DNA from: Candidatus Cloacimonadota bacterium
GTDB lineage: Bacteria > Cloacimonadota > Cloacimonadia > Cloacimonadales > TCS61
Length of the DNA stretch: 64,000 nt
Reading direction: 5' to 3'
NCBI GenBank assembly: GCA_023137125.1
Contig: JAGLPW010000049.1
Span: 204-64,203, forward strand
The notes beneath the pieces are model-generated. The model did not search any database. It worked only from the letters and a program-made list of their open reading frames with translations, and had not been told where the DNA came from. The position numbers and the translations under genes were made by a program. This document shows positions 1-64,000 of the stretch, piece by piece. Position 1 is the stretch's first letter. Every line of letters begins with the position of its first letter.

Positions 1-1
1 G

Positions 2-2299
2 CTGGTATCTTTTAATAATACATTTCATACCGGTATCGTTTGGCAGGAAACTCATGAAATCGATGAGAAGATCAAATATAAAGATATTCTCGAGATCGTT
101 GATAACATTCCGAAGATATCTTCTGAATTATTAGAGCTTGCTTTGTGGATCAGTAAGTATTACTGGTGCAGTTTGGGGCAATCGCTTTCGGCGATGCTTC
201 CCTCCGCCTTTAATATCCAACTGCAAAGAAAGGTAAGATTAGCAGATAATTCAAAAGCAAATATTGGATGTGAAACTGCACAAAAAATAATAAAAGAACT
301 CAATGACGATTGGTCCGACATCCCTAAATTAAAAGAAAAATTGGGAATAAAAGCTTCTGAATTCAACACACTATTGGAAGAACTGGAGAATGACGGAGTT
401 ATAGAGATCAATCGAGTATTTGATGAGAAGATCAAACCGAAATTTGCGAATTTCGTGACCTTGCTGGAGATCGATGCTCTGCCTTCGCTCACGGCAAAGC
501 AAACAGCAGCATATGAATATATGAAAAGCATTTCTAATAATTTCCCCCTGGCTAAGATAGCAGCTAAATTCAGCTATTCAATTGTGAAAGCTCTAAGGAG
601 TAAAGGACTTATTGTCATAGAATCCCGGAAAGTCAGGAAGAAATATTTTACATTTCCTAAGAAACGAATATTAAAAGATATTGAGCTGACAGCTGAACAG
701 CAGGCTGCTATCTCGTCCATCAAAGAATATATTAATTTGGGTAAATTTCATCCGTTTTTGCTCTTTGGTATTACCGGCAGCGGTAAAACAGAAGTTTATA
801 TTGAGGTAATAAAGAGTGCATTAAAAAAAAGGAAGACTGCCCTCATGCTGGTCCCGGAGATCGCACTTACTCCCCAGATGGTTGACAGGTTTTTCAACGC
901 TTTTGGAGAGGATATTGCAATTCTGCACAGTCACTTGAATGATCGTCAAAGATGGGAACAGTGGAATAAAATAAAGTCGGGTAAAAGTAAGATCGTGATC
1001 GGGGCGCGCAGTGCAATATTTGCACCACTGGATAACCTGGGTGTTATCATCGTTGATGAAGAGCACGAAACAACCTACAAACAGGAAACTACTCCGCGTT
1101 ATAACGGGCGAGATCTCTCGATCCTCAGAGCTAAAATGAACAATGCCGTAGTTATATTAGGCAGCGCAACACCATCCCTTGAAAGCTGGAATAATGTGAA
1201 AACCGGTAAATTTACACAGCTTTTATTATCACACCGTCCCCTCTCCTACGAACTCCCATCCGTTGATATAATAGATATGAAAAAAGAGAAAGATCACAAA
1301 CTCCTTCTATCTGTAAAATTAAAGAAAAAAATTGAAGAAAGATTGAAACTGGGTCAGCAGATAATTTTACTGCAGAACAGAAGAGGACACTCATCCTTTG
1401 TGCAGTGTATCTCCTGCGGGGAGTTATTTGAATGTCCCAATTGTGATATCTCCCTGAAATTTCATAGTCACTCTCAAGAATTGATCTGTCACTACTGCGG
1501 TCATAAAGCACATATGCCCAGGAAATGTCCCGAATGTGGAAGTTATATGTTCTCCTTTGGAGCATCGGGAACCCAGCAGATAGAAAAGCAGCTTAACATT
1601 CTCTTTCCACAAGCCAGGATATTAAGAATGGATTCTGATAGTGCAGGTAAGAAAGACAGTTACGATTCCATGTTTAAAAGAATGCGTGAAGGATCTGTCG
1701 ATATATTATTGGGAACACAGATGATCGCCAAGGGACTCGATTTTGAAAATGTTACACTGGTCGGTGTGATCTCGGCAGATATTGGACTTAATGTTCCCGA
1801 TTTCAGAGCTGCTGAGCGAACCTTTCAACTGCTTACCCAGGTGGCAGGTAGATCGGGAAGGGGAGAGAAATCGGGTGAAGTAATAATCCAGACCTATAAT
1901 CCTGAACACTACTCGATCACCACTGCCATGAAGCAGCACTTTGAAACATTTGCCGCAAAAGAATTGGAAATGCGGAAGCATCTGAAATATCCACCGGAAT
2001 ATAAGCTGGCTCGATTTGTCTTTTCCCATAAGAATGAATTATATTTAAAAGAGCAATTGGCTAAGAATTCTAAAGTAATAGATGAATTGAAGGATCTCTT
2101 CAAACCAGATCAGTTAAGCGTCCTGGGTCCGATCGATGCTCCTATTGCCAGGATGCAGAACAGTTATCGCTATCATATTATTCTAAAGGGCGATAGTGTA
2201 AAGGTGATCTCGTCAGCAGTCAGTTTTTTAAAAGACAATTTAAGCCTAAGCAGTACTATTAAACAGGTGATCTATATCGATCCATACAGCCTGATGTAA
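2..2299 (+). CDS. priA: primosomal protein N' (PriA replication-restart helicase), 5' end outside window
   Basis: The frame is open from nt 2, with no stop before the TTG at 143, so the true N-terminus lies upstream. Motifs: Walker A GITGSGKT, DEEH box (IIVDEEHE), four Cys pairs (CISCG, CPNCD, CHYCG, CPECG), helicase C motif QVAGRSGR. Confidence 0.92.
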   Translation: MVSFNNTFHTGIVWQETHEIDEKIKYKDILEIVDNIPKISSELLELALWISKYYWCSLGQSLSAMLPSAFNIQLQRKVRLADNSKANIGCETAQKIIKELNDDWSDIPKLKEKLGIKASEFNTLLEELENDGVIEINRVFDEKIKPKFANFVTLLEIDALPSLTAKQTAAYEYMKSISNNFPLAKIAAKFSYSIVKALRSKGLIVIESRKVRKKYFTFPKKRILKDIELTAEQQAAISSIKEYINLGKFHPFLLFGITGSGKTEVYIEVIKSALKKRKTALMLVPEIALTPQMVDRFFNAFGEDIAILHSHLNDRQRWEQWNKIKSGKSKIVIGARSAIFAPLDNLGVIIVDEEHETTYKQETTPRYNGRDLSILRAKMNNAVVILGSATPSLESWNNVKTGKFTQLLLSHRPLSYELPSVDIIDMKKEKDHKLLLSVKLKKKIEERLKLGQQIILLQNRRGHSSFVQCISCGELFECPNCDISLKFHSHSQELICHYCGHKAHMPRKCPECGSYMFSFGASGTQQIEKQLNILFPQARILRMDSDSAGKKDSYDSMFKRMREGSVDILLGTQMIAKGLDFENVTLVGVISADIGLNVPDFRAAERTFQLLTQVAGRSGRGEKSGEVIIQTYNPEHYSITTAMKQHFETFAAKELEMRKHLKYPPEYKLARFVFSHKNELYLKEQLAKNSKVIDELKDLFKPDQLSVLGPIDAPIARMQNSYRYHIILKGDSVKVISSAVSFLKDNLSLSSTIKQVIYIDPYSLM

Positions 2300-2517
2300 T
2301 TTAATTTCACTTAAACAATTCAATATTGGAACTTACATATTACTCCAACCTGGAATGAATTAGAGCAGGGTGAATAATTATTAATAAATTGACTTAATAA
2401 GGTTGCAAAAAAAAATGAGCCGAGTTCATTTAATCGCAATATACAAAGGCGTCAGTTGTTTTTCTTGACGTAAATTTTTAAATAGAGGATACAGTAAATC
2501 CAAAGTATGGAGGAAGA

Positions 2518-3663
2518 ATGGAATATTTTTTAACTGAAGATCAATTAGAAATAAGAGAAATTGCTCGTAAGGTCGCAGAAGAGAAGATCAAACCTGTAAG
2601 GGCAAAATATGATGAAGAGAACGAATTTCCCTGGGAGATAGTAGAAGTATTTAAACAGACAGACCTTTTTGCAGTACTGGTTCCGGAAGAATATGACGGT
2701 ATCAGCGGTAAAGTTGTGGATATTGCCATAATCACAGAAGAGTTCAGCCGTGTTTGCAGCGGTATCGGTCTTTCTCTTGGAGGTTCAGGTCTGGGGATGT
2801 ACCCGATCCTGATATCAGGAAGTGAAGAACAGAAACAGAAATATTTACCTAAGATCGCTAATGGAGAGATACTGGCAGCTTTTGCACTAACGGAAGCAAA
2901 TGCCGGATCGGATGCCGGTGGTATGGAAACAACTGCAGTTAGAGATGGTGATCATTATATCGTAAATGGTACAAAACAGTGGATCACTAATGGTGGAGAA
3001 GCTGATCTCTACACGGTTTTTGTACTTACAGATAAATCAAAAGGAGCACGAGGAGCTTCTTGTCTTATCATGGAAAAAGGAACTGAAGGTTTCTCATTTG
3101 GAAAGAAAGAAGATAAAATGGGGATTAGAGGTTCAGCTACACGAGAATTGATCTTTGATAATTGCCGTGTACCGGTAGAAAATCTTATAGGACGTGAGGG
3201 CACAGGCTTTATGGTCGCTATGAAAACACTTGATAAATCACGTCCAATGGTTGCAGCACAAGCTGTGGGTATTGCTCAAGGTGCGTATGAAGAAGCGGCA
3301 AAATATGCTAAACAGCGAATTCAGTTCGGGAAACCGATATCAGCTTTCCAGGGTATTCAATTCATGCTGGCAGATATGGCAACTCAAATTGAAGCTGCCC
3401 GTGCACTGGTTATGGCAACTGCAAGACTTATCGATTCCGGAGCTAAAAAATATGCCAAAGAATCTGCCATGTGCAAAGTATTTGCCTCAGATATGGCAAT
3501 GAAAGTTACTACCGATGCAGTTCAGATCTTAGGCGGATACGGTTATATGAAAGAATATCCGGTAGAGAAAATGATGCGTGATGCTAAGATTACTCAGATC
3601 TATGAAGGAACTAATCAGGTTCAACGTGGAGTGATCGCTTCCAACCTGTTAAAGGAATTTTAA
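2518..3663 (+). CDS. acyl-CoA dehydrogenase (short-chain/butyryl-CoA dehydrogenase-like)
   Basis: 381 aa. ACAD hallmarks AFALTEANAGSDAGG, WITNGGEADLY and ILGGYGYMKEYPVEKMMRDAKITQIYEGTNQVQR. GGAGG-like RBS upstream. Confidence 0.9.
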   Translation: MEYFLTEDQLEIREIARKVAEEKIKPVRAKYDEENEFPWEIVEVFKQTDLFAVLVPEEYDGISGKVVDIAIITEEFSRVCSGIGLSLGGSGLGMYPILISGSEEQKQKYLPKIANGEILAAFALTEANAGSDAGGMETTAVRDGDHYIVNGTKQWITNGGEADLYTVFVLTDKSKGARGASCLIMEKGTEGFSFGKKEDKMGIRGSATRELIFDNCRVPVENLIGREGTGFMVAMKTLDKSRPMVAAQAVGIAQGAYEEAAKYAKQRIQFGKPISAFQGIQFMLADMATQIEAARALVMATARLIDSGAKKYAKESAMCKVFASDMAMKVTTDAVQILGGYGYMKEYPVEKMMRDAKITQIYEGTNQVQRGVIASNLLKEF

Positions 3664-3678
3664 TAAGTAGAAAGAGTC

Positions 3679-4206
3679 ATGAAATTACTTGTTCATATAT
3701 GTTGTGCGCCGTGTTTCGCGGCGCCTTATTTTCATTTAAAAGAAGAAGGCCATGAAATACATGGATTCTGGTATAATCACAATATACATCCCTTTACAGA
3801 ATACAAGAAACGATTGGAAACTTTGCAGGAATTTGCAGAAAAAGAGGATATCCAACTTATTATTAAAGATGAATATGAATTGGAAAAATTCTTAAGAAAA
3901 GCTGCATTCCGTGAGCAGGAACGCTGCCGGAGTTGTTATTATGAACGCTTAAAATATGCTGCTATAATTGCCAAGAAGGGCAACTTTGATGCTTTTACTA
4001 CAACCCTGCTCTATAGCAAATTCCAAAAACACGACCTGATAAAAGAAATTGGGGAATCACTTGCTAAGGAATACAATATTAAATTTTATTACCGCGATTT
4101 CAGAGAGTATTGGAAAGAGGGGATAAAGATCTCAAAAGAAAAAGAGATGTACCGTCAGCAATATTGTGGTTGTATTTATAGTGAACGAGATAGATATAGA
4201 TCATGA
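3679..4206 (+). CDS. queH: epoxyqueuosine reductase QueH (DUF208 family)
   Basis: 175 aa with N-terminal HICCAPC and C-terminal QQYCGCIYSE cysteine motifs, which are typical of QueH. Confidence 0.75.
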   Translation: MKLLVHICCAPCFAAPYFHLKEEGHEIHGFWYNHNIHPFTEYKKRLETLQEFAEKEDIQLIIKDEYELEKFLRKAAFREQERCRSCYYERLKYAAIIAKKGNFDAFTTTLLYSKFQKHDLIKEIGESLAKEYNIKFYYRDFREYWKEGIKISKEKEMYRQQYCGCIYSERDRYRS

Positions 4207-4252
4207 TATCACTTATATATTCAATAAGAAGGTAACAGATCAGGGAGCATTT

Positions 4253-5056
4253 ATGAAGAATGTGAAAACCTTTAAGAAGATGAAGAAAGATAACATAAAG
4301 ATAGTAATGGTCACTGCCTATGATTATCCATCTGGAAAATATGTACAGGAAGCAGAAGTTGATATTATTCTGGTTGGTGATAGTTTGGGTATGGTGATCC
4401 TGGGATATGAAGATACTCTTAAGGTCACTCTAGATGATATTCTTCATCATACTAAAGCTGCCAGGCGTGGTGCGGATGATACATTTATTGTTGCCGATAT
4501 GCCTTTTATGAGTTATAATCTCAACATTAAGCAGACCAAAATAAATTCTGCGCTGCTCATTACACAGGGTGGAGCAAATGCAGTAAAACTGGAAGGTGGA
4601 AAACCTAGTCGTCTGGAAGCTATAAGAGCAATTGTGGATTGTGAGATACCGGTTGTAGCACATCTGGGACTTACGCCCCAATCGATAAATGCTTTTGGCG
4701 GATATAAAGTACAGGGAAAGAAGGAAGTGGAATTTAATGAAATTCTAACTCAAGCAAAGGAGATAGAAAAAGCAGGTGCTTTCATGCTGGTTCTGGAAGG
4801 GATCCCAGAAGAGCTGGGCAGAACGATAAGTGAAGCACTTTCAATTCCTACTATTGGAATTGGTGCCGGTAAATACACTGATGGTCAGGTACTTGTTTAT
4901 CATGATATCTTAGGAATGGCAGATCTTAAACCTAAATTTGTGAAGAATTATGCACAGTTAAATAAAGATATACCCAATAGTATTAAGAAGTTTATTGATG
5001 AAGTAAAAGATGGAAAATTTCCAACAGAGGAAAATATATATAATCCCATAAAATAA
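4253..5056 (+). CDS. panB: 3-methyl-2-oxobutanoate hydroxymethyltransferase (ketopantoate hydroxymethyltransferase)
   Basis: Motifs MVTAYDYPS, ILVGDSLGMV, ADMPF, VKLEGG and GIGAG. I moved the start to ATG 4253 because the track start at 4166 overlaps queH and adds non-homologous residues. Confidence 0.9.
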   Translation: MKNVKTFKKMKKDNIKIVMVTAYDYPSGKYVQEAEVDIILVGDSLGMVILGYEDTLKVTLDDILHHTKAARRGADDTFIVADMPFMSYNLNIKQTKINSALLITQGGANAVKLEGGKPSRLEAIRAIVDCEIPVVAHLGLTPQSINAFGGYKVQGKKEVEFNEILTQAKEIEKAGAFMLVLEGIPEELGRTISEALSIPTIGIGAGKYTDGQVLVYHDILGMADLKPKFVKNYAQLNKDIPNSIKKFIDEVKDGKFPTEENIYNPIK

Positions 5057-5065
5057 AGAGGAAAA

Positions 5066-5674
5066 ATGAGTTTTGAACGTTCAAATTTTGATATGACGCC
5101 TGATGAAAAAATGGAGGCAGTTGCAAATTTAAAACAGAATATGGAAGAGAATTTTGTGCAGTTAGGACAGCTTCTATCTGATATTCGTAGAACCAAGTTA
5201 TTCAAGTTTAAAGGTTATAGAACTTTTAAAGAATTTGTAGAAAATGAATTTAATATGAACGGCAGTTTTGCTGCTAAGATAATCAGCAATTTCGATCTGT
5301 TTATTCGTGAGCTCGATGTTGATGAACACTCTGCCAAAGAGATCGGGTTGGATAAACTGAATATGATAAAACCACTGGTAAAGCAGGCTGAATTTAATGA
5401 AAAGCAGGATTGGATAAAAAAAGCTCAGGAACTTCCAACCACTGAACTAAGAGAAGAAATTAAAGAGATACGTGAGAATAATAAGAATAAAGATAGAACA
5501 ATGAAGGATGTTTTCATTGAACAATATGTGGAAAGAATGGTAACATTTTTTAATTGCAATCGCAAAGAGTTGAATTTTAAGCTTGCCCTCTATTTCCAGG
5601 ATGAAAATCTGGAAGAGATGAGGGTGATTGTGAAAGATAAACAGCGAAAATTTGACGAGACCGATCAGTTGTAA
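5066..5674 (+). CDS. hypothetical protein (charged, helical; no motif recognised)
   Basis: 202-aa ORF 10 nt after panB with an AGAGGAAAAA RBS. No catalytic motif seen. Confidence 0.5.
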   Translation: MSFERSNFDMTPDEKMEAVANLKQNMEENFVQLGQLLSDIRRTKLFKFKGYRTFKEFVENEFNMNGSFAAKIISNFDLFIRELDVDEHSAKEIGLDKLNMIKPLVKQAEFNEKQDWIKKAQELPTTELREEIKEIRENNKNKDRTMKDVFIEQYVERMVTFFNCNRKELNFKLALYFQDENLEEMRVIVKDKQRKFDETDQL

Positions 5675-5780
5675 TGTGTTTACTGAACTCACCCCTCGGT
5701 CTTCGCCAAGGCTACGCCCCGATAGCCAGTCAATCTCTTAAACACAATAGAGGGGGAGAAAAGAATTTCACAAGCTCTGT

Positions 5781-5895
5781 GTCATCCTGAGCCTCGACTA
5801 ATCGGGGAAGGATGAAGGATGCTATGAAATTTCAAAGACAAAGTGTTAGCGTCATCCTGACGAGTCTTGCACGTTGTTCTTTTGAGGAAGGATAA
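5781..5895. repeat. two copies of a GC-rich hairpin element (GTCATCCTGA-N18-28-GGAAGGAT)
   Basis: GTCATCCTGA occurs at 5781 and 5851. Each copy is followed by a complementary GAAGGAT(G/A). Copy 1 can form a 7+6 bp interrupted stem (TCATCCT...AGGATGA). Confidence 0.5.
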
Positions 5896-6046
5896 GATAA
5901 CTAATTCCGATCTCTGTCGCTCTTCGTTAAAAGATCAGCAAGAAGAATCCTTCAGAAAGACGGAGTGTGGATAATCATGGAGGCAATATAGCATCTTGAT
6001 AATTTGATTTTTTTATTTAGAAAAGAGAGAATCAAAGGAGACAAAA

Positions 6047-7600
6047 ATGCAACAGTTAAGAATTTTATGGGTCGATGATGAAGTTGAACACTTAAGACCA
6101 TTTATACTTTTTTTAACCGAACGAGGCTACAAAGTAAAGACCATATCCAATGGTTCAGATGCTATTGACCTGGTTTCTAAAGAAGATTTCGATCTGGTTT
6201 TCCTGGATGAAATGATGCCGGGGATGGATGGACTTTCCACCTTGCGTGAGATCAAGAGAATAAGCAATTCTCTGCCGGTTATCATGGTTACGAAAAGTGA
6301 GGAAGAGGGCATCATGGAAGGCGCTATCGCCGGTCAGATAGCCGATTATCTCATAAAACCGATCAATCCGAACCAACTAATTATGGCTATTAAGAAGCTA
6401 TTTGAAGCGGATGAAATTAAGCGGAATAAGATCGGTGCACAATATGCAGAATTCTCAGCAGAATTAAATCAGAGATTATTTACAGATCTTACAAGTAATG
6501 ACTGGATCGATATTTATAAGGATTTGAATAATTGGGATTTTATTCTTGATGACATTAATGATCCGACTCTTCTTCATACTCATTTCCTGGAAAAAATGAA
6601 TTGCAATGCAGAATTTTCTAATTTTGTAGCTGATAATTACAAAGGTTGGCTAAGTTCAGATGACCGTCCGCAACTCTCTTTCGATGTTGTTTCGAATTAT
6701 GTGATTCCAAAATTAAATAATAAAGCACCAATTTATCTGATAGTCCTGGATTGCATGAGATTAGATCAGTACCGTGCCATTGAACCATATATAAAGGAAC
6801 TTTTTGACGTTGATCTGAATATGTATTATTCAATTCTGCCGACAGCTACGCCCTACTCACGCAACTCTATCTTTAGCGGGTTGCTTCCTAACGATATTGC
6901 TAAGAGCTTCCCGGAGTACTGGATAGAATCCAATGAAATGGATAGCAGTAGAAATAGGAACGAACATCAGCTTCTGGATGCACATGTAAGTGATCTGGGA
7001 TTTAATATTGGTCCGAGTAAATATATTAAGATCCTCAATATTGATGAAGGTAATTTTGTGGTTAGAAAAATCGCATCATGGCAGAATGAAAAACTGGTGA
7101 CTCTGGTTTATAATTTTCTCGATCTGGTTGCGCATCACCGTTCTCAAGATGAGATTTTAAAAGAGACAATTCCTGATGAACAGGCACTTAGAGCATTCAC
7201 AAAACACTGGTTTTTGCACTCAAGTTTTTATGAAACTCTAAAAAATATAGCTAAGCAGAAAGCAACGGTTATTCTAACTACTGACCATGGTTCGATTAGG
7301 GTTAACAGGGCCAGTCAGCTTGTAGCAGACAAAGAAACAACAACAACAGTAAGATACAAACAGGGCAAGAACCTAGCCTGTAACAATAAACATGCACTTC
7401 ATATAAAAGATCCGGAAGAATTTGGCCTGCCTGCACGTGGAATCATAGATAATTATGTTATTGCCAAGGATGATTATTACTTTGTCTACCCTAACTCATT
7501 CCATAAGTACATGAATTTGTATAATGGAACTTTCCAACATGGCGGAATATCCATGGAAGAGATGCTTTTACCATTGGCGGTTTGTAAACCTAAGAAATAG
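6047..7600 (+). CDS. porX: PorX-like response regulator (CheY receiver + PglZ/alkaline-phosphatase-superfamily domain)
   Basis: Receiver motifs are ILWVDDE, VFLDEMMPGMDG and YLIKP. The C-terminal PglZ pattern is LDCMRLDQ, TATPYSRNSIFSG, TTDHGS and HGGISMEEMLLP. The length of 517 aa matches the PorX architecture. Confidence 0.8.
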   Translation: MQQLRILWVDDEVEHLRPFILFLTERGYKVKTISNGSDAIDLVSKEDFDLVFLDEMMPGMDGLSTLREIKRISNSLPVIMVTKSEEEGIMEGAIAGQIADYLIKPINPNQLIMAIKKLFEADEIKRNKIGAQYAEFSAELNQRLFTDLTSNDWIDIYKDLNNWDFILDDINDPTLLHTHFLEKMNCNAEFSNFVADNYKGWLSSDDRPQLSFDVVSNYVIPKLNNKAPIYLIVLDCMRLDQYRAIEPYIKELFDVDLNMYYSILPTATPYSRNSIFSGLLPNDIAKSFPEYWIESNEMDSSRNRNEHQLLDAHVSDLGFNIGPSKYIKILNIDEGNFVVRKIASWQNEKLVTLVYNFLDLVAHHRSQDEILKETIPDEQALRAFTKHWFLHSSFYETLKNIAKQKATVILTTDHGSIRVNRASQLVADKETTTTVRYKQGKNLACNNKHALHIKDPEEFGLPARGIIDNYVIAKDDYYFVYPNSFHKYMNLYNGTFQHGGISMEEMLLPLAVCKPKK

Positions 7601-7606
7601 CTAAAT

Positions 7607-8020
7607 ATGCAAGAAGAAAGAATTCTAAGTAGTGAAGATGATACGATTATCTTTGCAAAAGAGCTGGCTCCAAAGCTAAGAAAAGGTGACGTATTAGCAC
7701 TTTATGGTGAACTGGGAGCAGGGAAGACATTCTTCACACAGCAGCTTTGTAAGTTCCTGGGAGTTACCGAGAATGTGAGCAGTCCCAGTTATGTGCTGAT
7801 GAATGAATATGTGGGAACTTACATTATTCATCACCTGGATCTTTATCGGTTGGATGCAGCAGAAGAGGTTCTGGAATTAGGTTTATATGACCTTTATGAA
7901 AATGCAATAACAATTATTGAATGGCCTGAAATTGCAAATGGGATGCTACCAAAAAATACGATTCATATTTACTTTGAATTCATTGATCAGAATAGGAAAG
8001 TGAGAATCAGTAGGAAGTAA
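7607..8020 (+). CDS. tsaE: tRNA threonylcarbamoyladenosine biosynthesis ATPase TsaE
   Basis: 137 aa with P-loop GELGAGKT and SPSY..HHLDLYRL, typical of the YjeE/TsaE family. Confidence 0.85.
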   Translation: MQEERILSSEDDTIIFAKELAPKLRKGDVLALYGELGAGKTFFTQQLCKFLGVTENVSSPSYVLMNEYVGTYIIHHLDLYRLDAAEEVLELGLYDLYENAITIIEWPEIANGMLPKNTIHIYFEFIDQNRKVRISRK

Positions 8021-8060
8021 GTAGAACAGGCACTCTTGCCTGTTGAAAATAGATAAATAA

Positions 8061-8095
8061 AAAAGCCCGATACTTTCATAACGGGCTTTTCTTTT
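8061..8095. terminator. bidirectional rho-independent terminator between convergent genes
   Basis: Stem AGCCCG / CGGGCT (8064-8069 / 8082-8087), flanked by an A-run upstream and TTTTCTTTT downstream. A second hairpin, AACAGGCA-ctct-TGCCTGTT, lies at 8025-8044. Confidence 0.65.
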
Positions 8096-8107
8096 ATATA
8101 ATTAAAA

Positions 8108-8398
8108 TTATTTGATCAGAAGATAAATTATCACAAGTAATAGAGCTATATTGATCACATTTCCCCATAATAATTTACTCTTAAGCTCTTCAACAGCTTT
8201 CCAATTATCATTTATTTTTTCTTCAAGACGTACGATCATATGTTCAAGAGCAGAGAATTTTTCTGCCGCAGTATCAATTTTCTTAACTTTACGCATATTC
8301 TCAAAATCTTTTATAAAGTGTTTGATCATATCAAAAAATATATTTATCAATCCGCTGAGGAAGGGACTACTTTTCTTAATATCATTCTTATTTTTCAT
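8108..8398 (-). CDS. small tail-anchored membrane protein, hypothetical
   Basis: 96 aa with a coiled-coil-like centre, a C-terminal hydrophobic helix (VINIALLLVIIYLLI) and a GGGAG RBS 5 nt upstream. Confidence 0.5.
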   Translation of the reverse strand: MKNKNDIKKSSPFLSGLINIFFDMIKHFIKDFENMRKVKKIDTAAEKFSALEHMIVRLEEKINDNWKAVEELKSKLLWGNVINIALLLVIIYLLIK

Positions 8399-8947
8399 CT
8401 ATACTCCCTGAAATCTTTATTCTCTTTTAGCATTAACAAAATATTAAGATTTTATGTCAATAATTTTATGGAAGAGCAGTTGCAATTATTATCCTGACGA
8501 ATCTGCCACGCTACTCTCCATAAGAAGATTTAGACCATAGAAACTATCCATAACACCTCCATAAACAAAACATTACAAATTCAATTTTCCAAACTTAACA
8601 TTCAAAAGTGAAAAGCGCTAAATAATAGGGCTATAAAAGGATTGACATTAAACTTCAATTAGAAAAAATTCCTTATTGAAATTGGTTCAGAATATCGCTT
8701 TTATGAGAATAATAATGGTTGTAATAGTTAATAAATATTTAAAATCCTAAATTTGAATGAGTTAACAGATAGTTAAGTATAATTGTTTTAATGAAAAATA
8801 CGTAATTAATATATTGACTTAATAATTAATATAATGATTTTTAACAAAATATAAAAAAACTTGTTTTGCAAGTTATGGGGCGAAGCTGTATCTAGTGGTA
8901 AGTGTTAATTTCTAAGATATAGGGATTAGAAGACGGAGCGTTTAAAC

Positions 8948-9898
8948 ATGAAAGAAATACTAAAGAAATTTAAGAATCAGAAAATTGCCGTGATCGGTGA
9001 TCTCATCTTGGATAAATACATTTATGGTGAGGTAGATCGTATCTCCCCTGAAGCACCTGTTCCCATTGTTCGAGTCTTAAAAGAAAAGTATGTTCCCGGT
9101 GGTGCAGCTAATGTGGCTGCTAATATTTCTACTCTGGGCGGGAATGCTTACCTGTTTGGAATTGTGGGTAATGATCAGTATAAAGATATTCTGCTGCAAA
9201 AAACAGCGGAGATGAATATACTAACTTCCGGGATTTTCACCGATAGCAAGAAGACAACGATCCGCAAAACCCGAGTTATCGGACTTAACCAGCAACTTCT
9301 TAGAATTGATCATGAAAATACAGATTACATTGAAACACACCAAGAGGAAGAATTTATAAATAGGCTGAAGGATATAAACGATCTTTCAGCTATTATTGTA
9401 TCTGATTATGCTAAAGGTACTATTACCAAACAATTGATGTTGCAATTGATCCAATTCTCAAATGCAAATGGAATTTTATTGATCATTGATCCTAAACCAA
9501 AACATAAGGATTGGTATACCGGATCAACTCTGATAACTCCTAATAAAAAAGAAGCTCAAGAGATAAGCGGGATTTTAATCGAATCGGAAAATAATCTTAT
9601 TAAGGCAGGTGAAATGCTGGTCAATACATTTGCTGCGGATGTCATTATAACAGCAGGTGCGGATGGCATGTATGTGTTTGAGAAAACCTCCACACATAAT
9701 CACATTCCAACCCAAGCAAGAGAAGTTTACGATGTCTCGGGTGCAGGTGATACGGTTATTGCCACATTTGCGTTAGCCTTAAGCTGTAAAGCATCCCTTA
9801 ATGATGCAGCTATTTTGGCAAATCATGCAGCGGGTATAAAAGTAGGTAAAATTGGAACAGCTCCCGTTTACTTGGAAGAGTTGTTGAATTCAATCTAA
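8948..9898 (+). CDS. PfkB-family sugar kinase, RfaE/HldE domain-I-like (D-glycero-beta-D-manno-heptose-7-phosphate kinase)
   Basis: Motifs VIGDLILDKYIYGEVDRISPEAPVPIV, GGAANVAANI and C-terminal DVSGAGDTVIA match the heptose kinase domain pattern. Confidence 0.75.
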   Translation: MKEILKKFKNQKIAVIGDLILDKYIYGEVDRISPEAPVPIVRVLKEKYVPGGAANVAANISTLGGNAYLFGIVGNDQYKDILLQKTAEMNILTSGIFTDSKKTTIRKTRVIGLNQQLLRIDHENTDYIETHQEEEFINRLKDINDLSAIIVSDYAKGTITKQLMLQLIQFSNANGILLIIDPKPKHKDWYTGSTLITPNKKEAQEISGILIESENNLIKAGEMLVNTFAADVIITAGADGMYVFEKTSTHNHIPTQAREVYDVSGAGDTVIATFALALSCKASLNDAAILANHAAGIKVGKIGTAPVYLEELLNSI

Positions 9899-9923
9899 GC
9901 AGAATACTTCGAAGGAGAATCTA

Positions 9924-11426
9924 TTGTTTAAATTAAAAATTTTCATAACCATTAGTCTTTTTTCCTTGATCTTTATCCTTGCCTCCTGCTCCACTCCCAC
10001 TGAAACTCCTAAGGGAGACCTAACCGGTACAGTTAATCTCCAAGGACTCTCCGACCACTCAGGAATCACCATCACACTATACGATCTCGCTTATTTAGAC
10101 ACTACAATAGTCCGCATCAACAATCAATACCCACAAATTGGAGTTCACATTTACCAACACACTGAGTTTGATCATCGTCTTCAATCACCTGTTAAATCTG
10201 TAGAAACACTTTCTGACGGAAGCTTTGAACTTTCCAAAATTCCAACCGGAACCTACAACCTTGTTGCAATGAAAGCTGATTTTGGATTCAAATATATGTG
10301 TGAAATCGAAATTAATGAAGGTGATAACGAATTATCCCAACAAATTGATTTATTTGAAGAACTCAATATCTCCGGTAACATCTCCGATGACATTGTTGTT
10401 GCTCCCGACCACCACCTCATTATTGACGACGACACAGTTTTTATACCCGGCTCTTCTCTCACAATCCACCCCGGTGCAATTATTCGTATTAACCCCGGAG
10501 CTGATCTCACCATCCATGGCAACTTATTAGCACAAGGTGAAGAAAATAACATGTTTTGGATTACGTCCAATGACGGCTTTGAAAACTCACAACGCACAAC
10601 TCACAACTTAACACTATCAAATCGTGAGATTGGTTTGTATAATTCGATGGAATTATCTTCAATAGCCACTGTAGAAAACGATTTGATTACGTGGGGGAAA
10701 TGGGATTACGCCAATACATGTCTACTCAACCAAGTTAATAACTTGCACGTACAGAATGGAATATTTAGGAATGGAAGATGTGGATTATATAGTGTTGCTG
10801 TGGATTCTACGTTTTGTGGAAATTTATTAGCACAAAATTGTTTTGGGGAAAGTGAAGGTGGAATAAAATATTTAAATATTAATGATGGAGAAATTTCTAA
10901 TTCTATCTTTTGTAACTCATTTAATGGAATAATAACTAAATTAGAATTTAAAGGAATTATCAAACTGAATTATTTTTATAATAATAATAATGGAATCGAA
11001 ATATGGGATAATAATGGTATTATTGAGCACAATTACTTAGAAAGAAATTCACATTGTGATGTTCATTTTACTTTAAACCATAATATTATTACAGATACAT
11101 TAAAAATTATGTATAATAGTTTTTATTCTGGATATAATATCTTGCATTTTCATGACCCATCTTTTAATGAATACTCAGAAATTTTGTTTGATAAAAATAA
11201 TTTTTATGCAACCGATTATTTCTTATATACTCACGGAACATATAATAGTAACAATGCTGGAAAAGAAATCAAAGTTATTAGTTCATTTTTTAAGGATTGT
11301 TTTAGTATTCAAGAAATTGAGGAAAAAGTATGGGATTGTGAAGATGGGATTGAATATTATATGCTTGATGTACATATTATAAATTTTCAATTTGACCCAA
11401 TCGATATTAATTTAAGGAGAAACTAA
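9924..11426 (+). CDS. lipoprotein with carboxypeptidase-regulatory-like domain and right-handed beta-helix repeats
   Basis: TTG start and lipobox [22 protein letters not shown] is CarboxypepD_reg-like. The C-terminal half is Asn/Ile-rich and repetitive. Confidence 0.55.
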
Positions 11427-11430
11427 TAAT

Positions 11431-12471
11431 ATGAAAAAAGCATTAATAACAGGAATTACCGGACAAGATGGATCATATCTCGCAGAGTTATTATTAGAAA
11501 AAGGGTATGAAGTTCATGGTATTATACGGCGTGCATCATCTTTTAATACAAAACGAATAGATCATTTATATAAAGATCCTCATAAAAAAAATGTTAAAAT
11601 GTTCTTGCATTATGGTGATATGACTGATTCAAGTAACTTAAATCGCATATTGGAAAAAGTCTTACCTGGCGAAATATACAACCTTGCTGCTCAGTCCCAT
11701 GTGCAAGTTTCATTTGAGGTTCCTGAGTATACCGCGGAAGTTGATGGGATTGGTGTTTTGAGATTTTTGGATGCGATTAAAGAAACAGGGATTAATACGA
11801 AATTCTACCAAGCTTCTACAAGCGAACTTTATGGGAAAGTACAAGAAATTCCTCAGACTGAAACAACACCTTTTTATCCACGCTCTCCCTATGCAGTTGC
11901 AAAACTGTATGCTTTTTGGATGGTGAAGAATTATCGAGAAGCATACAATCTGTTTGCTTGCAATGGTATTTTATTTAATCATGAATCACCCCGAAGAGGA
12001 GAAACTTTTGTAACCCGTAAAATAACTAGAGCTGTTGTCAGAATTAAAGAAGGATTACAAAATAAATTATATCTTGGAAATTTAGATGCAAAACGAGATT
12101 GGGGTTATGCGAAAGAGTACGTTGAAGCGATGTGGTTAATGTTGCAACAAGATAAACCTAAAGATTTTGTTATTGCTACAAATGAAACACATACAGTGCG
12201 AGAATTTGTAGAACTCTCATTTAAACACGTAGGAATAAAGATTAAATGGCAAGGTAAAAAAGAAGAAGTAGTAGGATTTGATTCGAAAACGGGTAAGATT
12301 TTAGTAGAAATTGACCCAAGATATTATCGACCCACAGAAGTTGATTTGTTACTTGGAGATGCTACAAAAGCAAATGATATTCTTGGCTGGAAACCCAAAG
12401 TAAAATTCAAGGAGCTTGTTGGCTTAATGACTGAAGCAGATTGGAATAAAGTGAAGAAAAGAGGGTATTAA
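11431..12471 (+). CDS. gmd: GDP-mannose 4,6-dehydratase
   Basis: Motifs [35 protein letters not shown] and NHESPRRG. Confidence 0.95.
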
Positions 12472-12473
12472 AA

Positions 12474-13574
12474 TTGGAAAAGAGTGCAAAAATATATATT
12501 GCTGGTAATACTGGTTTAGTCGGATCTGCTATTGTTAGGAAACTAAATTCGAAAGGGTACAATAATTTGGTTTTCACTCCTTATCCGGAATACGACTTGA
12601 GGAATCAGCAACAGGTTAATGCTTTTTTTAAAAAAGAAAAACCTGAATATATCTTCCTTGCTGCTGCCAAAGTTGGTGGTATTATGGCTAATTGCACCTA
12701 TTCGGCAGAATTCATTTATGATAATATGATGATTGAGTTTAATGTTATTCATGCTGCTTATGAAAATAAGGTAAAAAAGCTTCTTTTCCTTGGCAGTTCC
12801 TGTATCTATCCTAAGAATTGTCTACAACCAATAAAAGAAGAATATTTGTTAACTGGAAGTTTAGAAATTACAAATGAACCTTATGCTATTGCAAAAATCA
12901 GTGGTTTGAAAATGTGCGATTATTATCGAAAACAATATGGGTGTAATTTTATCTCAGCAATGCCGACCAACCTATATGGCCCTAATGATAATTTTAATTT
13001 AGAAACTTCCCATGTTTTACCAGCAATGATACGTAAAATGCATTTAGCAAAACTTTTAGAAAACGGTGATTTCAAAGGGATTAAAAATGATCTTCAAAAA
13101 CGTCCATTCTCATCAAAAACAAAATACAATTCTAACTGGAAAGACAAAGATATAATAGAATTATTAAAAAATATTGGAATTACGTTTAAAACAAATTCAA
13201 AATTCAACACTCAAAGCTCAAAATTGGATGAGGTTACTCTTACTCTTTGGGGTTCTGGTTCTCCTTATCGTGAATTTCTTCACGTAGATGATTTAACTAG
13301 TGCTCTTTTATTCCTGATGAAAAATTATTCAGAATATGGTCATGTGAATATTGGAATTGGTAATGATTTAACAATTAAACAACTTGCAGAAATGATAAAA
13401 GAAATTGTTGCATTCAAGGGAATCATTGAATGGGACATTACAAAACCAGATGGTACTCCACGAAAGTTATTAGATGTCGGTAAATTACATAAACAGGGTT
13501 GGAAAGAAAAGATAACTCTTTTTGATGGTATTAAGAAAATATACAAAGAATACAAAATACATGGAGAGAATTAA
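12474..13574 (+). CDS. fcl: GDP-L-fucose synthase with ~45-50 aa internal insertion
   Basis: TTG start. Motifs GNTGLVGSAI, GSSCIYP, YAIAKISG and WGSGSPYREFLHVDD. There is an extra segment between RKMHLAK and VTLTLWG. Confidence 0.88.
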   Translation: MEKSAKIYIAGNTGLVGSAIVRKLNSKGYNNLVFTPYPEYDLRNQQQVNAFFKKEKPEYIFLAAAKVGGIMANCTYSAEFIYDNMMIEFNVIHAAYENKVKKLLFLGSSCIYPKNCLQPIKEEYLLTGSLEITNEPYAIAKISGLKMCDYYRKQYGCNFISAMPTNLYGPNDNFNLETSHVLPAMIRKMHLAKLLENGDFKGIKNDLQKRPFSSKTKYNSNWKDKDIIELLKNIGITFKTNSKFNTQSSKLDEVTLTLWGSGSPYREFLHVDDLTSALLFLMKNYSEYGHVNIGIGNDLTIKQLAEMIKEIVAFKGIIEWDITKPDGTPRKLLDVGKLHKQGWKEKITLFDGIKKIYKEYKIHGEN

Positions 13575-13575
13575 T

Positions 13576-14577
13576 ATGTTAAATAACAAAACAATATTAG
13601 TAACAGGTGGTACCGGTTCTTTCGGTAAAAAATTGATTCAAACAATTTTAGAAAAATATGATCCAAAGAAAATTATTATTTATAGTAGGGATGAACTTAA
13701 ACAATTTGAAATGTCCAATATTGAACCTTTCAAGTCACATGAAAAACAACTAAGATTTTTCATTGGTAATGTTCGTGATTTACAGCGTTTGAAAATGGCA
13801 ATGGATGGGGTAGATTATGTTATTCATGCAGCAGCCCTTAAACAAGTACCAGCATGTGAATATAATCCTTTTGAAGCAGTAAAAACAAATATATTGGGTG
13901 GACAAAATGTTATAGATGCTGCTTTACATAACAAAGTAAGTAAGGTTGTTGCACTTAGTACCGATAAAGCAGCAGCTCCAATTAATTTATATGGTGCTAC
14001 TAAACTTACATCCGACAAACTGTTTATTGCTGCAAATAATTATAGAGGTTGGCACGATATAAAGTTTTCTGTTGTTCGCTATGGTAATGTTATGGGAAGC
14101 AGGGGTTCAGTGATTCCATTTTTTATAAATAAAAAAGAAGATGGTATATTACCAATAACTGATTATCGTATGACACGTTTTAATATTACCTTACAACAAG
14201 GAGTAAATTTAGTTTTGATGGCTTTGGATAAAATGTGGGGTGGAGAATTATATGTACCCAAAATTCCATCTTACAAAATTGCTGATCTTGCAAAAGCTAT
14301 TGCCCCTGATTGTAAAACAAAAGAAATTGGTATTAGACCTGGAGAAAAATTACATGAAGAGATGATTACAGAAACTGACTCTTTGCGAACAGTTGAGTTT
14401 AAAGGTTACTATGTTATTATGCCATCTACTCCTTTGTGGGACGAAGAAGCGTTTGTTAACGAAAGTGATGCTAATCCGGGACAAAGATGTAATTTCGGAT
14501 TTAAGTACAATAGCGGAACAAATCCTAACTTTTTGACTGTAGAGGAAATCAAAGATCTTATTAAAAATAAGATGTAA
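13576..14577 (+). CDS. pseB: UDP-N-acetylglucosamine 4,6-dehydratase (inverting), PseB
   Basis: Motifs ILVTGGTGSFGKKL, YGATKLTSDK and IRPGEKLHEEM. I set the start at ATG 13576, just after the fcl stop; the track start at 13522 overlaps fcl. Confidence 0.88.
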   Translation: MLNNKTILVTGGTGSFGKKLIQTILEKYDPKKIIIYSRDELKQFEMSNIEPFKSHEKQLRFFIGNVRDLQRLKMAMDGVDYVIHAAALKQVPACEYNPFEAVKTNILGGQNVIDAALHNKVSKVVALSTDKAAAPINLYGATKLTSDKLFIAANNYRGWHDIKFSVVRYGNVMGSRGSVIPFFINKKEDGILPITDYRMTRFNITLQQGVNLVLMALDKMWGGELYVPKIPSYKIADLAKAIAPDCKTKEIGIRPGEKLHEEMITETDSLRTVEFKGYYVIMPSTPLWDEEAFVNESDANPGQRCNFGFKYNSGTNPNFLTVEEIKDLIKNKM

Positions 14578-14587
14578 TGGAGTTATA

Positions 14588-15715
14588 ATGGAATTTCTTT
14601 CTTATGGAAAACAATGGATAGACCAAGATGATATTGATGCTGTTTCTAAAGTTTTAAAATCTGATTACCTTACCACAGGTCCTACAGTAAAAAAATTTGA
14701 AGATGCCATTACAAATTATACAGGTGCTAAATATTGTGTAGCCGTAGCAAATGGTACAGCTGCTCTTCATCTCGCTTCTCTTGTTTTGTTGAAAAAAAAT
14801 GATAAAGTTTTAACTACACCTAACTCATTCCTTGCAACTTCGAATAGTATTTTATATGCAAGGGCAAAACCTATTTTTGTTGATATTGCCAAAGATGGAA
14901 ATATTGATCTTGATCTATGTGAGAAAGAGCTAACAAAAGATTCATCAATTAAGGCAATATATGCAGTTGCATTTAGTGGTAATATGTTAAATCAAGCGAA
15001 ATTAAAATTTCTGAAAGAGACTTACGATATTGCCATTTTAGAAGATTGTTCTCATGCAATTGGGGCTAAAGATGGAAATATTAAGGTAGCATCTTGCGTA
15101 AACAGTGATATATCAACCCTATCATTTCATCCTGTTAAACATATTACTACCGCCGAAGGTGGGGCAATAACAACCAATTCGGAAGACATCTATAAAAAAC
15201 TCTTGATTCTTAGAAACCATGGTATGGTAAAAACTCCCAATATGAAACCTTGGGAATATGAAATGAGAGAACTTGGATATAATTATAGAATTACAGATAT
15301 TCAATGTGCTTTAGGATTGTCCCAAATGAAGAAACTTGAAGGGTTTATAAATAGAAGAATTGAGATTGCACAAAGATATGATGAAGCTTTTAAAGATGAG
15401 ATAATAAAACCTCTTTATACTTATAATGGGAAATCTTCTTATCATCTTTACGTTGTTAAAGTTGATTTTGCACAAATAATAATTACAAAAGCAGATCTCT
15501 TTAATAAATTAAGAAAAAAGAACATAGGTATTCAACTTCACTATATTCCAATAAATAAACAACCATATTATATATCTCTTGGATACGGTAATGAACAAAC
15601 TCCAGTTATGGATAGGTACTATAAAAAATGCTTTTCACTTCCTATGTATCCAAAACTTTCAAATGAAGAACAAGAGTATGTAATTAAGTCTCTTTTTGAA
15701 GTACTAAATGGATAA
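14588..15715 (+). CDS. pseC: UDP-4-amino-4,6-dideoxy-N-acetyl-beta-L-altrosamine transaminase, PseC (DegT/DnrJ/EryC1 family)
   Basis: Motifs YGKQWIDQDDIDAV, NGTAALHLA and SFHPVKHITTAEGG (PLP-lysine context). Confidence 0.88.
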   Translation: MEFLSYGKQWIDQDDIDAVSKVLKSDYLTTGPTVKKFEDAITNYTGAKYCVAVANGTAALHLASLVLLKKNDKVLTTPNSFLATSNSILYARAKPIFVDIAKDGNIDLDLCEKELTKDSSIKAIYAVAFSGNMLNQAKLKFLKETYDIAILEDCSHAIGAKDGNIKVASCVNSDISTLSFHPVKHITTAEGGAITTNSEDIYKKLLILRNHGMVKTPNMKPWEYEMRELGYNYRITDIQCALGLSQMKKLEGFINRRIEIAQRYDEAFKDEIIKPLYTYNGKSSYHLYVVKVDFAQIIITKADLFNKLRKKNIGIQLHYIPINKQPYYISLGYGNEQTPVMDRYYKKCFSLPMYPKLSNEEQEYVIKSLFEVLNG

Positions 15716-16400
15716 TAAAGCTATTGCAATTATACCAGCTAGAGGTGGAAGTAAAAGAATACCTCGAAAAAATATCAAGGACTTTTTGGGTAAGCCCATT
15801 ATAGCATATTCTATTCAAGCTGCTTTGGACTCTAGGTTATTTAACAAGGTGATTGTATCTACTGATGATGAAGAAATAGCTGAAATTTCCAGAAAATACG
15901 GCGCATCTATTCCATTTATTAGGCCTAACGAATTGGCGGATGACTTTACCGGAACATCTGACGTAGTAGAACATGCTGTGAGATGGTTTGAAGAGAAAGG
16001 GCAAAATTATGACTACGTATGTACTATTTATGCCACAGCACCCTTATTAGATCGAAATTATCTTATTGAAGGATTTGAACAGCTAAAAAACTCGAATGCA
16101 AAATATGCTTTTGCCGCAACCTCAATACCATTTCCAATTCAAAGAACTTTTAAGATAACTAAGAATCATCGGTGCGAGATGTTTTGGCCAGAGAGTTTTA
16201 GTAAAAGAAGTCAGGATTTGGAAGAAGCTTATCAAGATGCGGGAATGTTTTATTGGGAAAAAATCAAATTTATATCTAATGAAATCTATTTTGGAAAAGA
16301 TTCTATTCCAATTATTCTACCAAAATATTTAGTTCAAGATATTGATACTATGGAAGATTGGGAAAGAGCTGAGATATTGTATAAAGCAAAAACTAAATGA
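15708..16400 (+). CDS. pseF: pseudaminic acid cytidylyltransferase, PseF
   Basis: AIIPARGGSKRIPRKN acylneuraminate cytidylyltransferase motif, plus operon context. Confidence 0.85.
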   Translation: MDNKAIAIIPARGGSKRIPRKNIKDFLGKPIIAYSIQAALDSRLFNKVIVSTDDEEIAEISRKYGASIPFIRPNELADDFTGTSDVVEHAVRWFEEKGQNYDYVCTIYATAPLLDRNYLIEGFEQLKNSNAKYAFAATSIPFPIQRTFKITKNHRCEMFWPESFSKRSQDLEEAYQDAGMFYWEKIKFISNEIYFGKDSIPIILPKYLVQDIDTMEDWERAEILYKAKTK

Positions 16401-17323
16401 GAAATATTCTAATAAGATCAGATTCATCCTCAAAAATTGGGATTGGTCATGTAATGCGTGATCTTGTATTGGCGGAACAATTCGAAAAAGATAAAGTTTT
16501 TTTCGCCACAAGAAATCTAGAAGGTAATATCAATGAAAAGATTACTGATTCCGGTTATAAGATTTTTACCTTAAAGACAAATGGTGTTGATGAATTGATA
16601 TCTTTAATAAATGATAAAAAAATTGATATGCTTATTATTGATCATTATAATATTAATTACGAATATGAAACTTATATAAAAGAAAAAACAGTAGTAAAAA
16701 TATTTTGCTTGGACGACACCTATAAAAAGCATAACTGCGATATTTTATTAAACCATAACATATCAGCCCAAGAAGATAAATATAATAATATTATTCCAGA
16801 TAATTGTGAAATTAGATGTGGGATTAAATATACTTTAATTAGAAAGGAGTTTATTGAAGAAAAAAAGAAAAGAAAAAAGAAAAATAAGAATAATAGAGTC
16901 AAAACCGTATTTATTGCAATGGGCGGTGCTGACCACTCGAACATAAATTTACAAATATTAGATGTGTTAAGTGAGTTTTGTGACAAAATAAAAGCAATAG
17001 TTGTCACAACTAATGCAAACAAAAACCTTAATGAATTAATATATTACTCGGCAGGAAAAGAATGGATTGATTTATGCATAAACTCCAATAAAATAGCTTA
17101 TTTAATGACAGAATCGGATCTCGCGATTGTAACGCCGAGTGTTACGATTAATGAAGTTGTCTTCATGGAATTACCATTTATTGCGATTAAAACAGCGGAA
17201 AACCAAAATGACATGTATGAATATTTAGTGAAAAATAATTATCCAATACTTAAAGAGTTCGATTCAATTTTATTAATAGAAAAGATTTTAATATTGTATA
17301 ATTATTTTTCAGTGGGAATATGA
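16397..17323 (+). CDS. pseG: UDP-2,4-diacetamido-2,4,6-trideoxy-beta-L-altropyranose hydrolase, PseG
   Basis: N-terminus IRSDSSSKIGIGHVMRDLVLAEQ is typical of PseG, and the gene overlaps the pseF stop. It contains a Lys-rich low-complexity insert (EEKKKRKKKNKNN). Confidence 0.78.
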   Translation: MRNILIRSDSSSKIGIGHVMRDLVLAEQFEKDKVFFATRNLEGNINEKITDSGYKIFTLKTNGVDELISLINDKKIDMLIIDHYNINYEYETYIKEKTVVKIFCLDDTYKKHNCDILLNHNISAQEDKYNNIIPDNCEIRCGIKYTLIRKEFIEEKKKRKKKNKNNRVKTVFIAMGGADHSNINLQILDVLSEFCDKIKAIVVTTNANKNLNELIYYSAGKEWIDLCINSNKIAYLMTESDLAIVTPSVTINEVVFMELPFIAIKTAENQNDMYEYLVKNNYPILKEFDSILLIEKILILYNYFSVGI

Positions 17324-17646
17324 ACAAATTAATAGATAAATTGCATGGCAATTTTAATTTTGATAAGAAGCTAAAACTCATCAATTATATTAATCTCAAT
17401 GAAACAGAAAAGCAAGATAATTTTGAATTTCATTGGTCAACTTATTTGGGGTTGATAGAAGATGTTGCTTTTAATGCGCTGAACTTACATAAAATATATA
17501 CTTATGCTTATGATTTAAGACCAAATCTCTATCCTATATTCGAAGAGGCTGGTTTTAATCAAGAATCTGTTTTAAAAGAGCACATTAAAACAGAAAAGGA
17601 GGAGTATTTAGATGTCATCACACATGCCAAACTCAATAGAGTTTGA
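17320..17646 (+). CDS. PseH-like GNAT remnant lacking the acetyl-CoA-binding core
   Basis: 108 aa. The PseH-like N-terminus (LKLINYINLNETEKQ) joins directly to the GNAT C-terminal part (GLIEDVAFNALNLHKIYTYAYDLRPNLYPIFEEAGF). About 60-70 central residues, including the Q/RxxGxG/A loop, are absent. Confidence 0.45.
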   Translation: MNKLIDKLHGNFNFDKKLKLINYINLNETEKQDNFEFHWSTYLGLIEDVAFNALNLHKIYTYAYDLRPNLYPIFEEAGFNQESVLKEHIKTEKEEYLDVITHAKLNRV

Positions 17647-18223
17647 AAGATTGGAAAGTGAAAGAATTTATTTGAAAGAAATTGAGGTCTCTGAATTAAC
17701 CAATTCAGTTATCTCCTGGTTTAAAGATAGAGATTTAATGCGTTATTATTCTAACTCCCAGAAGGTAATAACTAAAGAGATTTTGATAGAATCAATTCAA
17801 GAAGGAAAGAAAAAAGGTAATATTTATACATTTGGGATTTATACAATTAATTCAAATATATTGATCGGGACGATTAAGTTAGGTCCTATTAGTTTTGTTC
17901 ACAAAACTTCTGATCTTGTAGTATTAATTGGTGATAGGAATTTCTTGGGTAAAGGACTATCAGTTGAAGCTATCAAACTTGGGAATAAGCTTGCTTTTGA
18001 GAAATTTGACTTAAGAAAACTGTTCGGTGGGATGTACCTATCTAATATCCCCTCAATTAAAGCTTATACCAGAGCCGATTGGATCATCGAAGGCCGTTTA
18101 AAGGGATATTATTATGTTAAGGGGAAAAATGAGGATAGATTATTAGTTGCTTGTTTTAATCCGAAATATTTTTCTTTACATGAAATAAATGAAATAAAAG
18201 AAAATGAAAGCAAATATTACTAA
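17612..18223 (+). CDS. GNAT-family N-acetyltransferase (RimL-like), probable functional PseH substitute
   Basis: 203 aa with an intact GNAT core (LVVLIGDRNFLGKGLSVEAIKLGNKLAFEKFDLRKL) and an AGGAGG RBS about 10 nt upstream. Confidence 0.72.
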   Translation: MSSHMPNSIEFERLESERIYLKEIEVSELTNSVISWFKDRDLMRYYSNSQKVITKEILIESIQEGKKKGNIYTFGIYTINSNILIGTIKLGPISFVHKTSDLVVLIGDRNFLGKGLSVEAIKLGNKLAFEKFDLRKLFGGMYLSNIPSIKAYTRADWIIEGRLKGYYYVKGKNEDRLLVACFNPKYFSLHEINEIKENESKYY

Positions 18224-19241
18224 ACTTTTAGATCGTTCATCAGTTTATATTATTGCTGAACTTTCTGCAAATCATAATCAGGATTTTAATTTAGCAGTTA
18301 AAACAATAAAGGCAATGAAAAAGTCAGGGGCTGATGCTGTAAAATTACAAACATATACAGCAGACACAATTACTATTGATTGTAATAATGAATATTTTAA
18401 AATTAAAGAAGGATTATGGAAAGGTGAAACACTTTATTCATTATACAAAAAAGCATATACACCATGGGAATGGCAACCTAAGCTTAAGAAAATTGCTGAA
18501 GATCTTGGTCTGGTGTTTTTCTCTTCACCATTTGATAAAACTGCTGTAGATTTCCTTGAGAAAATGAATGTTCCTATTTATAAAATTGCTTCATTTGAAA
18601 TCACAGATATACCCTTAATAGAATATGTAGCATCTAAAGATAAGCCTATAATTATTTCAACAGGAATTGCTAATTTGATCGATATTGAAGAAGCAATTAA
18701 TGCTTGTAAAAGAATGGGTAATGAAGATATTATACTTTTACATTGTGTTTCAAACTATCCAACTCAACCTGAAGAATTTAACCTGAAAACTATGGTGAAT
18801 TTAAAGAAAACATTCGGTGTTGAAATAGGATTGTCAGACCATTCCTTGACGAATGATGCTGCAATTGCCTCTGTTGCAATGGGTGCTAAAGTGATTGAAA
18901 AACATTTCATTTTAAATCGTTCATTGGGTGGTGTTGATTCTACCTTTAGTTTAGAACCAGATGAATTTAAAAGTTTGGTTAAATCTGTTCGAAATGTCGA
19001 GAAAGCACTAGGTAAGGTTAATTATTCATTAAACGAAAATAATAATAATAATAGAAGATATTCTCGTAGTTTATTTGTAATTAAAGATATAAAAAAAGGT
19101 GAGAAATTTACTGAAAAAAATTTAAGGTCAATAAGACCGGGATATGGATTACACCCAAAATATTATAATGAAGTCTTAGGAAAGGAAGCTACTTATGATA
19201 TTAAAAAAGGGACTCCATTGAAACATAGTCATGTAACATAA
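18204..19241 (+). CDS. pseI: pseudaminic acid synthase, PseI
   Basis: IIAELSANHNQDF and GADAVKLQTY form the NeuB-type TIM barrel. The C-terminal SAF domain is FVIKDIKKGEKFTEKNLRSIRPG. Confidence 0.9.
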   Translation: MKANITKLLDRSSVYIIAELSANHNQDFNLAVKTIKAMKKSGADAVKLQTYTADTITIDCNNEYFKIKEGLWKGETLYSLYKKAYTPWEWQPKLKKIAEDLGLVFFSSPFDKTAVDFLEKMNVPIYKIASFEITDIPLIEYVASKDKPIIISTGIANLIDIEEAINACKRMGNEDIILLHCVSNYPTQPEEFNLKTMVNLKKTFGVEIGLSDHSLTNDAAIASVAMGAKVIEKHFILNRSLGGVDSTFSLEPDEFKSLVKSVRNVEKALGKVNYSLNENNNNNRRYSRSLFVIKDIKKGEKFTEKNLRSIRPGYGLHPKYYNEVLGKEATYDIKKGTPLKHSHVT

Positions 19242-19281
19242 ACAGTATTGATGAAGTTGATTTAATCATTATAAAATATAT

Positions 19282-20703
19282 ATGAACTCAAAATTAGCAA
19301 AAAATACTCTCTTATATACTCTGGGAATGTTTATTCCGAAAATGGCTCAATTTATCTTATTGCCCTTATATACAAGATATCTTACTCCATCTGATTATGG
19401 AATTCTTAGTTCTGTTCAGGTTATGAATTCGGTATTAGTTTTACTATATACGTTAGCCTTAAATAGAGCAATATTTAGGCTATATTTTGATTTTAAAACA
19501 GAAAAAGAAAAAAGGGATTATCTCGGTACGATTTTCATTGGGATTTCAATCAGTGCTGTTGTTATCACAAGTATAATATTTAGTTTATCAGATATTATAG
19601 GAAGTATATACAAAAGTATAGACTTCTATCCCTATATGTCACTTAGTATTTTAGCATCCGCAATTACTACATTTTTTCTTGTTCCCAAAACAGCTTATTT
19701 TGTAAAAGAAAAAGCTAATATTTTTGTACTTTTGTCCATCATAGAATTTTTTACCCGGAATATTTTTATATTAGTGTTTGTTGTATTTTTAGAAAAAGGT
19801 GTTCTGGGGTATTTACAGGGACAGTTGGCAGGTAATTTATTATTATTAATTTTATTTCTTTTCTTAACTTGGAAACAGGTTAATTTTAGATTTGTTAAAT
19901 CCTTTTTTGTTAAAAGTCTTAGATTTAGCCTTCCACTGTTACCTATGACTCTTTCTGCCTGGGTAATGAATTGGAGTGATAGAATATTTATAGAGCGCAA
20001 TTTTGATACTCATGATGTGGGTATTTATTCCTTAGGGTATAAAATTGCTATGATAATCGCGATATTTTCCGACTCATTTTACAAAGCTTATAACCCTCAT
20101 TACTTCAAAACAGCATCTAATAAACCAAAAGAAATTGCATTAAAGTCATTAAAAAAAACAAACACTTTATACCTACTTGTTGTAATTCTATTTTGTTCGC
20201 TTATCGTTTTATTTGCTAAAGAAGGCATTAGCCTGTTATTTGATTTCCGGTACTATGAAGCATATAAAATAGTCGGAATTGTAGGACTAGCATATGTATT
20301 TGGCAAAGCTATTGGGATATTTAATCTGGCAATATACCAATCTAAAAAAACAATTTTCGTAATGACAGCAAGTATTATTGGTGCATTTGTTAATATTGGT
20401 CTCAATTTTTTATTAATTCACAAATATGGTGCTTATGGGGCTGCCTGGGCAACAGTGATCACCTATTTTGCGATGATGTTTTTTACTTATTATTATGCTA
20501 GAAAATGTTTTTATGCTTCATTTAATAAACCAATTGTTTATTTAGCTTTTGTAATGATGTTGTTACTAAACGTAGGATTTTATATAATAAATATGAATTT
20601 AATAAATTCAATCGTATTGAAAATTATAATTGTATTGGGTATTTCAATTTTTATTTGGTTTAGGTACAAAAAAGAGTTAAAAATAATATTGAAAAAGGTA
20701 TAA
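19282..20703 (+). CDS. wzx: Wzx-type oligosaccharide flippase (MOP superfamily)
   Basis: 473 aa and highly hydrophobic, with about 12-14 predicted helices. Located in a glycan locus. Confidence 0.72.
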   Translation: MNSKLAKNTLLYTLGMFIPKMAQFILLPLYTRYLTPSDYGILSSVQVMNSVLVLLYTLALNRAIFRLYFDFKTEKEKRDYLGTIFIGISISAVVITSIIFSLSDIIGSIYKSIDFYPYMSLSILASAITTFFLVPKTAYFVKEKANIFVLLSIIEFFTRNIFILVFVVFLEKGVLGYLQGQLAGNLLLLILFLFLTWKQVNFRFVKSFFVKSLRFSLPLLPMTLSAWVMNWSDRIFIERNFDTHDVGIYSLGYKIAMIIAIFSDSFYKAYNPHYFKTASNKPKEIALKSLKKTNTLYLLVVILFCSLIVLFAKEGISLLFDFRYYEAYKIVGIVGLAYVFGKAIGIFNLAIYQSKKTIFVMTASIIGAFVNIGLNFLLIHKYGAYGAAWATVITYFAMMFFTYYYARKCFYASFNKPIVYLAFVMMLLLNVGFYIINMNLINSIVLKIIIVLGISIFIWFRYKKELKIILKKV

Positions 20704-20706
20704 TTA

Positions 20707-21702
20707 ATGAAATTCGTATATACATCATCAACATATCCAATTTTTTTAGGATTATATTTGCAATTAAAGGGTGAAAGAATTCATTTTTTATATACAAGGA
20801 AAAATTATGTTGATTTTTTTGAAAGATTAAATGTTGATGCTACATATATTGAAATACCATCTCATTGGGATTTAGTTCTAAAACCTCAGAAAATAAAGAA
20901 TAAAATAAAAAAAATTAACGAACTAATTGGTAAAGATGATCTTGCTTTCACACATTTGCAATTTGCTCAATGGCTTTTTATAATATTATCTAACAGATTG
21001 GAAGATTCTAAATCATATTTTTATGACTTTGAACCTCCGACAAGGAATCAAATATTTTTAATTGATATTATTAATAGTTTAAAAAAATATATACTTATTT
21101 TATTATTAAAATTTACCATGAAAATATGGTATAAAACTTATACAGTTTTATCTTATTATGCTAGAAAATTTTTTTTATCACTGGATCAAAGAAGATTTTC
21201 ACAGTATAATATTATTAAACAACATTTAGATTTTAGTTTTGAAAATATGCAAAAACTGGTTATTGAAAGCAATCAAATAGAGCATGATTTAATAAAGAAT
21301 ATATATATAGGGCAAAATGAAGTAATAATGAAGAATACTGTATATAAATCAAATTCTATTGATAGAATCCATAATTTTATAACAGATAATAATATTTCAG
21401 TAAAACCGCATCCAACCGGTTATCCATATCCAAAATCAGAAAATATTATTTCTCCTCATATACCAACTGAGTTTTTATTTAGTAAAATAACTAATTCTAT
21501 TATTTCAATTAATTCAACAACGTTGATTGCTGCTAGTAAGTTTTATAGATCAAATTCAAATGTAAAAATTATTTGCTTGATGAAACTTGTAAATTATCTA
21601 GACAAAGAGTCAGAGAATGAAATGATAAAACGAATACGAGATAGGAGTGAGAACAATATCTTATATCCAGAAACTTTTGAAGAGCTGGAAGAATTATTAT
21701 GA
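20707..21702 (+). CDS. hypothetical protein; candidate nonulosonic-acid (pseudaminyl) transferase by position only
   Basis: 331-aa ORF tightly packed between wzx and an acetyltransferase. No motif recognised. Confidence 0.45.
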   Translation: MKFVYTSSTYPIFLGLYLQLKGERIHFLYTRKNYVDFFERLNVDATYIEIPSHWDLVLKPQKIKNKIKKINELIGKDDLAFTHLQFAQWLFIILSNRLEDSKSYFYDFEPPTRNQIFLIDIINSLKKYILILLLKFTMKIWYKTYTVLSYYARKFFLSLDQRRFSQYNIIKQHLDFSFENMQKLVIESNQIEHDLIKNIYIGQNEVIMKNTVYKSNSIDRIHNFITDNNISVKPHPTGYPYPKSENIISPHIPTEFLFSKITNSIISINSTTLIAASKFYRSNSNVKIICLMKLVNYLDKESENEMIKRIRDRSENNILYPETFEELEELL

Positions 21703-22397
21703 AAAGAAAAATTCTTAACTTATTACCTCAATTTTTATGTAATTGTATTTTAAAATTATATTATAGAATAACTAAATCTTCTATTTTATTAAAAGATTCT
21801 AAAGTCAATGCAGGGTCTTTTTTGGAAGATTATAATTATCTCGGTCGAAACACGCATTTTTTAGATTCATATTTAGGTTTAGCTAGTTACATAGCAAATA
21901 ACTCAATTATAAAGAGAACAAAAATCGGAAAGTTTTGTGCAATTGGTGATAATGTCCGCACATCATTAGGCATACATCCAACCAATGATTTTGTTAGTAT
22001 TCATCCATCCTTTTTCTCTTTACATCCACCTGTTAAGTTAGCTTTTGCAAATGAACAGCTCTTTGAAGAACATAAATATATTAATGCTGAAAAGAATTAT
22101 GTAGTAGAAATTGGGAATGATGTATGGATTGGGAACAACGTATTAATTATTGATGGAGTAACAATAGCTGATGGAGCAGTTATTGCTGCTGGTGCTGTAG
22201 TAATAGAAGATGTTGAACCGTATTCTATAGTCGGTGGTGTTCCTGCTAAAGAAATTAGAAAAAGATTTAATGAAGATGAAATTATATTTCTGTTAGATCT
22301 CAAATGGTGGGACAAAGATTTGAAATGGATTTATGAAAATAAAGAAAAATTTAATGATATAAATATATTTACAGAATATAAAAGTGATAAAAAATAA
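21699..22397 (+). CDS. hexapeptide-repeat O-acetyltransferase (CatB/Vat-like)
   Basis: Left-handed beta-helix repeats IGNDVWIGNNVLIIDGVTIADGAVIAAGAVVIEDVEPYSIVGGVPAKEIRKRF. Confidence 0.8.
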   Translation: MKRKILNLLPQFLCNCILKLYYRITKSSILLKDSKVNAGSFLEDYNYLGRNTHFLDSYLGLASYIANNSIIKRTKIGKFCAIGDNVRTSLGIHPTNDFVSIHPSFFSLHPPVKLAFANEQLFEEHKYINAEKNYVVEIGNDVWIGNNVLIIDGVTIADGAVIAAGAVVIEDVEPYSIVGGVPAKEIRKRFNEDEIIFLLDLKWWDKDLKWIYENKEKFNDINIFTEYKSDKK

Positions 22398-23736
22398 TAA
22401 TATAAAAAAAGAAATTAATAGAATTGTTTCAAATAAACTTTGTACTGGTTGTGGTGCATGTATATTATTTGATCAGTCTAACAAATCAAAAATGATCAAT
22501 AACCAATTTGGACCAATTCCAAGTTTTCATAATGATGCAATTTTTAAAACAAATCCTTTAGATTATTGTCCAGGTCACATTATTGATTACGATGATTTAT
22601 ATAAGTCAGTTTATGGCACTTATCCAGATAATTGGTTAATAGGGAATTATGAGAACATCTATATTGGCTATAGCAAAGATAATCAAATAAGATCAAATTC
22701 ATCTTCTGGTGGTATATTAACGCATATCTTAGTATATCTATTAAGAAATCAACTAATTGATCAAGCAATAATTGTAAAACAAGGAATTCCTTTACCATAC
22801 AAAGCAAGTGTAATGTTTGCAAAAAATGAAGAAACTATAAAAAATTCATCTCAATCTGTATATACACCTGTTTCAATGTTAGATATTCTGAAAAACTTAG
22901 ATTCTAAAAAAAAATACGCTATTACCTTACTTCCGGATCAAGCTGCGGTATTAAGAAAATTGCAAAAAGATGACTTATTTAATTCAAATTGCATAAAATT
23001 TGTTTTAGGTCCTTATACTGGAACACAGATTGATTCGAGAGCATTAAATTATTTTTATAAGAGGAATAAAATTAATAATTTAAAAGATATTAAATCTATA
23101 AAATGGAGAGCAGGTGAATGGCCGGGTTACTTAGAAATATTGACCCATTCTGGAAAAATCGTTAGATCAAAAAAAGTTTATTATAATTTTTTAATACCAT
23201 TTTATATTACTAACTCTAGTTTGCTTAGTATAGATTTTACAAATGAACTTGCAGATATATCAGTAGGTGATGCTTGGTCACCCAAATATGAAAAAATAGG
23301 AAAAGGTTTTTCAATTATAACATCAAGAACTCAAAAAATGGATATATTGCTAAAAAAAATGCAAGAAGAAGATTTAATACATCTAGAAAAGAAAGATTGG
23401 GAATCAGTTAGCTTTATGCATGGTCATATGTTAGATTTTAAAAAAAGAGGAACTTTCATAAGAATTAAAATTCGTAAATTTTTTGGGCTAAGAAGCCCAA
23501 AATACACATTAAAACCAGTAAATTTACCATTAAGTAGATTTTTTGTAGAAATTATTAATTTGTTAATTTTTTCAATCTGTCGAACTCATTTAGCAAGGCA
23601 ATTACTTAATTTTATTCCAGAACCTTTTATTGGTCATGTATTCAACAGATTACGCTTGAAATGGAAATCACTAAGTAAACCTACAAAGAGAAAAGGTTTA
23701 AAAAATTATAAGATGAAAAATAGTTATGATGATTAA
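22384..23736 (+). CDS. coenzyme F420 hydrogenase/dehydrogenase beta-subunit-like (FrhB-like) protein
   Basis: GTG start. N-terminal CTGCGAC cluster motif. Its size and context resemble the FrhB-like proteins common in polysaccharide loci. Confidence 0.55.
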   Translation: MIKNNNIKKEINRIVSNKLCTGCGACILFDQSNKSKMINNQFGPIPSFHNDAIFKTNPLDYCPGHIIDYDDLYKSVYGTYPDNWLIGNYENIYIGYSKDNQIRSNSSSGGILTHILVYLLRNQLIDQAIIVKQGIPLPYKASVMFAKNEETIKNSSQSVYTPVSMLDILKNLDSKKKYAITLLPDQAAVLRKLQKDDLFNSNCIKFVLGPYTGTQIDSRALNYFYKRNKINNLKDIKSIKWRAGEWPGYLEILTHSGKIVRSKKVYYNFLIPFYITNSSLLSIDFTNELADISVGDAWSPKYEKIGKGFSIITSRTQKMDILLKKMQEEDLIHLEKKDWESVSFMHGHMLDFKKRGTFIRIKIRKFFGLRSPKYTLKPVNLPLSRFFVEIINLLIFSICRTHLARQLLNFIPEPFIGHVFNRLRLKWKSLSKPTKRKGLKNYKMKNSYDD

Positions 23737-25324
23737 ATCATTCAATCATTTAATTGATAAACTAACACCGAGAATTTTAACCCAAGTTTGTCGTGATCCA
23801 AATTCCAAAACTTATGGATGTTTTGATCGGAATTGGTGGCACTATAAAATACGAGATTTTTCCTCGATTATTTTACAACAAGGCGGATATTATTGTTGCT
23901 TATTAGCTGATAATGAGAATTATATTAGGCAAAAAAAAGAATTAGAGCTTATAGCATTAGCCTCGGTTAAGTTCTGGATGAGAAAAGCTTTGAAATATGG
24001 TGCATTTGAAGAATACTACCCTTGGGAAAATGGATATCCTCCTCTAGCTTTTTCTACATTAGCTATAACAAAAATATGTAATAAATTAGATTATTCTTCT
24101 AATGAAATGGATCTTTGTTTAAAAAAAGCATCTAAGCAACTAGTAAGAAAATATGAAAACAAAGCTTTAAATCAGCAAGTCGCCGGTTTGGCTGCACTAT
24201 GTAATATTTATGCATATAATAATACTTTTGTAAGTGATGAAAGTATTATGACTCTTTTGAATAAAATAATTGAAGAACAGAATGAAGATGGTTGGTTTCC
24301 AGAATATGGAGGCCCCGATATTGGATATCTCTCGGTTACAATAGATTGTCTATGGGATATTTATGACATCTTTCAAGATCAACGCATAATAAAATCTATT
24401 AAGAAAGCAATAATTTTTATAGATAATGTGCTTTTTGAAAATAGCAGTATAGGTATGCATAATTCTAGAAATACAGACTATATAGTACCCTATGGCATTT
24501 TTAGAACTTATATTAATAAAAATATAAAATGTCACAGGGAATCTGAGAGTATCATTAATAAAATCTTTCAAAATTTAAACAAAAAAAATCATTACATATA
24601 TGCTATTGATGATAGGTACTGGATACATTATATTGGTCATTCTTATGTGAGAGCAACAAATATTATTAACCAATATAAAATAGAAATTGCTTCTTTTGAA
24701 AAGAAGGATAATAAAGAAAATTTAAATATATATCCAAGTTCAGGATACATTATTAAAAAGGGAAGATTATTATCATATATTATATCCAGTAGTAAGGGTG
24801 GTAATATCAGTGCTAAAATAAAATCTGGAAATTATAAAAAATTCTCTGATTTTGGCTGGGTAATAAGAATGGATAAGAAACAATATGTTACCTGTTGGTG
24901 GGGTAATTCAGAATTGAAGGTTAATTTCAAGAATCGTTATTTAATTAAAGGATATCTCGTTGCAACAAAAGAAACTGTAAGTAATCCATTTTACCATGTA
25001 ATATTGAGATTTATGAGTTTGTTATTTGGTAACTTTATTATTTCTTTTTTGAAAAAGAAATTAATTTTTATTAAGAATAGTGATTTTTATCCTTTTGAAA
25101 GAGATATAGTTTTTGAAAAGGATACTATTATTATAAAGGATAAATTTTATAATCTCTCATCAAATGTTGAAATTGTTAGAGCCCCTAGGTCGTCAAAACG
25201 TCATGTTGCAAGTGCGGATTCTTTTCATATGGAAGACAATTCACTTATTTCAAATATGATTATAAAAGAAAAAAGAGAGAAAAAAAAGAATTATTTCTTA
25301 ATAATTTCGAATTATGAATATTAA
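23726..25324 (+). CDS. hypothetical protein, possibly alpha/alpha-toroid fold
   Basis: 532-aa ORF overlapping both neighbours. Contains QNEDGWFPEYGGPDIGYLSVTIDCLWDIY, which resembles toroid-fold repeats. No firm family assignment. Confidence 0.45.
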   Translation: MMIKSFNHLIDKLTPRILTQVCRDPNSKTYGCFDRNWWHYKIRDFSSIILQQGGYYCCLLADNENYIRQKKELELIALASVKFWMRKALKYGAFEEYYPWENGYPPLAFSTLAITKICNKLDYSSNEMDLCLKKASKQLVRKYENKALNQQVAGLAALCNIYAYNNTFVSDESIMTLLNKIIEEQNEDGWFPEYGGPDIGYLSVTIDCLWDIYDIFQDQRIIKSIKKAIIFIDNVLFENSSIGMHNSRNTDYIVPYGIFRTYINKNIKCHRESESIINKIFQNLNKKNHYIYAIDDRYWIHYIGHSYVRATNIINQYKIEIASFEKKDNKENLNIYPSSGYIIKKGRLLSYIISSSKGGNISAKIKSGNYKKFSDFGWVIRMDKKQYVTCWWGNSELKVNFKNRYLIKGYLVATKETVSNPFYHVILRFMSLLFGNFIISFLKKKLIFIKNSDFYPFERDIVFEKDTIIIKDKFYNLSSNVEIVRAPRSSKRHVASADSFHMEDNSLISNMIIKEKREKKKNYFLIISNYEY

Positions 25325-25730
25325 ACCAATAATTTACAGTATATACGAAAGACACTTTTTTAAATTTATGAAATTTCTTTCATCAGGGTTACCATCTTTT
25401 CTGTTAGCTGTCCCTCTAAACATTTTATTAGTAGAAATTGTTAAACTTGATAAAACTTTATCATATTCAATTGTTATATTAATTCAAATAACTATTAATT
25501 TTTTTATTTTAAAGAAATTTGCATTTGATAAAAATAATTCTATCCCAACTTTAAAACAATTCCTATTGTTTCTGGGAGGGATATTTTTTTTCCGAGCTAT
25601 AGATGTTGGAGTCTTTACACTAATGGTAAAATATTTCAACATCTACTACATAATAGCACAGATAATAAATGTTTTATTTTTCTCTATTGTAAAATATTTA
25701 TATAGTAAAAAAATTATTGAAGGAAGTTAG
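25314..25730 (+). CDS. GtrA-family small membrane protein
   Basis: 138 aa with four hydrophobic helices and FKFMKFLSSGLPSFLL...ITINFFILKKFAFD, typical of GtrA. Confidence 0.7.
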   Translation: MNIKPIIYSIYERHFFKFMKFLSSGLPSFLLAVPLNILLVEIVKLDKTLSYSIVILIQITINFFILKKFAFDKNNSIPTLKQFLLFLGGIFFFRAIDVGVFTLMVKYFNIYYIIAQIINVLFFSIVKYLYSKKIIEGS

Positions 25731-25732
25731 TT

Positions 25733-26686
25733 ATGAAGCTTATTATTCAAATTCCATGTTACAATGAAGAGAAAACATTGCCATCTACTATTCATGATTT
25801 ACCCGACAAAATTGATGGTATAGACACAATTGAATATTTAATAATTGATGATGGAAGCTCAGATAAGACAATAGAGGTTGCCCAACGAAATGGAGTGCAC
25901 CATATTTTAAAAAATGGTACTAATATAGGACTTGCAAAAACGTTTATGAAGGGTTTGCAATTCTGTTTGGAACATGGTGCTGATATTGTTGTTAACACAG
26001 ACGGGGATAATCAATATTTTGGAGGAGATATTCCATTATTGGTTGAGCCAATAATAAACAATCAGGCTGATATTGTTGTTGGAAGTCGACCGATATCTAA
26101 ACATAAAGAATTTTCAAAATTCAAAAAAAAACTACAATATTTAGGAAGTTACATATTAAGAGTGATTTCTAAAACAGATATTAAAGATGCTGTTTCTGGT
26201 TTTAGGAGCTTCTCAAAAGAAGCATGTTTAGAATTGAATATTTATTCAAAATTTTCTTATTGTACTGAAACTTTAATACAAGCAGGAAACTCAAATCTAA
26301 GAGTAACATCAGTAGATATTAGAGTAAATCCGAAAACTAGAGAATCTAGGTTGTTTTCAAATATTTTTGAACATATATATAAATCTTCTGTAACCATGAT
26401 AACAATGTTTATACTTTATCGACCGGGAAGATTTTTTCTTTCGATAGGGAATTTTTTTTTCTCGTTAAGTTTAATTATAGGTGTTAGATTTTTATACCTG
26501 ACTTACTGGATTCCAGTTCGTGAAGAAGGAAGAACATATATTCCATCTTTGATATTACTGTCACTTTTTTCATTTTTAGGTATCTTCTCATACTCATTAG
26601 CAGTAATTGGAGAGCTAATAAAATATCTTAGGATATTGTTAGAAAAGATTAACAAAAATCTAAAATCATTATTATACCAAAAATAG
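25733..26686 (+). CDS. family-2 glycosyltransferase, polyprenyl-phosphate sugar synthase type (GtrB/DPM1-like)
   Basis: Motifs IIQIPCYNEEKTL, IIDDGSSDKT and NTDGDNQ, plus two C-terminal TM helices. Confidence 0.82.
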   Translation: MKLIIQIPCYNEEKTLPSTIHDLPDKIDGIDTIEYLIIDDGSSDKTIEVAQRNGVHHILKNGTNIGLAKTFMKGLQFCLEHGADIVVNTDGDNQYFGGDIPLLVEPIINNQADIVVGSRPISKHKEFSKFKKKLQYLGSYILRVISKTDIKDAVSGFRSFSKEACLELNIYSKFSYCTETLIQAGNSNLRVTSVDIRVNPKTRESRLFSNIFEHIYKSSVTMITMFILYRPGRFFLSIGNFFFSLSLIIGVRFLYLTYWIPVREEGRTYIPSLILLSLFSFLGIFSYSLAVIGELIKYLRILLEKINKNLKSLLYQK

Positions 26687-26868
26687 AACAAAATCATGAG
26701 GACTATACTAAGCATATTTCAACAACAATGAAAATTTTATGAAAAATAGAAATTTAATAATAATCTACAAAACTTTTGTGAAAGAAGTTAATATAATTCT
26801 ATTGAATAATTATTGGAGTAATTATTAATAAATTAAACTTATCATTTTCTCTTAGTTTAACTTTAATT

Positions 26869-28569
26869 TTGATAATCTATTCAATGTTTATCATAGCCTC
26901 TTTACAAATGATAACTAAATTCTCCGGATTTTTTATATTATTAATAGCAATATTAATAATAGCTGTTAATATAAAGCAAATCAAATTTCACAAAATTATT
27001 TTAATATTTAAATCATTATCTCAATTTGAAAAGATGTTATTAATATTAGCATTGATTAATTTAGCTACTTCATTTATTATATGTTTTTCCCCAATAATAG
27101 GAACGGACACATTAACATCTAGGATTAATAATCCTAAAAGATATATTCAGCATGGTGGTTTTTATGATATGCCACACAAATTAAATTCTAATCTCCCCAT
27201 GGGAACAGAAATGTTATATATGTTTAGTTTAATAATTTTTCCAGTCATCTCTGTAAAAATTGTTGCTTTCATTATTAGTTTAATTTTGTCTTTTTCAATT
27301 TATCAATTCAGTAAAGATATTGCTTTTAGAGAAGTAGGCATACTCGCTTCCATATTAATAATTTCTACGCCAATATTTTATTCGCATTCGTTTACTCCCT
27401 TACAAGATATGCTATTAGCTCTATTTTCATTATTATCTCTATGGTGCTTAATAAAATATTATAAAGATTGTTTATTGCAGAATTCCATACTATTTGGTAT
27501 TTTTTCTGGAACCACGATTGCGATAAAATATAATGGTATAATATTGGTTTTTATTCTATATATTTTGCTTTTTACTAAATTAATAAAGATAAAAAAACTT
27601 AAAAACATTTTTACCCCCATCATCTTTACAGCGATATTTTATTTTCCATGGCTAATAAAGGCTTACAAATATACAGGTAACCCTCTTTATCCATATTTGA
27701 ATAAGTTTTTTTTATTAAATCATCCATATAATTCGATAAATTCCTCATTAATTGGTAAGGCAGATTTCTCTATTATTAATAAGATTATATTTTATTTCAC
27801 ACATTTTTTTAATATGACGATTATCCCCTTCAGGATCAACCAATACTATTCTCCAATTAATAGTTTTACAAACCCATTAATTATACTTTTACTATTAATA
27901 GCTATTTATTATAAATTTTGGAAATCAGTAAATTTCAAAATATTCACAATTACAATATTTTTTACGTATACGATACATTTTTTTTTACTTATGAATCGCT
28001 ATGGTCCACGTCCTAGATGGATATTTATAGTTTTCTGCCTTCTGTCAATTATTGGATCATGGGGGTTTTATAAAATAAAAAATAGGATTATATATAGATT
28101 TTTTCAAATAATTATTTTATCATGGATTTTATTTTTTACAATATATACGACTTCCCAAAAAATGAAATTCTATCCTGTTGTTTTTGGTTTACAAACTGAT
28201 CAAGAATTCCATCGAGATATTAGCTCTGGTTTTAAATGGATTGAAGATTTTGAATATTTGAACAAAATCGATAAAGATAACAAAAAAGTTTTATTATTTA
28301 CTCCAAAAGCCTATTATTTAGACTCAGATTATGTCTTAGCGAGAATAGTGAAATATGAAATCAAGTTAAATGATAATGCAAATATCCATGATCTAATGAA
28401 ATATTTAATCCAAAATAATGTAAAGTTTATATGGTTTGATAATGATGACACTGATCTTCAATTCTATGATAGTGAATTACTACCACTAACTAAGAGAATG
28501 ATAAACTCATATAATTTAAAAGAAGTTTTTTATAATGAAGTTACTAACAGTTATATATATTCATTATAA
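26869..28569 (+). CDS. GT-C fold membrane glycosyltransferase (ArnT/PMT, GT39/GT83-like)
   Basis: 566 aa with more than 10 hydrophobic helices followed by a soluble C-terminal domain of about 130 aa. Lies immediately after the GtrA/GtrB-like pair. The start is uncertain (TTG 26869 or ATG 26884). Confidence 0.5.
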   Translation: MIIYSMFIIASLQMITKFSGFFILLIAILIIAVNIKQIKFHKIILIFKSLSQFEKMLLILALINLATSFIICFSPIIGTDTLTSRINNPKRYIQHGGFYDMPHKLNSNLPMGTEMLYMFSLIIFPVISVKIVAFIISLILSFSIYQFSKDIAFREVGILASILIISTPIFYSHSFTPLQDMLLALFSLLSLWCLIKYYKDCLLQNSILFGIFSGTTIAIKYNGIILVFILYILLFTKLIKIKKLKNIFTPIIFTAIFYFPWLIKAYKYTGNPLYPYLNKFFLLNHPYNSINSSLIGKADFSIINKIIFYFTHFFNMTIIPFRINQYYSPINSFTNPLIILLLLIAIYYKFWKSVNFKIFTITIFFTYTIHFFLLMNRYGPRPRWIFIVFCLLSIIGSWGFYKIKNRIIYRFFQIIILSWILFFTIYTTSQKMKFYPVVFGLQTDQEFHRDISSGFKWIEDFEYLNKIDKDNKKVLLFTPKAYYLDSDYVLARIVKYEIKLNDNANIHDLMKYLIQNNVKFIWFDNDDTDLQFYDSELLPLTKRMINSYNLKEVFYNEVTNSYIYSL

Positions 28570-28599
28570 GATTTTTTAATAAGGGATAATAAGTAAAAC

Positions 28600-29859
28600 A
28601 TGTTAAAATTATTCTTTTTTTTAATTGGTGGTTTTATTATAATAATTTATTCTATTAAAGCTGCTAAAAATTTAAGATTATACTTAATTGCTTTTGTAAT
28701 ATTGGATTCGTTAAGACTTTTAGTAAAGTCCAACGAACTGTTACAACAATTTTCCTTTCTTAATAATTTCATGGATTTATTTGGAATTATATCTATTATT
28801 GTAATAATAATTCGTTTTAGAATAAATAATTATACCGTTAATAATACACGAACATTTAACTATTTATTTCTTTTTGTATTTACTTTTTTAATAATTTATA
28901 TGATTTCAGTTTTAACTTATGGAGTTGATGCCATAAAATCTGTCAAATCATCATTTGTGGCCATTTGTTTTATTCTTGCATTAGCTGGTTTTGAAAACAG
29001 TTTAAAAAATCAGCAGGCATTTTATAGTTTTATAAAATTATTGGTCATAGCAACAATTTTATTATATACTTTAAGAATAATAGGTATTCTGCCAATGTTA
29101 TATGGTGCTAGCGGATATTTATCACTAAGGTTTATTACTAATAGTCAAACATTGTATTTAATCTTTTTTTATGTTTTTTTTTCACGTGCTAAATTATTTA
29201 ATATTAGTCAATTTAAGCATGATAAATATCTTGCATTAATTGCATTTTTCCTTATTATTACAAGCACTCAAAGAATGGGTACATTAGTTTTCATTTTATT
29301 TTTGTTTTTTGATCTGCTCACAAATGGAAAATCTAGTATCAAACAAGTATTATTAATTTCATCAATCGGCTTAATGTATATTATATTATTTAATCCAATA
29401 TATTTTGTCTCTATGATAACAAGTGCCTTTGAACCAATTGTATACAATACTGAATCCAGTAATGCAGGGTTAAAATTTTACGATATTTTTGCATCTATAA
29501 AACACATTATTGAAAACAACCAATTACTAATGGGTAGATTATTTCAAAAAGAATTCTTTGTACGTTATTATGGTGACATTATGAGCTCAAGAGCAACAAG
29601 AGGAATTCATAATCTATATATTTCATATTTAGTATCTGGTGGTTTATTTTTATTTGTTCCAATAATATTATTAACTCTTCATTTGTTAAAAATAAATTAC
29701 AAATATTTCAGAAAAAATGTAAATTATGTAAGACAGATTGCCTTTGTCATATTATTAATTACCTTCATATTTTTAAACTCAACTGGATTACCTATGCTTA
29801 ATGCTATTGCTCTTGGATATGCCATAATATCATCTAAAAAATATATATATGAACAATAA
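28600..29859 (+). CDS. O-antigen polymerase/ligase family membrane protein (Wzy_C-like)
   Basis: 419 aa and polytopic. The loop RGIHNLYISYLVSGGLFLF resembles the Wzy_C H-N-x-Y signature. Confidence 0.6.
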   Translation: MLKLFFFLIGGFIIIIYSIKAAKNLRLYLIAFVILDSLRLLVKSNELLQQFSFLNNFMDLFGIISIIVIIIRFRINNYTVNNTRTFNYLFLFVFTFLIIYMISVLTYGVDAIKSVKSSFVAICFILALAGFENSLKNQQAFYSFIKLLVIATILLYTLRIIGILPMLYGASGYLSLRFITNSQTLYLIFFYVFFSRAKLFNISQFKHDKYLALIAFFLIITSTQRMGTLVFILFLFFDLLTNGKSSIKQVLLISSIGLMYIILFNPIYFVSMITSAFEPIVYNTESSNAGLKFYDIFASIKHIIENNQLLMGRLFQKEFFVRYYGDIMSSRATRGIHNLYISYLVSGGLFLFVPIILLTLHLLKINYKYFRKNVNYVRQIAFVILLITFIFLNSTGLPMLNAIALGYAIISSKKYIYEQ

Positions 29860-30050
29860 AAATAAAGAGTTATTTTATAATATTCTACTAACATTTTTTT
29901 AGTATTATTTATATAATGGTAATTATAATGCATACCTTATGTTTTTATAATAATATTTTTTTAAATAATAATTTAATCTGTAAATATTTATTAAATTTAG
30001 CTTTAATGACTAAGAAATAAAAATACTGATTTGAAAAAGGAGTTAATGAA

Positions 30051-30935
30051 GTGTTAACAATTTGCACAATTATACCTACCCATAATAGAAAAAAATATTT
30101 AAAGATTATCCTTAATCAGCTAGAGAATCAAGAAATGATAGATAAAATAATTAATCATATTATTGTAGTTAATGATGGTTCAACTGATGGTACTGATGAA
30201 ATGCTTAAAAATAATTTCTCAGAAGTTCATATTGTTAAGGGGACAGGTGATTGGTGGTATACAAAAAGTATGAATGAGGGTTTTAAATTCGCTGAACAAT
30301 TTCAACCAGATTATATTCTTACATTAAATGATGATGTGGAGATAAAGAAAAATTACATAAACTCTATATTGGAAGACATCAAAAAGGTAGAGACTGACTC
30401 AATTATGGGTACAGTATCTTTTACTATATCAAAACCTCATAGAATTAGTTTCGGTGGTATTTACAAATTTGATTTTTGGAGATTGAAAGAACATCATTAT
30501 TTTTCTAAATATTCTCAACGGACTCCGTCTTCTCTATCGGGCATTAAAACTTCAGTAATTTTACCTGCAAGGGGAATGTTGATTTCATACAAAGTATTAA
30601 AAAAGTTAAATTATTTTGATGAGAAATTTATCCAGTATGGCTCTGATACTGATTTTACATTAAGAGCTTCTCGCTCAGGTATAAAAGTCTATATATCATA
30701 TAATTCAGTTATTTTTGAAAATGAAGAATTAACTTCAAATGGAGCAGCTCATAATACACCTACCTTTATCCAATATATTAAAAGTTATTTTAATATATAT
30801 TCTACAAATTCAATTCAGAAAACTTTTTATTTTTGGAAAAAACATGGAATTATAATATTAATTCCAATCTATATCGTAATTTTAATATTGGGTTTTTTTA
30901 AGGTTTATTATTTTAAGTATAGGATGAAAATATGA
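30051..30935 (+). CDS. family-2 glycosyltransferase
   Basis: GTG start. Motifs ICTIIPTHNRKKYL, VVNDGSTDGT and LNDDVE. Confidence 0.8.
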   Translation: MLTICTIIPTHNRKKYLKIILNQLENQEMIDKIINHIIVVNDGSTDGTDEMLKNNFSEVHIVKGTGDWWYTKSMNEGFKFAEQFQPDYILTLNDDVEIKKNYINSILEDIKKVETDSIMGTVSFTISKPHRISFGGIYKFDFWRLKEHHYFSKYSQRTPSSLSGIKTSVILPARGMLISYKVLKKLNYFDEKFIQYGSDTDFTLRASRSGIKVYISYNSVIFENEELTSNGAAHNTPTFIQYIKSYFNIYSTNSIQKTFYFWKKHGIIILIPIYIVILILGFFKVYYFKYRMKI

Positions 30936-31900
30936 TTTCATTTATTGTAATCGGTAGAAATGAAGAAAAACATCTAAATAAATGTTTATGGAGTATTCAT
31001 AATACCATTACCTGTAATAGTATAAAAAAATACGAAATAATATATGTAGATTCAAATTCTTCAGACAACAGCATAAAAATAGCAAATAGAATACCTCAGG
31101 TGAGAATATTTAAAATTACCGGATATTACAATGCTGCAATAGCAAGAAATATCGGAGCAAATGAATCATTGGGCGAGATACTGTATTTTATAGATGGGGA
31201 TATGGAAATTATTCCTGAATTCTTAAGGAATGTATTTGATGAAAAATTGAATTTAAAATATAATTTTGTATCAGGTCAATTAGAAGATCATATTTATGAT
31301 AATAATGATTGTTTAATAGGAAAAAAATTTCATTGTAAAAACGTATTACAAGAGGAACGTTTTTTAGCTGTAACTGGAGGTCTTTTTATAATAAAACGAG
31401 AGATATGGTTTTCAATTAGAGGGATGAATACAAAATTTAGAAGAAGCCAAGATCAAGATTTTGGTTTGCGTTTAGCAAAAAAAGGGATTTTGCTTTTAAG
31501 AAAAAAAGAACTTATGGCAATACATCACACGATAAATTATAATAGTAAATTAATATTGAAAGAAACTTTATTAAAAGGAGATAACTTGTATGGTAGAAGT
31601 GTATTATATCGGGATCACATTTTTAATAAATATATGTATAAAAGAATTCCCAAGAGCGACCCTACCATAATTATTCTATTACTATTAGCTACTTCTGCAA
31701 TTTTATTTCAAAAACCCATTCTTTTATCATTATACTTATTATCAATAATTATTGCACCTATTGTTAAATTTGGAAAAAATATATCATTGATTCTGTATAG
31801 AATACCATATCAAATAATTAGAGATATTAGTGTAATTTTTGCATTCATTTTTTATTATCCTAAATCTATCAAAAAATATCAATATAAGAAAATAAAATGA
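30932..31900 (+). CDS. family-2 glycosyltransferase
   Basis: Motifs ISFIVIGRNEEKHL, YVDSNSSDNS and FIDGDME, plus C-terminal TM helices. Confidence 0.8.
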   Translation: MISFIVIGRNEEKHLNKCLWSIHNTITCNSIKKYEIIYVDSNSSDNSIKIANRIPQVRIFKITGYYNAAIARNIGANESLGEILYFIDGDMEIIPEFLRNVFDEKLNLKYNFVSGQLEDHIYDNNDCLIGKKFHCKNVLQEERFLAVTGGLFIIKREIWFSIRGMNTKFRRSQDQDFGLRLAKKGILLLRKKELMAIHHTINYNSKLILKETLLKGDNLYGRSVLYRDHIFNKYMYKRIPKSDPTIIILLLLATSAILFQKPILLSLYLLSIIIAPIVKFGKNISLILYRIPYQIIRDISVIFAFIFYYPKSIKKYQYKKIK

Positions 31901-31971
31901 AAAAAATAAAATAACATTTTTTACATAAAATGATGTCACCATAATTTTGGGAGCTTACAATTTGACGTATA

Positions 31972-32148
31972 AATTCCTCATCAGTTCATGAAACTTTAAG
32001 GCAGGAAGAAGCAAAGAGTGTTTGGAACAGATTTGAATTTATATTTACTTTTAAATATAGAAGCTGGTCAAATTTTACAGAAACTGGATTAAATATTTTA
32101 CAAAATCAATATTTGAATCGTCGAGTTAGCGATTTTCATGAAGTGTAA
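31972..32148 (+). pseudogene. C-terminal remnant of an IS630/Tc1-mariner-family DDE transposase
   Basis: My translation of 31972-32148 is NSSSVHETLRQEEAKSVWNRFEFIFTFKYRSWSNFTETGLNILQNQYLNRRVSDFHEV*. The pattern F-x-FT-x3-SW-x-N-x2-E-x5-L-x2-Q-x-L-x-RR matches the conserved IS630 tail (..FHFTPTSSSWLNLVERFF..L..RQLRRG..). There is no upstream catalytic region and no start codon. Confidence 0.45.
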
Positions 32149-32331
32149 AATTATATAATGTATTGGTAAAATTACAGGAATTCTAAAAAAAACATAAGTT
32201 AAATGGTAATTTAGAATATTAAGTCTAAGAATTAAATTAAAATACGTTAACTGTTAGTTGAGTAATGTCTTGATACTAGAATTACTATAAGCTTTTATAT
32301 AATTATGAAAAAATAGGGAAAGGAACAATAT

Positions 32332-33387
32332 ATGAAAATATTAATTACGGGCTCTGCTGGTTTTATCGGTTATCATTTAATTAAAAAACTCATCAAAACT
32401 AATAATGTAATTATTGGTTTAGATAATATTAATGATTATTATGATTTAAGAGTTAAGTATGGTAGATTAGATTATTGTGGAATTAGAATACAAAATATTA
32501 AGCATAATGTTTTAATTGAAAGTGACAAACACGAAAATTATCATTTTATTAAATTGGATTTGACGGATCAGAAGAATTTGTATCAATTATTTAAAAAACA
32601 AAAGTTTGATGTGGTAGTAAATCTCGCAGCTCAAGCGGGCGTTCGCTATAGCATTACAAATCCTGATGCTTATTTGCAGAGCAACATAATAGGGTTCTAT
32701 TATATATTAGAAGCTTGTAGACAGAATAAAATTAAACATTTAATTTATGCTAGTAGCTCTAGTGTTTATGGCTGGAATGAGAAGATGCCATTTTCTACTT
32801 CTGATAATGTTGACCATCCCATAAGTTTGTATGCTGCCAGCAAAAAATCAAATGAGCTGTTAGCACATAGTTACAGTGCACTATATAATATCCCCTCTAC
32901 CGGTCTTCGTTTTTTTACTGTTTATGGTCCTTGGGGCAGACCGGATATGGCTCTCTTCTCATTTGTAAAAAACATAATTGAAGGTAAACCTATTGATGTA
33001 TATAATCATGGTAATATGATGCGTGACTTTACTTATATTGATGATATTATAGAAGGGATAAAAAGAGTCATTTCTATTCCACCTAAAGGAAATGAAAAAT
33101 GGTCGGGTGAAAATCCTGATCCTAGCTCTTCCAAAGCACCATATAAATTATATAATATTGGTAATAACTCTCCTGTTCGCTTGTTAGATTTTATTGAGGC
33201 GATTGAGAATAAATTGAATAAAAAAGCAGTTAAAAATATGATGCCTTTACAATCTGGAGATGTACCAGCTTCTCATGCTGATGTTGCTGATTTGATTAAA
33301 GATATTAATTACAAACCCAATACATCGATTAATGAAGGGATAGAAAAATTTATTGATTGGTATTTAAAGTTCTATGAAAAAAAATAG
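32332..33387 (+). CDS. NAD-dependent nucleotide-sugar epimerase (UDP-glucuronate 4-epimerase/CapI-like)
   Basis: Motifs ILITGSAGFIGYHL, NDYYDLRVKYGRL, YAASKKSNEL and RFFTVYGPWGRPDMA. Confidence 0.8.
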   Translation: MKILITGSAGFIGYHLIKKLIKTNNVIIGLDNINDYYDLRVKYGRLDYCGIRIQNIKHNVLIESDKHENYHFIKLDLTDQKNLYQLFKKQKFDVVVNLAAQAGVRYSITNPDAYLQSNIIGFYYILEACRQNKIKHLIYASSSSVYGWNEKMPFSTSDNVDHPISLYAASKKSNELLAHSYSALYNIPSTGLRFFTVYGPWGRPDMALFSFVKNIIEGKPIDVYNHGNMMRDFTYIDDIIEGIKRVISIPPKGNEKWSGENPDPSSSKAPYKLYNIGNNSPVRLLDFIEAIENKLNKKAVKNMMPLQSGDVPASHADVADLIKDINYKPNTSINEGIEKFIDWYLKFYEKK

Positions 33388-34474
33388 AAAGCCTAAAATT
33401 GCAATAATAGGAGTGAAGGGATTACCAGCTTCTGGTGGAGCTGCAAGAGCCTGGGAAAATTTAATTTCTGTATTAAAAGATGATTTTGAATTCACAGTTT
33501 ATGCAATAAGTTCACATACTTCAAATACATACAAAAATGATGGTTTTAATCAAATTGTTTTTAATAGTGTTTCTAATAATGCACTTAATTCATTGCAATA
33601 TTTACTTAAATCTATGTGCCATTGCTTGTTTTTAAGAAATTTCGATTTAGTTGTTACTAATCATGTTTCAAGTTCATTTATTATTCCTTTTTTGAGATTA
33701 AAATATAAGGTTTTAGCTCGTGCTGGAGGTTTATCTCACCTTGATACAAAATGGTCAAAATTTTCAAGACTGATTTTTAAAAACATGATGGGTGTTTTTG
33801 TGAAGTTTTCTTCAGAAGTAGTATGTGTTTCGAAAGAACAAGCAGATTATTTACAAAGAAGTTATTCTAAGAAAATATTTTCTATTCCTAATGGCGTTGT
33901 AATTAATGAAATAATGCTTTCAAAAAAAGATAATAAAAACTATATATTATTTTCAGCTGCAAGAATAGTAGAAATAAAAGGTCTTCATATTCTTTTAAAG
34001 GCAATAAAGAAAATAAAATATTCAGGCAGATTAGTTATAGTGGGTAACTTAGACCATTGTTCAAAATATAAAGAAACAATTAGGAGGTTATCCATAGGTA
34101 TAAATGTTGAATTTACCGGAATTATTAAAGAAAAAAAAAAATTGTATGAAATTATTTCTAATTCCAGTTTATTTATATTTCCTTCTCAAACAGAAGCGAT
34201 GTCAAATATGCTTCTTGAAGTAGCTTCGTTAAAAACTCCAATTATTGCGAGTGATATAAACGATAATAAAACAATCTTTACTGAAAATGAAGTGCTATTT
34301 TTTAGGGTAGATGATGTTAACTCATTGTCTGGGAAAATAGATTATGCATTATCAAATAAAAAAGAAATGCTAGTAAAAGCTGAAAATGCATTTAATAAAA
34401 TTAAAAGCGAATATGACATAAATAGTACTTCGATGATATATAAAAAATTAATTGGCAGTCTATTATCATTTTAA
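33374..34474 (+). CDS. family-4 (GT-B) glycosyltransferase
   Basis: The C-terminal segment FPSQTEAMSNMLLEVASLKTPIIASD resembles the GT4 EX7E region. Contains an A11 tract at 34131-34141. Confidence 0.78.
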   Translation: MKKNRKPKIAIIGVKGLPASGGAARAWENLISVLKDDFEFTVYAISSHTSNTYKNDGFNQIVFNSVSNNALNSLQYLLKSMCHCLFLRNFDLVVTNHVSSSFIIPFLRLKYKVLARAGGLSHLDTKWSKFSRLIFKNMMGVFVKFSSEVVCVSKEQADYLQRSYSKKIFSIPNGVVINEIMLSKKDNKNYILFSAARIVEIKGLHILLKAIKKIKYSGRLVIVGNLDHCSKYKETIRRLSIGINVEFTGIIKEKKKLYEIISNSSLFIFPSQTEAMSNMLLEVASLKTPIIASDINDNKTIFTENEVLFFRVDDVNSLSGKIDYALSNKKEMLVKAENAFNKIKSEYDINSTSMIYKKLIGSLLSF

Positions 34475-34508
34475 TGAAAAAAAAAATACCAAAAATGTAT
34501 AGGAAATA

Positions 34509-34997
34509 ATGAATATTATGAAAAAGAAAATAAAAGTGGGTTCGATGTTGAAGGTAAAGATTACGAAAAGAGCATTTCGTAATTTGATTTGTTTTTCAGC
34601 TTGGTTTGCACCTTGGAAAGGCTTAAGAAAATTTTTCCATAAGTTACGAGGTACAAAAATTGGTAAGAAAGTAGAAATAGGTTATTATGTTTTTATTGAT
34701 AACAGATATCCAGAAATGATTGAAATACAAGACAGAGCAACAGTAACTTCTAATTGTACAATTTTAGCACATGATCTATCAATGAGATATATTGATAATA
34801 CTGAAACAGTTGGAGAAGTAGTTATCGGGAAAGGGGCTTTTATTGGTATGAATACAATAATATTGCCCGGTGTTGTAATTGGGGAGAATTGTATTATCGG
34901 TTGTGGCTCTGTTGTTACAAAAGATACCGAACCAAATTCTATTTATGTAGGTGTACCAGCAAAATTAATAAAAAGGTTATCTCCTCAAAAACAATAA
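34509..34997 (+). CDS. hexapeptide-repeat acetyltransferase (WcaF/LacA-like)
   Basis: Motif IGKGAFIGMNTIILPGVVIGENCIIGCGSVVTKDTEPNSIYVGVPAK. Confidence 0.8.
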   Translation: MNIMKKKIKVGSMLKVKITKRAFRNLICFSAWFAPWKGLRKFFHKLRGTKIGKKVEIGYYVFIDNRYPEMIEIQDRATVTSNCTILAHDLSMRYIDNTETVGEVVIGKGAFIGMNTIILPGVVIGENCIIGCGSVVTKDTEPNSIYVGVPAKLIKRLSPQKQ

Positions 34998-36551
34998 ATG
35001 AAACGTTCTAAACTCACTTTCCTTATTTTTGACATTCTCTTCATTACAATCGCCTTTCTCTATATGATCTATCTCAAACCGGCATCTTTGCGAATATATT
35101 TGCCGCAATACATCAAACCATTCATAGGTTTTGCAGTAGTCTGGTTAATAGCTTCCCTACTAGGTGATAAATACAACATCAGCAAATTCAATAAACTCAT
35201 TAACCTGCTTTATGCCATTATTCGGGTGGATTTCATTGTGGTGGGCATTGTTCTGGTTGCCATGTATTTTTTCGGTCGTTTTGAATATTCCCGCCTTATT
35301 GTATTTGGAACAATTCTTCTTTCCGGTGCGTTGGAGATCCTCTTTGCTGCCTTTTATTTCCTAAGGAAGAAAAACAAGTACGGTCTTGATGATCCAACTA
35401 CATTTTCCCTCAAACCCCGCTATGTCTTCCCGCACTTTTCTCATGATGAGAATGACTTTCCAATTCCTAAGAAGCTAAAAGAAGTTCAAGATAGTATTGA
35501 GCATAAGCTGGGAACGAAATATCTCGCAACTCAGTATGATGTTTTTGAATTTTTAAATAGTCAAATCCCTCTGACCTCTCTTCATAATAGTGAGTCTCTT
35601 GTTCTTAATACGCACACGTTGTACAATTTGGAAATCGCAGAATCTCAGTCTCAGGAATTTTTCTTGAATTTGCATCAGATCAATGATTTCCGCAGGTTGA
35701 ATCAATATTTTAAACAGGTGAATAAGAATTTGAAATTTGGCGGCTTTTTTGTAGGTTGTGCACGTTCAATACATGTACGGTATAATTATCTCTTTCATAA
35801 ATACCCCTATCCTCTCGCAGCCCTTCTTCATACAACAGAGTCTTTTGTTCATCGGATTCTTCCCAAACTTCCTATCTTCAAGGTCTTCTATTTTGCTGTT
35901 ACTAAAGGTAGGAACAGAACGCTGTCCAAAGCTGAAACTCTGGGCAGATTGCAATATTGCGGGTTCAAAGTGTTAGCAGTAAAAGAAATTGATGATAAAC
36001 TATATTTTATCACACGCAAGGTCGGTGTCCCCAGTGATGATACCGATCCCTCTTTTGGTCCTTTTATAAAATTGAAGCGAATTGGTAAAGATAGTGAGAT
36101 TCTTTATATTTATAAATTTCGAACCATGCATGCTTATTCAGAATATCTACAGAAATATATTTTTGATAACTATGGTGGAACAATTGATGGTGATGGATTT
36201 CAAAACGATTTCAGAATTACAAGTTGGGGAAAAGTTTTTCGTAAATTATGGATCGATGAGCTGCCGCAGCTTCTTAATTGGTTGCGTGGAGATATCTCTT
36301 TAGTGGGAGTACGAGCATTAAGTGAGCATAAGTTTAGTTTGTATTCGGAAGAGATGCAGAAGTTGCGTATACAATTCAAACCTGGCATAGTTCCACCTTT
36401 CTATGTAGATCTTCCCAAAAATCTAGATGAACTCCAACAATCAGAAAGAAAATATTTAGAAAAGTATCAAAAACGACCGATAAGAACTCAATTTGAATAC
36501 TTCTTTAAAGCTTGGTGGAATATTCTGGTAAGAGGAGTAAGGAGCAAATAA
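34998..36551 (+). CDS. polyprenyl-phosphate sugar-phosphate transferase (bacterial sugar transferase family), initiating enzyme
   Basis: The C-terminal catalytic domain has YKFRTM, WGKVFRKLWIDELPQLLNWLRGDISLVGVR. There are four N-terminal TM helices and an unusual soluble central domain of about 220 aa. Confidence 0.8.
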   Translation: MKRSKLTFLIFDILFITIAFLYMIYLKPASLRIYLPQYIKPFIGFAVVWLIASLLGDKYNISKFNKLINLLYAIIRVDFIVVGIVLVAMYFFGRFEYSRLIVFGTILLSGALEILFAAFYFLRKKNKYGLDDPTTFSLKPRYVFPHFSHDENDFPIPKKLKEVQDSIEHKLGTKYLATQYDVFEFLNSQIPLTSLHNSESLVLNTHTLYNLEIAESQSQEFFLNLHQINDFRRLNQYFKQVNKNLKFGGFFVGCARSIHVRYNYLFHKYPYPLAALLHTTESFVHRILPKLPIFKVFYFAVTKGRNRTLSKAETLGRLQYCGFKVLAVKEIDDKLYFITRKVGVPSDDTDPSFGPFIKLKRIGKDSEILYIYKFRTMHAYSEYLQKYIFDNYGGTIDGDGFQNDFRITSWGKVFRKLWIDELPQLLNWLRGDISLVGVRALSEHKFSLYSEEMQKLRIQFKPGIVPPFYVDLPKNLDELQQSERKYLEKYQKRPIRTQFEYFFKAWWNILVRGVRSK

Positions 36552-36559
36552 TTTACTGT

Positions 36560-36583
36560 AGAGTCAATTCAAGAATTGACTCT
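36560..36583 (+). terminator. perfect 10-bp hairpin after the sugar transferase gene
   Basis: AGAGTCAATT-caag-AATTGACTCT lies 9 nt after the stop codon. The T-tail is weak. Confidence 0.4.
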
Positions 36584-36700
36584 TAAACTATCACCCTCCT
36601 CAACTTTGATTCCATCAATTATCATTTCGACTTTAATTGAGAGATCTCACAAAACTTTAAATAATAGTAAGATCAAATAAAATAAAAAAGAGGAAATAAC

Positions 36701-38239
36701 ATGCAAAATTTTTCTTTAGCACCAGATGGAACAGAATATATCCTTCCAAATGAAGAACAAAGTAAAATTGAACGAGAAGAGATTCTCAGGATAACAGAAG
36801 AACAGAAAAAACTCGGACGTAAAATTGTAACTGTACAAGGATTGGGTTTTGTCGGTTGTGTGATGGCAGTTGTCATTGCCGATGCGGTTGATGAAAATGG
36901 TGAACCGATCTATTATGTGCATGGACACCAGAGACCTTCCAAACGTTCATTCTGGAAAGTACCTGTGATCAATACCGGGATCCCACCGGTGAATTCTTCC
37001 GATAAGGAAGTCCCGGAACTATTTGAAAGATGTGTAAACCAGAAGAAGAATTTCAGGGCAACCTGGCACGATGTAGCTTATGAAGTTGCCGATGTTGTGG
37101 TGGTCGATATTCAGCTGGATGCCACTAAACCTGCCTTTGGAGAAGCAGAAAAGGGATATTGCGATATAACTCATTTCAGAGACGGAATGAGAACTCTGGG
37201 ACAGCATATCAAACCTGATTGTCTTATCTTAGTTGAAACAACTGTTCCTCCGGGAACCTGTCAAAAGATTGTAAAGCCGATCATTGAAGAAGAATTTATA
37301 AAGCGCGGGATAAATATTAAGAAAAATCCGGCTCTGGTGGCTCATTCTTATGAACGGGTCATGCCGGGAGCTAAATATGTCAGTTCCATTCGTGATTTCT
37401 GGAGAGTATTTTCCGGTGTGAATGAACAAAGTAAAACGTTGGCTCGTGAATTCTTGAGCAATGTGCTGAATGTGGAGAACTTCCCCTTAACCGAACTGGA
37501 TAACACCAACGCTTCTGAGATGGCTAAAGTGATGGAAAATTCCTACCGGGCTACTAATATTGCCCTGACTCTGGAATGGGCCAGATTTGCTGAAAAGGTG
37601 GATGTAGATATTTTTAAAGTTCGAGATGCGATCCGCAAAAGAAAAGGAACACACGATAATCTGCTCCGACCCAGCCTGGGAGTCGGTGGGTATTGCCTCA
37701 CTAAAGATCCCGTACTGGCTAACTGGTCGATGAAGGATGTTTTTGAAATTGACGATACATTATCCGTAGCGGTCAATTCGGTAAATATCAATGATACAAT
37801 GCCGACCCATACAGTAGATCTTATAAAAGAAGAGATTCCTGAACTGCGTGATGTTAATATTACAGTACTGGGTGTTTCTTATCTGGAAGATGTAGGTGAT
37901 ACAAGACATTCTCCCTCTTTTACACTTGTAAGGTTACTGAGGGAGAACTGGGCAGAGGTTATCTGTCATGATGTCTATGTAGAGTTCTGGGCAGAACTGG
38001 AAACTGAAGAGGTTCATAATGATCTTGATACAGTATTAAAGGGTGCAGAAGTGGTTATCCTGGCAGTCGGTCATTCAGCTTACAAAGATATCGAACCTGC
38101 TGATCTTGTGAAAAAATGCGGAACCAAACCACTTATTATTGATTGTTCAAACTTCTTGAGCGATGAGAAGATTAAACAATACAAAAACCTGGGCTGTAAA
38201 ATGAAAGGTGTTGGCAAGGGTCATATTGAGAATTTGTAA
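36701..38239 (+). CDS. nucleotide-sugar dehydrogenase, long form (UDP-glucose/GDP-mannose dehydrogenase family)
   Basis: GLGFVGCVMAV Rossmann motif and catalytic-Cys context GVGGYCLTKD. 512 aa, with an N-terminal extension of about 35 aa. Confidence 0.78.
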   Translation: MQNFSLAPDGTEYILPNEEQSKIEREEILRITEEQKKLGRKIVTVQGLGFVGCVMAVVIADAVDENGEPIYYVHGHQRPSKRSFWKVPVINTGIPPVNSSDKEVPELFERCVNQKKNFRATWHDVAYEVADVVVVDIQLDATKPAFGEAEKGYCDITHFRDGMRTLGQHIKPDCLILVETTVPPGTCQKIVKPIIEEEFIKRGINIKKNPALVAHSYERVMPGAKYVSSIRDFWRVFSGVNEQSKTLAREFLSNVLNVENFPLTELDNTNASEMAKVMENSYRATNIALTLEWARFAEKVDVDIFKVRDAIRKRKGTHDNLLRPSLGVGGYCLTKDPVLANWSMKDVFEIDDTLSVAVNSVNINDTMPTHTVDLIKEEIPELRDVNITVLGVSYLEDVGDTRHSPSFTLVRLLRENWAEVICHDVYVEFWAELETEEVHNDLDTVLKGAEVVILAVGHSAYKDIEPADLVKKCGTKPLIIDCSNFLSDEKIKQYKNLGCKMKGVGKGHIENL

Positions 38240-38357
38240 GATCTTGTAAGAAAGTAATATATTTTCGGTGCAGAATACTTATTTATAGATGTATCTCGCA
38301 CTCTGTTCTTTAAAATAGGATAAGTACTAAAACATTAAATTTTTATAGAGGTATCAA

Positions 38358-39683
38358 ATGAAATTAACGGTTATTGGAACAGGCTATGTCGGTCTGGTCA
38401 GCGGTACCTGTTTTGCGGAAATGGGTAATGATGTTATCTGTGTGGATAACAATAAAGATAAGATCGATGGATTGAACAGTGGAAAGATCCCCATCTGGGA
38501 ACCGGGTCTGGAAGAGATGGTTCATCGTAATGCAGAAGGTGGGAGATTGACCTTTACCACCAATATCAAAGATGCAGTAGAAAATAGTGATATCTGCTTT
38601 ATCGCTGTGGGAACTCCACCGGACGAGGATGGTTCTGCTGATCTGCAGTATGTTCTGGCTGTAGCCAGAGATATCGCTAAATATATGAATGGTTACAAGG
38701 TGCTCATTGATAAATCTACCGTACCGGTCGGGACAGCCGATAAGGTAAAGGCAACTGTTCAGAAAATTCTGGATGAACGCGGGGTGAAATATAAGTTCGA
38801 TGTTGTCTCCAATCCGGAGTTCTTAAAAGAGGGAGATGCGATCAACGATTCCATGAAGCCCGACAGGGTCGTGGTGGGAACAGATTCGGAAGAGTGTGCA
38901 GAACTTATGCGTGAATTGTATACTCCCTTTGCCCGCAGCCATGAGAAGCTGATCATCATGTCGGTTCGTTCAGCCGAAATGACCAAATACACCGCCAATG
39001 CTATGCTGGCCACCAAGATCTCCTTTATGAACGATATTGCCAACCTTTGTGAGTTAACCGGTGCCGATATCAATGAGGTGCGTCACGGGATCGGTTCGGA
39101 TTCGAGAATAGGATACAAGTTCATCTATCCCGGAGTCGGTTATGGGGGTAGCTGTTTTCCTAAAGATGTAAAGGCGTTAATCAAAATGGCGAACAAGATC
39201 GGTACCGAGACCAGAGTTCTGCAGGCTGTGGAAGATGTGAATAATGATCAGAAGAGCATACTTGTATATAAAGTGCTGGACCACTTTGGTGAAGATCTCT
39301 CCGAGCTTACTTTTGCAGTATGGGGACTATCCTTCAAACCAAAGACGGACGATATGCGGGAGGCTCCGGCTATCACTATTATTGAGGGTCTGATAGAAGC
39401 CGGTGCTGTTGTACAGGCCTATGATCCGGTGGCCATGGATGAAGCAAACAGAGTTTTCGGAGATAATCCCAAGATCAAATACACACATGGCAACTACGAT
39501 GCCCTCAAGGGTGCTGATGCTCTATTGCTTATAACAGAATGGAACCAGTTCCGCTATCCCGATTTTGATAAGATGAAGAATTTACTTAAAACCCCCGTCA
39601 TCTTCGATGGGCGTAATCAGTATAATCCCAAAGAGCTGAAAGAGAAGGGATTTACCTATTACGGAATAGGCCGACAGGTTTGA
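38358..39683 (+). CDS. ugd: UDP-glucose 6-dehydrogenase
   Basis: Motifs [24 protein letters not shown] and [10 protein letters not shown]. Confidence 0.92.
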
Positions 39684-39783
39684 TCGCAGATCTTATGCTG
39701 AGCCCTTTCTCCTATAACTACTTATAATAATAGTATAAGAGCTTGCTGAATTTCCGATATTTTTTTTTCAGGTCTTTATTATA

Positions 39784-40524
39784 TCAATCCCAGTACCAGT
39801 CGGAATAGTCATCCGGATCCCAGCCGTAATTGTAGTCTGAATCGTACTCGAACCTTTCGGCACAAAAATACCTGTAAAATCCCTCTTCGCGATTCAGGCG
39901 GTCACGCAATTGGGCACAGCGGTCGTAACTCTGCTTCAGGCTGAATCCGTAGAAGGTAGCATAAACCTTATCCGTAACACTGTCAACCAGGTCGTAAGAA
40001 CCGGGATCGGTATAGCTGTAACGGTGCAGGTGGTTGTGATAAACGAAATAGGGATACCCATTAAAGAAGTAAAAGCCATTATCGAAAACAAAATAATAAC
40101 GGATCCAGATGCCGCGATAGATGTAGCGCGGAGGAATGGTATAGTGATATTTGATCGGTTTGTGGTAAAACACATTCTGGGTGAAATCCTTTTTTGTATA
40201 TGGTTTGTGTTTGGTTCTCTTCACTTTCTGTAATTTGCTTTTGTTGATCTTGGTGGTTGTAGTCTGAGCTGGTTTGTTGTAGTTGTAATTAGAGATATTA
40301 CGGGGTTTCTTTGACACTTTTTTTGGTTTTGTCCGGATCATCTCTTGCTTTTCTTTTTTCTGTACTTCCTTCATTTTTGGCTGTTCGGTCTTTTTCTCTA
40401 CCTCTTTAATTTTCTTTTCCTCTACTTCTGTTTCATTCTCCTCTATTTTCTTAAGTTGCTGAGCAAAGGAATTAGTTGTAAAAGTTACAATAATGAGCAG
40501 GATGAGTATAAAAGTTTTTTTCAT
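39784..40524 (-). CDS. secreted protein with Lys/Glu-rich N-terminal half and Tyr/Trp/Asp-rich C-terminal half, hypothetical
   Basis: I set the start at the ATG preceded by GGAGGCC (signal peptide MKKTFILILLIIVTFTTNSFAQ); the track start at 40581 adds unlikely residues. It is the only minus-strand gene in the glycan region. Confidence 0.55.
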   Translation of the reverse strand: MKKTFILILLIIVTFTTNSFAQQLKKIEENETEVEEKKIKEVEKKTEQPKMKEVQKKEKQEMIRTKPKKVSKKPRNISNYNYNKPAQTTTTKINKSKLQKVKRTKHKPYTKKDFTQNVFYHKPIKYHYTIPPRYIYRGIWIRYYFVFDNGFYFFNGYPYFVYHNHLHRYSYTDPGSYDLVDSVTDKVYATFYGFSLKQSYDRCAQLRDRLNREEGFYRYFCAERFEYDSDYNYGWDPDDYSDWYWD

Positions 40525-40626
40525 TTTGGCCTCCTTTAAAACAAAATTACAGGGTAAATAAAAAAAATATTTTTGGAACACGTTTTTATCACTTCAATTA
40601 ATTCAACTCAGCTATAAGAAGGCTGT

Positions 40627-40725
40627 AAAATATGTCAATATTCTTTTTTGAGCAGAAAGCTTACAAAGCAAATTCCACTAAACAGTGTGATAAGATTAAT
40701 TTTTTTAAGGGAAGGGGGATAGATA
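40627..40725 (+). promoter_or_regulatory. conserved ~99-nt leader, copy A (upstream of SDR gene 40726)
   Basis: Shares its first 22 nt exactly (AAAATATGTCAATATTCTTTTT) with 43234-43332, plus CTTACA, ATTAATTTTTT and GGGGGATA-ATAATG blocks. Both copies are 99 nt. Confidence 0.55.
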
Positions 40726-41709
40726 ATGAACATACTGGTAACAGGAGCTGATGGTTTTATCGGTTCACATTTAACAGAAGAATTAGTAAGACAAGGTTAT
40801 AATGTTAAAGCATTTGTATATTATAATTCTTTTAATTCATGGGGTTGGCTTGATACATTACCTGAAGACATTAAAAGTAAAATTGAAATATTCTCCGGAG
40901 ATATACGAGACCCTAATGGTGTGCGAATAGCAATGGAGGGTTGTGATACTGTTTTCCATCTTGCAGCATTAATTGCAATTCCATTTAGTTATCATTCACC
41001 TGATAGTTATGTTGATACTAATATAAAAGGAACACTAAATGTATTACAAGCAGCCAAACTCCTTAATACTGAGCGAGTACTCGTAACCTCAACTTCTGAA
41101 GTTTACGGAACTGCTCAATTTGTCCCGATAACAGAAGAACATCCTTTTCAAGGTCAATCTCCTTACAGTGCAACAAAGATAGGAGCAGATCGTTTGGCTG
41201 AATCATTCTATCGTTCATTTGATTTGTCGGTAACAATTGTAAGACCTTTCAATACTTATGGTCCACGTCAATCTGCACGAGCTGTCATTCCAACAATTAT
41301 TACTCAACTTCAAAACGGTTTTGAAGAGATAAAGCTGGGTGATCTTACTCCAACAAGGGATTTTAGTTATGTTAAAGATACCGCGAATGGTTTTATAGAA
41401 ATTGCAAAATCTGATAAGACAATTGGACAGGAAATTAATATAGCAACCCAATCAGAAATATCTATAGGTGATCTTGCGACCGAGATAATACATCAAATTA
41501 ATCCAAAAGCAAAAATTATCTGTGATCAACAACGTATTAGACCTGAGAAAAGCGAAGTGAACCGTCTTTTCGGATCTAACGAAAAGCTTAAGAGACTAAC
41601 TGATTGGGTACAGCAATATAGTCTGGAAAAGGGATTAAAAGAAACAATTGAGTGGTTTAGTAAAGAAGAAAATTTAAGAAAATATAAAGCAAGTATCTAT
41701 AATGTATAA
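40726..41709 (+). CDS. SDR-family NDP-sugar 4,6-dehydratase/epimerase
   Basis: Motifs ILVTGADGFIGSHL, TSTSEVYG and YSATKIGADR. Confidence 0.78.
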   Translation: MNILVTGADGFIGSHLTEELVRQGYNVKAFVYYNSFNSWGWLDTLPEDIKSKIEIFSGDIRDPNGVRIAMEGCDTVFHLAALIAIPFSYHSPDSYVDTNIKGTLNVLQAAKLLNTERVLVTSTSEVYGTAQFVPITEEHPFQGQSPYSATKIGADRLAESFYRSFDLSVTIVRPFNTYGPRQSARAVIPTIITQLQNGFEEIKLGDLTPTRDFSYVKDTANGFIEIAKSDKTIGQEINIATQSEISIGDLATEIIHQINPKAKIICDQQRIRPEKSEVNRLFGSNEKLKRLTDWVQQYSLEKGLKETIEWFSKEENLRKYKASIYNV

Positions 41710-42409
41710 AAGAGCAATTATTTTAGCTGGTGGAAAAGGAACCCGTCTGAAACCATATACAATAGCTTTACCCAAACCATTAGTTCCGATTGGTGATAAA
41801 CCAATTTTGGAGATAATAATTAAACAGCTTATTGAAAATGGATTTGAACATATAACAATTACAATTAATCATTTAGCAGATATTATTAAAGCCTTTTTTG
41901 GAGATGGTTCAAAATGGGGAATAAAAATTGATTATTCTTTAGAGGAAAAGCCATTATCAACAATGGGTCCTCTCAGCTTAATTGCTGATTTACCTGAAGA
42001 TTTTCTGATTATGAATGGTGATGTCTTATCTGATATTAATTTCTCTACTCTAATGCAAGAACATCAAAATAATAAAAATATCTTTACTATCTCTTCCCAT
42101 AAAAGAAAACAAAAATGTAATTATGGGATATTGGAAATAGGTGAAAATAAATCTTTGATCGGATTTAAGGAAAAACCTGTAGTCGAATACGATGTAAGCA
42201 TGGGTATATATATTGCAAATAAGAAAATCTTAAAATATATTCCTAATAATCAAGCTTATGGTTTTGATCAATTGATGTTAGATTTAATTGCTGATAATAA
42301 TCCTGCTTCAGTTATAAGGCATAATGGGTATTGGTTGGATATTGGTAGACCGGATGATTACGCTAAAGCGTGCGAAGATGTTGAGTTAGTATTAAAAGGT
42401 GTTAAATGA
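41702..42409 (+). CDS. sugar-1-phosphate nucleotidylyltransferase
   Basis: Motifs AIILAGGKGTRLKPYT..PKPLVPIG and NGDVLSD. Confidence 0.8.
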   Translation: MYKRAIILAGGKGTRLKPYTIALPKPLVPIGDKPILEIIIKQLIENGFEHITITINHLADIIKAFFGDGSKWGIKIDYSLEEKPLSTMGPLSLIADLPEDFLIMNGDVLSDINFSTLMQEHQNNKNIFTISSHKRKQKCNYGILEIGENKSLIGFKEKPVVEYDVSMGIYIANKKILKYIPNNQAYGFDQLMLDLIADNNPASVIRHNGYWLDIGRPDDYAKACEDVELVLKGVK

Positions 42410-43233
42410 AAATTGTAGTTACGGGAAGTCGTGGTTTTATTGGGACAAGGCTGGTACCCACATTAACCAAGAAAGATCATGAAGTAATTGAAATTGATTT
42501 AAAAACAGGATACGATATTACTAATTGGGAAAGCATAAAAGATCTTGTTGATTTTGATGTTATAATTCATTTGGTTGCAATTTCTTATGTTCCAAAGTCA
42601 TATGAAATACCAAGGGAAATGTTTAGAGTAAACATAAATGGCACTCTAAATATGTTAGAACTTTGCAGAATTAATAAAGCCAAATTCATTTTTACCAGCT
42701 CTTATGTATATGGAAAACCAAAATACCTGCCAATTGATGAAGAACACCCAACTGAAGCATTCAATCCATACTGTCAGTCAAAGTTAATTGGTGAAGATTT
42801 ATGCAAGACTTATAATAAAGATTTCGGTGTGCCTGTGATAATTTTCCGACCTTTTAATATTTATGGTCCTGGTCAGAATGGGAATTTCTTAATACCACTA
42901 ATTCAAAAACAGATTAAAGATGATGGAATTGTTCAGCTGAAAGATCCTCGACCTAAACGTGATTATATTCATGTGGATGATGTAGTAGATGCTTATTGTA
43001 AAGCTGTTAAATATAATAAAACCGATTTCGATATTTTTAATATTGGATCAGGTACTAGCTATTCAGTAAAAGAAATTGCAGAAATGCTAGTCACTAAATC
43101 AGGCAAAAATATTTCAATTGAGTTTTCTGAAGAACGAAGAGAAAATGAAGTACTTGATACTGTTTGTGATAATAGGAAAACAATTAAAAAACTAGAAATT
43201 GAAGCTAGTTTAAAAAGATTAATGGAAAAATGA
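42406..43233 (+). CDS. short SDR-family NDP-sugar epimerase/reductase
   Basis: Motifs IVVTGSRGFIGTRL and YCQSKLIGED. With the two upstream genes it forms an activate / dehydrate / reduce-type cassette. Confidence 0.72.
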   Translation: MKIVVTGSRGFIGTRLVPTLTKKDHEVIEIDLKTGYDITNWESIKDLVDFDVIIHLVAISYVPKSYEIPREMFRVNINGTLNMLELCRINKAKFIFTSSYVYGKPKYLPIDEEHPTEAFNPYCQSKLIGEDLCKTYNKDFGVPVIIFRPFNIYGPGQNGNFLIPLIQKQIKDDGIVQLKDPRPKRDYIHVDDVVDAYCKAVKYNKTDFDIFNIGSGTSYSVKEIAEMLVTKSGKNISIEFSEERRENEVLDTVCDNRKTIKKLEIEASLKRLMEK

Positions 43234-43332
43234 AAAATATGTCAATATTCTTTTTGGTTAGATATCTTACAGAGGGAATTCTATAAAGCAGCAAGCTAAT
43301 ATTAATTTTTTATATGGGGAGGGGGATATATA
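43234..43332 (+). promoter_or_regulatory. conserved ~99-nt leader, copy B (upstream of epimerase gene 43333)
   Basis: See copy A. By eye, identity is about 70 percent overall, with the first 22 nt identical. Confidence 0.55.
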
Positions 43333-44283
43333 ATGAATATTTTGGTAACAGGTGCAGCCGGTTTCATCGGATCGCATCTATGTGAAGCACTTATAAAAGA
43401 GCATGATGTCATAGGAATTGATAATTTCTGTGATTTCTATGATATTAAGATCAAGAGGAATAATATAAAAGGTCTGGGGCAATATGATAACTTCCAGATC
43501 ATTAAGGCAGATATTCGCAGCAAAAGCGAACTGGAAGATCTTTTCAGCCATCACAAGTTCGACCTTGTCATCCATCTGGCCGCCATGGCCGGAGTGCGTC
43601 CCTCCATTGCCGATCCTGTCCTCTACACCGAGGTCAATATCAATGGAACTGTAAATCTTTTAGAGCAGTGTAAGAAGCAAGGTGTAAAGAAATTCATCTT
43701 TGCCTCCTCTTCTTCTGTCTACGGGAACAATAAAAAGGTCCCTTTTACAGAATCGGATCCGGTCGATCTTCCCATCTCACCCTATGCATCTACAAAAAAG
43801 GCGGGAGAACTTATCTGCCATACCTACCATCACTTGGAACAGATCTCCATGCTGATCCTCCGGTTCTTTACAGTCTACGGACCCAGACAGCGTCCCGATC
43901 TGGCAATTCATAAGTTTGCCCGGAAAATTCTGGCTGATGAGGTGATCCCGGTATTTGGAGATGGTTCAACAAAACGTGACTATACCTATATAGATGATAT
44001 TATAGATGGAGTCTTAAGATCGGTAGATTTTGTAGAGACGGATTGTCATTATGAAATATTCAATCTGGGTGAATCTCAGACAATCTCACTTTCAAAGATG
44101 ATAGAGACGATCGAGAACTCTCTGGGAAAGAGAGCTAAAAAAGAGATCCAACCACCGCAGCCCGGTGATGTGGATCGGACATTTGCCGATATCTCTAAAG
44201 CTAGAGAAATATTGGGATATAACCCAAAAGTCAAGTTCAAGGCTGGTGTGGATAAATTTGTAGAGTGGTTGAGGGAGAATTAA
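43333..44283 (+). CDS. NAD-dependent nucleotide-sugar epimerase (CapI/UDP-glucuronate 4-epimerase-like)
   Basis: Motifs ILVTGAAGFIGSHL, DNFCDFYDIKIKRNNI, YASTKKAGEL and RFFTVYGPRQRPDLA. Confidence 0.8.
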   Translation: MNILVTGAAGFIGSHLCEALIKEHDVIGIDNFCDFYDIKIKRNNIKGLGQYDNFQIIKADIRSKSELEDLFSHHKFDLVIHLAAMAGVRPSIADPVLYTEVNINGTVNLLEQCKKQGVKKFIFASSSSVYGNNKKVPFTESDPVDLPISPYASTKKAGELICHTYHHLEQISMLILRFFTVYGPRQRPDLAIHKFARKILADEVIPVFGDGSTKRDYTYIDDIIDGVLRSVDFVETDCHYEIFNLGESQTISLSKMIETIENSLGKRAKKEIQPPQPGDVDRTFADISKAREILGYNPKVKFKAGVDKFVEWLREN

Positions 44284-44318
44284 GAAGCGTATTCTATTAA
44301 TAAAAGAAAATTTTATTA

Positions 44319-44349
44319 ACTGGTGGAGATCAATCCACCGGTTTTTTTA
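44319..44349 (+). terminator. rho-independent terminator closing the glycan locus
   Basis: ACTGGTGGA-gatcaa-TCCACCGGT followed by TTTTTTT. Confidence 0.7.
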
Positions 44350-44427
44350 TGCTCTTTTTTTATATAAATAATTTGACAATCTCATTCCATGCAACAATTT
44401 AGCTCAAAGCATGAAAGGAAAATAATA

Positions 44428-44586
44428 ATGAGAATAACCTTTAAAAACCGTTGTCCGAAGTGTAATGAATTTGACCGTAAGCGACTGCAGAGATCGCCCT
44501 GGATGCGTTTTCTTAAGTACACACGTCTTTATAAATGCATGCAATGTAGAACAGTTTACTTGGTGATCTTTGTTAAAAAATATTGA
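44428..44586 (+). CDS. small zinc-ribbon protein, hypothetical
   Basis: 52 aa with CPKC...CMQC. I prefer the ATG at 44428, which follows a GAAAGGAAA purine tract. Confidence 0.4.
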   Translation: MRITFKNRCPKCNEFDRKRLQRSPWMRFLKYTRLYKCMQCRTVYLVIFVKKY

Positions 44587-44811
44587 TCGGTGACCAATAT
44601 CTGTTAATGAGAACTGAATCTGATTCTTCTAAATGTAAATTATTACTTTTATCATAAAACTGAACAATACGGCTACGGTAAGAAAGTAATTGACTTATCC
44701 TGACAAAATCAACAACTTTGCATGGTAACCCTTTATTATGTGATAAATGTTAAATATAAATAAAATAGAGTGATGAGTAAACATTAAATAGATAGAGCAA
44801 AGGAGGATTAG

Positions 44812-45186
44812 ATGAGTTTCAGAACACCAAGCATCAATACGGTTTCAATTTCAGGTAATATCGTTCGTGACGCAGAAGTTAACCATGTAGGTGAGGCTAA
44901 GACACCAGTTTGTACAATAACTATTGCTCATAATCAGCGCTATAAAGCAAAAACCGGAAAATGGCAGGAGACAGTTTCGTTCATCGATGTTGAGGTCTGG
45001 GGCGCTTTGGCCGAAAGAGGAGATTATTACAAAAAAGGTGTTCCTGTGATCGTTGAAGGAGTCCTTAAAGGTAATCAATGGAAAGACAAAGAAGGAAAGG
45101 GTCATTCTAAAGTCGTTGTAAGAGCTGCTAAAATACATGTTCTGGTTTACCCTGAGAAAGAAGGGAAAGAAAAGGTAGAAGAATAG
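44812..45186 (+). CDS. ssb: single-stranded DNA-binding protein (short, without canonical acidic D-D-D-I/L-P-F tip)
   Basis: OB-fold pattern NTVSISGNIVRDAEV...FIDVEVWGALAE...KGVPVIVEGVL. AGGAGG RBS. The protein ends in KEGKEKVEE. Confidence 0.8.
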   Translation: MSFRTPSINTVSISGNIVRDAEVNHVGEAKTPVCTITIAHNQRYKAKTGKWQETVSFIDVEVWGALAERGDYYKKGVPVIVEGVLKGNQWKDKEGKGHSKVVVRAAKIHVLVYPEKEGKEKVEE

Positions 45187-45221
45187 ACTTAATACATTAT
45201 AGAAAGATAAAAATAGTTAAC

Positions 45222-45258
45222 AAAAAGCCATCTGCAATTAGCGGGTGGCTTTTGTTTT
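45222..45258 (+). terminator. rho-independent terminator after ssb
   Basis: AGCCATC-N11-GGTGGCT followed by TTTTGTTTT. Confidence 0.65.
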
Positions 45259-45370
45259 ATTGAACAATTCCAAATATTATTGTGGTATTTTCTCTTTTAT
45301 TAATAATGAAAATCTAGTGTTGTGATTCTCATGACATAAATTTTGTTAAGGATATCTTCGAAGCATAGAG

Positions 45371-45877
45371 CTATTTTCTTTCTTTCTCATATAGTTCAAT
45401 TAATTTGTCCTTGAGTTCATCTATTGTCACTTTTTGATCTTCAATTTTGCTACTTAGTTGTTGATTCTTCTTTTCTAAGAAGGCTAGCTTATTAAGAATT
45501 TCTGAATCATTAGTTTTCGTGTAAGTTTCCAAATCCTTTCCCGTATCTCTTCCTCGTTTTGCAATTTCTTTTATAATTCGTGGTGCCCTCAAACTGCCTG
45601 TTATATTTGTTCTTTTTACGATTGAAGGAGTTTTTAATGTTTCCAGAACAGATTTATCTATCTTAGTTATTCTATCTTTATCATCACCGAAGATCAACCA
45701 AAAAGTATCAACACCTAATGTTGTTGCAATAGTTGCCAGCACATGTTGCGAAGGAAAAGTGAAATTATTTTCATACCTTGCCACAGTAGTTTGTCTGACA
45801 CCGATTTTAGACGCTAAGTCTTTCTGTGTTAAACCTTTAAAAATTCTTATTCTCTTTACTCTATCACCAAAATTCAT
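45371..45877 (-). CDS. XRE/cI-like HTH repressor with C-terminal coiled coil (no S24 peptidase domain)
   Basis: HTH segment LTQKDLASKIGVRQTTVARYENN. I set the start at the ATG preceded by GGAGGG. It is transcribed divergently from the 46002 operon. Confidence 0.8.
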   Translation of the reverse strand: MNFGDRVKRIRIFKGLTQKDLASKIGVRQTTVARYENNFTFPSQHVLATIATTLGVDTFWLIFGDDKDRITKIDKSVLETLKTPSIVKRTNITGSLRAPRIIKEIAKRGRDTGKDLETYTKTNDSEILNKLAFLEKKNQQLSSKIEDQKVTIDELKDKLIELYEKERK

Positions 45878-45918
45878 ATCATAACCCTCCACTATTTGCC
45901 AATATGCATAATAAATGC

Positions 45919-45946
45919 TTGACATATGTAGCTACATGCATATATT
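45919..45946 (+). promoter_or_regulatory. sigma70-like promoter with embedded perfect palindromic operator
   Basis: TTGACA (45919-45924), a 16-nt spacer, then TATATT (45941-45946). The spacer contains the perfect 12-bp palindrome ATGTAGCTACAT (45926-45937). Confidence 0.55.
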
Positions 45947-46001
45947 ACCAATATATATTCATATTGATATTCGTCAAATGAAAAATTAATAAGGAATGAA
46001 T

Positions 46002-46448
46002 ATGAGAGAAAAATTATTTATTAAAGGCAGTGAGTTCATTCGCCAAGGTTCAACCTGGCATCACAATTTAGTTAATGAGCTGGTTGAGTTAAAAATAATA
46101 TTAGGAGCTGAGGGGACCAAAAAAAAATTAGTTGAAGAGTTGGCAAAATATTACACAGGTTCGCTACCAAAAGGATCATATTTGTTGCGATTGGTCAGTG
46201 TAGTGGAAAAATTGCAGAAGAAAGATGTTCCAAAAGAGCTTTATGAAAAAATACCCCTTTCTTACTGGATAAAACTAATTAAATACGTAACACGTGACAA
46301 TGCTCAGGAGATCATAGATTGCTTAAACAATGAAGTGCAACTTAAAATATTAATAGAAAAATTAAAACAGGGCTTTGAGCTAAGATATAACCTTTTCTCA
46401 GGCGAACATGAATTTTATCGAGAGAAAAAGAAAGATGAGAATCCTTAA
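46002..46448 (+). CDS. hypothetical protein
   Basis: First gene of the rightward operon. The AAGGA RBS fits ATG 46002 better than the track start at 45996. Confidence 0.5.
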   Translation: MREKLFIKGSEFIRQGSTWHHNLVNELVELKIILGAEGTKKKLVEELAKYYTGSLPKGSYLLRLVSVVEKLQKKDVPKELYEKIPLSYWIKLIKYVTRDNAQEIIDCLNNEVQLKILIEKLKQGFELRYNLFSGEHEFYREKKKDENP

Positions 46449-47256
46449 AAGAACTATTATCAGAATATCCAAGAACAGCAAGACGTTATTCCAATTCAGG
46501 GATCAGCAATTAGGATGTTACCATTTTGCAAACTCAGCTTTTCCTGATCCGGATCCAGATAAGATCGTCAACAAACAAGCACTGATCCTGGAACTTGGGG
46601 GGAAATATTATCTTCTTGGGCATGATGAAATACTTAAAGAAAAATATATCGAATACCATGCGGGAGATCAACTCACATTGAGACTTTACCCAAATGGGAA
46701 TGCAGCAATGTTCTTTCTCAAATCGGGTTCTTCTGGCGTTTCGGTGTTAAATTATGATGTGAAAACTAAGAAGCTCATCTTTGATGCTTCAATTCTTAAC
46801 GTACCCTATCAATCTCTACATCCAAGTTATATTGTCTGTGAGGAAGGCAGATACACTAGCATCCAGGTACTCCTCCCAACTACTGTCTTTGCTGCTCTCT
46901 CCAGTATTTCAAAAGAGACCCTCCGTCGTTGGAAAGTTGAGGGCAAGCTGATTCCTGTAATAATCACATCTACTGGTCGTTCTTATTACTCACCAGTTCA
47001 GTGTTCTCTGGCCAAAAAGTTACATGATAAACGCTGTAATTCGGCTGAAATTTACTTAATTATCATAAATGAGCTGAAAGAGCTCAACCCAGGTGAAGTT
47101 GTATACATTTCCTGGTTCAAAAATCTGGTCCGGAAGTATTCCAATTCCAACTATTGTTATAGTACATTAAGAGATCTGCTCCGGGAATTAATATCGCAAA
47201 ATAGAATAGAACGTGTTAAACAAGGCTACTATTGTAGCTTTACAAATCAAGTTTAA
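46408..47256 (+). CDS. hypothetical protein with MerR/excisionase-like HTH and C-terminal winged-helix-like tail
   Basis: ISKETLRRWKVEGKLIPVIITSTGRSYY resembles a MerR-type HTH. The tail LRELISQNRIERVKQGYY resembles a winged helix. An alternative start is at 46435. Confidence 0.5.
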   Translation: MNFIERKRKMRILKRTIIRISKNSKTLFQFRDQQLGCYHFANSAFPDPDPDKIVNKQALILELGGKYYLLGHDEILKEKYIEYHAGDQLTLRLYPNGNAAMFFLKSGSSGVSVLNYDVKTKKLIFDASILNVPYQSLHPSYIVCEEGRYTSIQVLLPTTVFAALSSISKETLRRWKVEGKLIPVIITSTGRSYYSPVQCSLAKKLHDKRCNSAEIYLIIINELKELNPGEVVYISWFKNLVRKYSNSNYCYSTLRDLLRELISQNRIERVKQGYYCSFTNQV

Positions 47257-47267
47257 GGGAGAGAAAA

Positions 47268-48215
47268 ATGAAAAAACCATTAAATTACGTGATGGAATTA
47301 CCGAATGTTAAAATTGTATTAATATTCATCTTTTGTGGTCTGCCATGGGATTTATATTCTGCCTGGTGTCTTTATTGGCATATAGGGTATTGTAATTTTG
47401 TAGACTATGATGCTATTGTTGAAGATGAAATGAAAGATAAGTCGATCGCCAAGATGATCGAACTTAACCGGCAACGCTTAGCTAGCAAGAACAAACTTGT
47501 TATCATCAAAAAGGTCCGATTGAATTTTGATTTTCCGGAGATCGCGGATCAGATCGTTGAAGCTCTATCACAAACTGCAGCAAATGAAGATCCGGGAAAA
47601 TTGAAAATGCCGTCTGCCTTTGTTTACTTCTTAAGGAACCATCGGATGAGAAAGTTCATAGAAACTGCATTGCTTGTTAGATTAGTATTCCATGAGATCA
47701 ATAGATTGTGGCTACAATTTAATCCTGTGGGGATCCGTCGTGACTACTTTGAGATATTCGAATATTTTCTGTGGAATGTCCGCAGTATGACAAATTCTGA
47801 ATTGCGCGAGTTTTTCAAGTGGAATGGAGATAATGCATACTATAGATATCATCATAAGGTTTTAGGAGGAGATGTGAATCAGTTCTTGGGTTGCTGGGGG
47901 CTTGAGGATCGTGAAGTGCAAAATAGGAGTATCTACAAAATGACATCTAAGATCTCCAACAATATTTCTAATGCTTCAGAAGGCGCATCCAAAGAACTTT
48001 TTTCACTGCAAAACTCCTGCACGAGCCAAATAGTAAAAAATGAGAAGATGCAATTTCCAAATCAACCCATTCCGAGTGAATTTTTAGGAAATCCTACTTG
48101 GCCTATTAAACCTGATATGAGTGAAGCTGCTTTTCAGGTGCGAAATATTAACCGAGAATATCGATTTCAGCAGTTGTTTGATATTATAAAGAAAAGAGGA
48201 GAAGATAATGATTAG
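47268..48215 (+). CDS. hypothetical protein (N-terminal hydrophobic segment; shares an aromatic motif with the next ORF)
   Basis: GGGAGAG RBS. 315 aa. No known motif. Confidence 0.5.
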   Translation: MKKPLNYVMELPNVKIVLIFIFCGLPWDLYSAWCLYWHIGYCNFVDYDAIVEDEMKDKSIAKMIELNRQRLASKNKLVIIKKVRLNFDFPEIADQIVEALSQTAANEDPGKLKMPSAFVYFLRNHRMRKFIETALLVRLVFHEINRLWLQFNPVGIRRDYFEIFEYFLWNVRSMTNSELREFFKWNGDNAYYRYHHKVLGGDVNQFLGCWGLEDREVQNRSIYKMTSKISNNISNASEGASKELFSLQNSCTSQIVKNEKMQFPNQPIPSEFLGNPTWPIKPDMSEAAFQVRNINREYRFQQLFDIIKKRGEDND

Positions 48216-49983
48216 AAAAGAGATAGTCCCCTTTACCAGATTCCTGGAGGTCAGTATTCTTGCAGGATGGGACGATGAAAGTATTATACAGCAAATGACT
48301 CGGTACCAGCTATTTGTTGGCGGAGAGGAGATCGAGGATATTAGGCATGAGCTTAATGAAAAAACAGTATGCAAGGCTATGATAACAGAGAACCAAATAC
48401 GTCTTGAGAATGAAGAAGAACCGCTGATAGATAAAGATGTAAAGGCAATGTACAAGTATCAGGAAGACTTTAAGGCTCTTATTAATAATTTATCCTGTGC
48501 TACCAGAATTATCAAGAGAGGAAAGCTGCAAAATGTAGAGTGTGCTGATATTTTGCTGGAAGATGTTCACAGGTATCTGGCAGAAAATTTTGCAATGACC
48601 TTCATGGAGTTTGAAGTTCTGGCACAAGAAGCTAAAAATTCGGAGATAGAGATTTTTACAGAGGATGCTTATAGGAGGCATCTGTACTGGTTTTGGAATA
48701 TTGAAGATAGTGATCAGGAAAGAGTTGCACGATATGTATATCATCATAAGGAAAGAGGCCTATATCATCAATATATAAATCCAACGCTGGAGGGGATCCA
48801 GGATATTTTTAGTCCCTTTAATGAACCGGATAAAAATGAAATCATCCGCAAGATTAAAATTAATAATTTTAAATACAGAGATAAGATCTCACGCGATCTT
48901 GATCATGGGCGGACGCCCGATAAGTCAGATATTTCTCGTTTTAGATCAACTGCTGTTAATATCAACAGGCTAGGACACCATGAGGCTCTTGTGAAAACAG
49001 CAAATTATCTGGAACGCAAGTTTGGTGGATATATGCGTAATGAGCAAACTACATACATAGATCCTGATGACATTTTAGTGGTTCCTCACAAAAATTTTAT
49101 CAGGCTTCTAATTTACATTGGCTATAAACTTGATGAAGTAGAAGGAATTTTAAGGAGGTATTGTTTTAATCATATCCCAAAATGTTTTTTAGAGGATATT
49201 TACAGCGGCTGTATATCTTTTGCCGAAGGAAAAGAGATGGTTGCAGAAAATCAGAAGAGAATGGCCTTAAAAGAGCCATTATTTGACTCTTCTGAGGTGA
49301 GAAAAACGTTCCATTATAAGACTATATATGATGCCGCAATACAATGGCCAAGAGCTATAACTAGACGCGGAGTATTTACTATTAACGTAATATTGAAGAG
49401 TGAATATAAGAGGCGAGTTTTCGATCTAGCACATATCGTTGGCATGCGCTACAGGCAATTGTTTGATCTATGGCAGAGGCATTTTAAAGTGGAATTAACC
49501 AGGAATGACTATAAGTTATATAAATATTACTGTTGGACGTTACCGAAATTTCCATTTAGTAAGCGGGGATTATATCAGTATTTGCAGCAGGATCCTACAA
49601 ATGCTCTTTATCGAAGCTATAAATCATTCTTTGATCTAGAGCCACTTGATCTTATTATGAAACTGGGAAAATTCACAGATAAAGAAAGGGATATGAGTAA
49701 TCGCGAGATGTTGGGGAAACTATTTGTTTATCGCTCTATTGCCCTTCAGGATGGAACTCCTTTTCCGAATTGGATGAATAAGTTATTGATAAAATTAGAA
49801 GAAAAATATGATGAACTAGATGAAGAAGAAAATAAAGAGTATTATCGAAAGCAGTTACAGCGAATCTTCGACCGGATTACCGGTAAAGTGAGATATACTA
49901 TGACGAGAGATCAAATAAAAAATATACGAAGACCTAAAAAAATTGAAACTCTGATCGTGCAGGATGAGCCTAAGCCCGAATAA
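48208..49983 (+). CDS. hypothetical protein, 591 aa
   Basis: Overlaps the upstream stop by 8 nt. I saw no Walker or nuclease/primase motif. Confidence 0.55.
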   Translation: MIRKEIVPFTRFLEVSILAGWDDESIIQQMTRYQLFVGGEEIEDIRHELNEKTVCKAMITENQIRLENEEEPLIDKDVKAMYKYQEDFKALINNLSCATRIIKRGKLQNVECADILLEDVHRYLAENFAMTFMEFEVLAQEAKNSEIEIFTEDAYRRHLYWFWNIEDSDQERVARYVYHHKERGLYHQYINPTLEGIQDIFSPFNEPDKNEIIRKIKINNFKYRDKISRDLDHGRTPDKSDISRFRSTAVNINRLGHHEALVKTANYLERKFGGYMRNEQTTYIDPDDILVVPHKNFIRLLIYIGYKLDEVEGILRRYCFNHIPKCFLEDIYSGCISFAEGKEMVAENQKRMALKEPLFDSSEVRKTFHYKTIYDAAIQWPRAITRRGVFTINVILKSEYKRRVFDLAHIVGMRYRQLFDLWQRHFKVELTRNDYKLYKYYCWTLPKFPFSKRGLYQYLQQDPTNALYRSYKSFFDLEPLDLIMKLGKFTDKERDMSNREMLGKLFVYRSIALQDGTPFPNWMNKLLIKLEEKYDELDEEENKEYYRKQLQRIFDRITGKVRYTMTRDQIKNIRRPKKIETLIVQDEPKPE

Positions 49984-50189
49984 TTAAAAGACTCTAGTTT
50001 AATTTATAATTATTAATATAAGAAGTGCAATTAATTTAAAATAAGCAGATATTATGATCTGAAATTGGAAATTATGAGTGAATTTCACTGTAGATATTTG
50101 GAATTTAATTGGATTATTATAGAGACATGTAACTCTATACAGGGTAGCATATTAGCCTTTAATCGGTCATATATATAGAGTATAAAGGG

Positions 50190-50229
50190 AAAAACTCCTG
50201 CAGGCTAATCCCCTGAAGGAGTTTTTTTT
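50190..50229. terminator. strong bidirectional rho-independent terminator
   Basis: AAAAACTCCTGCAGG-ctaatc-CCTGAAGGAGTTTTTTTT: 14 of 15 bp pair in the stem, with an A-run before and a T8 run after. Confidence 0.75.
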
Positions 50230-50252
50230 ATCTCAGGGCATTGCCCTGAGAT
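50230..50252. promoter_or_regulatory. 23-bp perfect palindrome ATCTCAGGGCA-T-TGCCCTGAGAT
   Basis: 11-bp arms around a single central base, directly after the terminator and 36 nt before the Sak4-like start codon. Confidence 0.5.
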
Positions 50253-50287
50253 CTGTATAAAAATTCACAAAAAAAAAGGAGGGAAAT

Positions 50288-51316
50288 ATGCAAGACCAAG
50301 ACTTATCGTTTGAAAAAGCAGTAAAGTCAAAGTTGAAACTGCGCCTGGCAATTATCGGTCCCAGCGGCAGCGGGAAAACCTACACCTCTCTTCTGCTAGC
50401 TTCGGGACTGTCTAAGAAAATTGCCCTGTTAGACACCGAGAGAGGATCGGCAAAAAAGTATGCCGATCTTTTTAAATTCAGCGTACTGGAACTGGAAAAT
50501 TTCCATCCGGATAACTTTATCGAAGCTATCAAAAGTGCAGAAGCACAAAAATTCGATCTGCTCATCATTGATTCACTCTCCCATGCCTGGAACGGGCATA
50601 ATGGAGCTCTGGAACTGGTCGACAAAGCTGCGGCAAGATTGAAGAGCACCAGCAGTTTCGCTGCCTGGAGGGAGGTGACACCTCTGCACAATAAGATGAT
50701 CGATGCAATTCTGAGGGCAGATCTGCATATTATCGTAACTATGCGCGCTAAGACAGAATACTCCCTGGAGAAAGAAAATGAAAAAAGCGTGGTCAGGAAG
50801 GTCGGCATGCAGCCGATACAGCGTGAAGGACTTGAGTATGAATTTGATATTGTGGGTGATATGGATCTGACCAGCACCATGGTTATCAGCAAGACACGTT
50901 GTCCTATTCTGCAGCAGTCGGTGATCCAAAAACCTGGCAAGGAGCTGGCTAAAACTATTCTGAAATGGCTGAACAGCGGAGAGCCTGTAAAGAAGAAGGT
51001 AGTATCTGCAGGAGATAAACGAGAGAGGGACAGATTGATCAAGAATATCAAAACCAAAATGGAGGAGTTGAATGAGAAGAATTTCATCACAGTCAAAAAA
51101 CTGAGCGAGTTCGGAGATAAGATCAAAGATCCCAAAGCAACTGTCGGGATGCTTAAGTTCCTGGAAAAACAACTGCTGCTGATCGACCGACTCGATCAGA
51201 TAAAGGCCACAATTTCCCAGCAGCAGCGGAAAAGTTTCTATCGGAAAATACTGGCAACGAACACCCAGGACGTAAAAGCCTTAGAGAAGGAATTGAAAAT
51301 AATGGAGGCAGCATGA
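50288..51316 (+). CDS. Sak4-like RecA-fold ATPase (AAA_24-type phage recombination protein) with coiled-coil C-terminal extension
   Basis: Walker A GPSGSGKT and Walker B LLIIDSLSHAW. Domain of about 230 aa followed by a tail of about 110 aa. Confidence 0.72.
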   Translation: MQDQDLSFEKAVKSKLKLRLAIIGPSGSGKTYTSLLLASGLSKKIALLDTERGSAKKYADLFKFSVLELENFHPDNFIEAIKSAEAQKFDLLIIDSLSHAWNGHNGALELVDKAAARLKSTSSFAAWREVTPLHNKMIDAILRADLHIIVTMRAKTEYSLEKENEKSVVRKVGMQPIQREGLEYEFDIVGDMDLTSTMVISKTRCPILQQSVIQKPGKELAKTILKWLNSGEPVKKKVVSAGDKRERDRLIKNIKTKMEELNEKNFITVKKLSEFGDKIKDPKATVGMLKFLEKQLLLIDRLDQIKATISQQQRKSFYRKILATNTQDVKALEKELKIMEAA

Positions 51317-52194
51317 AGATCACCAATAACAACGGCATTCCTGAGCCGATCGTCCGGGCGATCAAAAAAGGGTGGTACAGCGGGGCTGGTGCAAAACATT
51401 ATTGCAGTGTAACCGAGCTACTTAAACCTGAGAAAATGTTTGTTCTGGAACAAAGATACAGGGATACGATCAACCAGGAAGCTTCGGATCTTATTTGGAG
51501 TCTTATGGGGAGTGCGATGCATAGGGTGCTTGAAGCATCGGAGACAAAAAACACATTGAATGAGGAGAGATTATTTGCTACTGTGAACGGTAAGATCATC
51601 TCCGGTGGTATTGATCTATATGAGAACGGGATCATCTCAGATTTCAAATTCACCAGCGTCTGGCAATATCTTTATAAAAGTGGAATTACTCTATGGGAAC
51701 AACAATTAAATCTCTATTCATATCTCTATCAGTCAGCAGGATTCGAGGTCGATAAGTTGCAGATAATAATGATCTTTAAAGATTTTTCAGCAGCTAAGTG
51801 TAAATATGAAAAGAACTATCCTCAGCAAGTGGAGGTCATCCCGATCGAAAAATGGGATCTATCATGGTGCCGGCACTTTATTGCGCAAAAATTGGATAAA
51901 TTGGAACGCGCACTCTCCCTTTCTGATGATGATATCCCCGCATGCTCACCACAGGAGCGCTGGCAGGATCCGCAAAAATATGCTGTGATGAAAAAGGGCA
52001 ATAAAAGAGCGCTGAAACTCTTCGATTCAAAAGAATCCGCCACCAGATTCATCTCTTCACATAAGGATAAGAAAAGGCTTTTTATAGATATCCGCGAGTC
52101 GATCCCCAGAAGGTGTAATTACTGTGTTGTAAATAGATTCTGTAATTTTTATCAGACCTACAAAAATATGAAAGATAATTTAAAAACGGCTTAA
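51313..52194 (+). CDS. Cas4-like PD-(D/E)XK exonuclease with Fe-S cysteine pattern
   Basis: Motifs GGIDLYE, ISDFK and QLNLYSYL (RecB-family QxxxY). Cys31 plus C-terminal CNYCVVNRFC gives the Cas4-type C...CxxCx5C arrangement. Confidence 0.68.
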   Translation: MKITNNNGIPEPIVRAIKKGWYSGAGAKHYCSVTELLKPEKMFVLEQRYRDTINQEASDLIWSLMGSAMHRVLEASETKNTLNEERLFATVNGKIISGGIDLYENGIISDFKFTSVWQYLYKSGITLWEQQLNLYSYLYQSAGFEVDKLQIIMIFKDFSAAKCKYEKNYPQQVEVIPIEKWDLSWCRHFIAQKLDKLERALSLSDDDIPACSPQERWQDPQKYAVMKKGNKRALKLFDSKESATRFISSHKDKKRLFIDIRESIPRRCNYCVVNRFCNFYQTYKNMKDNLKTA

Positions 52195-52207
52195 GGAGGA
52201 AAATATT

Positions 52208-52333
52208 ATGGCCAAAGTTAGAAGTATCATCGTTGAGATCATCAGAGAGCTCAGCTTCCTGATCTGGACAATACTGCAGGAGAGAAGAGAAAATCGGAAA
52301 AGAGATCCTGCGAAAAAGAGGAGAATGAGATGA
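52208..52333 (+). CDS. possible 41-aa basic peptide
   Basis: AAGGAGGA RBS 6 nt upstream. Sequence MAKVRSIIVEIIRELSFLIWTILQERRENRKRDPAKKRRMR. Its stop overlaps the next start codon (ATGA). Confidence 0.3.
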   Translation: MAKVRSIIVEIIRELSFLIWTILQERRENRKRDPAKKRRMR

Positions 52334-53079
52334 AGGAGAAAGAAGACATGCCAATGTTGAGCGATGTACTTAGAATGGTTGACAGAAACAAAGTTATAGG
52401 TGATCTAAGAAATAAACACTATCATCAGGTAGCTTACAATAATTCAAGGACAATCATCAAATATGTGGAAAATGATGTTGTATTAACAGCTTTCGCTTAT
52501 AATCCGGGTAATGCTGTTGTAATCTTTCCCAAGGCTAATAAACAGCTAATTGCATATAGTTCATATTTTGACGGCTTTCCTAGTGGACAATGCTATTCCT
52601 GTTTTCATTGGAGCAAGATGGATATGAAAATGGCAATTACTCTGATCAAACAAGATATCTGGGAAAGATCGGATCATTGTGAAGATGTAATATACGAAGA
52701 TACATCATATGCTTCACAGTGGGAGGAACTGGCAACAGGGAATATCGAATATACATCATCATATAGTAACTCAACATTAACCATCAGAAATTTCAAGAAA
52801 ACTTACAATAATTACATCTACAATCGTAACTATACGATCTATAGACTCACTTCTGGAAAACTGAGAGTTGAGGTGGATGGAAAATACTATTCCTATGAAG
52901 AGTTCATTAATATCATCATGTTCTTCCGCAATCACAAAATTGATGAGTCTGTTATCATCGTAGAAGTACCTAAATTAAATACCTGGCAGAAGGTGTTATC
53001 AATAGATGACTTGAACAATGACATATTAGATCAACTCAAAGTGCAGGCAATTTCCAAAAAGATGAAAGAAGCCGCTTAG
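52330..53079 (+). CDS. hypothetical protein
   Basis: 249-aa ORF, Tyr/Asn-rich, with no recognised motif. Confidence 0.5.
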   Translation: MKEKEDMPMLSDVLRMVDRNKVIGDLRNKHYHQVAYNNSRTIIKYVENDVVLTAFAYNPGNAVVIFPKANKQLIAYSSYFDGFPSGQCYSCFHWSKMDMKMAITLIKQDIWERSDHCEDVIYEDTSYASQWEELATGNIEYTSSYSNSTLTIRNFKKTYNNYIYNRNYTIYRLTSGKLRVEVDGKYYSYEEFINIIMFFRNHKIDESVIIVEVPKLNTWQKVLSIDDLNNDILDQLKVQAISKKMKEAA

Positions 53080-53128
53080 GAGTAGATATATAGGCTAAAA
53101 GCTAATAAGCAAAAGCTAAAAGAGTAAT

Positions 53129-53152
53129 ACCGGAGTTATCCGGTTTTTTTTT
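53129..53152 (+). terminator. rho-independent terminator
   Basis: ACCGGA-gtta-TCCGGT followed by T9. Confidence 0.7.
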
Positions 53153-53186
53153 ATGTCAAAAAACAAATAAAAAAGGAGAAAAAAAT

Positions 53187-54194
53187 ATGAGAGCAAAACA
53201 ATTACGTGAAACGTTGGAGTTTTCAATAAAAAATAGATTTCCCGTATTAATTAAGGGATCGCCTGGTATTGGGAAAACGGACATTGTCACTCAGTCCAGT
53301 GCTGCAATGGGGGCTGATTTAATAGTAAGTCACCCGGTAGTATCTGATCCTACAGATTTCAAAGGACTGCCATTCCCCAATAAAGATGGGTCAGCGGCAA
53401 AATTCTTACCATTTGGAGATCTGCTAAGGCTAATTGAGGCAGATAAACCGACAGTGTTCTTTCTAGACGATCTGGGACAAGCATCAGCCAGCGTGCAGGC
53501 GGCAGCCATGCAGCTGCTTTTAGCACGCCGGATCAATGGACATGCAGTTTCTGATCATGTGGTATTCCTGGCAGCAACAAACAGGAGACAAGATAGGGCA
53601 GCGGTCCAAGGCATCCTAGAGCCGGTGAAGAGTCGATTTGCAGCGATTTTGGAATTAGAGGTAAACACAGATGATTGGGTGGAATGGGCAATTGAGAATG
53701 ATATGCCAACAGAGCTTATTGCCTTTATCAGATTCCGACCGAATTTACTTCACGATTTCAAACCCACAGCAGATATCATAAATACACCCAACCCAAGAAC
53801 TGTTGCCAATGTTGGGAAAATGATGAATGCTGGTCTACCTAAAGATACAGAATACGAAATGATCTCTGGAGCTGCAGGAGAAGCATTTGCTACTGAGTTT
53901 TTGGGATTTTTAAAAGTCTATCGGGATCTTCCTGATATAGATAAACTGATCGCTGATCCTGAGAATACAGATGTGCCTAATGAACCCAGTACACTTTTCG
54001 CAGTGTGTGGAGCATTATCGGCATCTGCAGCTGCCAATAAGAAGAACTTTGGCAATATAATCAAATACACCGATCGATTACCAGGTGAGTTCCAGGTATT
54101 ACTAATTAAAGATGCCATAAAACGTAATAATTTGCTGGCAAATACCAAGGAATTTTCCCAGTGGGCCATTAAGCATTCTGACGTAATTTTGTAA
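53187..54194 (+). CDS. MoxR/CobS-type AAA+ ATPase (AAA_5-like)
   Basis: Walker A GSPGIGKT and Walker B VFFLDDLGQA. Single AAA+ module of about 335 aa. Confidence 0.8.
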   Translation: MRAKQLRETLEFSIKNRFPVLIKGSPGIGKTDIVTQSSAAMGADLIVSHPVVSDPTDFKGLPFPNKDGSAAKFLPFGDLLRLIEADKPTVFFLDDLGQASASVQAAAMQLLLARRINGHAVSDHVVFLAATNRRQDRAAVQGILEPVKSRFAAILELEVNTDDWVEWAIENDMPTELIAFIRFRPNLLHDFKPTADIINTPNPRTVANVGKMMNAGLPKDTEYEMISGAAGEAFATEFLGFLKVYRDLPDIDKLIADPENTDVPNEPSTLFAVCGALSASAAANKKNFGNIIKYTDRLPGEFQVLLIKDAIKRNNLLANTKEFSQWAIKHSDVIL

Positions 54195-54211
54195 AAAAAA
54201 TAGGAGGAAAT

Positions 54212-55063
54212 ATGTTAAATGATAAAGCTATGATCGTATATCTTAATATCAGTTTCTGGACTGCCCGTAAATATGATAAGAGGGTGTCGCAGGAGATCGA
54301 GAGACAATATAATGCCGATGAAGCCGGCAGATACAATAAGGTTCTTATCGCCAAGGAGCATCTGTCCAATATCAGAAAAATTATCTCATCTGCCAGAACT
54401 TTTCATTATGAGAATACAGTGCCCTGGGATGATCATGGAGGTAGATTATTACCCACTTCAAACTACTTTGATTATCTAAACGGTTTACGCACTTACCAGG
54501 ATGAGTTTGAGAGAGAGACTGCAAACTTTTTATTAGTCTATCCCAGTCTCAAATATGAGGCCAGTCTAAGGCTGAATGCCCTGTACGAAGAGGAAGATTA
54601 TCCCGATGTTGAAACTCTAAAAACTAAATATGCATTTACTAACCAGATTACACCCGTACCGGATGCTGATGACTTCAGAGTGAACCTAAGTAGTGATGAA
54701 GTTGATTCTATCAGAGACTCTATTGAACAACAGGTAAAGGATTCAACTGAAGCTGGCATGCATGATCTTTGGAAGAGATTATTCAAAGTAGTAGAGAACA
54801 TGGTGGAGAGGTTGAAAGATCCGGACCATAAATTCAAGAACAGTCTGGTTGAGAACATAGAAAATCTATGTGAGTTGTTACCTAAGCTCAACATCACCAA
54901 TGATCCTGATCTGGATACAGCAGTGGATGAAATTCAATCCAAGCTGACAATGAACAATCCGCAGACACTCCGAGAAAACAGCATGGTTCGCAATAGAACA
55001 GCTCAAGCTGCTCAGGAAATACTTAATAAAATGCGGCATTATCAGATACAGACAGCAGCTTAA
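54212..55063 (+). CDS. hypothetical protein sandwiched between AAA+ and VWA genes
   Basis: 283 aa with a GGAGGA RBS. It may belong to an uncharacterised family that accompanies CobS/CobT-like pairs; I cannot verify this. Confidence 0.5.
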   Translation: MLNDKAMIVYLNISFWTARKYDKRVSQEIERQYNADEAGRYNKVLIAKEHLSNIRKIISSARTFHYENTVPWDDHGGRLLPTSNYFDYLNGLRTYQDEFERETANFLLVYPSLKYEASLRLNALYEEEDYPDVETLKTKYAFTNQITPVPDADDFRVNLSSDEVDSIRDSIEQQVKDSTEAGMHDLWKRLFKVVENMVERLKDPDHKFKNSLVENIENLCELLPKLNITNDPDLDTAVDEIQSKLTMNNPQTLRENSMVRNRTAQAAQEILNKMRHYQIQTAA

Positions 55064-55073
55064 GGATTTGTGT

Positions 55074-56186
55074 ATGGAAACTTCTAAAAGAAAATTGACC
55101 AAAGCGAGAGCGGGGCTGGTATTATCCAGCCCTTTCTTTGCTTCCCTTGCTCTACAGCTTAAATTGATAGAGGATCAGGAATGTGCAACAGCCTATACCG
55201 ACTCTGTTGTTCTGGGCTATAATCCGGAATTTATTGCTAAGCTCTCCAATGCTGAATTAAAGGGAGTGATCTGTCACGAGGTTCTGCATATCGCTATGCT
55301 TCATCCATTCCGTAGAGCTGGGCGTGACCAGATGATTTGGAATATTGCCTGCGATTATGCTATCAATCCTATTGTTAAAGAAGCAGGATTTTCTCTGCCG
55401 GCAGGAGCGCTGCTCGATGATAGATACAAAGGTAGAGAAGCAGAAGTGATCTACAATATGCTTCCCAAACAATTACCGGAAGACTTAAATTTAATTGGAG
55501 AGGTGAGAGATTACAAACAGGATAAGAGTGATATGAAATCAAATACTGTAAAGCATCAGGAGAAGAACTGGAAAATAACTTTATCAGGAGCTGCAGGAAT
55601 AGCTAAAGCTCAAGGTAAATTACCGGCAAGGTTGGATAGGATGATAAAGGAGATGTTGCAACCGAAGCTGCCTTGGGGAGAAATATTATCCAGGTTCATA
55701 ACAGAAAATGCTAAGAATGATTTCACCTGGACACAACCGAATAAGCGGTATTTGTACTCTGGATTATACTTACCAGGACTTAATGTTCCTACTCTTGGGA
55801 CTATTGCTGTTATTGTAGATACTAGTGGTTCGATATCGCAGAAAGAGCTTGATACATTTTCCTCTGAACTGCAATCGATCCTTCATATCTATCCGGGAAC
55901 TGAGATAAAAGTGATCTATGTCGACACTAAAGTAGCTCACACACAGACTATAGATATCTATGACTTCAAGCTAAACGCCAAGGGTGGAGGGGGAACAGAC
56001 TTTAAGCCTGGCTTTGAGTACATAGAGAAAGAAGCTGTTATGCCTTCTTGTGTTATCTATTTCACCGATGGTTGGTGCGACTCATTTCCCCAAGCACCGG
56101 ATTATCCAACGCTCTGGGTGTCAACTGACAGAATAAATTTCAAACCACCATTTGGTGAAGTGATCTATATAGAACAGCGGGAGTAA
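55074..56186 (+). CDS. putative metallopeptidase (HExxH, DUF2201_N-like) fused to VWA domain
   Basis: ICHEVLHIAMLH and WNIACDYAIN at the N-terminus, with the MIDAS motif IVDTSGSIS in the C-terminal half. I set the start at ATG 55074, which has an AAGGA RBS. Confidence 0.8.
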   Translation: METSKRKLTKARAGLVLSSPFFASLALQLKLIEDQECATAYTDSVVLGYNPEFIAKLSNAELKGVICHEVLHIAMLHPFRRAGRDQMIWNIACDYAINPIVKEAGFSLPAGALLDDRYKGREAEVIYNMLPKQLPEDLNLIGEVRDYKQDKSDMKSNTVKHQEKNWKITLSGAAGIAKAQGKLPARLDRMIKEMLQPKLPWGEILSRFITENAKNDFTWTQPNKRYLYSGLYLPGLNVPTLGTIAVIVDTSGSISQKELDTFSSELQSILHIYPGTEIKVIYVDTKVAHTQTIDIYDFKLNAKGGGGTDFKPGFEYIEKEAVMPSCVIYFTDGWCDSFPQAPDYPTLWVSTDRINFKPPFGEVIYIEQRE

Positions 56187-56199
56187 TATCCCGTTGTTC
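56172..56199 (+). terminator. hairpin spanning the stop codon of the VWA gene
   Basis: GAACAGCGGG-agtaatat-CCCGTTGTTC (9 of 10 bp pair). The T-run is displaced by about 20 nt. Confidence 0.4.
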
Positions 56200-56521
56200 T
56201 ATTATCAGTCTGAATTCTTTTTTTAGTTATCAGCCGATATGTGCTTTTCCGTACTTCATATTTCTATTTATCTTATATGACTATATTATTTTCTGATTGA
56301 CTATTAAGTTACATTTAAGCAATTTTGGATAAGCAAATTGATGAAAAGGGAAATGATTTTTTAAAAGTGCGTCATAACTCCGATATTGAAGTTATGACGA
56401 ACCTTTTTGGTGTAACTATAGGTTGGTTATGCGCACCTTATATAAGGGCGCAGCGTGCATATGTTAGCAGCAAATTTGTTATAATGATAATTAGAGTTTA
56501 GTAAAAAGTAATAGGGAGAAT

Positions 56522-58303
56522 ATGATGGAAGAATTAAAAAAAATCATAATAAAGCACGTTAATTTTACTGAGTATGCAAAAAATAGGATTTTAATTTTAT
56601 TAATCTTAATTATGAGTTGTTCTACACTGTTTTCTCAAATACCTTGTGATACACTTTGGACTAAGACAATTGGAGGTACTTCAAGTGAATATGGTAGCTC
56701 CATTCAACAAACAAACGATGGGGGATATATTATTTCTGGCAGAACATACTCTTATGGAGCAGGTAATACTGATGCATGGCTCATCAAAACTGATGAACAG
56801 GGCAATGTTGATTGGTTTCAAACATATGGAGATACAGGGCCAGATCAAGCTAATTGTATTAAACAAACAATAGATGGTGGGTATATCTTAACAGGCAGCA
56901 AATATATTTTTGATGAGTCAGATTCTGACCTTTGGCTTGTTAAAACTGATGAGTATGGGAATATAGAATGGGAACAGACTTATGGTGATATAGAATATGA
57001 TTCAGGTTGGTCTGTCGTTCAAACATTGGATGAGAATTATGTTGTTGCAGGATGTACAACTGATGATTTTTATACTGATAATACTTTAGGGTGGGTTTTA
57101 AAAACAGATTCTCAAGGAAATGAAATATGGAATACTATTTTTGGAACATATTTGACATCTGATGTTTTTAAATCTTTAGAGAAAACTTTAGATGGAGGAT
57201 ATATTCTTGCTGGAGGTAAGCCATATTATACATATTCTCCACAAGATGCTTGGTTAGTAAAAATAGATGAAGAAGGTAATCAAGAGTGGGAAGGATATTT
57301 TGGAGATGAAGGCTATGATCATTTCAGCAGTGTAATCCAAACAACAGATGGTGGTTATATTATGGCAGGATCTCTCGACACAGCACCTTTTGGTGACGGT
57401 TATTATAAAGCTTGGCTTGTCAAAGCTGACTCTTATGGTAATTTTGAATGGGAACAGACCTATGGTGACAGTGATGAATATAATGCAGGAAGATCAGCAA
57501 TGCAGACATTAGATGAAGGATATTTTTTGTCTGGTTGGATTGAAAATATAGGATCGCAAAGAGATATTTTTTTAATGAAAACAGATTGTAATGGTAATAT
57601 TCAAGCTGTAGTTGATTTTGGAGGTAATAATAATGACGCGGCTTATGCAGCAATAACTTCTAACGATGGCAGCTACATTATTACTGGCTACACAATTTCC
57701 TATGGTGCAGGAAGTTCTGATTTATGGTTGTTAAAAATTGGGAGTATTTATGCTGATTTTTCAGCAAATCCAATATCTGGTTATGTTCCCTTAGAAGTCC
57801 AATTTGAAGATCAATCATATGGTGATATATCAAGCTGGCAATGGGATTTTGATAATGATGGAATTATTGATTCCAATGAGCAGAATCCAACTTACACATA
57901 TTCCACAGCAGGATTATATACAGTTTCATTAACAGTATCGGATGGGACAAATACTGATACTGAGATAAAAGTGGATTATATTAATGTAAGCTTTACAGGA
58001 ATAGAAAGTGAAACGATTTCTTTAGAAACAATTCTTCTTAGTAATTACCCCAATCCGTTCAACCCCACTACAACAATATCCTTCTCAATTTCAAATGAAA
58101 GTAAAATTGATATTTCCATTTACAATATAAAAGGACAAAAAGTAAAAACACTGATGAATGAATCTTTTGAAAAAGGTTCCCATTCAATTATCTGGGATGG
58201 TGAGGATGAAACAGGAAATTCTGTAAGTTCAGGAATTTATTATTATAAGTTGAAAATGAATGGTAAAATTGAAGCAGTAAGGAAGTGTTTACTACTGAAA
58301 TGA
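56522..58303 (+). CDS. T9SS-sorted surface protein: seven ~52-aa propeller-like repeats + PKD domain + C-terminal sorting domain
   Basis: Signal peptide present. The repeats follow DGGYI..G....G..D.WL.K.D..GN..W..T.G. The PKD-like segment is VPLEVQFEDQS...YTVSLTVSDG. The CTD is NYPNPFNPTTTISF...SGIYYYKL...RKCLLLK. Confidence 0.82.
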   Translation: MMEELKKIIIKHVNFTEYAKNRILILLILIMSCSTLFSQIPCDTLWTKTIGGTSSEYGSSIQQTNDGGYIISGRTYSYGAGNTDAWLIKTDEQGNVDWFQTYGDTGPDQANCIKQTIDGGYILTGSKYIFDESDSDLWLVKTDEYGNIEWEQTYGDIEYDSGWSVVQTLDENYVVAGCTTDDFYTDNTLGWVLKTDSQGNEIWNTIFGTYLTSDVFKSLEKTLDGGYILAGGKPYYTYSPQDAWLVKIDEEGNQEWEGYFGDEGYDHFSSVIQTTDGGYIMAGSLDTAPFGDGYYKAWLVKADSYGNFEWEQTYGDSDEYNAGRSAMQTLDEGYFLSGWIENIGSQRDIFLMKTDCNGNIQAVVDFGGNNNDAAYAAITSNDGSYIITGYTISYGAGSSDLWLLKIGSIYADFSANPISGYVPLEVQFEDQSYGDISSWQWDFDNDGIIDSNEQNPTYTYSTAGLYTVSLTVSDGTNTDTEIKVDYINVSFTGIESETISLETILLSNYPNPFNPTTTISFSISNESKIDISIYNIKGQKVKTLMNESFEKGSHSIIWDGEDETGNSVSSGIYYYKLKMNGKIEAVRKCLLLK

Positions 58304-58309
58304 AAAGAA

Positions 58310-58386
58310 TGCTGCTAACAAAAGTGTCAGTGCTCAGATTGAAAGAAAATATGAAAGAGCACCGCACACTCTAAACATTAGCAGCA
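58310..58386 (+). repeat. structured intergenic element, copy 1
   Basis: The outer arms TGCTGCTAA / TTAGCAGCA enclose an inner imperfect stem GTGTCAGTGCTC / GAGCACCGCACAC. Confidence 0.6.
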
Positions 58387-58408
58387 ACTCAGTAAGTCGG
58401 AGGAAAAG

Positions 58409-60817
58409 ATGAGAAGAATGATGATATTTTCTTGTTTGATTTTTGTTTTTCATTTATCAGCAATAATAATAAATATTCCAGATGATCAACCAACAATACA
58501 AGAAGGTATAAATGTATCTGTTGATGGTGACACTGTATTAGTGCAACCTGGTTCATATATTGAAAATATTAATTACAATGGTAAAAATATTACTGTCGCT
58601 TCCTTATACCTAACAACTCAAGATACTACTTATATTTCTGAAACAATAATCGATGGAAATCAAGATAATAGTGTTATAATATTTGAAAATGAGGAAAATC
58701 AAACTTCACTTTTAACAGGTTTCAAAATAATTAATGGATTAGGATACTATCACAATTATTATGATGTTAATTATGGAGGTGGAATAACTTGTATAGACAG
58801 TTCTCCAACAATTAAAAATAACATTATTTTTAATAACAATTCAGTATGTGGTGGTGGAATTGCCATTTCAAGTTTTAGTTATCCAACAATTGAAAATTGC
58901 GAAATATTAAATAATTCTGTAACTTCTCGTGGAGGTGGAATTTATTGTATTTATGGAGCCACACCTGTATTAAGAAACTTGAATATCCATAATAATTCAG
59001 CTGACGGTAATGGTGGCGGATTATGCTTAATACTTCACTCAATTGTTGAACTTGAAGGGATAAATATTCATAATAATAACGGTGGTGGGTTATATCTTAA
59101 TGGAGGTTTTGGAAGTTCAGGAGTAGTCCAATTTTCTTCGATTAATCACTGTAATATATACCAAAATTATGGTCTTGCATTAGGTAACGATATAGAAATG
59201 TATTCATGTCAAATTCCTGACGTAATTTTAGATACTTTCACTGTTTCTAATCCAACAGATTATTATTTATCACATTCCAATGAAGTAATCTTTGAGATTC
59301 TAAACTCTACCAATCCTGAATTAATTTCATCTGATTTTTATGTTTCTCCATACGGTAATAATTATAATAGCGGATTGTCTCCTGAATTTCCCTTAAAAAC
59401 TGTTACAAAGGCAATTTCATCAATCTATACCGATAGTTTAAATGCAAATACAATACACCTTGCACAAGGAATTTATTCAGAAAGTTCCAATGGTGAATCA
59501 TTTCCGCTTGGTATTCTTTCTTATTTAGAAATAACGAGTGAGTTTAGTAACGAAGTTTTAATCGATGCAATGGGAAACAACTATGGGATGTATGCTCTTT
59601 ATTCTGAAAATTGTACCATTAATAATTTAGTAATACAAAATAGTAATAATGCGGGAATTAGAGGAGAACAATCTCATCTAGAAATCTTCAACACGAACAT
59701 TTCTAACAATAATTCAGGTATTAGTATTAATGATACTTATTTAACGCTATGTAACGTAGAGGTTATTGATAATCATAGTGATAATAGTTATCGAGGTGGA
59801 GTATCATGTTTTGATTCCAATATTGATATTTTTGATTGTAACATTTCAAATAATTCTTCAGAACACGTAGGTGGAATTAAAGCAATTAGCTCAACTTTAA
59901 TTGCTCAAAATTCGATTATTGAAAATAATTTTTCAGAATTAAGAGGAGGTGGATGCATTTTATCAAATGGTAATTATACTTTTATTAATACTAAAATTTG
60001 TGATAACATATCTGATGAGAATGGTGCGGCAATTCATTGTTGGTATAATGTTGAACTAAATCTGATTAATTGCACTATAGCTGGTAATCAGGCAATGATC
60101 AATGGCGGTGCATTATATTTACGCCAGTTAAGCAATGTATCTATTATTAATTCAATTCTATATGATAACATTCCTCAAGAAATTTTTTTAAGTGAAAGTA
60201 CATATTCACAATTTCTACAAGTTGACTATTCAAACATACAAGGTGGTGAATCTGCTCTTGAAGAATTTGAATATTTGGAACTTGAATGGGGAGATGGAAA
60301 CTTAGACTTAAATCCACTTTTCTCAAGTAATTTGGAACCTTCCTATTTTCTAAGTATTGACTCTCCGTGTATAGATGCAGGAATTCAAGATACAACTGGT
60401 TTAAATATTCCTGAGGTTGATTTGCTTGGAAACACAAGACTATATGATGGAGACAATAATGGTATCGCAATAATTGATATGGGAGCCTATGAATGGAATC
60501 CAAATGTCTCAATAGATGAATATACGGTTACACCTACCAATTATTCACTTTCTCAAAATTACCCAAATCCTTTCAATCCATCAACAACAATTTCCTTCAC
60601 AATTCAAGAAGATAGTAATATTGAAATCTCATTATACAACATCAAAGGGCAGAAGATAAAATCACTTTTAAGCGACCAAATAACAGCAGGAGAGCATTCA
60701 ATTGTCTGGAATGGTGAAGATGCTTCAGGGAAGAAAGTAGGGTCAGGTATTTATCTTTACAAGCTTAATATGAATGGTAAAATGGAAGCAGTTAAGAAAT
60801 GTTTACTGTTGAAATGA
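58409..60817 (+). CDS. T9SS-sorted right-handed beta-helix (PbH1/Pmp-like GGxI repeat) surface protein
   Basis: Signal peptide, many N-x-x-GGGI/L repeats, the conserved segment SPCIDAG..DTTGLN..D..GN.R and the CTD NYPNPFNPSTTISF...KKCLLLK. Confidence 0.82.
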   Translation: MRRMMIFSCLIFVFHLSAIIINIPDDQPTIQEGINVSVDGDTVLVQPGSYIENINYNGKNITVASLYLTTQDTTYISETIIDGNQDNSVIIFENEENQTSLLTGFKIINGLGYYHNYYDVNYGGGITCIDSSPTIKNNIIFNNNSVCGGGIAISSFSYPTIENCEILNNSVTSRGGGIYCIYGATPVLRNLNIHNNSADGNGGGLCLILHSIVELEGINIHNNNGGGLYLNGGFGSSGVVQFSSINHCNIYQNYGLALGNDIEMYSCQIPDVILDTFTVSNPTDYYLSHSNEVIFEILNSTNPELISSDFYVSPYGNNYNSGLSPEFPLKTVTKAISSIYTDSLNANTIHLAQGIYSESSNGESFPLGILSYLEITSEFSNEVLIDAMGNNYGMYALYSENCTINNLVIQNSNNAGIRGEQSHLEIFNTNISNNNSGISINDTYLTLCNVEVIDNHSDNSYRGGVSCFDSNIDIFDCNISNNSSEHVGGIKAISSTLIAQNSIIENNFSELRGGGCILSNGNYTFINTKICDNISDENGAAIHCWYNVELNLINCTIAGNQAMINGGALYLRQLSNVSIINSILYDNIPQEIFLSESTYSQFLQVDYSNIQGGESALEEFEYLELEWGDGNLDLNPLFSSNLEPSYFLSIDSPCIDAGIQDTTGLNIPEVDLLGNTRLYDGDNNGIAIIDMGAYEWNPNVSIDEYTVTPTNYSLSQNYPNPFNPSTTISFTIQEDSNIEISLYNIKGQKIKSLLSDQITAGEHSIVWNGEDASGKKVGSGIYLYKLNMNGKMEAVKKCLLLK

Positions 60818-60821
60818 ATGA

Positions 60822-60877
60822 TGCTGCTAACAAGTGTATCTGTGGATTCCCAAAGCATACACGAAACATTAGCAGCA
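60822..60877 (+). repeat. structured intergenic element, copy 2
   Basis: Outer arms TGCTGCTAA / TTAGCAGCA with inner stem GTGTAT..ATACAC. Confidence 0.6.
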
Positions 60878-60899
60878 ACTTAAAAAATTGGAGGTTGAT

Positions 60900-62474
60900 T
60901 TGAAAAAGAGTATTCTCGTAATTATTCTTCTAACTAATTGGATTCTACTTTTTCCCCAAACATCAATACCTGCTGGAAATGTTTCAGGAAATTGGTTGAT
61001 AAACGGTTCTCCTTACTTAATTGAAGGTGAAATATCGATTCCTGATGGAGAAACATTAACAATTGATCCAGGAGTACTTATCGAATTCCAAGGACATTAC
61101 AAGTTTAATGTTCAAGGACAATTACTTGCTGTTGGTACTATGCAGGATTCCATTCATTTCACAGTTAATGATACGACAGGTTTTTCTAACCCGAATATTC
61201 CCGATGGTGGATGGCATGGAATCCGATTCGATAATACACCAACTACAAATGATTCCTCAAAAATTGTTTATTGTCATTTAGAGTATGGTAAGGCTTTGGG
61301 AGCTAATCCCGATTATATGGGTGGCTCAATATTTTGTTCAGCATTGTCCTCTGGATTTTCAAAACTCCAAATTACAAATTCAAAAATTTCAAAAAATTAT
61401 GCTGGATGTGGTGGTGGAATTGCACTTTATTTTTGTACGGTAAATCTAAGAAACAACTATATTACCAAAAACATTTCTGGTAATAAAGGAGGAGGAATTT
61501 ATTGTCGAAACTCTTACTTAAATTCAGGATCAAGTATTGAATCAAATAAAATATATCATAATATTGCATTCCAAAAAGGTGGAGGTATTTGTGGTACAAG
61601 ATTAAAGGTAAGTAATACATTGATACATTCAAATATTGCGGAAAATGGTGGAGGTATTTGTATTGAGGGTAGCAGCAATATTATAAATTGCACTTTAAGT
61701 GAAAATACTGCTCAATTGAAGGGAGGAGGTTTGTTTTGTACAGATTCTGATATGTCGGAAGTGTATAATTGTATTATTGTGGATAATAATGCAATTATAG
61801 AAGGTAATGAAATAGCTCTGAATGCGTATTGGTATATGATTCCTTGGGGGTATGTTTTTGTTCCGGCAAACATTACTCTAGAATATAATAATATCAAAGA
61901 GGGATATGGTGAAATAAGCCTGAATTATGAAGGTTCAACACCGCAATATCCAATAATTTATAATATCATTTATAATAACAACTTAGATTCTAATCCTTTA
62001 TATATTGATCCAGAAAATCAAGATTTCCATCTATTAAGTGAATCTCCATGCATAAATAGTGGTACACCAGATACAACTGGATTGAATTTACCAGATTTTG
62101 ATTTGGATGGAAATCCGAGAATTTTTGATAATCAAATTGATATGGGTTGTTACGAATGGCAAGGAACTGGAGTAGTAAATGAAGAATTACAAATTGATAA
62201 TTTCAAATTAAATAACTACCCCAATCCTTTCAATCCAACTACCACAATTGAGTTTTCAATCCAAAATGATTCCAACGTTGAACTAACTATTCACAATATT
62301 AAAGGACAAAATATCAAAATTATAGCTAACAATGAATTTAATAAAGGTAATCATTCAATTATCTGGAATGGTGATGATGAAAATGGAGAAACAGTTGGTT
62401 CAGGAGTTTATCTGTATAAACTAAATGTTAACGGTAATACTGAAGCAGTTAGGAAATGTCTGTTATTGAAATAG
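60900..62474 (+). CDS. T9SS-sorted right-handed beta-helix surface protein
   Basis: I set the start at TTG 60900 because the track start at 60888 is itself the GGAGG RBS. Contains GGGI repeats, SPCINSG..DTTGLN and the CTD NYPNPFNPTTTIEF...RKCLLLK. Confidence 0.8.
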   Translation: MKKSILVIILLTNWILLFPQTSIPAGNVSGNWLINGSPYLIEGEISIPDGETLTIDPGVLIEFQGHYKFNVQGQLLAVGTMQDSIHFTVNDTTGFSNPNIPDGGWHGIRFDNTPTTNDSSKIVYCHLEYGKALGANPDYMGGSIFCSALSSGFSKLQITNSKISKNYAGCGGGIALYFCTVNLRNNYITKNISGNKGGGIYCRNSYLNSGSSIESNKIYHNIAFQKGGGICGTRLKVSNTLIHSNIAENGGGICIEGSSNIINCTLSENTAQLKGGGLFCTDSDMSEVYNCIIVDNNAIIEGNEIALNAYWYMIPWGYVFVPANITLEYNNIKEGYGEISLNYEGSTPQYPIIYNIIYNNNLDSNPLYIDPENQDFHLLSESPCINSGTPDTTGLNLPDFDLDGNPRIFDNQIDMGCYEWQGTGVVNEELQIDNFKLNNYPNPFNPTTTIEFSIQNDSNVELTIHNIKGQNIKIIANNEFNKGNHSIIWNGDDENGETVGSGVYLYKLNVNGNTEAVRKCLLLK

Positions 62475-62478
62475 AAGA

Positions 62479-62534
62479 TGCTGCTAACAGGTGTATCTGT
62501 TGAGTTGCACAGCATACACAGATCATTAGCAGCA
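62479..62534 (+). repeat. structured intergenic element, copy 3
   Basis: Outer arms TGCTGCTAA / TTAGCAGCA with inner stem GTGTATCTGT / ACAGCATACAC. Confidence 0.6.
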
Positions 62535-62555
62535 ACTTAATACTTGGAGGTGAAA

Positions 62556-64000
62556 ATGAGAATTTTAATGATTGTTTTATGTCTTGTTTTTGTTTGTCAT
62601 TTATCAGCAACAATAATTAATGTTCCTGCAGATCAGCCAACAATACAAGAGGGAATTAATGCATCAGTTGATACGGACACAGTTCTCGTGCAGTCCGGAA
62701 CTTATGTGGAGAACATTAACTACAATGGAAAGAACATTACGGTTGCTTCATTATTTTATACAACTCAGGACACATCTTATATTTCCCAAACAATAATTGA
62801 CGGTAATCAAAACGGTAGTGTTGTAACGTTTGAAAGTGGAGAGGATTCTACTGCTGTCTTATCGGGTTTTACTATTACTAATGGTGATAATGGGGCTGGA
62901 GGTGGAATTCGCTGTGTTGTATCAAATCCTAAACTTATAAATCTAATAATTTCTAACAATAGTGCAGGTGCTAATGGTGGAGGGATTTGCTGTGCTGAAT
63001 CCAGTCCAAGTTTAGATAATGTTATAATAATTAATAATTCTGCCGGATGGGGTGGTGGAGTTATGTTTCATAATTCAAATTCAAGCTTTCAGAATGTTGT
63101 AATAACAGGAAATTTTGCTTGGGATAGTGGTGGAGGAATTGATTTTTATACTTGTAATCCAGATTTAGAAAATGTCTTAATTGCAGGAAATCAAGCAGTT
63201 GATAAAGGTGGTGGGATTTTCTTTGAATTACTATGCAATCCGAATTTAGTAAATGTTATAATAACAGATAATTCTGCTGAATATGGTGGAGGTATTTTCA
63301 GTTGGATATCGAATTCAAATTTAATAAATGTTACATTATCAAACAATTCTGCTGATTTTGGTGGTGGGATCTACTGTCGTGATGCTAATCCAAATTTAGT
63401 TAATTGTATTCTATGGAATGATTTACCCGAAGAGACCTATTTTGATGAATCTTTTGGTTCTAATTCAATAACAATTTCATATACTGATATTCAAGGTGGA
63501 GAAGCTGGAATTGTAACAAACAATAATGGTATAGTGAATTGGTTGGAAGGAAACATTAATGAAGATCCATTATTTCTAGGAATCGGAGAGCATTCATATT
63601 CTTTGTTTGAAGGCTCTCCATGCATAGATGCAGGGACACCGGATACGACTGGATTAAATCTTCCTGAGTACGATTTGGCTGGGAATCCTCGTATTTTTGG
63701 AGGTAGAATTGATATGGGAGCTTATGAATGGCAGGGAACTCCGGTTGGAGAGGAGGAATTAGTTGTGATGAATTGGAATTTATTCAATTACCCAAATCCC
63801 TTTAATCCGACCACAACGATAAGCTTTGATATAAAAGAAAATGAAACAGGAATCCTGAAAATATTTAACATAAAAGGACAAATAATTGAATCACATCAAT
63901 TTGAATTCGGAGAGCTTAACTATTTATGGGATGCATCAGGACAAGCTTCAGGTGTTTACCTTTATAAGTTACAGACACAAACTATAACTGAAACAAGAAA
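62556..64000 (+). CDS. T9SS-sorted right-handed beta-helix surface protein, 3' end outside window (absent from the ORF track because no stop is reached)
   Basis: My hand translation from ATG 62556 is open to nt 64000. The N-terminus, MRILMIVLCLVFVCHLSATIINVPADQPTIQEGINASVDTDTVLVQSGTYVENINYNGKNITVAS, is nearly identical to that of the 58409 gene. The CTD NYPNPFNPTTTISFD...GVYLYKLQT lies at the end. Confidence 0.82.
   Translation, partial: MRILMIVLCLVFVCHLSATIINVPADQPTIQEGINASVDTDTVLVQSGTYVENINYNGKNITVASLFYTTQDTSYISQTIIDGNQNGSVVTFESGEDSTAVLSGFTITNGDNGAGGGIRCVVSNPKLINLIISNNSAGANGGGICCAESSPSLDNVIIINNSAGWGGGVMFHNSNSSFQNVVITGNFAWDSGGGIDFYTCNPDLENVLIAGNQAVDKGGGIFFELLCNPNLVNVIITDNSAEYGGGIFSWISNSNLINVTLSNNSADFGGGIYCRDANPNLVNCILWNDLPEETYFDESFGSNSITISYTDIQGGEAGIVTNNNGIVNWLEGNINEDPLFLGIGEHSYSLFEGSPCIDAGTPDTTGLNLPEYDLAGNPRIFGGRIDMGAYEWQGTPVGEEELVVMNWNLFNYPNPFNPTTTISFDIKENETGILKIFNIKGQIIESHQFEFGELNYLWDASGQASGVYLYKLQTQTITETR

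What the first reader, a model, noticed from the sequence alone, without database searches (positions are those of the whole stretch)
44350..56200. About 11.8 kb phage-derived island with no integrase, capsid, tail or lysis genes
This island lies between the terminator that closes the glycan locus and the hairpin after the VWA gene. Its content is that of a temperate-phage early (lysogeny / replication / recombination) region: a tail-less SSB, a divergent XRE repressor, a Sak4-like ATPase, a Cas4-like nuclease, and a MoxR-type AAA+ with a VWA-metallopeptidase. I found no recombinase, terminase, portal, capsid, tail or lysin gene, no adjacent tRNA and no convincing att repeat. It is bounded on both sides by cellular surface-structure genes. 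It could be a decayed prophage stub, a satellite-like element, or a domesticated module acting in defence or regulation. By eye, the right half (50.3-56.2 kb) is clearly GC-richer than the glycan genes.
Basis: partly seen in the sequence, partly recalled or inferred. Interest (0 to 1): 0.7.

Follow-up and report, generated by a model that had tools for sequence, protein, structure and literature searches.

The report
Phage-satellite-like island beside host ssb gene
An 11-kb block of phage-type regulation, recombination and ATPase genes sits just after the host's ssb gene in an uncultivated Cloacimonadota bacterium. It is present in some close relatives and cleanly absent in others, and it shares a novel protein family and a short DNA signal with phages that carry a terminase, so it is most likely a helper-dependent (satellite-like) element, not a dead prophage stub.

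Summary

**Limits.** The tail-less SSB (44812-45186) is a conserved host gene. Three related lineages have epimerase-SSB followed directly by housekeeping genes, with no island. The variable unit runs from 45254 (just after the ssb terminator) to about 56353.

**Evolution.** Occupied and empty sites are interleaved on a flank-gene tree. All island genes have dN/dS of 0.04-0.35, composition is host-like, and segments are mosaic. In one relative the Sak4-like core is replaced by a Rad52-family core with the same C-terminal tail.

**Missing functions.** The window has no integrase, capsid, tail or lysis gene and no PADLOC hit. One relative has a tyrosine recombinase in the slot after the VWA gene, which is empty in the window.

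**New leads.**
- The 315-aa and 591-aa unknowns hold three copies of a rare all-helical module. Its confident model has no structural match. Its single-copy phage homologues lie just upstream of large-terminase genes.
- A single-copy motif, TTTTTAG(C/T)TATCAGCC, ends the island and recurs exactly in those phage contigs.

**Reading.** A satellite-like integrative element, here without its integrase (confidence about 0.4). The main rival is a domesticated prophage early region.

The parts
44812..45186 (+). Tail-less SSB (124 aa). This is host backbone and the conserved left neighbour of the insertion site, not part of the variable island.
   Evidence: PF00436 1e-21. Present next to the epimerase in both occupied and empty-site relatives. 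Protein 87-93% identical across all lineages.
45223..45253 (.). ssb terminator hairpin, which marks the left junction of the island.
   Evidence: Terminator scan. Homology to empty-site locus L102 ends at 45253. The hairpin is conserved in all loci and sequences diverge after it.
45371..45925 (-). XRE-family repressor with a C-terminal coiled coil. The start may be the internal Met, giving 168 aa and an end at 45877.
   Evidence: HTH_19/HTH_3 1e-12. phrog_8, phrog_4 and phrog_3 repressors. Most divergent gene between relatives: 47% identity against 92-96% for flanks. Gene callers chose the 168-aa form in L004/L005.
45919..45977 (.). Divergent promoter pair with the 12-bp palindrome ATGTAGCTACAT (45926-45937) lying between the -35 and -10 of the rightward promoter; candidate operator.
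   Evidence: Promoter scan: plus strand TTGACA/TATATT, 11 of 12 matches; minus strand TTGACG/TATATT. Relatives carry different palindromes at the same place.
45996..46448 (+). 150-aa protein of unknown function, first gene of the rightward operon.
   Evidence: No family in Pfam, PHROGs, NCBIfam or PADLOC. Conserved in position in L009, L010, L012, L017-L021.
46408..47256 (+). 282-aa protein with a MerR/excisionase-type HTH (residues about 161-200).
   Evidence: MerR_1 23.6 bits (cut-off 21.6) and a weak Exc hit. Orthologues also carry weak MerR hits.
47268..48215 (+). 315-aa protein, one copy of the novel all-helical module of about 290 aa.
   Evidence: Related to both halves of the 591-aa protein. 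Profile A4 E=2e-74.
48208..49983 (+). 591-aa protein, two tandem copies of the same module. The family's single-module phage members lie just upstream of large-terminase genes.
   Evidence: 3 homologues among 5.8e9 proteins and 39 clusters among 1.84e9 representatives. Two module domains. AF2 model of the C-terminal module has pLDDT 86.5 with no Foldseek match in PDB or BFVD. Phage contexts L109-L112.
50190..50226 (+). Terminator-like hairpin separating the left operon from the recombination operon.
   Evidence: Inverted repeat I25 followed by a T-run.
50288..51316 (+). Sak4-like/AAA_24 ATPase (candidate single-strand annealing protein) with a C-terminal tail of about 90 aa.
   Evidence: PF13479 7e-26. 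phrog_1366 and phrog_124. 54% identical to Mx8 p81. Replaced by a Rad52_Rad22 protein in L010, with the same tail ending ELKxxEAA.
51313..52194 (+). PD-(D/E)XK exonuclease of Cas4/RecB type with four cysteines.
   Evidence: phrog_2139 1e-56 and phrog_1706. Motifs read in the sequence: D101, D110-x-K112, Q130xxxY, and C211...C268-x2-C271-x5-C277.
52208..52333 (+). Conserved 41-aa ORF whose end overlaps the start of the next gene.
   Evidence: Called in L004, L005 and L009. tblastn shows it conserved in L009, L010, L011 and L012.
52330..53079 (+). 249-aa protein of unknown function that travels with the AAA/DUF3150/VWA trio.
   Evidence: No family. Found upstream of the trio in L011-L013, L022, L024, L027, L030, L031 and L037.
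53129..53144 (+). Terminator-like hairpin before the third operon.
53187..54194 (+). MoxR/dynein-type AAA+ ATPase.
   Evidence: AAA 27.7 bits and AAA_5 26.6 bits, both above their cut-offs. phrog_1297 1e-76. Best PDB sequence matches are midasin AAA modules.
54212..55063 (+). DUF3150-like protein.
   Evidence: PF11348 22.4 bits, below the 24.9 cut-off. Weak or faint hits in orthologues. Conserved within the trio.
55068..56186 (+). Zn-metallopeptidase-like plus VWA protein (HExxH at 70-74; DxSxS at 251-255). The true start is probably the ATG at 55074.
   Evidence: DUF2201_N 5e-51 and DUF2201 8e-29. phrog_1314 3e-105. 789 phage records hold a relative. Motifs read from the sequence.
56172..56235 (+). 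Conserved right end. A hairpin spans the VWA stop codon (56172-56199), followed by a T-run and the single-copy motif TTTTTAGTTATCAGCC (56220-56235).
   Evidence: Invariant in the alignment of five island loci. One copy in every island-type locus, and exact copies in phage contigs L109/L110 and L112. Absent from empty sites. Homology between L030 and L031 ends 7 nt after the motif.
56236..56353 (+). Outward promoter-like and RBS stretch shared with L009 and L023. It leads into a tyrosine recombinase gene in L009. In the window only ATG-ATT-TTT-TAA remains.
56370..56399 (+). Terminator-like hairpin (10-bp arms, then a T-run) just outside the shared sequence.
   Evidence: repeat I4.

Best explanation
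The unit 45254 to about 56353 is one copy of a family of phage-derived integrative islands of about 11 kb, specific to a Tenebribacter-like clade of Cloacimonadota. These islands occupy one site, immediately downstream of the host ssb terminator. I read it as a helper-dependent, satellite-like element, in the following steps.

1. An XRE repressor keeps the divergent rightward promoter shut through a palindromic operator. The anatomy is shown; the function is inferred.
2. When derepressed, presumably by a helper phage or by stress, the left operon makes a small protein, a MerR/excisionase-type DNA binder, and three copies of a novel helical module. The phage homologues of that module sit directly in front of the large-terminase gene. 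I infer that these proteins engage a helper phage's packaging machinery, either as small-terminase-like recognition subunits or as decoys.
3. The second operon supplies a two-component recombinase: an annealase core (Sak4-like here, Rad52-like in relatives) on a shared tail, plus a Cas4-like exonuclease. It would serve recombination-dependent replication or concatemer formation, and it would account for the element's mosaicism.
4. The third operon (249-aa protein, MoxR-type AAA+, DUF3150-like, metallopeptidase-VWA) is a self-contained phage cassette of unknown role. Elsewhere it travels with its own integrase.
5. The hairpin and the TTTTTAG(C/T)TATCAGCC motif at the right end are a cis signal shared with the terminase-encoding phages, either for packaging or for phage-controlled transcription.

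The window copy has lost the gene in the recombinase slot. It is probably immobile on its own, or it depends on a recombinase supplied in trans.
For: - **Insertion site and presence/absence.** Six occupied loci lie next to ssb (window, L009, L010, L017, L018, L020) and three lineages are empty (L102/103, L104/105, L106/107). On the flank tree, L102 (empty) is sister to L009 (occupied) and L104 (empty) is sister to L010 (occupied).
- **A discrete, maintained unit.** The same gene order recurs in loci whose 591-aa proteins are only 33-48% identical. dN/dS is 0.04-0.35 for every gene. No locus shows structural genes, and the flank after the VWA gene differs each time.
- **Exchange with a mobile pool.** Window-L009 dS is 0.33-0.53 for the 315-aa gene through the exonuclease, matching the flanks (0.36-0.58). 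It is 1.2-2.5 for the repressor and the 150-aa gene, and at least 1.1 for the 41-aa ORF through VWA. The annealase core is swapped while its tail is kept. One MAG carries two versions.
- **Switch.** Divergent promoters and variant-specific palindromes coincide with the most divergent repressor.
- **Link to terminase-encoding phages.** Module-family members lie immediately upstream of TerL in L109-L111, overlapping its start; TerL matches phrog_675 at 1.5e-43. In the IMG/VR contig L112 a family member lies 780 nt upstream of TerL, with two small ORFs between them. An exact 16-mer motif is single-copy in those contigs and at every island's right end.
- **Recombinase association.** A tyrosine recombinase occupies the slot after the motif in L009. 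An integrase-linked 6.6-kb cassette ending at the motif occurs in L030 and L031.
Against: - The window has no integrase, no recognisable replication initiator or primase, no capsid-remodelling gene, and no att repeats.
- The small-terminase reading rests on gene position in two phage lineages only. There is no sequence or fold similarity to any known TerS, and in L112 two small ORFs lie between the family member and TerL.
- The right junction could not be mapped onto an empty site, because the window's right flank (T9SS genes) has no counterpart in the empty-site loci and the source contig ends there.
- Host-like composition and part of the island co-diverging with the flanks fit long vertical residence as well as mobility.
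- The L009 recombinase could belong to a neighbouring element.
- No excision, circular form or packaged copy was observed.
Confidence: 0.4

Rival explanations
1. Domesticated prophage early region. An ancestral prophage integrated downstream of ssb lost its structural half and its integrase. The remaining regulated block is kept by the host because it is useful, for example for superinfection immunity, interference with phage packaging, or recombinational repair. It spreads only vertically or by homologous recombination of the flanks.
For: - No integrase in the window.
- Host-like GC and tetranucleotide usage.
- Purifying selection on all genes.
- The central segment has the same dS as the flanking genes.
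- Always at the same chromosomal site.
- Rac-type recET precedent (own knowledge).
Against: - Occupied and empty sites are interleaved on the flank tree, which requires repeated clean losses.
- Segments have far higher dS than the flanks, and a non-orthologous annealase swap implies continuing exchange with a mobile pool.
- The right-hand cassette moves with an integrase elsewhere.
- No PADLOC defence family matches.
Confidence: 0.3
2. Some other kind of integrative element that is not helper-phage dependent, for example a small integrative, plasmid-like or mobilisable element. It would borrow phage-type replication and recombination genes and use the novel helical proteins for its own replication or partition.
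For: - Discrete unit, patchy distribution, integrase nearby in L009 and L030/31.
- The left operon occurs alone in L021, between an AAA_14/DUF4143 gene and an AbiEi gene.
- The AAA/DUF3150/VWA genes are also known from plasmids (own knowledge, not tested).
Against: - No relaxase, Rep, partition or conjugation family was detected.
- The only informative contexts for the novel family are next to terminase genes.
Confidence: 0.12
3. An inert, decaying prophage remnant with no function.
For: Lacks integrase, structural and lysis genes. One slot is visibly deleted, with only ATG-ATT-TTT-TAA left. L010 carries an 87-aa remnant of a fourth module copy.
Against: - All 13 ORFs are intact in many divergent lineages, in identical order.
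- dN/dS is 0.04-0.35.
- Promoters, operators and terminators are conserved.
Confidence: 0.05

Closest known systems
Phage-inducible chromosomal islands (PICI/SaPI) and other phage satellites. Core features are taken from de Sousa et al. 2023, PMC10085698.
   Same: - Size of about 11 kb and a fixed chromosomal site.
- A repressor with a divergent operon, and a MerR/AlpA-type regulator.
- No structural or lysis genes, a conserved gene order, and patchy distribution among close relatives.
- A candidate packaging-redirection protein related to a helper-phage protein.
   Different: - No integrase in this copy and no primase-replicase.
- No capsid-morphogenesis gene and no recognisable TerS, Rpp or Ppi.
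- It carries a full SSAP plus exonuclease module and an AAA+/VWA module, which are not satellite hallmarks.
- The host phylum has no described satellites. Two searches of the held paper library for Cloacimonadota or Tenebribacter turned up no paper describing such an element.
Cryptic prophage recombination modules, such as Rac recET and lambda Red exo/bet (own knowledge).
   Same: An annealase and exonuclease pair under a prophage-type repressor in a defective element. The annealase has a separate C-terminal tail, as Red-beta does; in Red-beta the C-terminal domain binds the exonuclease and SSB.
   Different: - The annealase core here is Sak4-like (AAA_24), or Rad52-like in relatives.
- The nuclease is a Cas4/RecB-type enzyme with four cysteines.
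- The module is one of three operons in a unit conserved across lineages.
AAA+ ATPase plus vWA-metallopeptidase gene pair of N4-like phages, Bacillus phage G and others (phrog_1297 / phrog_1314).
   Same: - Strong profile matches (1e-76 and 3e-105).
- 33-35% identity to phages SBP1, Presley, G and phiFa.
- HExxH and DxSxS motifs are present.
   Different: The function is unknown in those phages too; phrog_1314 is labelled 'HNH endonuclease', which the domain content does not support. Here the pair comes with DUF3150-like and 249-aa partners, sits in a chromosomal island, and elsewhere forms a 6.6-kb integrase-linked cassette.
Sak4 family recombinases (Lopes 2010, PMC2896510; Hutinet 2018, PMC5928155; titles and abstracts seen).
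   Same: AAA_24/phrog_124 match, and an ssb gene lies 5 kb upstream.
   Different: The nearby ssb is a host gene, not an element gene. The best match is phrog_1366 (unknown function), not phrog_124. Annealing activity is untested.

Membership tests
PICI-type phage satellite (five core components, PMC10085698) | Integrase at one end of the element | tested here: not met
   No Phage_integrase, Resolvase or rve hit in the window block. tblastn of the L009 recombinase against the window found nothing. A tyrosine recombinase follows the element in L009.
PICI-type phage satellite | Regulation module (stl, alpA or merR type) | tested here: met
   XRE repressor divergent from the operon. The 282-aa protein passes the MerR_1 cut-off (23.6 against 21.6 bits).
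PICI-type phage satellite | Primase-replicase module | tested here: not met
   No primase, helicase or Rep family in Pfam, PHROGs or NCBIfam.
PICI-type phage satellite | Capsid-morphogenesis gene | tested here: not met
   No head or packaging PHROG or Pfam family in the block.
PICI-type phage satellite | Small terminase homologue that redirects packaging | tested here: inconclusive
   The 315-aa and 591-aa proteins are homologous to phage proteins encoded just upstream of TerL. They match no TerS family or structure.
PICI-type phage satellite | Induction, excision and packaging by a helper phage | not testable with these tools
   Needs reads from the source metagenomes or viromes, or experiments.
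Intact temperate prophage | Terminase, portal, capsid, tail and lysis genes | tested here: not met
   None in the window block or in any of the syntenic loci within the contigs available.
Known anti-phage defence system (PADLOC-DB 2.0) | Match to a system's signature proteins | tested here: not met
   Only generic HTH matches. A weak Cas4 hit (E=0.004) and a weak mad8 hit (E=0.0014) were the rest. Nothing for AAA335, DUF3150-like, VWA or the small ORFs.
Cas4/RecB-like PD-(D/E)XK nuclease | D...(D/E)xK catalytic motif, QxxxY motif, and a C...CxxCxxxxxC cluster | tested here: met
   D101, D110-F-K112, Q130..Y134; C211, C268, C271, C277, all read in the translation. phrog_2139 and phrog_1706. No PDB sequence match.
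MoxR/AAA_5 ATPase with VWA partner | AAA_5/AAA domain above the Pfam cut-off, and a partner with a MIDAS DxSxS motif | tested here: met
   AAA 27.7 and AAA_5 26.6 bits. Midasin is the best PDB match. The VWA protein has D251-T-S-G-S255 and H70-E-V-L-H74.
Sak4-type annealase | AAA_24/phrog_124 membership with a cognate element-encoded SSB | tested here: inconclusive
   AAA_24 at 91.7 bits and phrog_124 at 1e-11. The adjacent SSB is host-encoded. Activity is untested.

The most novel reading that the evidence does not exclude
[quoted passage not shown] It would parasitise a novel group of terminase-GpA-type phages (L109/L112-like) by carrying three to four copies of a divergent small-terminase-like module with a previously unseen fold. 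It would also carry the helpers' single-copy cis signal, TTTTTAGCTATCAGCC, at its end. The element would bring its own exchangeable annealase/exonuclease recombinase and an AAA+/VWA-peptidase cassette.
Probability: 0.3. Interest if true: 0.8.

Novelty: new variant of a known kind. Interest (0 to 1): 0.6.

Why it matters
- Satellites and cryptic phage islands are known almost only from Proteobacteria, Firmicutes and a few Actinobacteria. A conserved, regulated, structural-gene-free phage island in an uncultivated anaerobe phylum would extend the known range of this lifestyle, and its gene set differs from all four described satellite families.
- It provides a rare protein family (39 clusters among 1.84 billion representatives) with a confident predicted fold and no structural relative. 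The family now has a testable functional context, next to large terminases.
- It gives a natural example of annealase-core swapping (Sak4-like to Rad52-like) on a constant C-terminal tail, which bears on how phage recombinases pair with their exonucleases.
- It gives a chromosomal context for the widespread but uncharacterised phage AAA+/DUF3150/metallopeptidase-VWA cassette.
- If the block is only a domesticated remnant, it is of modest interest.

Tried and rejected
- **Defence system.** PADLOC on all island proteins and accessory ORFs of relatives gave nothing specific.
- **Hidden recombinase, replication or structural function in the unknown ORFs.** Pfam, PHROGs and NCBIfam gave no hits. 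The AF2 model of the whole 591-aa protein on 4 sequences was poor (pLDDT 46). The model of its C-terminal module on 29 sequences was good (86.5) but matched nothing in PDB or BFVD. A profile search against PDB sequences gave only noise.
- **att repeats or a tRNA target.** None found. The terminal motif is not repeated at the left end.
- **Ancestral block syntenic in all relatives.** This was my working view. I rejected it once empty sites were found.
- **SSB as the element's cognate SSB.** Rejected.
- **Mapping the right junction.** The genes that follow ssb in empty-site genomes (lspA, dksA, PNP, yggT, tk, ackA) are not in the window or in any occupied locus, and the source contig ends about 1.6 kb past the window.
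- **More phage contexts for the module family.** The IMG/VR scans with A1, P0015, P0020 and P0010 found none, and the A4 scan failed. GenBank phages had no match.
- **HNH identity of the endonuclease next to the motif.** By eye it looks PD-(D/E)XK-like, not HNH, and it has no PDB match.
- **Literature on DUF3150/DUF2201.** Nothing functional was found.
- **Terminal inverted repeats of the L030/L031 cassette.** Only a weak, unconvincing resemblance.

Full report
**What is there.** Profile searches confirm the recognisable ones:
- SSB: 44812-45186, PF00436.
- A divergent XRE/HTH gene: 45371-45925, minus strand.
- An AAA_24 protein: 50288-51316; PF13479 7e-26, phrog_1366 4e-85, and phrog_124 'Sak4-like' 1e-11.
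- An exonuclease: 51313-52194; phrog_2139 1e-56 and phrog_1706.
- An AAA/AAA_5 ATPase: 53187-54194; phrog_1297 1e-76.
- A DUF3150-like protein: 54212-55063; below Pfam's cut-off.
- A DUF2201_N+DUF2201 metallopeptidase-VWA protein: 55068-56186; phrog_1314 3e-105.

The 150-, 282-, 315-, 591- and 249-aa proteins match nothing, except for a MerR-type HTH in the 282-aa protein. There is no tRNA, no Rfam family and no flanking repeat. The block has no integrase, terminase, capsid, tail or lysin match and no PADLOC system. Terminator-like hairpins divide it into units at 45223-45253, 50190-50226, 53129-53144 and 56370-56399. The repressor and the rightward operon are separated by back-to-back promoters, with the palindrome ATGTAGCTACAT between the -35 and the -10.

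**Phage affinity.** The AAA_24 protein is 54-57% identical to proteins of Myxococcus phages Mx8 and Mx9, and about 45% identical to proteins of actinophages, where it sits in replication and recombination regions. Relatives of the VWA protein occur in 789 phage records, including N4-like phages, phage G and Thermus phiFa. The 249-aa/AAA/DUF3150/VWA set recurs at 54-68% identity inside a prophage-like early region of another Cloacimonadota MAG. That region (L013) also holds Ant, a DNA-polymerase exonuclease subunit, RNase H and a methyltransferase. The AAA/DUF3150/VWA trio also recurs in an IMG/VR contig, L015.

**Source and relatives.** The window comes from a 94-kb metagenome scaffold (ZHAN22-2), and the same population is seen in several samples. 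The 591-aa protein has only three homologues among 5.8 billion proteins. One of them is from Candidatus Tenebribacter davisii, which places the window in Cloacimonadota. In those genomes, and in further metagenome contigs, the whole gene order recurs: repressor; 150-, 282-, 315- and 591-aa proteins; sometimes an extra paralogue of about 310 aa; annealase; exonuclease; 41-aa ORF; 249-aa protein; AAA; DUF3150-like; VWA.

**Limits of the island.** I looked up orthologues of the flanking epimerase and found three lineages with an empty site: L102/103 (91% epimerase identity), L104/105 (Ca. T. burtonii, 83%) and L106/107 (75%). In these, the 246-aa gene, the epimerase and the SSB are followed directly by lspA, dksA, a nucleoside phosphorylase, yggT, tk and ackA, with no island.
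- DNA homology between the window and L102 stops at 45253, the last base of the ssb terminator. All loci share that hairpin and diverge after it.
- The SSB protein is 87-93% identical in occupied and empty lineages alike. It is therefore a host gene, not island cargo.
- On the right, every island-type locus shares a hairpin spanning the VWA stop codon, a T-run, and TTTTTAG(C/T)TATCAGCC. Most flanks diverge directly after that.
- The window, L009 and L023 share about 120 nt more, carrying a promoter-like element and an RBS. In L009 this leads into a tyrosine recombinase (Phage_int_SAM_4 plus Phage_integrase). In L023 it leads into an unrelated 302-aa ORF. In the window only ATG-ATT-TTT-TAA is left before the hairpin at 56370-56399.
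- The right junction could not be tied to an empty site. The window's T9SS genes have no counterpart there, and the scaffold ends about 1.6 kb beyond the window.

**Evolutionary behaviour.**
- A neighbour-joining tree of epimerase plus SSB places empty L102 as sister to occupied L009, with the window next to them. Empty L104 is sister to occupied L010. At least two gains or losses at one site are needed.
- All island genes show dN/dS of 0.04-0.35, so they are maintained.
- Between the window and L009, synonymous divergence of the 315-aa gene through the exonuclease (0.33-0.53) equals that of the flanks (0.36-0.58). The repressor and the 150-aa gene (1.2-2.5), and the 41-aa ORF through VWA (1.1 to saturated), are much more diverged. 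Those segments have been replaced by other alleles.
- Repressor and operator palindrome change together.
- In L010 and L011 the AAA_24 core is replaced by a Rad52_Rad22 core, while the last 90 or so residues, ending ELKxxEAA, are kept. By analogy with Red-beta (own knowledge), that tail is probably the partner-binding part.
- One MAG carries both versions on separate contigs.
- Composition is host-like: GC 0.36-0.41 and tetranucleotide correlation 0.77-0.85 with housekeeping DNA of L102. The glycan locus (0.28) and the T9SS genes (0.33) are the odd regions.

**The unknown proteins.** The 315-aa protein and both halves of the 591-aa protein are paralogous copies of a module of about 290 aa. Some relatives have a fourth copy, and L010 holds a remnant of one. 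An exhaustive profile search found only 39 clusters among 1.84 billion representatives, most of them single-module proteins of about 320 aa. An AlphaFold model of the C-terminal module, built on 29 sequences, is confident (pLDDT 86.5) and all-helical. It has short N-terminal helices, two long C-terminal helices and a basic tail. It has no Foldseek match in PDB or BFVD (E above 0.7, TM below 0.2) and no PDB sequence match.

The informative result is context:
- In contigs L109-L111 a single-module member (P0015) overlaps the start of a large-terminase gene (GpA_ATPase; phrog_675 1.5e-43).
- In the IMG/VR contig L112 another member (P0164) lies 780 nt upstream of a TerL that is 46% identical to the one in L109. 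The same 665-677-aa gene precedes the family member in both.
- No other TerS candidate is recognisable in those contigs.

This is the position usually held by the small terminase. There is no direct similarity to any known TerS, so the assignment remains an inference.

**A shared cis element.** The 16-mer TTTTTAGCTATCAGCC occurs exactly once in L109/L110 and once in L112. In both it is adjacent to a PD-(D/E)XK-like endonuclease gene, about 4 kb upstream of the module/TerL pair. It occurs once at the right end of every island-type locus (exact in L009, one mismatch in the window). It is absent from the empty sites and from the rest of the window. In L109 it follows a hairpin with the same GTAAT loop as the island's hairpin. 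Two metagenome contigs, L030 and L031, share a 6.6-kb cassette: a 176-aa gene, a tyrosine integrase, the 249-aa gene, AAA, DUF3150, a 163-aa gene, VWA, the hairpin and the motif. Their homology ends 7 nt after the motif, and the flanks on both sides differ. The motif is thus a terminal, element-specific signal shared with terminase-encoding phages. I cannot tell whether it acts in packaging, in phage-controlled transcription or in recombination.

**Interpretation.** A decaying stub is excluded by the conserved order, the intact ORFs and the purifying selection. The data fit a discrete phage-derived element that is regulated by an immunity-type switch and that exchanges modules with a mobile pool. 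It is gained and lost at one site, and it is tied to a particular group of phages by one protein family and one cis signal. That matches the logic of a phage satellite.

Measured against the PICI definition (PMC10085698), only the regulation module is met. The TerS criterion is inconclusive. Integrase, primase-replicase and capsid-morphogenesis genes are absent from this copy. I therefore do not file it as a PICI. I call it a satellite-like island of a new composition, at confidence about 0.4. The window copy lacks the recombinase slot's gene and may be immobilised. The main rival, at about 0.3, is a domesticated early region kept for host benefit; the two readings overlap.

**Verdict.** Novelty: a new variant of a known kind. 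Interest 0.6.

Noticed in passing
window 8001-35000 and 40726-43233: The glycan locus is strongly AT-rich (GC 0.22-0.33) compared with about 0.38-0.40 for housekeeping-like DNA. The three sugar-nucleotide genes at 40726-43233 (dehydratase, nucleotidyltransferase, epimerase; GC 0.32) are absent from relatives L009, L010, L102 and L104, so they form a variable cassette.
   Followed up: partly
window 44389-44586: A 65-aa ORF with two CxxC pairs (zinc-ribbon-like) lies in the host intergenic region between the epimerase and ssb. It is conserved in L010 (65% over 51 aa) but split by a frameshift in L009, and gene callers did not call it.
   Followed up: partly
window 56752-57468: The T9SS/PKD protein gene (56522-58303) contains three diverged copies of an 81-nt repeat (63-74% identity), i.e. 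internal protein repeats. The T9SS cargo genes to the right of the island differ between relatives.
   Followed up: no
window 5847-5964: A short intergenic stretch matches an intergenic region of the Ca. Tenebribacter burtonii locus L104 (97% over 34 nt, 77% over 117 nt), although the surrounding genes are not the same. It may be a small repeated element or a non-coding RNA. There is no Rfam hit.
   Followed up: no
L011 and L012 (MAG GH32, JAQICU01): One Cloacimonadota MAG carries two versions of the island on separate contigs. One has the Rad52-type annealase and the other the AAA_24 type, each with extra small ORFs. This is either two copies in one genome or a mix of strains.
   Followed up: partly
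L021 2665-7438: The left operon (repressor, the 150- and 282-like genes, one single-module gene and a 635-aa double-module gene) occurs alone here, flanked by an AAA_14/DUF4143 ATPase and an AbiEi_2 gene. The recombination and AAA/VWA operons are missing. It is therefore a separable module.
   Followed up: partly
L102 3902-4282 and 6278-7525; L104 7486-7857: Relatives carry bAvd/23S_rRNA_IVP-type four-helix-bundle genes and an AAA_14/DUF4143 ATPase inserted among the UDP-glucose dehydrogenase genes. Neither L102 protein found a match in the window by tblastn.
   Followed up: no
L109 7042-9075 and L112 4000-5997: A conserved 665-677-aa protein with no Pfam or PHROG family in either contig immediately precedes the module-family gene in both terminase-encoding phage contigs. 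Apart from TerL, these phages have almost no recognisable structural genes.
   Followed up: partly
window 45371-45925: The repressor's start codon is ambiguous. The 184-aa form would overlap the -35 of the rightward promoter. Gene callers in two sibling contigs chose the 168-aa form (ending at 45877), which leaves a 118-bp control region.
   Followed up: no

Follow-up and report, generated by a model that had tools for sequence, protein, structure and literature searches.

What is the role of four tightly packed genes behind a repressor switch, the products of which resemble nothing familiar? In the 64,000-nt stretch of DNA analyzed here (the window), four same-strand ORFs form an operon behind a divergent XRE promoter in the chromosome of an uncultured Cloacimonadota bacterium. 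A first-pass annotation of this DNA had offered two answers: a novel set of replication initiators, or a repressor-controlled accessory cassette for defence or anti-defence. As described below, phage relatives of ORF3 and ORF4 are encoded in the small-terminase (TerS) position, and the probable target of the operon is therefore the packaging of phage DNA and not replication.

Gene organization and regulatory elements

The operon is composed of ORF1 (45996..46448; 150 aa from this start and 148 aa in the NCBI call), ORF2 (46435..47256; 273 aa from the start used by NCBI and the orthologues, or 282 aa if the start is 46408), ORF3 (47268..48215; 315 aa), and ORF4 (48208..49983; 591 aa), all on the plus strand. 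With the start at 46435, ORF2 shares 14 nt with the end of ORF1; ORF3 follows after a gap of 11 nt, and ORF4 starts within the last 8 nt of ORF3. The close packing noted in the first-pass annotation is thus confirmed by the ORF calls; furthermore, orthologues of all four ORFs are found in unchanged order in other Cloacimonadota MAGs.

Except for a helix-turn-helix (HTH) in ORF2, no match to ORF1–ORF4 was obtained in Pfam, PHROGs, NCBIfam, PADLOC, PDB sequences, or GenBank phages and plasmids. In PADLOC-DB v2, the best E-values were 0.019–0.023 for ORF1 and ORF2, and ORF3 and ORF4 had no hit; the latter two were also without a match at E ≤ 1 in Pfam or PHROGs, the small-terminase families included. 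The earlier remark that these proteins carry no recognizable motifs hence holds for ORF1, ORF3, and ORF4 in terms of significant matches and, as far as sequence comparison can tell, the ORF1–ORF4 proteins are outside every described family.

Upstream of ORF1, the plus-strand promoter (45919-45946; TTGACA, 16 nt, TATATT) matches the consensus at 11 of 12 positions, and a minus-strand promoter (45977-45950; 10/12) points toward the gene of an XRE/Cro-CI-type repressor (45371..45925, minus strand; likely start M17 at 45877). The divergent repressor promoter recognized at the first reading was therefore recovered by the consensus scan. Within the spacer of the plus promoter is a perfect 12-bp palindrome, ATGTAGCTACAT (45926-45937), which is a candidate operator, and the divergent promoter region as a whole (45919..45977) differs between genomes. 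The repressor has an HTH and a C-terminal coiled coil, matches HTH_19 and HTH_3 (E ~1e-12) and the repressor families phrog_8, phrog_4, and phrog_3, and is without an S24 peptidase domain; with 38–47% identity to its orthologues, it is the most diverged gene of the island described below.

At the other end, an intrinsic terminator (50190..50234, plus strand) comprises a hairpin at 50190-50226, the 15-nt arms of which are 93% complementary, followed by T8. A terminator does exist as first noted, but it lies ~200 nt beyond the end given there (49983); the hairpin starts 206 nt after the ORF4 stop. Three other genomes retain this terminator, with changes in the stem being compensatory in the alignment, and a second perfect hairpin (50231-50253) comes after it. 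The AT-rich untranslated stretch from the ORF4 stop to the terminator (49984..50189, plus strand) is partly conserved in an alignment with the related loci L002, L007, and L003 and has no Rfam match.

ORF1 and ORF2

ORF1 (MCK5050770.1, registered as a hypothetical protein) is 48–54% identical to its orthologues, has no family assignment, and is unrelated to the module of ORF3 and ORF4. ORF2 (MCK5050771.1, named MerR family regulator) is laid out as a β-rich N-terminal part of ~115 aa, a central MerR/excisionase-type HTH (aa 161–200 in the 282-aa numbering from 46408), and a C-terminal winged-helix-like tail. Its Pfam matches are MerR_1 (E 5.6e-5; 23.6 bits against a cut-off of 21.6), AbiEi_4 (0.0016), and Exc (0.003), and a weak match is given by the N-terminal HTH of IS607; the MerR/excisionase-like HTH proposed for the second protein is hence supported by MerR_1 and Exc. 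While the HTH of ORF2 is like that of MerR/Xis-type proteins in scoring above the MerR_1 cut-off, it is central and behind a β-rich domain, not at the N-terminus as in MerR regulators, and no dimerization/effector domain of MerR type was detected in ORF2. No PDB relative was found by sequence, and the AF2 model of ORF2 was poor (pLDDT 44.7).

ORF3 and ORF4 as copies of one module

One all-α module of ~300 aa occurs three times in the operon, as ORF3 and in each half of ORF4 (hhalign, 92–99.7%), and the four proteins are accordingly not the four unrelated unknowns that they had seemed. Of the copies, all on the plus strand, ORF3 (47268..48215) is a single module and has a C-terminal motif of its own, NREYRF, and ORF4 is a fusion of two, ORF4-N (48208..49056; aa 1–283) and ORF4-C (49057..49983; aa 284–591). 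A profile search with ORF4 found 39 proteins among 1.84 billion, and most of the matches were single-module proteins of 305–355 aa; proteins of 310–340 aa aligned with ORF4 positions ~290–590. In hhalign, ORF3 and ORF4-N matched this stand-alone family with probabilities of 99.7% (E 4.4e-26) and 99.5% (E 1.8e-22), respectively, and ORF4-N matched ORF4-C at 96.6% and ORF3 at 92–97%; ORF4-C is the copy nearest to the stand-alone proteins of phages.

The AF2 model of monomeric ORF4-C (pLDDT 86.4, pTM 0.75) is all-α and composed of an N-terminal helical domain, a 44-residue helix, and a C-terminal tail. Foldseek gave no fold match (best E 0.9 in PDB and 0.55 in BFVD, TM ≤ 0.22), so that the structural check suggested in the first-pass annotation yielded a confident model with no counterpart in PDB or BFVD. 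A profile search of PDB with the module was also negative, and none of 26 members of the module family matched PHROGs. Judged from these comparisons, the module is a previously undescribed protein family.

The basic C-terminal tail of ORF4, KEYYRKQLQRIFDRITGKVRYTMTRDQIKNIRR (49834..49932, plus strand), is a candidate partner-binding segment. At aa 551–580, 19 of 30 residues are identical to the phage protein P0015 and 23 of 30 to the island paralogue P0016, compared with 6–9 of 30 in most other ORF4 blocks; in the comparison with the nearest phage protein, conservation is thus strongest in the tail. This conservation could, nonetheless, reflect oligomerization or plain common descent and not binding to the large terminase (TerL).

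Phage relatives beside the large terminase

In all six uncultured-phage lineages with readable context (P0015, P0020, P0047, P0025, P0031, and P0056), the stand-alone gene is directly upstream of a gpA-type TerL gene. Indeed, it ends inside this GpA_ATPase TerL gene or 2 nt before it in each of the six, with an overlap in most. In the phage contigs, TerL was verified by a match to phrog_675 (E 1.5e-43) and by tblastn comparison with annotated terminases. A gene for an unassigned protein of 655–702 aa is conserved before the stand-alone gene, and no other TerS candidate was found between the stand-alone gene and TerL in these contigs. From gene position only, we infer that the stand-alone phage proteins are TerS. 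The hosts and the phages of the module family are uncultured.

The island and its neighbors

The cassette resides in a 12-kb phage-derived island that carries SSB, XRE, the cassette, a Sak4-like ATPase, a Cas4-like exonuclease, MoxR, DUF3150, and VWA genes. In several Cloacimonadota MAGs, the island is at the identical chromosomal site, flanked by polysaccharide and T9SS-cargo genes of the host. Three genomes agree fully in insertion context, and the site is shared by different genera-level lineages. The left-most gene encodes a phage-type SSB of 124 aa (44812..45186, plus strand; SSB in Pfam, E 1.1e-21; phrog_44, E 1.4e-25), which is 89–92% identical in L001 and L002 and diverges at synonymous sites far more than the host flanks. 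Behind the cassette, and also on the plus strand, a Sak4-like AAA_24 ATPase (50288..51316; AAA_24, E 7e-26; phrog_1366, E 4e-85; Sak4-like phrog_124, E 1e-11) probably anneals ssDNA, judging from these matches; L001 has a Rad52-type protein in its place, with the C-terminal ~90 aa retained. A Cas4-like PD-(D/E)XK exonuclease follows (51313..52194, plus strand; exonuclease family phrog_2139, E 1.3e-56; phrog_1706, E 1e-6).

The right-hand part of the island (52330..56186, plus strand) begins with the gene of a 249-aa protein without assignment and includes a MoxR-like AAA ATPase (53187-54194), a DUF3150 protein (54212-55063; E 8e-5), and a DUF2201 metallopeptidase/VWA protein (55068-56186; DUF2201_N, E 5e-51); genes in this part also match phrog_1297 (E 1e-76) and phrog_1314 (E 3e-105). 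A pair of MoxR and VWA genes adjoins replication genes in Vibrio virus SBP1, the one N4-like Schitoviridae record inspected.

No TerL, integrase, att sites, or structural genes were found in the window, where the neighbors of ORF3 and ORF4 are ORF2 and the Sak4-like ATPase. Searches found no integrase-like ORF in or beside 44.3–56.5 kb, no flanking direct repeats of the island, no lysis genes in the island, and no pac or cos-like repeat. The temperate-phage setting that had been assumed for this locus is hence not borne out; the locus is a fixed 12-kb island.

Rates of change and selection

Between the window and L002, dN/dS of ORF1–ORF4 is 0.15–0.28; ω is 0.22–0.28 for ORF2–4 as opposed to 0.06–0.12 for the host flanks at equal synonymous divergence, and the cassette proteins evolve 2–4 times faster than their neighbors. 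The raised dN/dS is still well below 1 and may signal no more than relaxed constraint. Compared with L001, XRE and ORF1–4 are 38–54% identical and the neighboring genes 67–92%; with L007, ORF2–4 are 32–41% identical, while the adjacent AAA_24 and exonuclease genes reach 88%. Synonymous divergence along the island forms a segmental mosaic.

The number of modules is 3 to 4 across genomes, with an extra paralogue in L007 and in the HOG24 and PF570 MAGs, and a 75-aa remnant of one in L001. Members with a named source are all from Cloacimonadota MAGs with constant gene order, and at least five sequenced loci carry the four genes intact. In the tree, the members of each module type form a single clade, the clades branch internally in parallel, and the array is therefore older than the split of at least eight lineages.

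A cassette directed at the phage terminase and its alternatives

The notion of a repressor-controlled accessory cassette can now be sharpened, in that the cassette probably acts on the phage terminase. Our best, albeit tentative, reading is that proteins derived from a small terminase form a de-repressible array, which would engage the terminase of an infecting phage. The operon would then be a variable, repressor-gated cassette of a phage-derived island fixed in a Cloacimonadota clade, with the module descending from a TerS-position protein of uncultured phages that have a λ gpA-type large terminase. ORF2 would contribute a MerR/Xis-type HTH DNA-binding protein, and ORF1 would be a small accessory protein. 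The trigger, the binding of the tail to TerL, and the outcome for the phage are, we infer, as follows. The XRE repressor would hold the operon silent; upon de-repression, for example by phage infection, the TerS-like paralogues would be made and may form a mixed oligomer, and the basic C-terminal tail of ORF4 would engage the large terminase of the infecting gpA-type phage. Packaging of the phage DNA would be either blocked as a packaging-interference defence or diverted to island or chromosomal DNA as a satellite-like hijack.

Against a role in packaging count the lack of similarity, in sequence or fold, between the module and any characterized small terminase, the absence of a pac or cos-like repeat, and the distance of the module genes in the window from any TerL. 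The operon also follows the repressor switch immediately, an early-type location that is atypical for packaging genes. Temperate phages keep early or replication genes at that position; recombination genes (Sak4-like and exonuclease) are downstream of the operon, SSB is in the same island, and ORF2 is an HTH protein. The modules might thus have been exapted, apart from the terminase, for an early programme of the island itself, as sequence-specific DNA-binding proteins that regulate transcription or bind an origin to initiate replication; because small terminases are DNA-binding oligomers, the TerS fold could be reusable in this way. We nonetheless regard this as unlikely. Family searches found no primase, helicase, loader, polymerase, or Rep in the island; no iterons, tandem repeats, or AT-rich origin-like structure were found in or near the operon genes; and, with no integrase or att, nothing points to the island excising or replicating autonomously. 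Why the phage-like C-terminal tail has been retained would also be left unexplained. Sensitive profile searches placed none of the proteins among replication initiators, helicase loaders, or primases, an assignment that would have contradicted the first-pass view of an undescribed system; with no similarity to any initiator family, its suggestion of a novel replication initiator set finds no evidence of replication function.

It is also doubtful that the stand-alone family is not TerS but a different product of the TerL transcript, for instance a regulator of the late operon or a packaging accessory, and that the island copies are unrelated to packaging and possibly a defence or anti-defence effector. 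A length of 305–355 aa seems large for TerS, no TerS family of Pfam or PHROGs and no known fold is matched, and the conserved 655–702-aa gene also precedes the stand-alone gene. To overlap or abut the TerL start in six of six lineages is, however, the classical Nu1–A arrangement, with no other TerS candidate in between; the predicted helical N-domain, long helix, and conserved tail fit the generic TerS plan, and a PADLOC match is absent. Far less probable still is a decaying prophage remnant without present function. The island does lack integrase, structural, and lysis genes, and one paralogue has decayed to the 75-aa fragment in L001, but the four genes are intact in the at least five loci and are under purifying selection, the paralogues co-diverge across at least eight lineages, and the promoter, the translational-coupling overlaps, and the terminator with its compensatory changes are maintained.

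The proposed array of small-terminase-derived proteins might be taken one step further, to a novel type of element that does without an integrase and in which TerS mimics capture a gpA-type TerL and either abort packaging or start it in situ; we consider this rather improbable. In the latter case, the island and adjacent chromosomal DNA would be packaged and carried to new cells, where SSB, the annealing protein, and the exonuclease of the island would recombine the carried DNA into the homologous locus. Such a route would explain the absence of integrase and att, the fixed site, and the segmental synonymous mosaic.

Comparison with known systems

In terms of λ Nu1/gpA, the stand-alone relatives occupy the Nu1 position, immediately upstream of a GpA_ATPase TerL that they overlap or abut. 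The general TerS plan is a helical N-domain, a long helix, and a C-terminal tail, with which the predicted layout of the module agrees. Nu1 and the TerS families of Pfam and PHROGs, however, have no detectable sequence or structural similarity to the module, and the module proteins are all-α and ~320 aa, unlike λ Nu1. Compared with phage TerS, furthermore, the module in the window is triplicated with two copies fused, and TerL is absent.

Packaging piracy is known from TerS and Ppi of SaPI, and the SaPI repressor Stl has no autocleavage domain. The XRE repressor here, the most diverged gene, likewise lacks such a domain. PICI/SaPI are also repressor-governed chromosomal islands that encode terminase-directed proteins and no large terminase of their own; the island here likewise has a repressor, putatively terminase-directed proteins, and no TerL. 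Satellites combine a master repressor with genes that redirect or block helper packaging, and the island carries the XRE repressor with a divergent promoter and TerS-like paralogues that may act on packaging. PICI/SaPI have integrase, att, primase/replicase, and capsid-remodelling genes, which our island lacks, and, unlike them, it is at a constant chromosomal site in different genera-level lineages.

In E. coli PICI, Rpp and the TerS of the phage combine in a heterocomplex, with the result that packaging of the phage is blocked and the island is packaged instead (PMC6739421). Rpp, Ppi, and SaPI TerS are sequence-unrelated to the window proteins (no Pfam/PHROG match), and the window array has 3–4 paralogues versus a single gene in PICI/SaPI. 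For the defence reading, a functional analogue, likened by description and not by sequence, is TerI (TERi), a prophage-encoded packaging-inhibition defence of Listeria, in which a protein described as small is accompanied by two self-immunity proteins in a complete prophage (bioRxiv 10.1101/2025.02.27.640495). While TerI sits in a complete prophage, the window has TerS-like modules in an island without packaging machinery to protect. Rpp (PMC6739421) and TerI (bioRxiv 10.1101/2025.02.27.640495) are precedents for terminase-directed islands.

Results

Operon and its regulatory signals

As described in the first-pass annotation, four co-oriented ORFs, tightly packed or overlapping, lie behind a divergent XRE promoter: ORF1 (45996-46448; 150 aa, or 148 aa in the NCBI call), ORF2 (46408-47256; 282 aa), ORF3 (47268-48215; 315 aa), and ORF4 (48208-49983; 591 aa), all on the same strand. 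In NCBI and in the orthologues, ORF2 starts at 46435, which gives a protein of 273 aa and an overlap of 14 nt with ORF1; the overlap between ORF3 and ORF4 is 8 nt. The divergent XRE-type HTH gene upstream of the operon (45371-45925, minus strand; HTH_3 and HTH_19, E ~1e-12) encodes a repressor without an autocleavage domain. Two promoter-like sites are arranged back to back, namely one on the plus strand at 45919-45946 (11/12 matches), the spacer of which holds a perfect 12-bp palindrome, and one on the minus strand at 45977-45950 (10/12 matches). The terminator that was said to end the operon is also real, consisting of a hairpin (50190-50226) followed by T8 that is kept in three other genomes with compensatory changes in the stem; the right boundary is thereby shifted from 49983 to 206 nt past the ORF4 stop. 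This AT-rich untranslated stretch of 206 nt (49984-50189) is partly conserved in three loci carrying a related island (L002, L007, and L003), and Rfam gave no match to a non-coding RNA in the 3' region of ORF4; the stretch might act as a 3' UTR element, as a small RNA, or as a binding site for a protein (pac-like).

A phage-derived island in a bacterial chromosome

The window represents a bacterial chromosome and not a phage, because it encodes host-type proteins such as PriA, an acyl-CoA dehydrogenase, and a response-regulator/PglZ protein. It also carries several proteins with T9SS C-terminal sorting domains and a long low-GC polysaccharide cluster; the GC content is 23-29% at 16000-34000 versus 33-43% elsewhere, inside an all-plus-strand gene run upstream of UDP-glucose dehydrogenase genes, as is typical for O-antigen or exopolysaccharide clusters that are exchanged horizontally. 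Proteins identical to those of the window are on record for a 'Candidatus Cloacimonetes bacterium' MAG.

The operon is found inside a 12-kb block of phage-type genes (about 44.4-56.2 kb), where it is accompanied by genes for SSB, the XRE protein, a Sak4-like AAA_24 ATPase (phrog_1366, phrog_124), a Cas4-like exonuclease (phrog_2139), an unknown 249-aa protein, a MoxR-like ATPase (phrog_1297), a DUF3150 protein, and a DUF2201 metallopeptidase/VWA protein (phrog_1314). Nothing useful on DUF3150 was found in the literature. In two other MAGs, one of which is Candidatus Tenebribacter davisii (locus L001), the same block is placed between the same host genes, with UDP-glucose dehydrogenase and epimerase on its left. 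No integrase, structural, lysis, or terminase genes are present within the block, and our search for origin-like or pac-like repeats gave none that were convincing. An att-flanked mobile prophage or satellite was also considered and rejected, because no direct repeats were found to flank the block and the window contains no tRNA.

We also noticed a 65-aa ORF with two CxxC pairs (zinc-ribbon-like) at 44389-44586, between the epimerase gene and SSB, which is conserved (65-79%) in L001 and L002 and for which we encountered no annotation or characterisation. Furthermore, the annealing gene is swapped among the islands: the Sak4-like AAA_24 ATPase of the window (50288-51316), L002, L003, and L007 is replaced by Rad52_Rad22 in L001 (10758-11606). 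The AAA_24 and Rad52_Rad22 proteins are homologous in their C-terminal ~90 aa (27% identity), which end in ...LEAA or ...MEAA, and the 249-aa protein likewise ends in ...KEAA; these proteins may have in common a docking domain, with the exonuclease or SSB as a conceivable partner.

ORF3 and ORF4 are composed of a repeated module

ORF1, ORF3, and ORF4 had no significant match in Pfam, PHROGs, NCBIfam, and PADLOC, while ORF2 has a central HTH of the MerR/excisionase type (MerR_1, 23.6 bits with a cut-off of 21.6; Exc, E 0.003) and a tail that is weakly winged-helix-like (AbiEi_4, E 0.0016). The first-pass annotation, which had recognised no motifs except these two, was hence accurate, and sensitive profile searches assigned none of the four proteins to a phage replication family, in keeping with its proposal of an undescribed system. 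In tblastn against GenBank phages, no homologue was found for ORF4, ORF2, or P0015 (the nearest phage protein; see below), the only hits being matches of E>=0.04 to the ORF2 HTH; PLSDB plasmids also contained no homologue of ORF4. IMG/VR scans with ORF4, ORF2, the AAA_24 ATPase, and the proteins P0042 and P0022 detected no relatives, genome and metagenome scans returned already known loci only, and a word-indexed search using the family alignment gave four matches only.

When 1.84 billion representative proteins were searched with a profile of ORF4 orthologues, 39 proteins were matched; a few of them are full-length two-domain proteins, and most are proteins of 305-355 aa that match only ORF4 residues ~290-590. 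In profile-profile comparison, the N-terminal half of ORF4 (ORF4-N, aa 1-283) matched the C-terminal half (ORF4-C, aa 284-591) with a probability of 96.6%, and ORF3 matched either half with 92-96%; ORF3 and ORF4 together thus comprise a ~300-aa module in three copies. The single-module proteins, which we call the stand-alone family, are matched by ORF3 (99.7%, E 4e-26) and by ORF4-N (99.5%, E 1.8e-22). ORF1 and ORF2 were rejected as degenerate copies of the module (hhalign probability <1%).

An AlphaFold2 model of ORF4-C based on a 32-sequence alignment is confident and all-alpha (pLDDT 86.4, pTM 0.75), showing an N-terminal domain of several helices, one helix of 44 residues, and a short tail at the C-terminus. 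Nothing similar to this model was hit by Foldseek in PDB and BFVD (best E 0.55-0.9, TM <=0.22), and profile searches of PDB with the module and with ORF2 gave no meaningful match. The module is a new protein family, with ~40 cluster representatives among the 1.84 billion proteins, and its predicted fold has no recognisable relative. The AlphaFold2 model of ORF2, built from five sequences, was poor (pLDDT 44.7), and its Foldseek matches (VgrG, OB-fold-like) were discarded as uninterpretable (TM 0.18, rmsd 25 Å).

Stand-alone relatives are encoded beside the large terminase

The genomic context was read for six of about 25 stand-alone cluster representatives (P0015, P0020, P0047, P0025, P0031, and P0056), lineages that share 19-41% mutual identity and come from contigs of uncultured phages. 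In all six, a GpA_ATPase large terminase (TerL) gene directly follows the stand-alone gene; five lineages have an overlap of 17-32 nt with the TerL start, and in the remaining one the stand-alone gene stops 2 nt short of it. That the downstream gene truly encodes TerL is shown by a phrog_675 match (E 1.5e-43) and by 23% identity to annotated terminases. The stand-alone gene is thus placed relative to TerL as Nu1 is to gpA in lambda, and because of this position, rather than biochemistry, the stand-alone proteins are best read as what they probably are, the small terminase (TerS) of an uncultured phage group. The homology of the island module to these TerS-position proteins is, in our judgment, secure and highly probable. 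Since most neighbouring genes on the contigs have no PHROGs match, the phage group is poorly charted; the P0031 contig (72 kb) also carries ribonucleotide reductase.

In all six phage lineages (L010, L011, L014, L018, L021, and the 72-kb contig), a conserved gene for 655-702 aa precedes the TerS-position gene, adjoining it in five and being separated by a 283-aa gene in L021; four copies scanned with Pfam (L010, L011, and L018) or PHROGs (L011 and L021) gave no significant match. On L010, the contig of P0015, small proteins (150-680, 5587-6015, and 6055-6291) share an N-terminal motif, M(K/Q/R)CPMIIKEA, which occurs twice inside a 176-aa protein; these look like paralogues of one another that flank the terminase genes.

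Between ORF4 and P0015, conservation is highest in the basic C-terminal tail of ORF4, KEYYRKQLQRIFDRITGKVRYTMTRDQIKNIRR. At aa 551-580, 19/30 residues are identical to P0015, compared with 6-9/30 in most other blocks, and 23/30 are identical to X (P0016), an additional paralogue of the module in some islands; ORF3 and ORF4-N are devoid of such a tail. By analogy, the tail of ORF4 is a candidate TerL-binding element, because the C-terminal region of small terminases (lambda, P22, T4, and SPP1) contacts the large subunit.

Evolution of the cassette

Orthologous cassettes were found in at least eight lineages, with the same gene order as judged from consecutive locus tags, and all source-named members are Cloacimonadota. 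In a neighbour-joining tree without support values, ORF3, ORF4-N, ORF4-C, and X form one clade each with parallel internal branching, and the phage/stand-alone proteins cluster apart from these, closest to ORF4-C plus X. From this tree, the array arose by capture and duplication ahead of the lineage split and was retained afterwards. The number of modules is variable; L007 and the HOG24 and PF570 MAGs possess X, which the window lacks. In L001, a 75-aa ORF (9816-10043) in the 1-kb gap after ORF4 is a remnant of X that retains only the conserved C-terminal tail (...GLERIFSRITGKMRANILNEKWKNKRR...) and is possibly a pseudogene or else a tail peptide that stands on its own. Also, in a Cloacimonetes MAG with HOD64 tags, two different ORF4-like proteins have locus tags that are unrelated to each other (HOD64_12105 and HOD64_00455), so that this bin is strain-mixed unless two cassettes can be present in one genome.

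Compared with L002, ORF2-4 are as diverged at synonymous sites as the host flanks are (differences at 4-fold sites, 0.23-0.30 and 0.21-0.33, respectively), and dN/dS in ORF2-4 exceeds that of the flanks by a factor of 2-4 (0.22-0.28 versus 0.06-0.12). ORF2-4 are under purifying selection with accelerated protein change. Indeed, XRE and ORF1-4 are 38-54% identical to those of L001, where the neighbouring genes are 67-92% identical, and ORF2-4 are 32-41% identical to those of L007, where the adjacent AAA_24 ATPase and exonuclease are 88% identical; XRE is the most diverged gene. From ORF2 through the exonuclease, 4-fold differences from L002 are 0.21-0.33, as in the host flanks, whereas they reach 0.43-0.79 in SSB, XRE, ORF1, the 249-aa protein, MoxR, DUF3150, and DUF2201 (44812-45186, 45371-46448, and 52330-56186). 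Because the latter segments are synonymously far deeper than the flanks, the island is a recombinational mosaic, which implies that its segments underwent allelic replacement by recombination between lineages.

Discussion

We propose that the XRE repressor silences the operon, which would supply an array of proteins derived from a small terminase together with a DNA-binding protein of the MerR/Xis type. Upon de-repression, the array proteins would engage the terminase when a gpA-type phage infects the cell, and packaging of the phage would be either blocked or redirected to island/chromosomal DNA. A terminase-directed function of the array, to which gene position and homology point, is plausible but still tentative.

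Alternatively, the module fold might be reused for early regulation or replication of the island itself, which is unlikely, given that neither replication enzymes nor iterons were found and nothing pointed to excision. It is comparably doubtful that the stand-alone phage family is not really TerS, a reading that has to face the Nu1-like gene position. By far the least probable is that the cassette is an inert remnant, which is contradicted by the observed selection and the conserved signals.

In an unusual arrangement, a module family has been captured, triplicated or quadruplicated, and long kept in a bacterial chromosome without its own terminase. Terminase-directed interference or piracy is known from PICIs of Firmicutes and Proteobacteria and from a Listeria prophage; if the array acts on packaging, this strategy would reach Cloacimonadota, a phylum of the FCB group, and an integrase-free element. 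The organism and the phage are both uncultured, and the cassette offers a means of linking an unknown phage group to its host.

Two known systems have such a mode of action: Rpp of PICIs forms a heterocomplex with phage TerS (PMC6739421), and the terminase complex is targeted by TerI of a Listeria prophage (bioRxiv 10.1101/2025.02.27.640495). The sequences of the cassette proteins are not related to those of Rpp, Ppi, or SaPI TerS, and the island has none of the integrase, att site, and replication module of a PICI. The window genes are not classed as TerS either, because they are neither adjacent to TerL nor similar to characterised TerS. While the cassette is a member of neither group, it is PICI/SaPI packaging piracy and TerI-type packaging interference that its proposed working resembles most closely.
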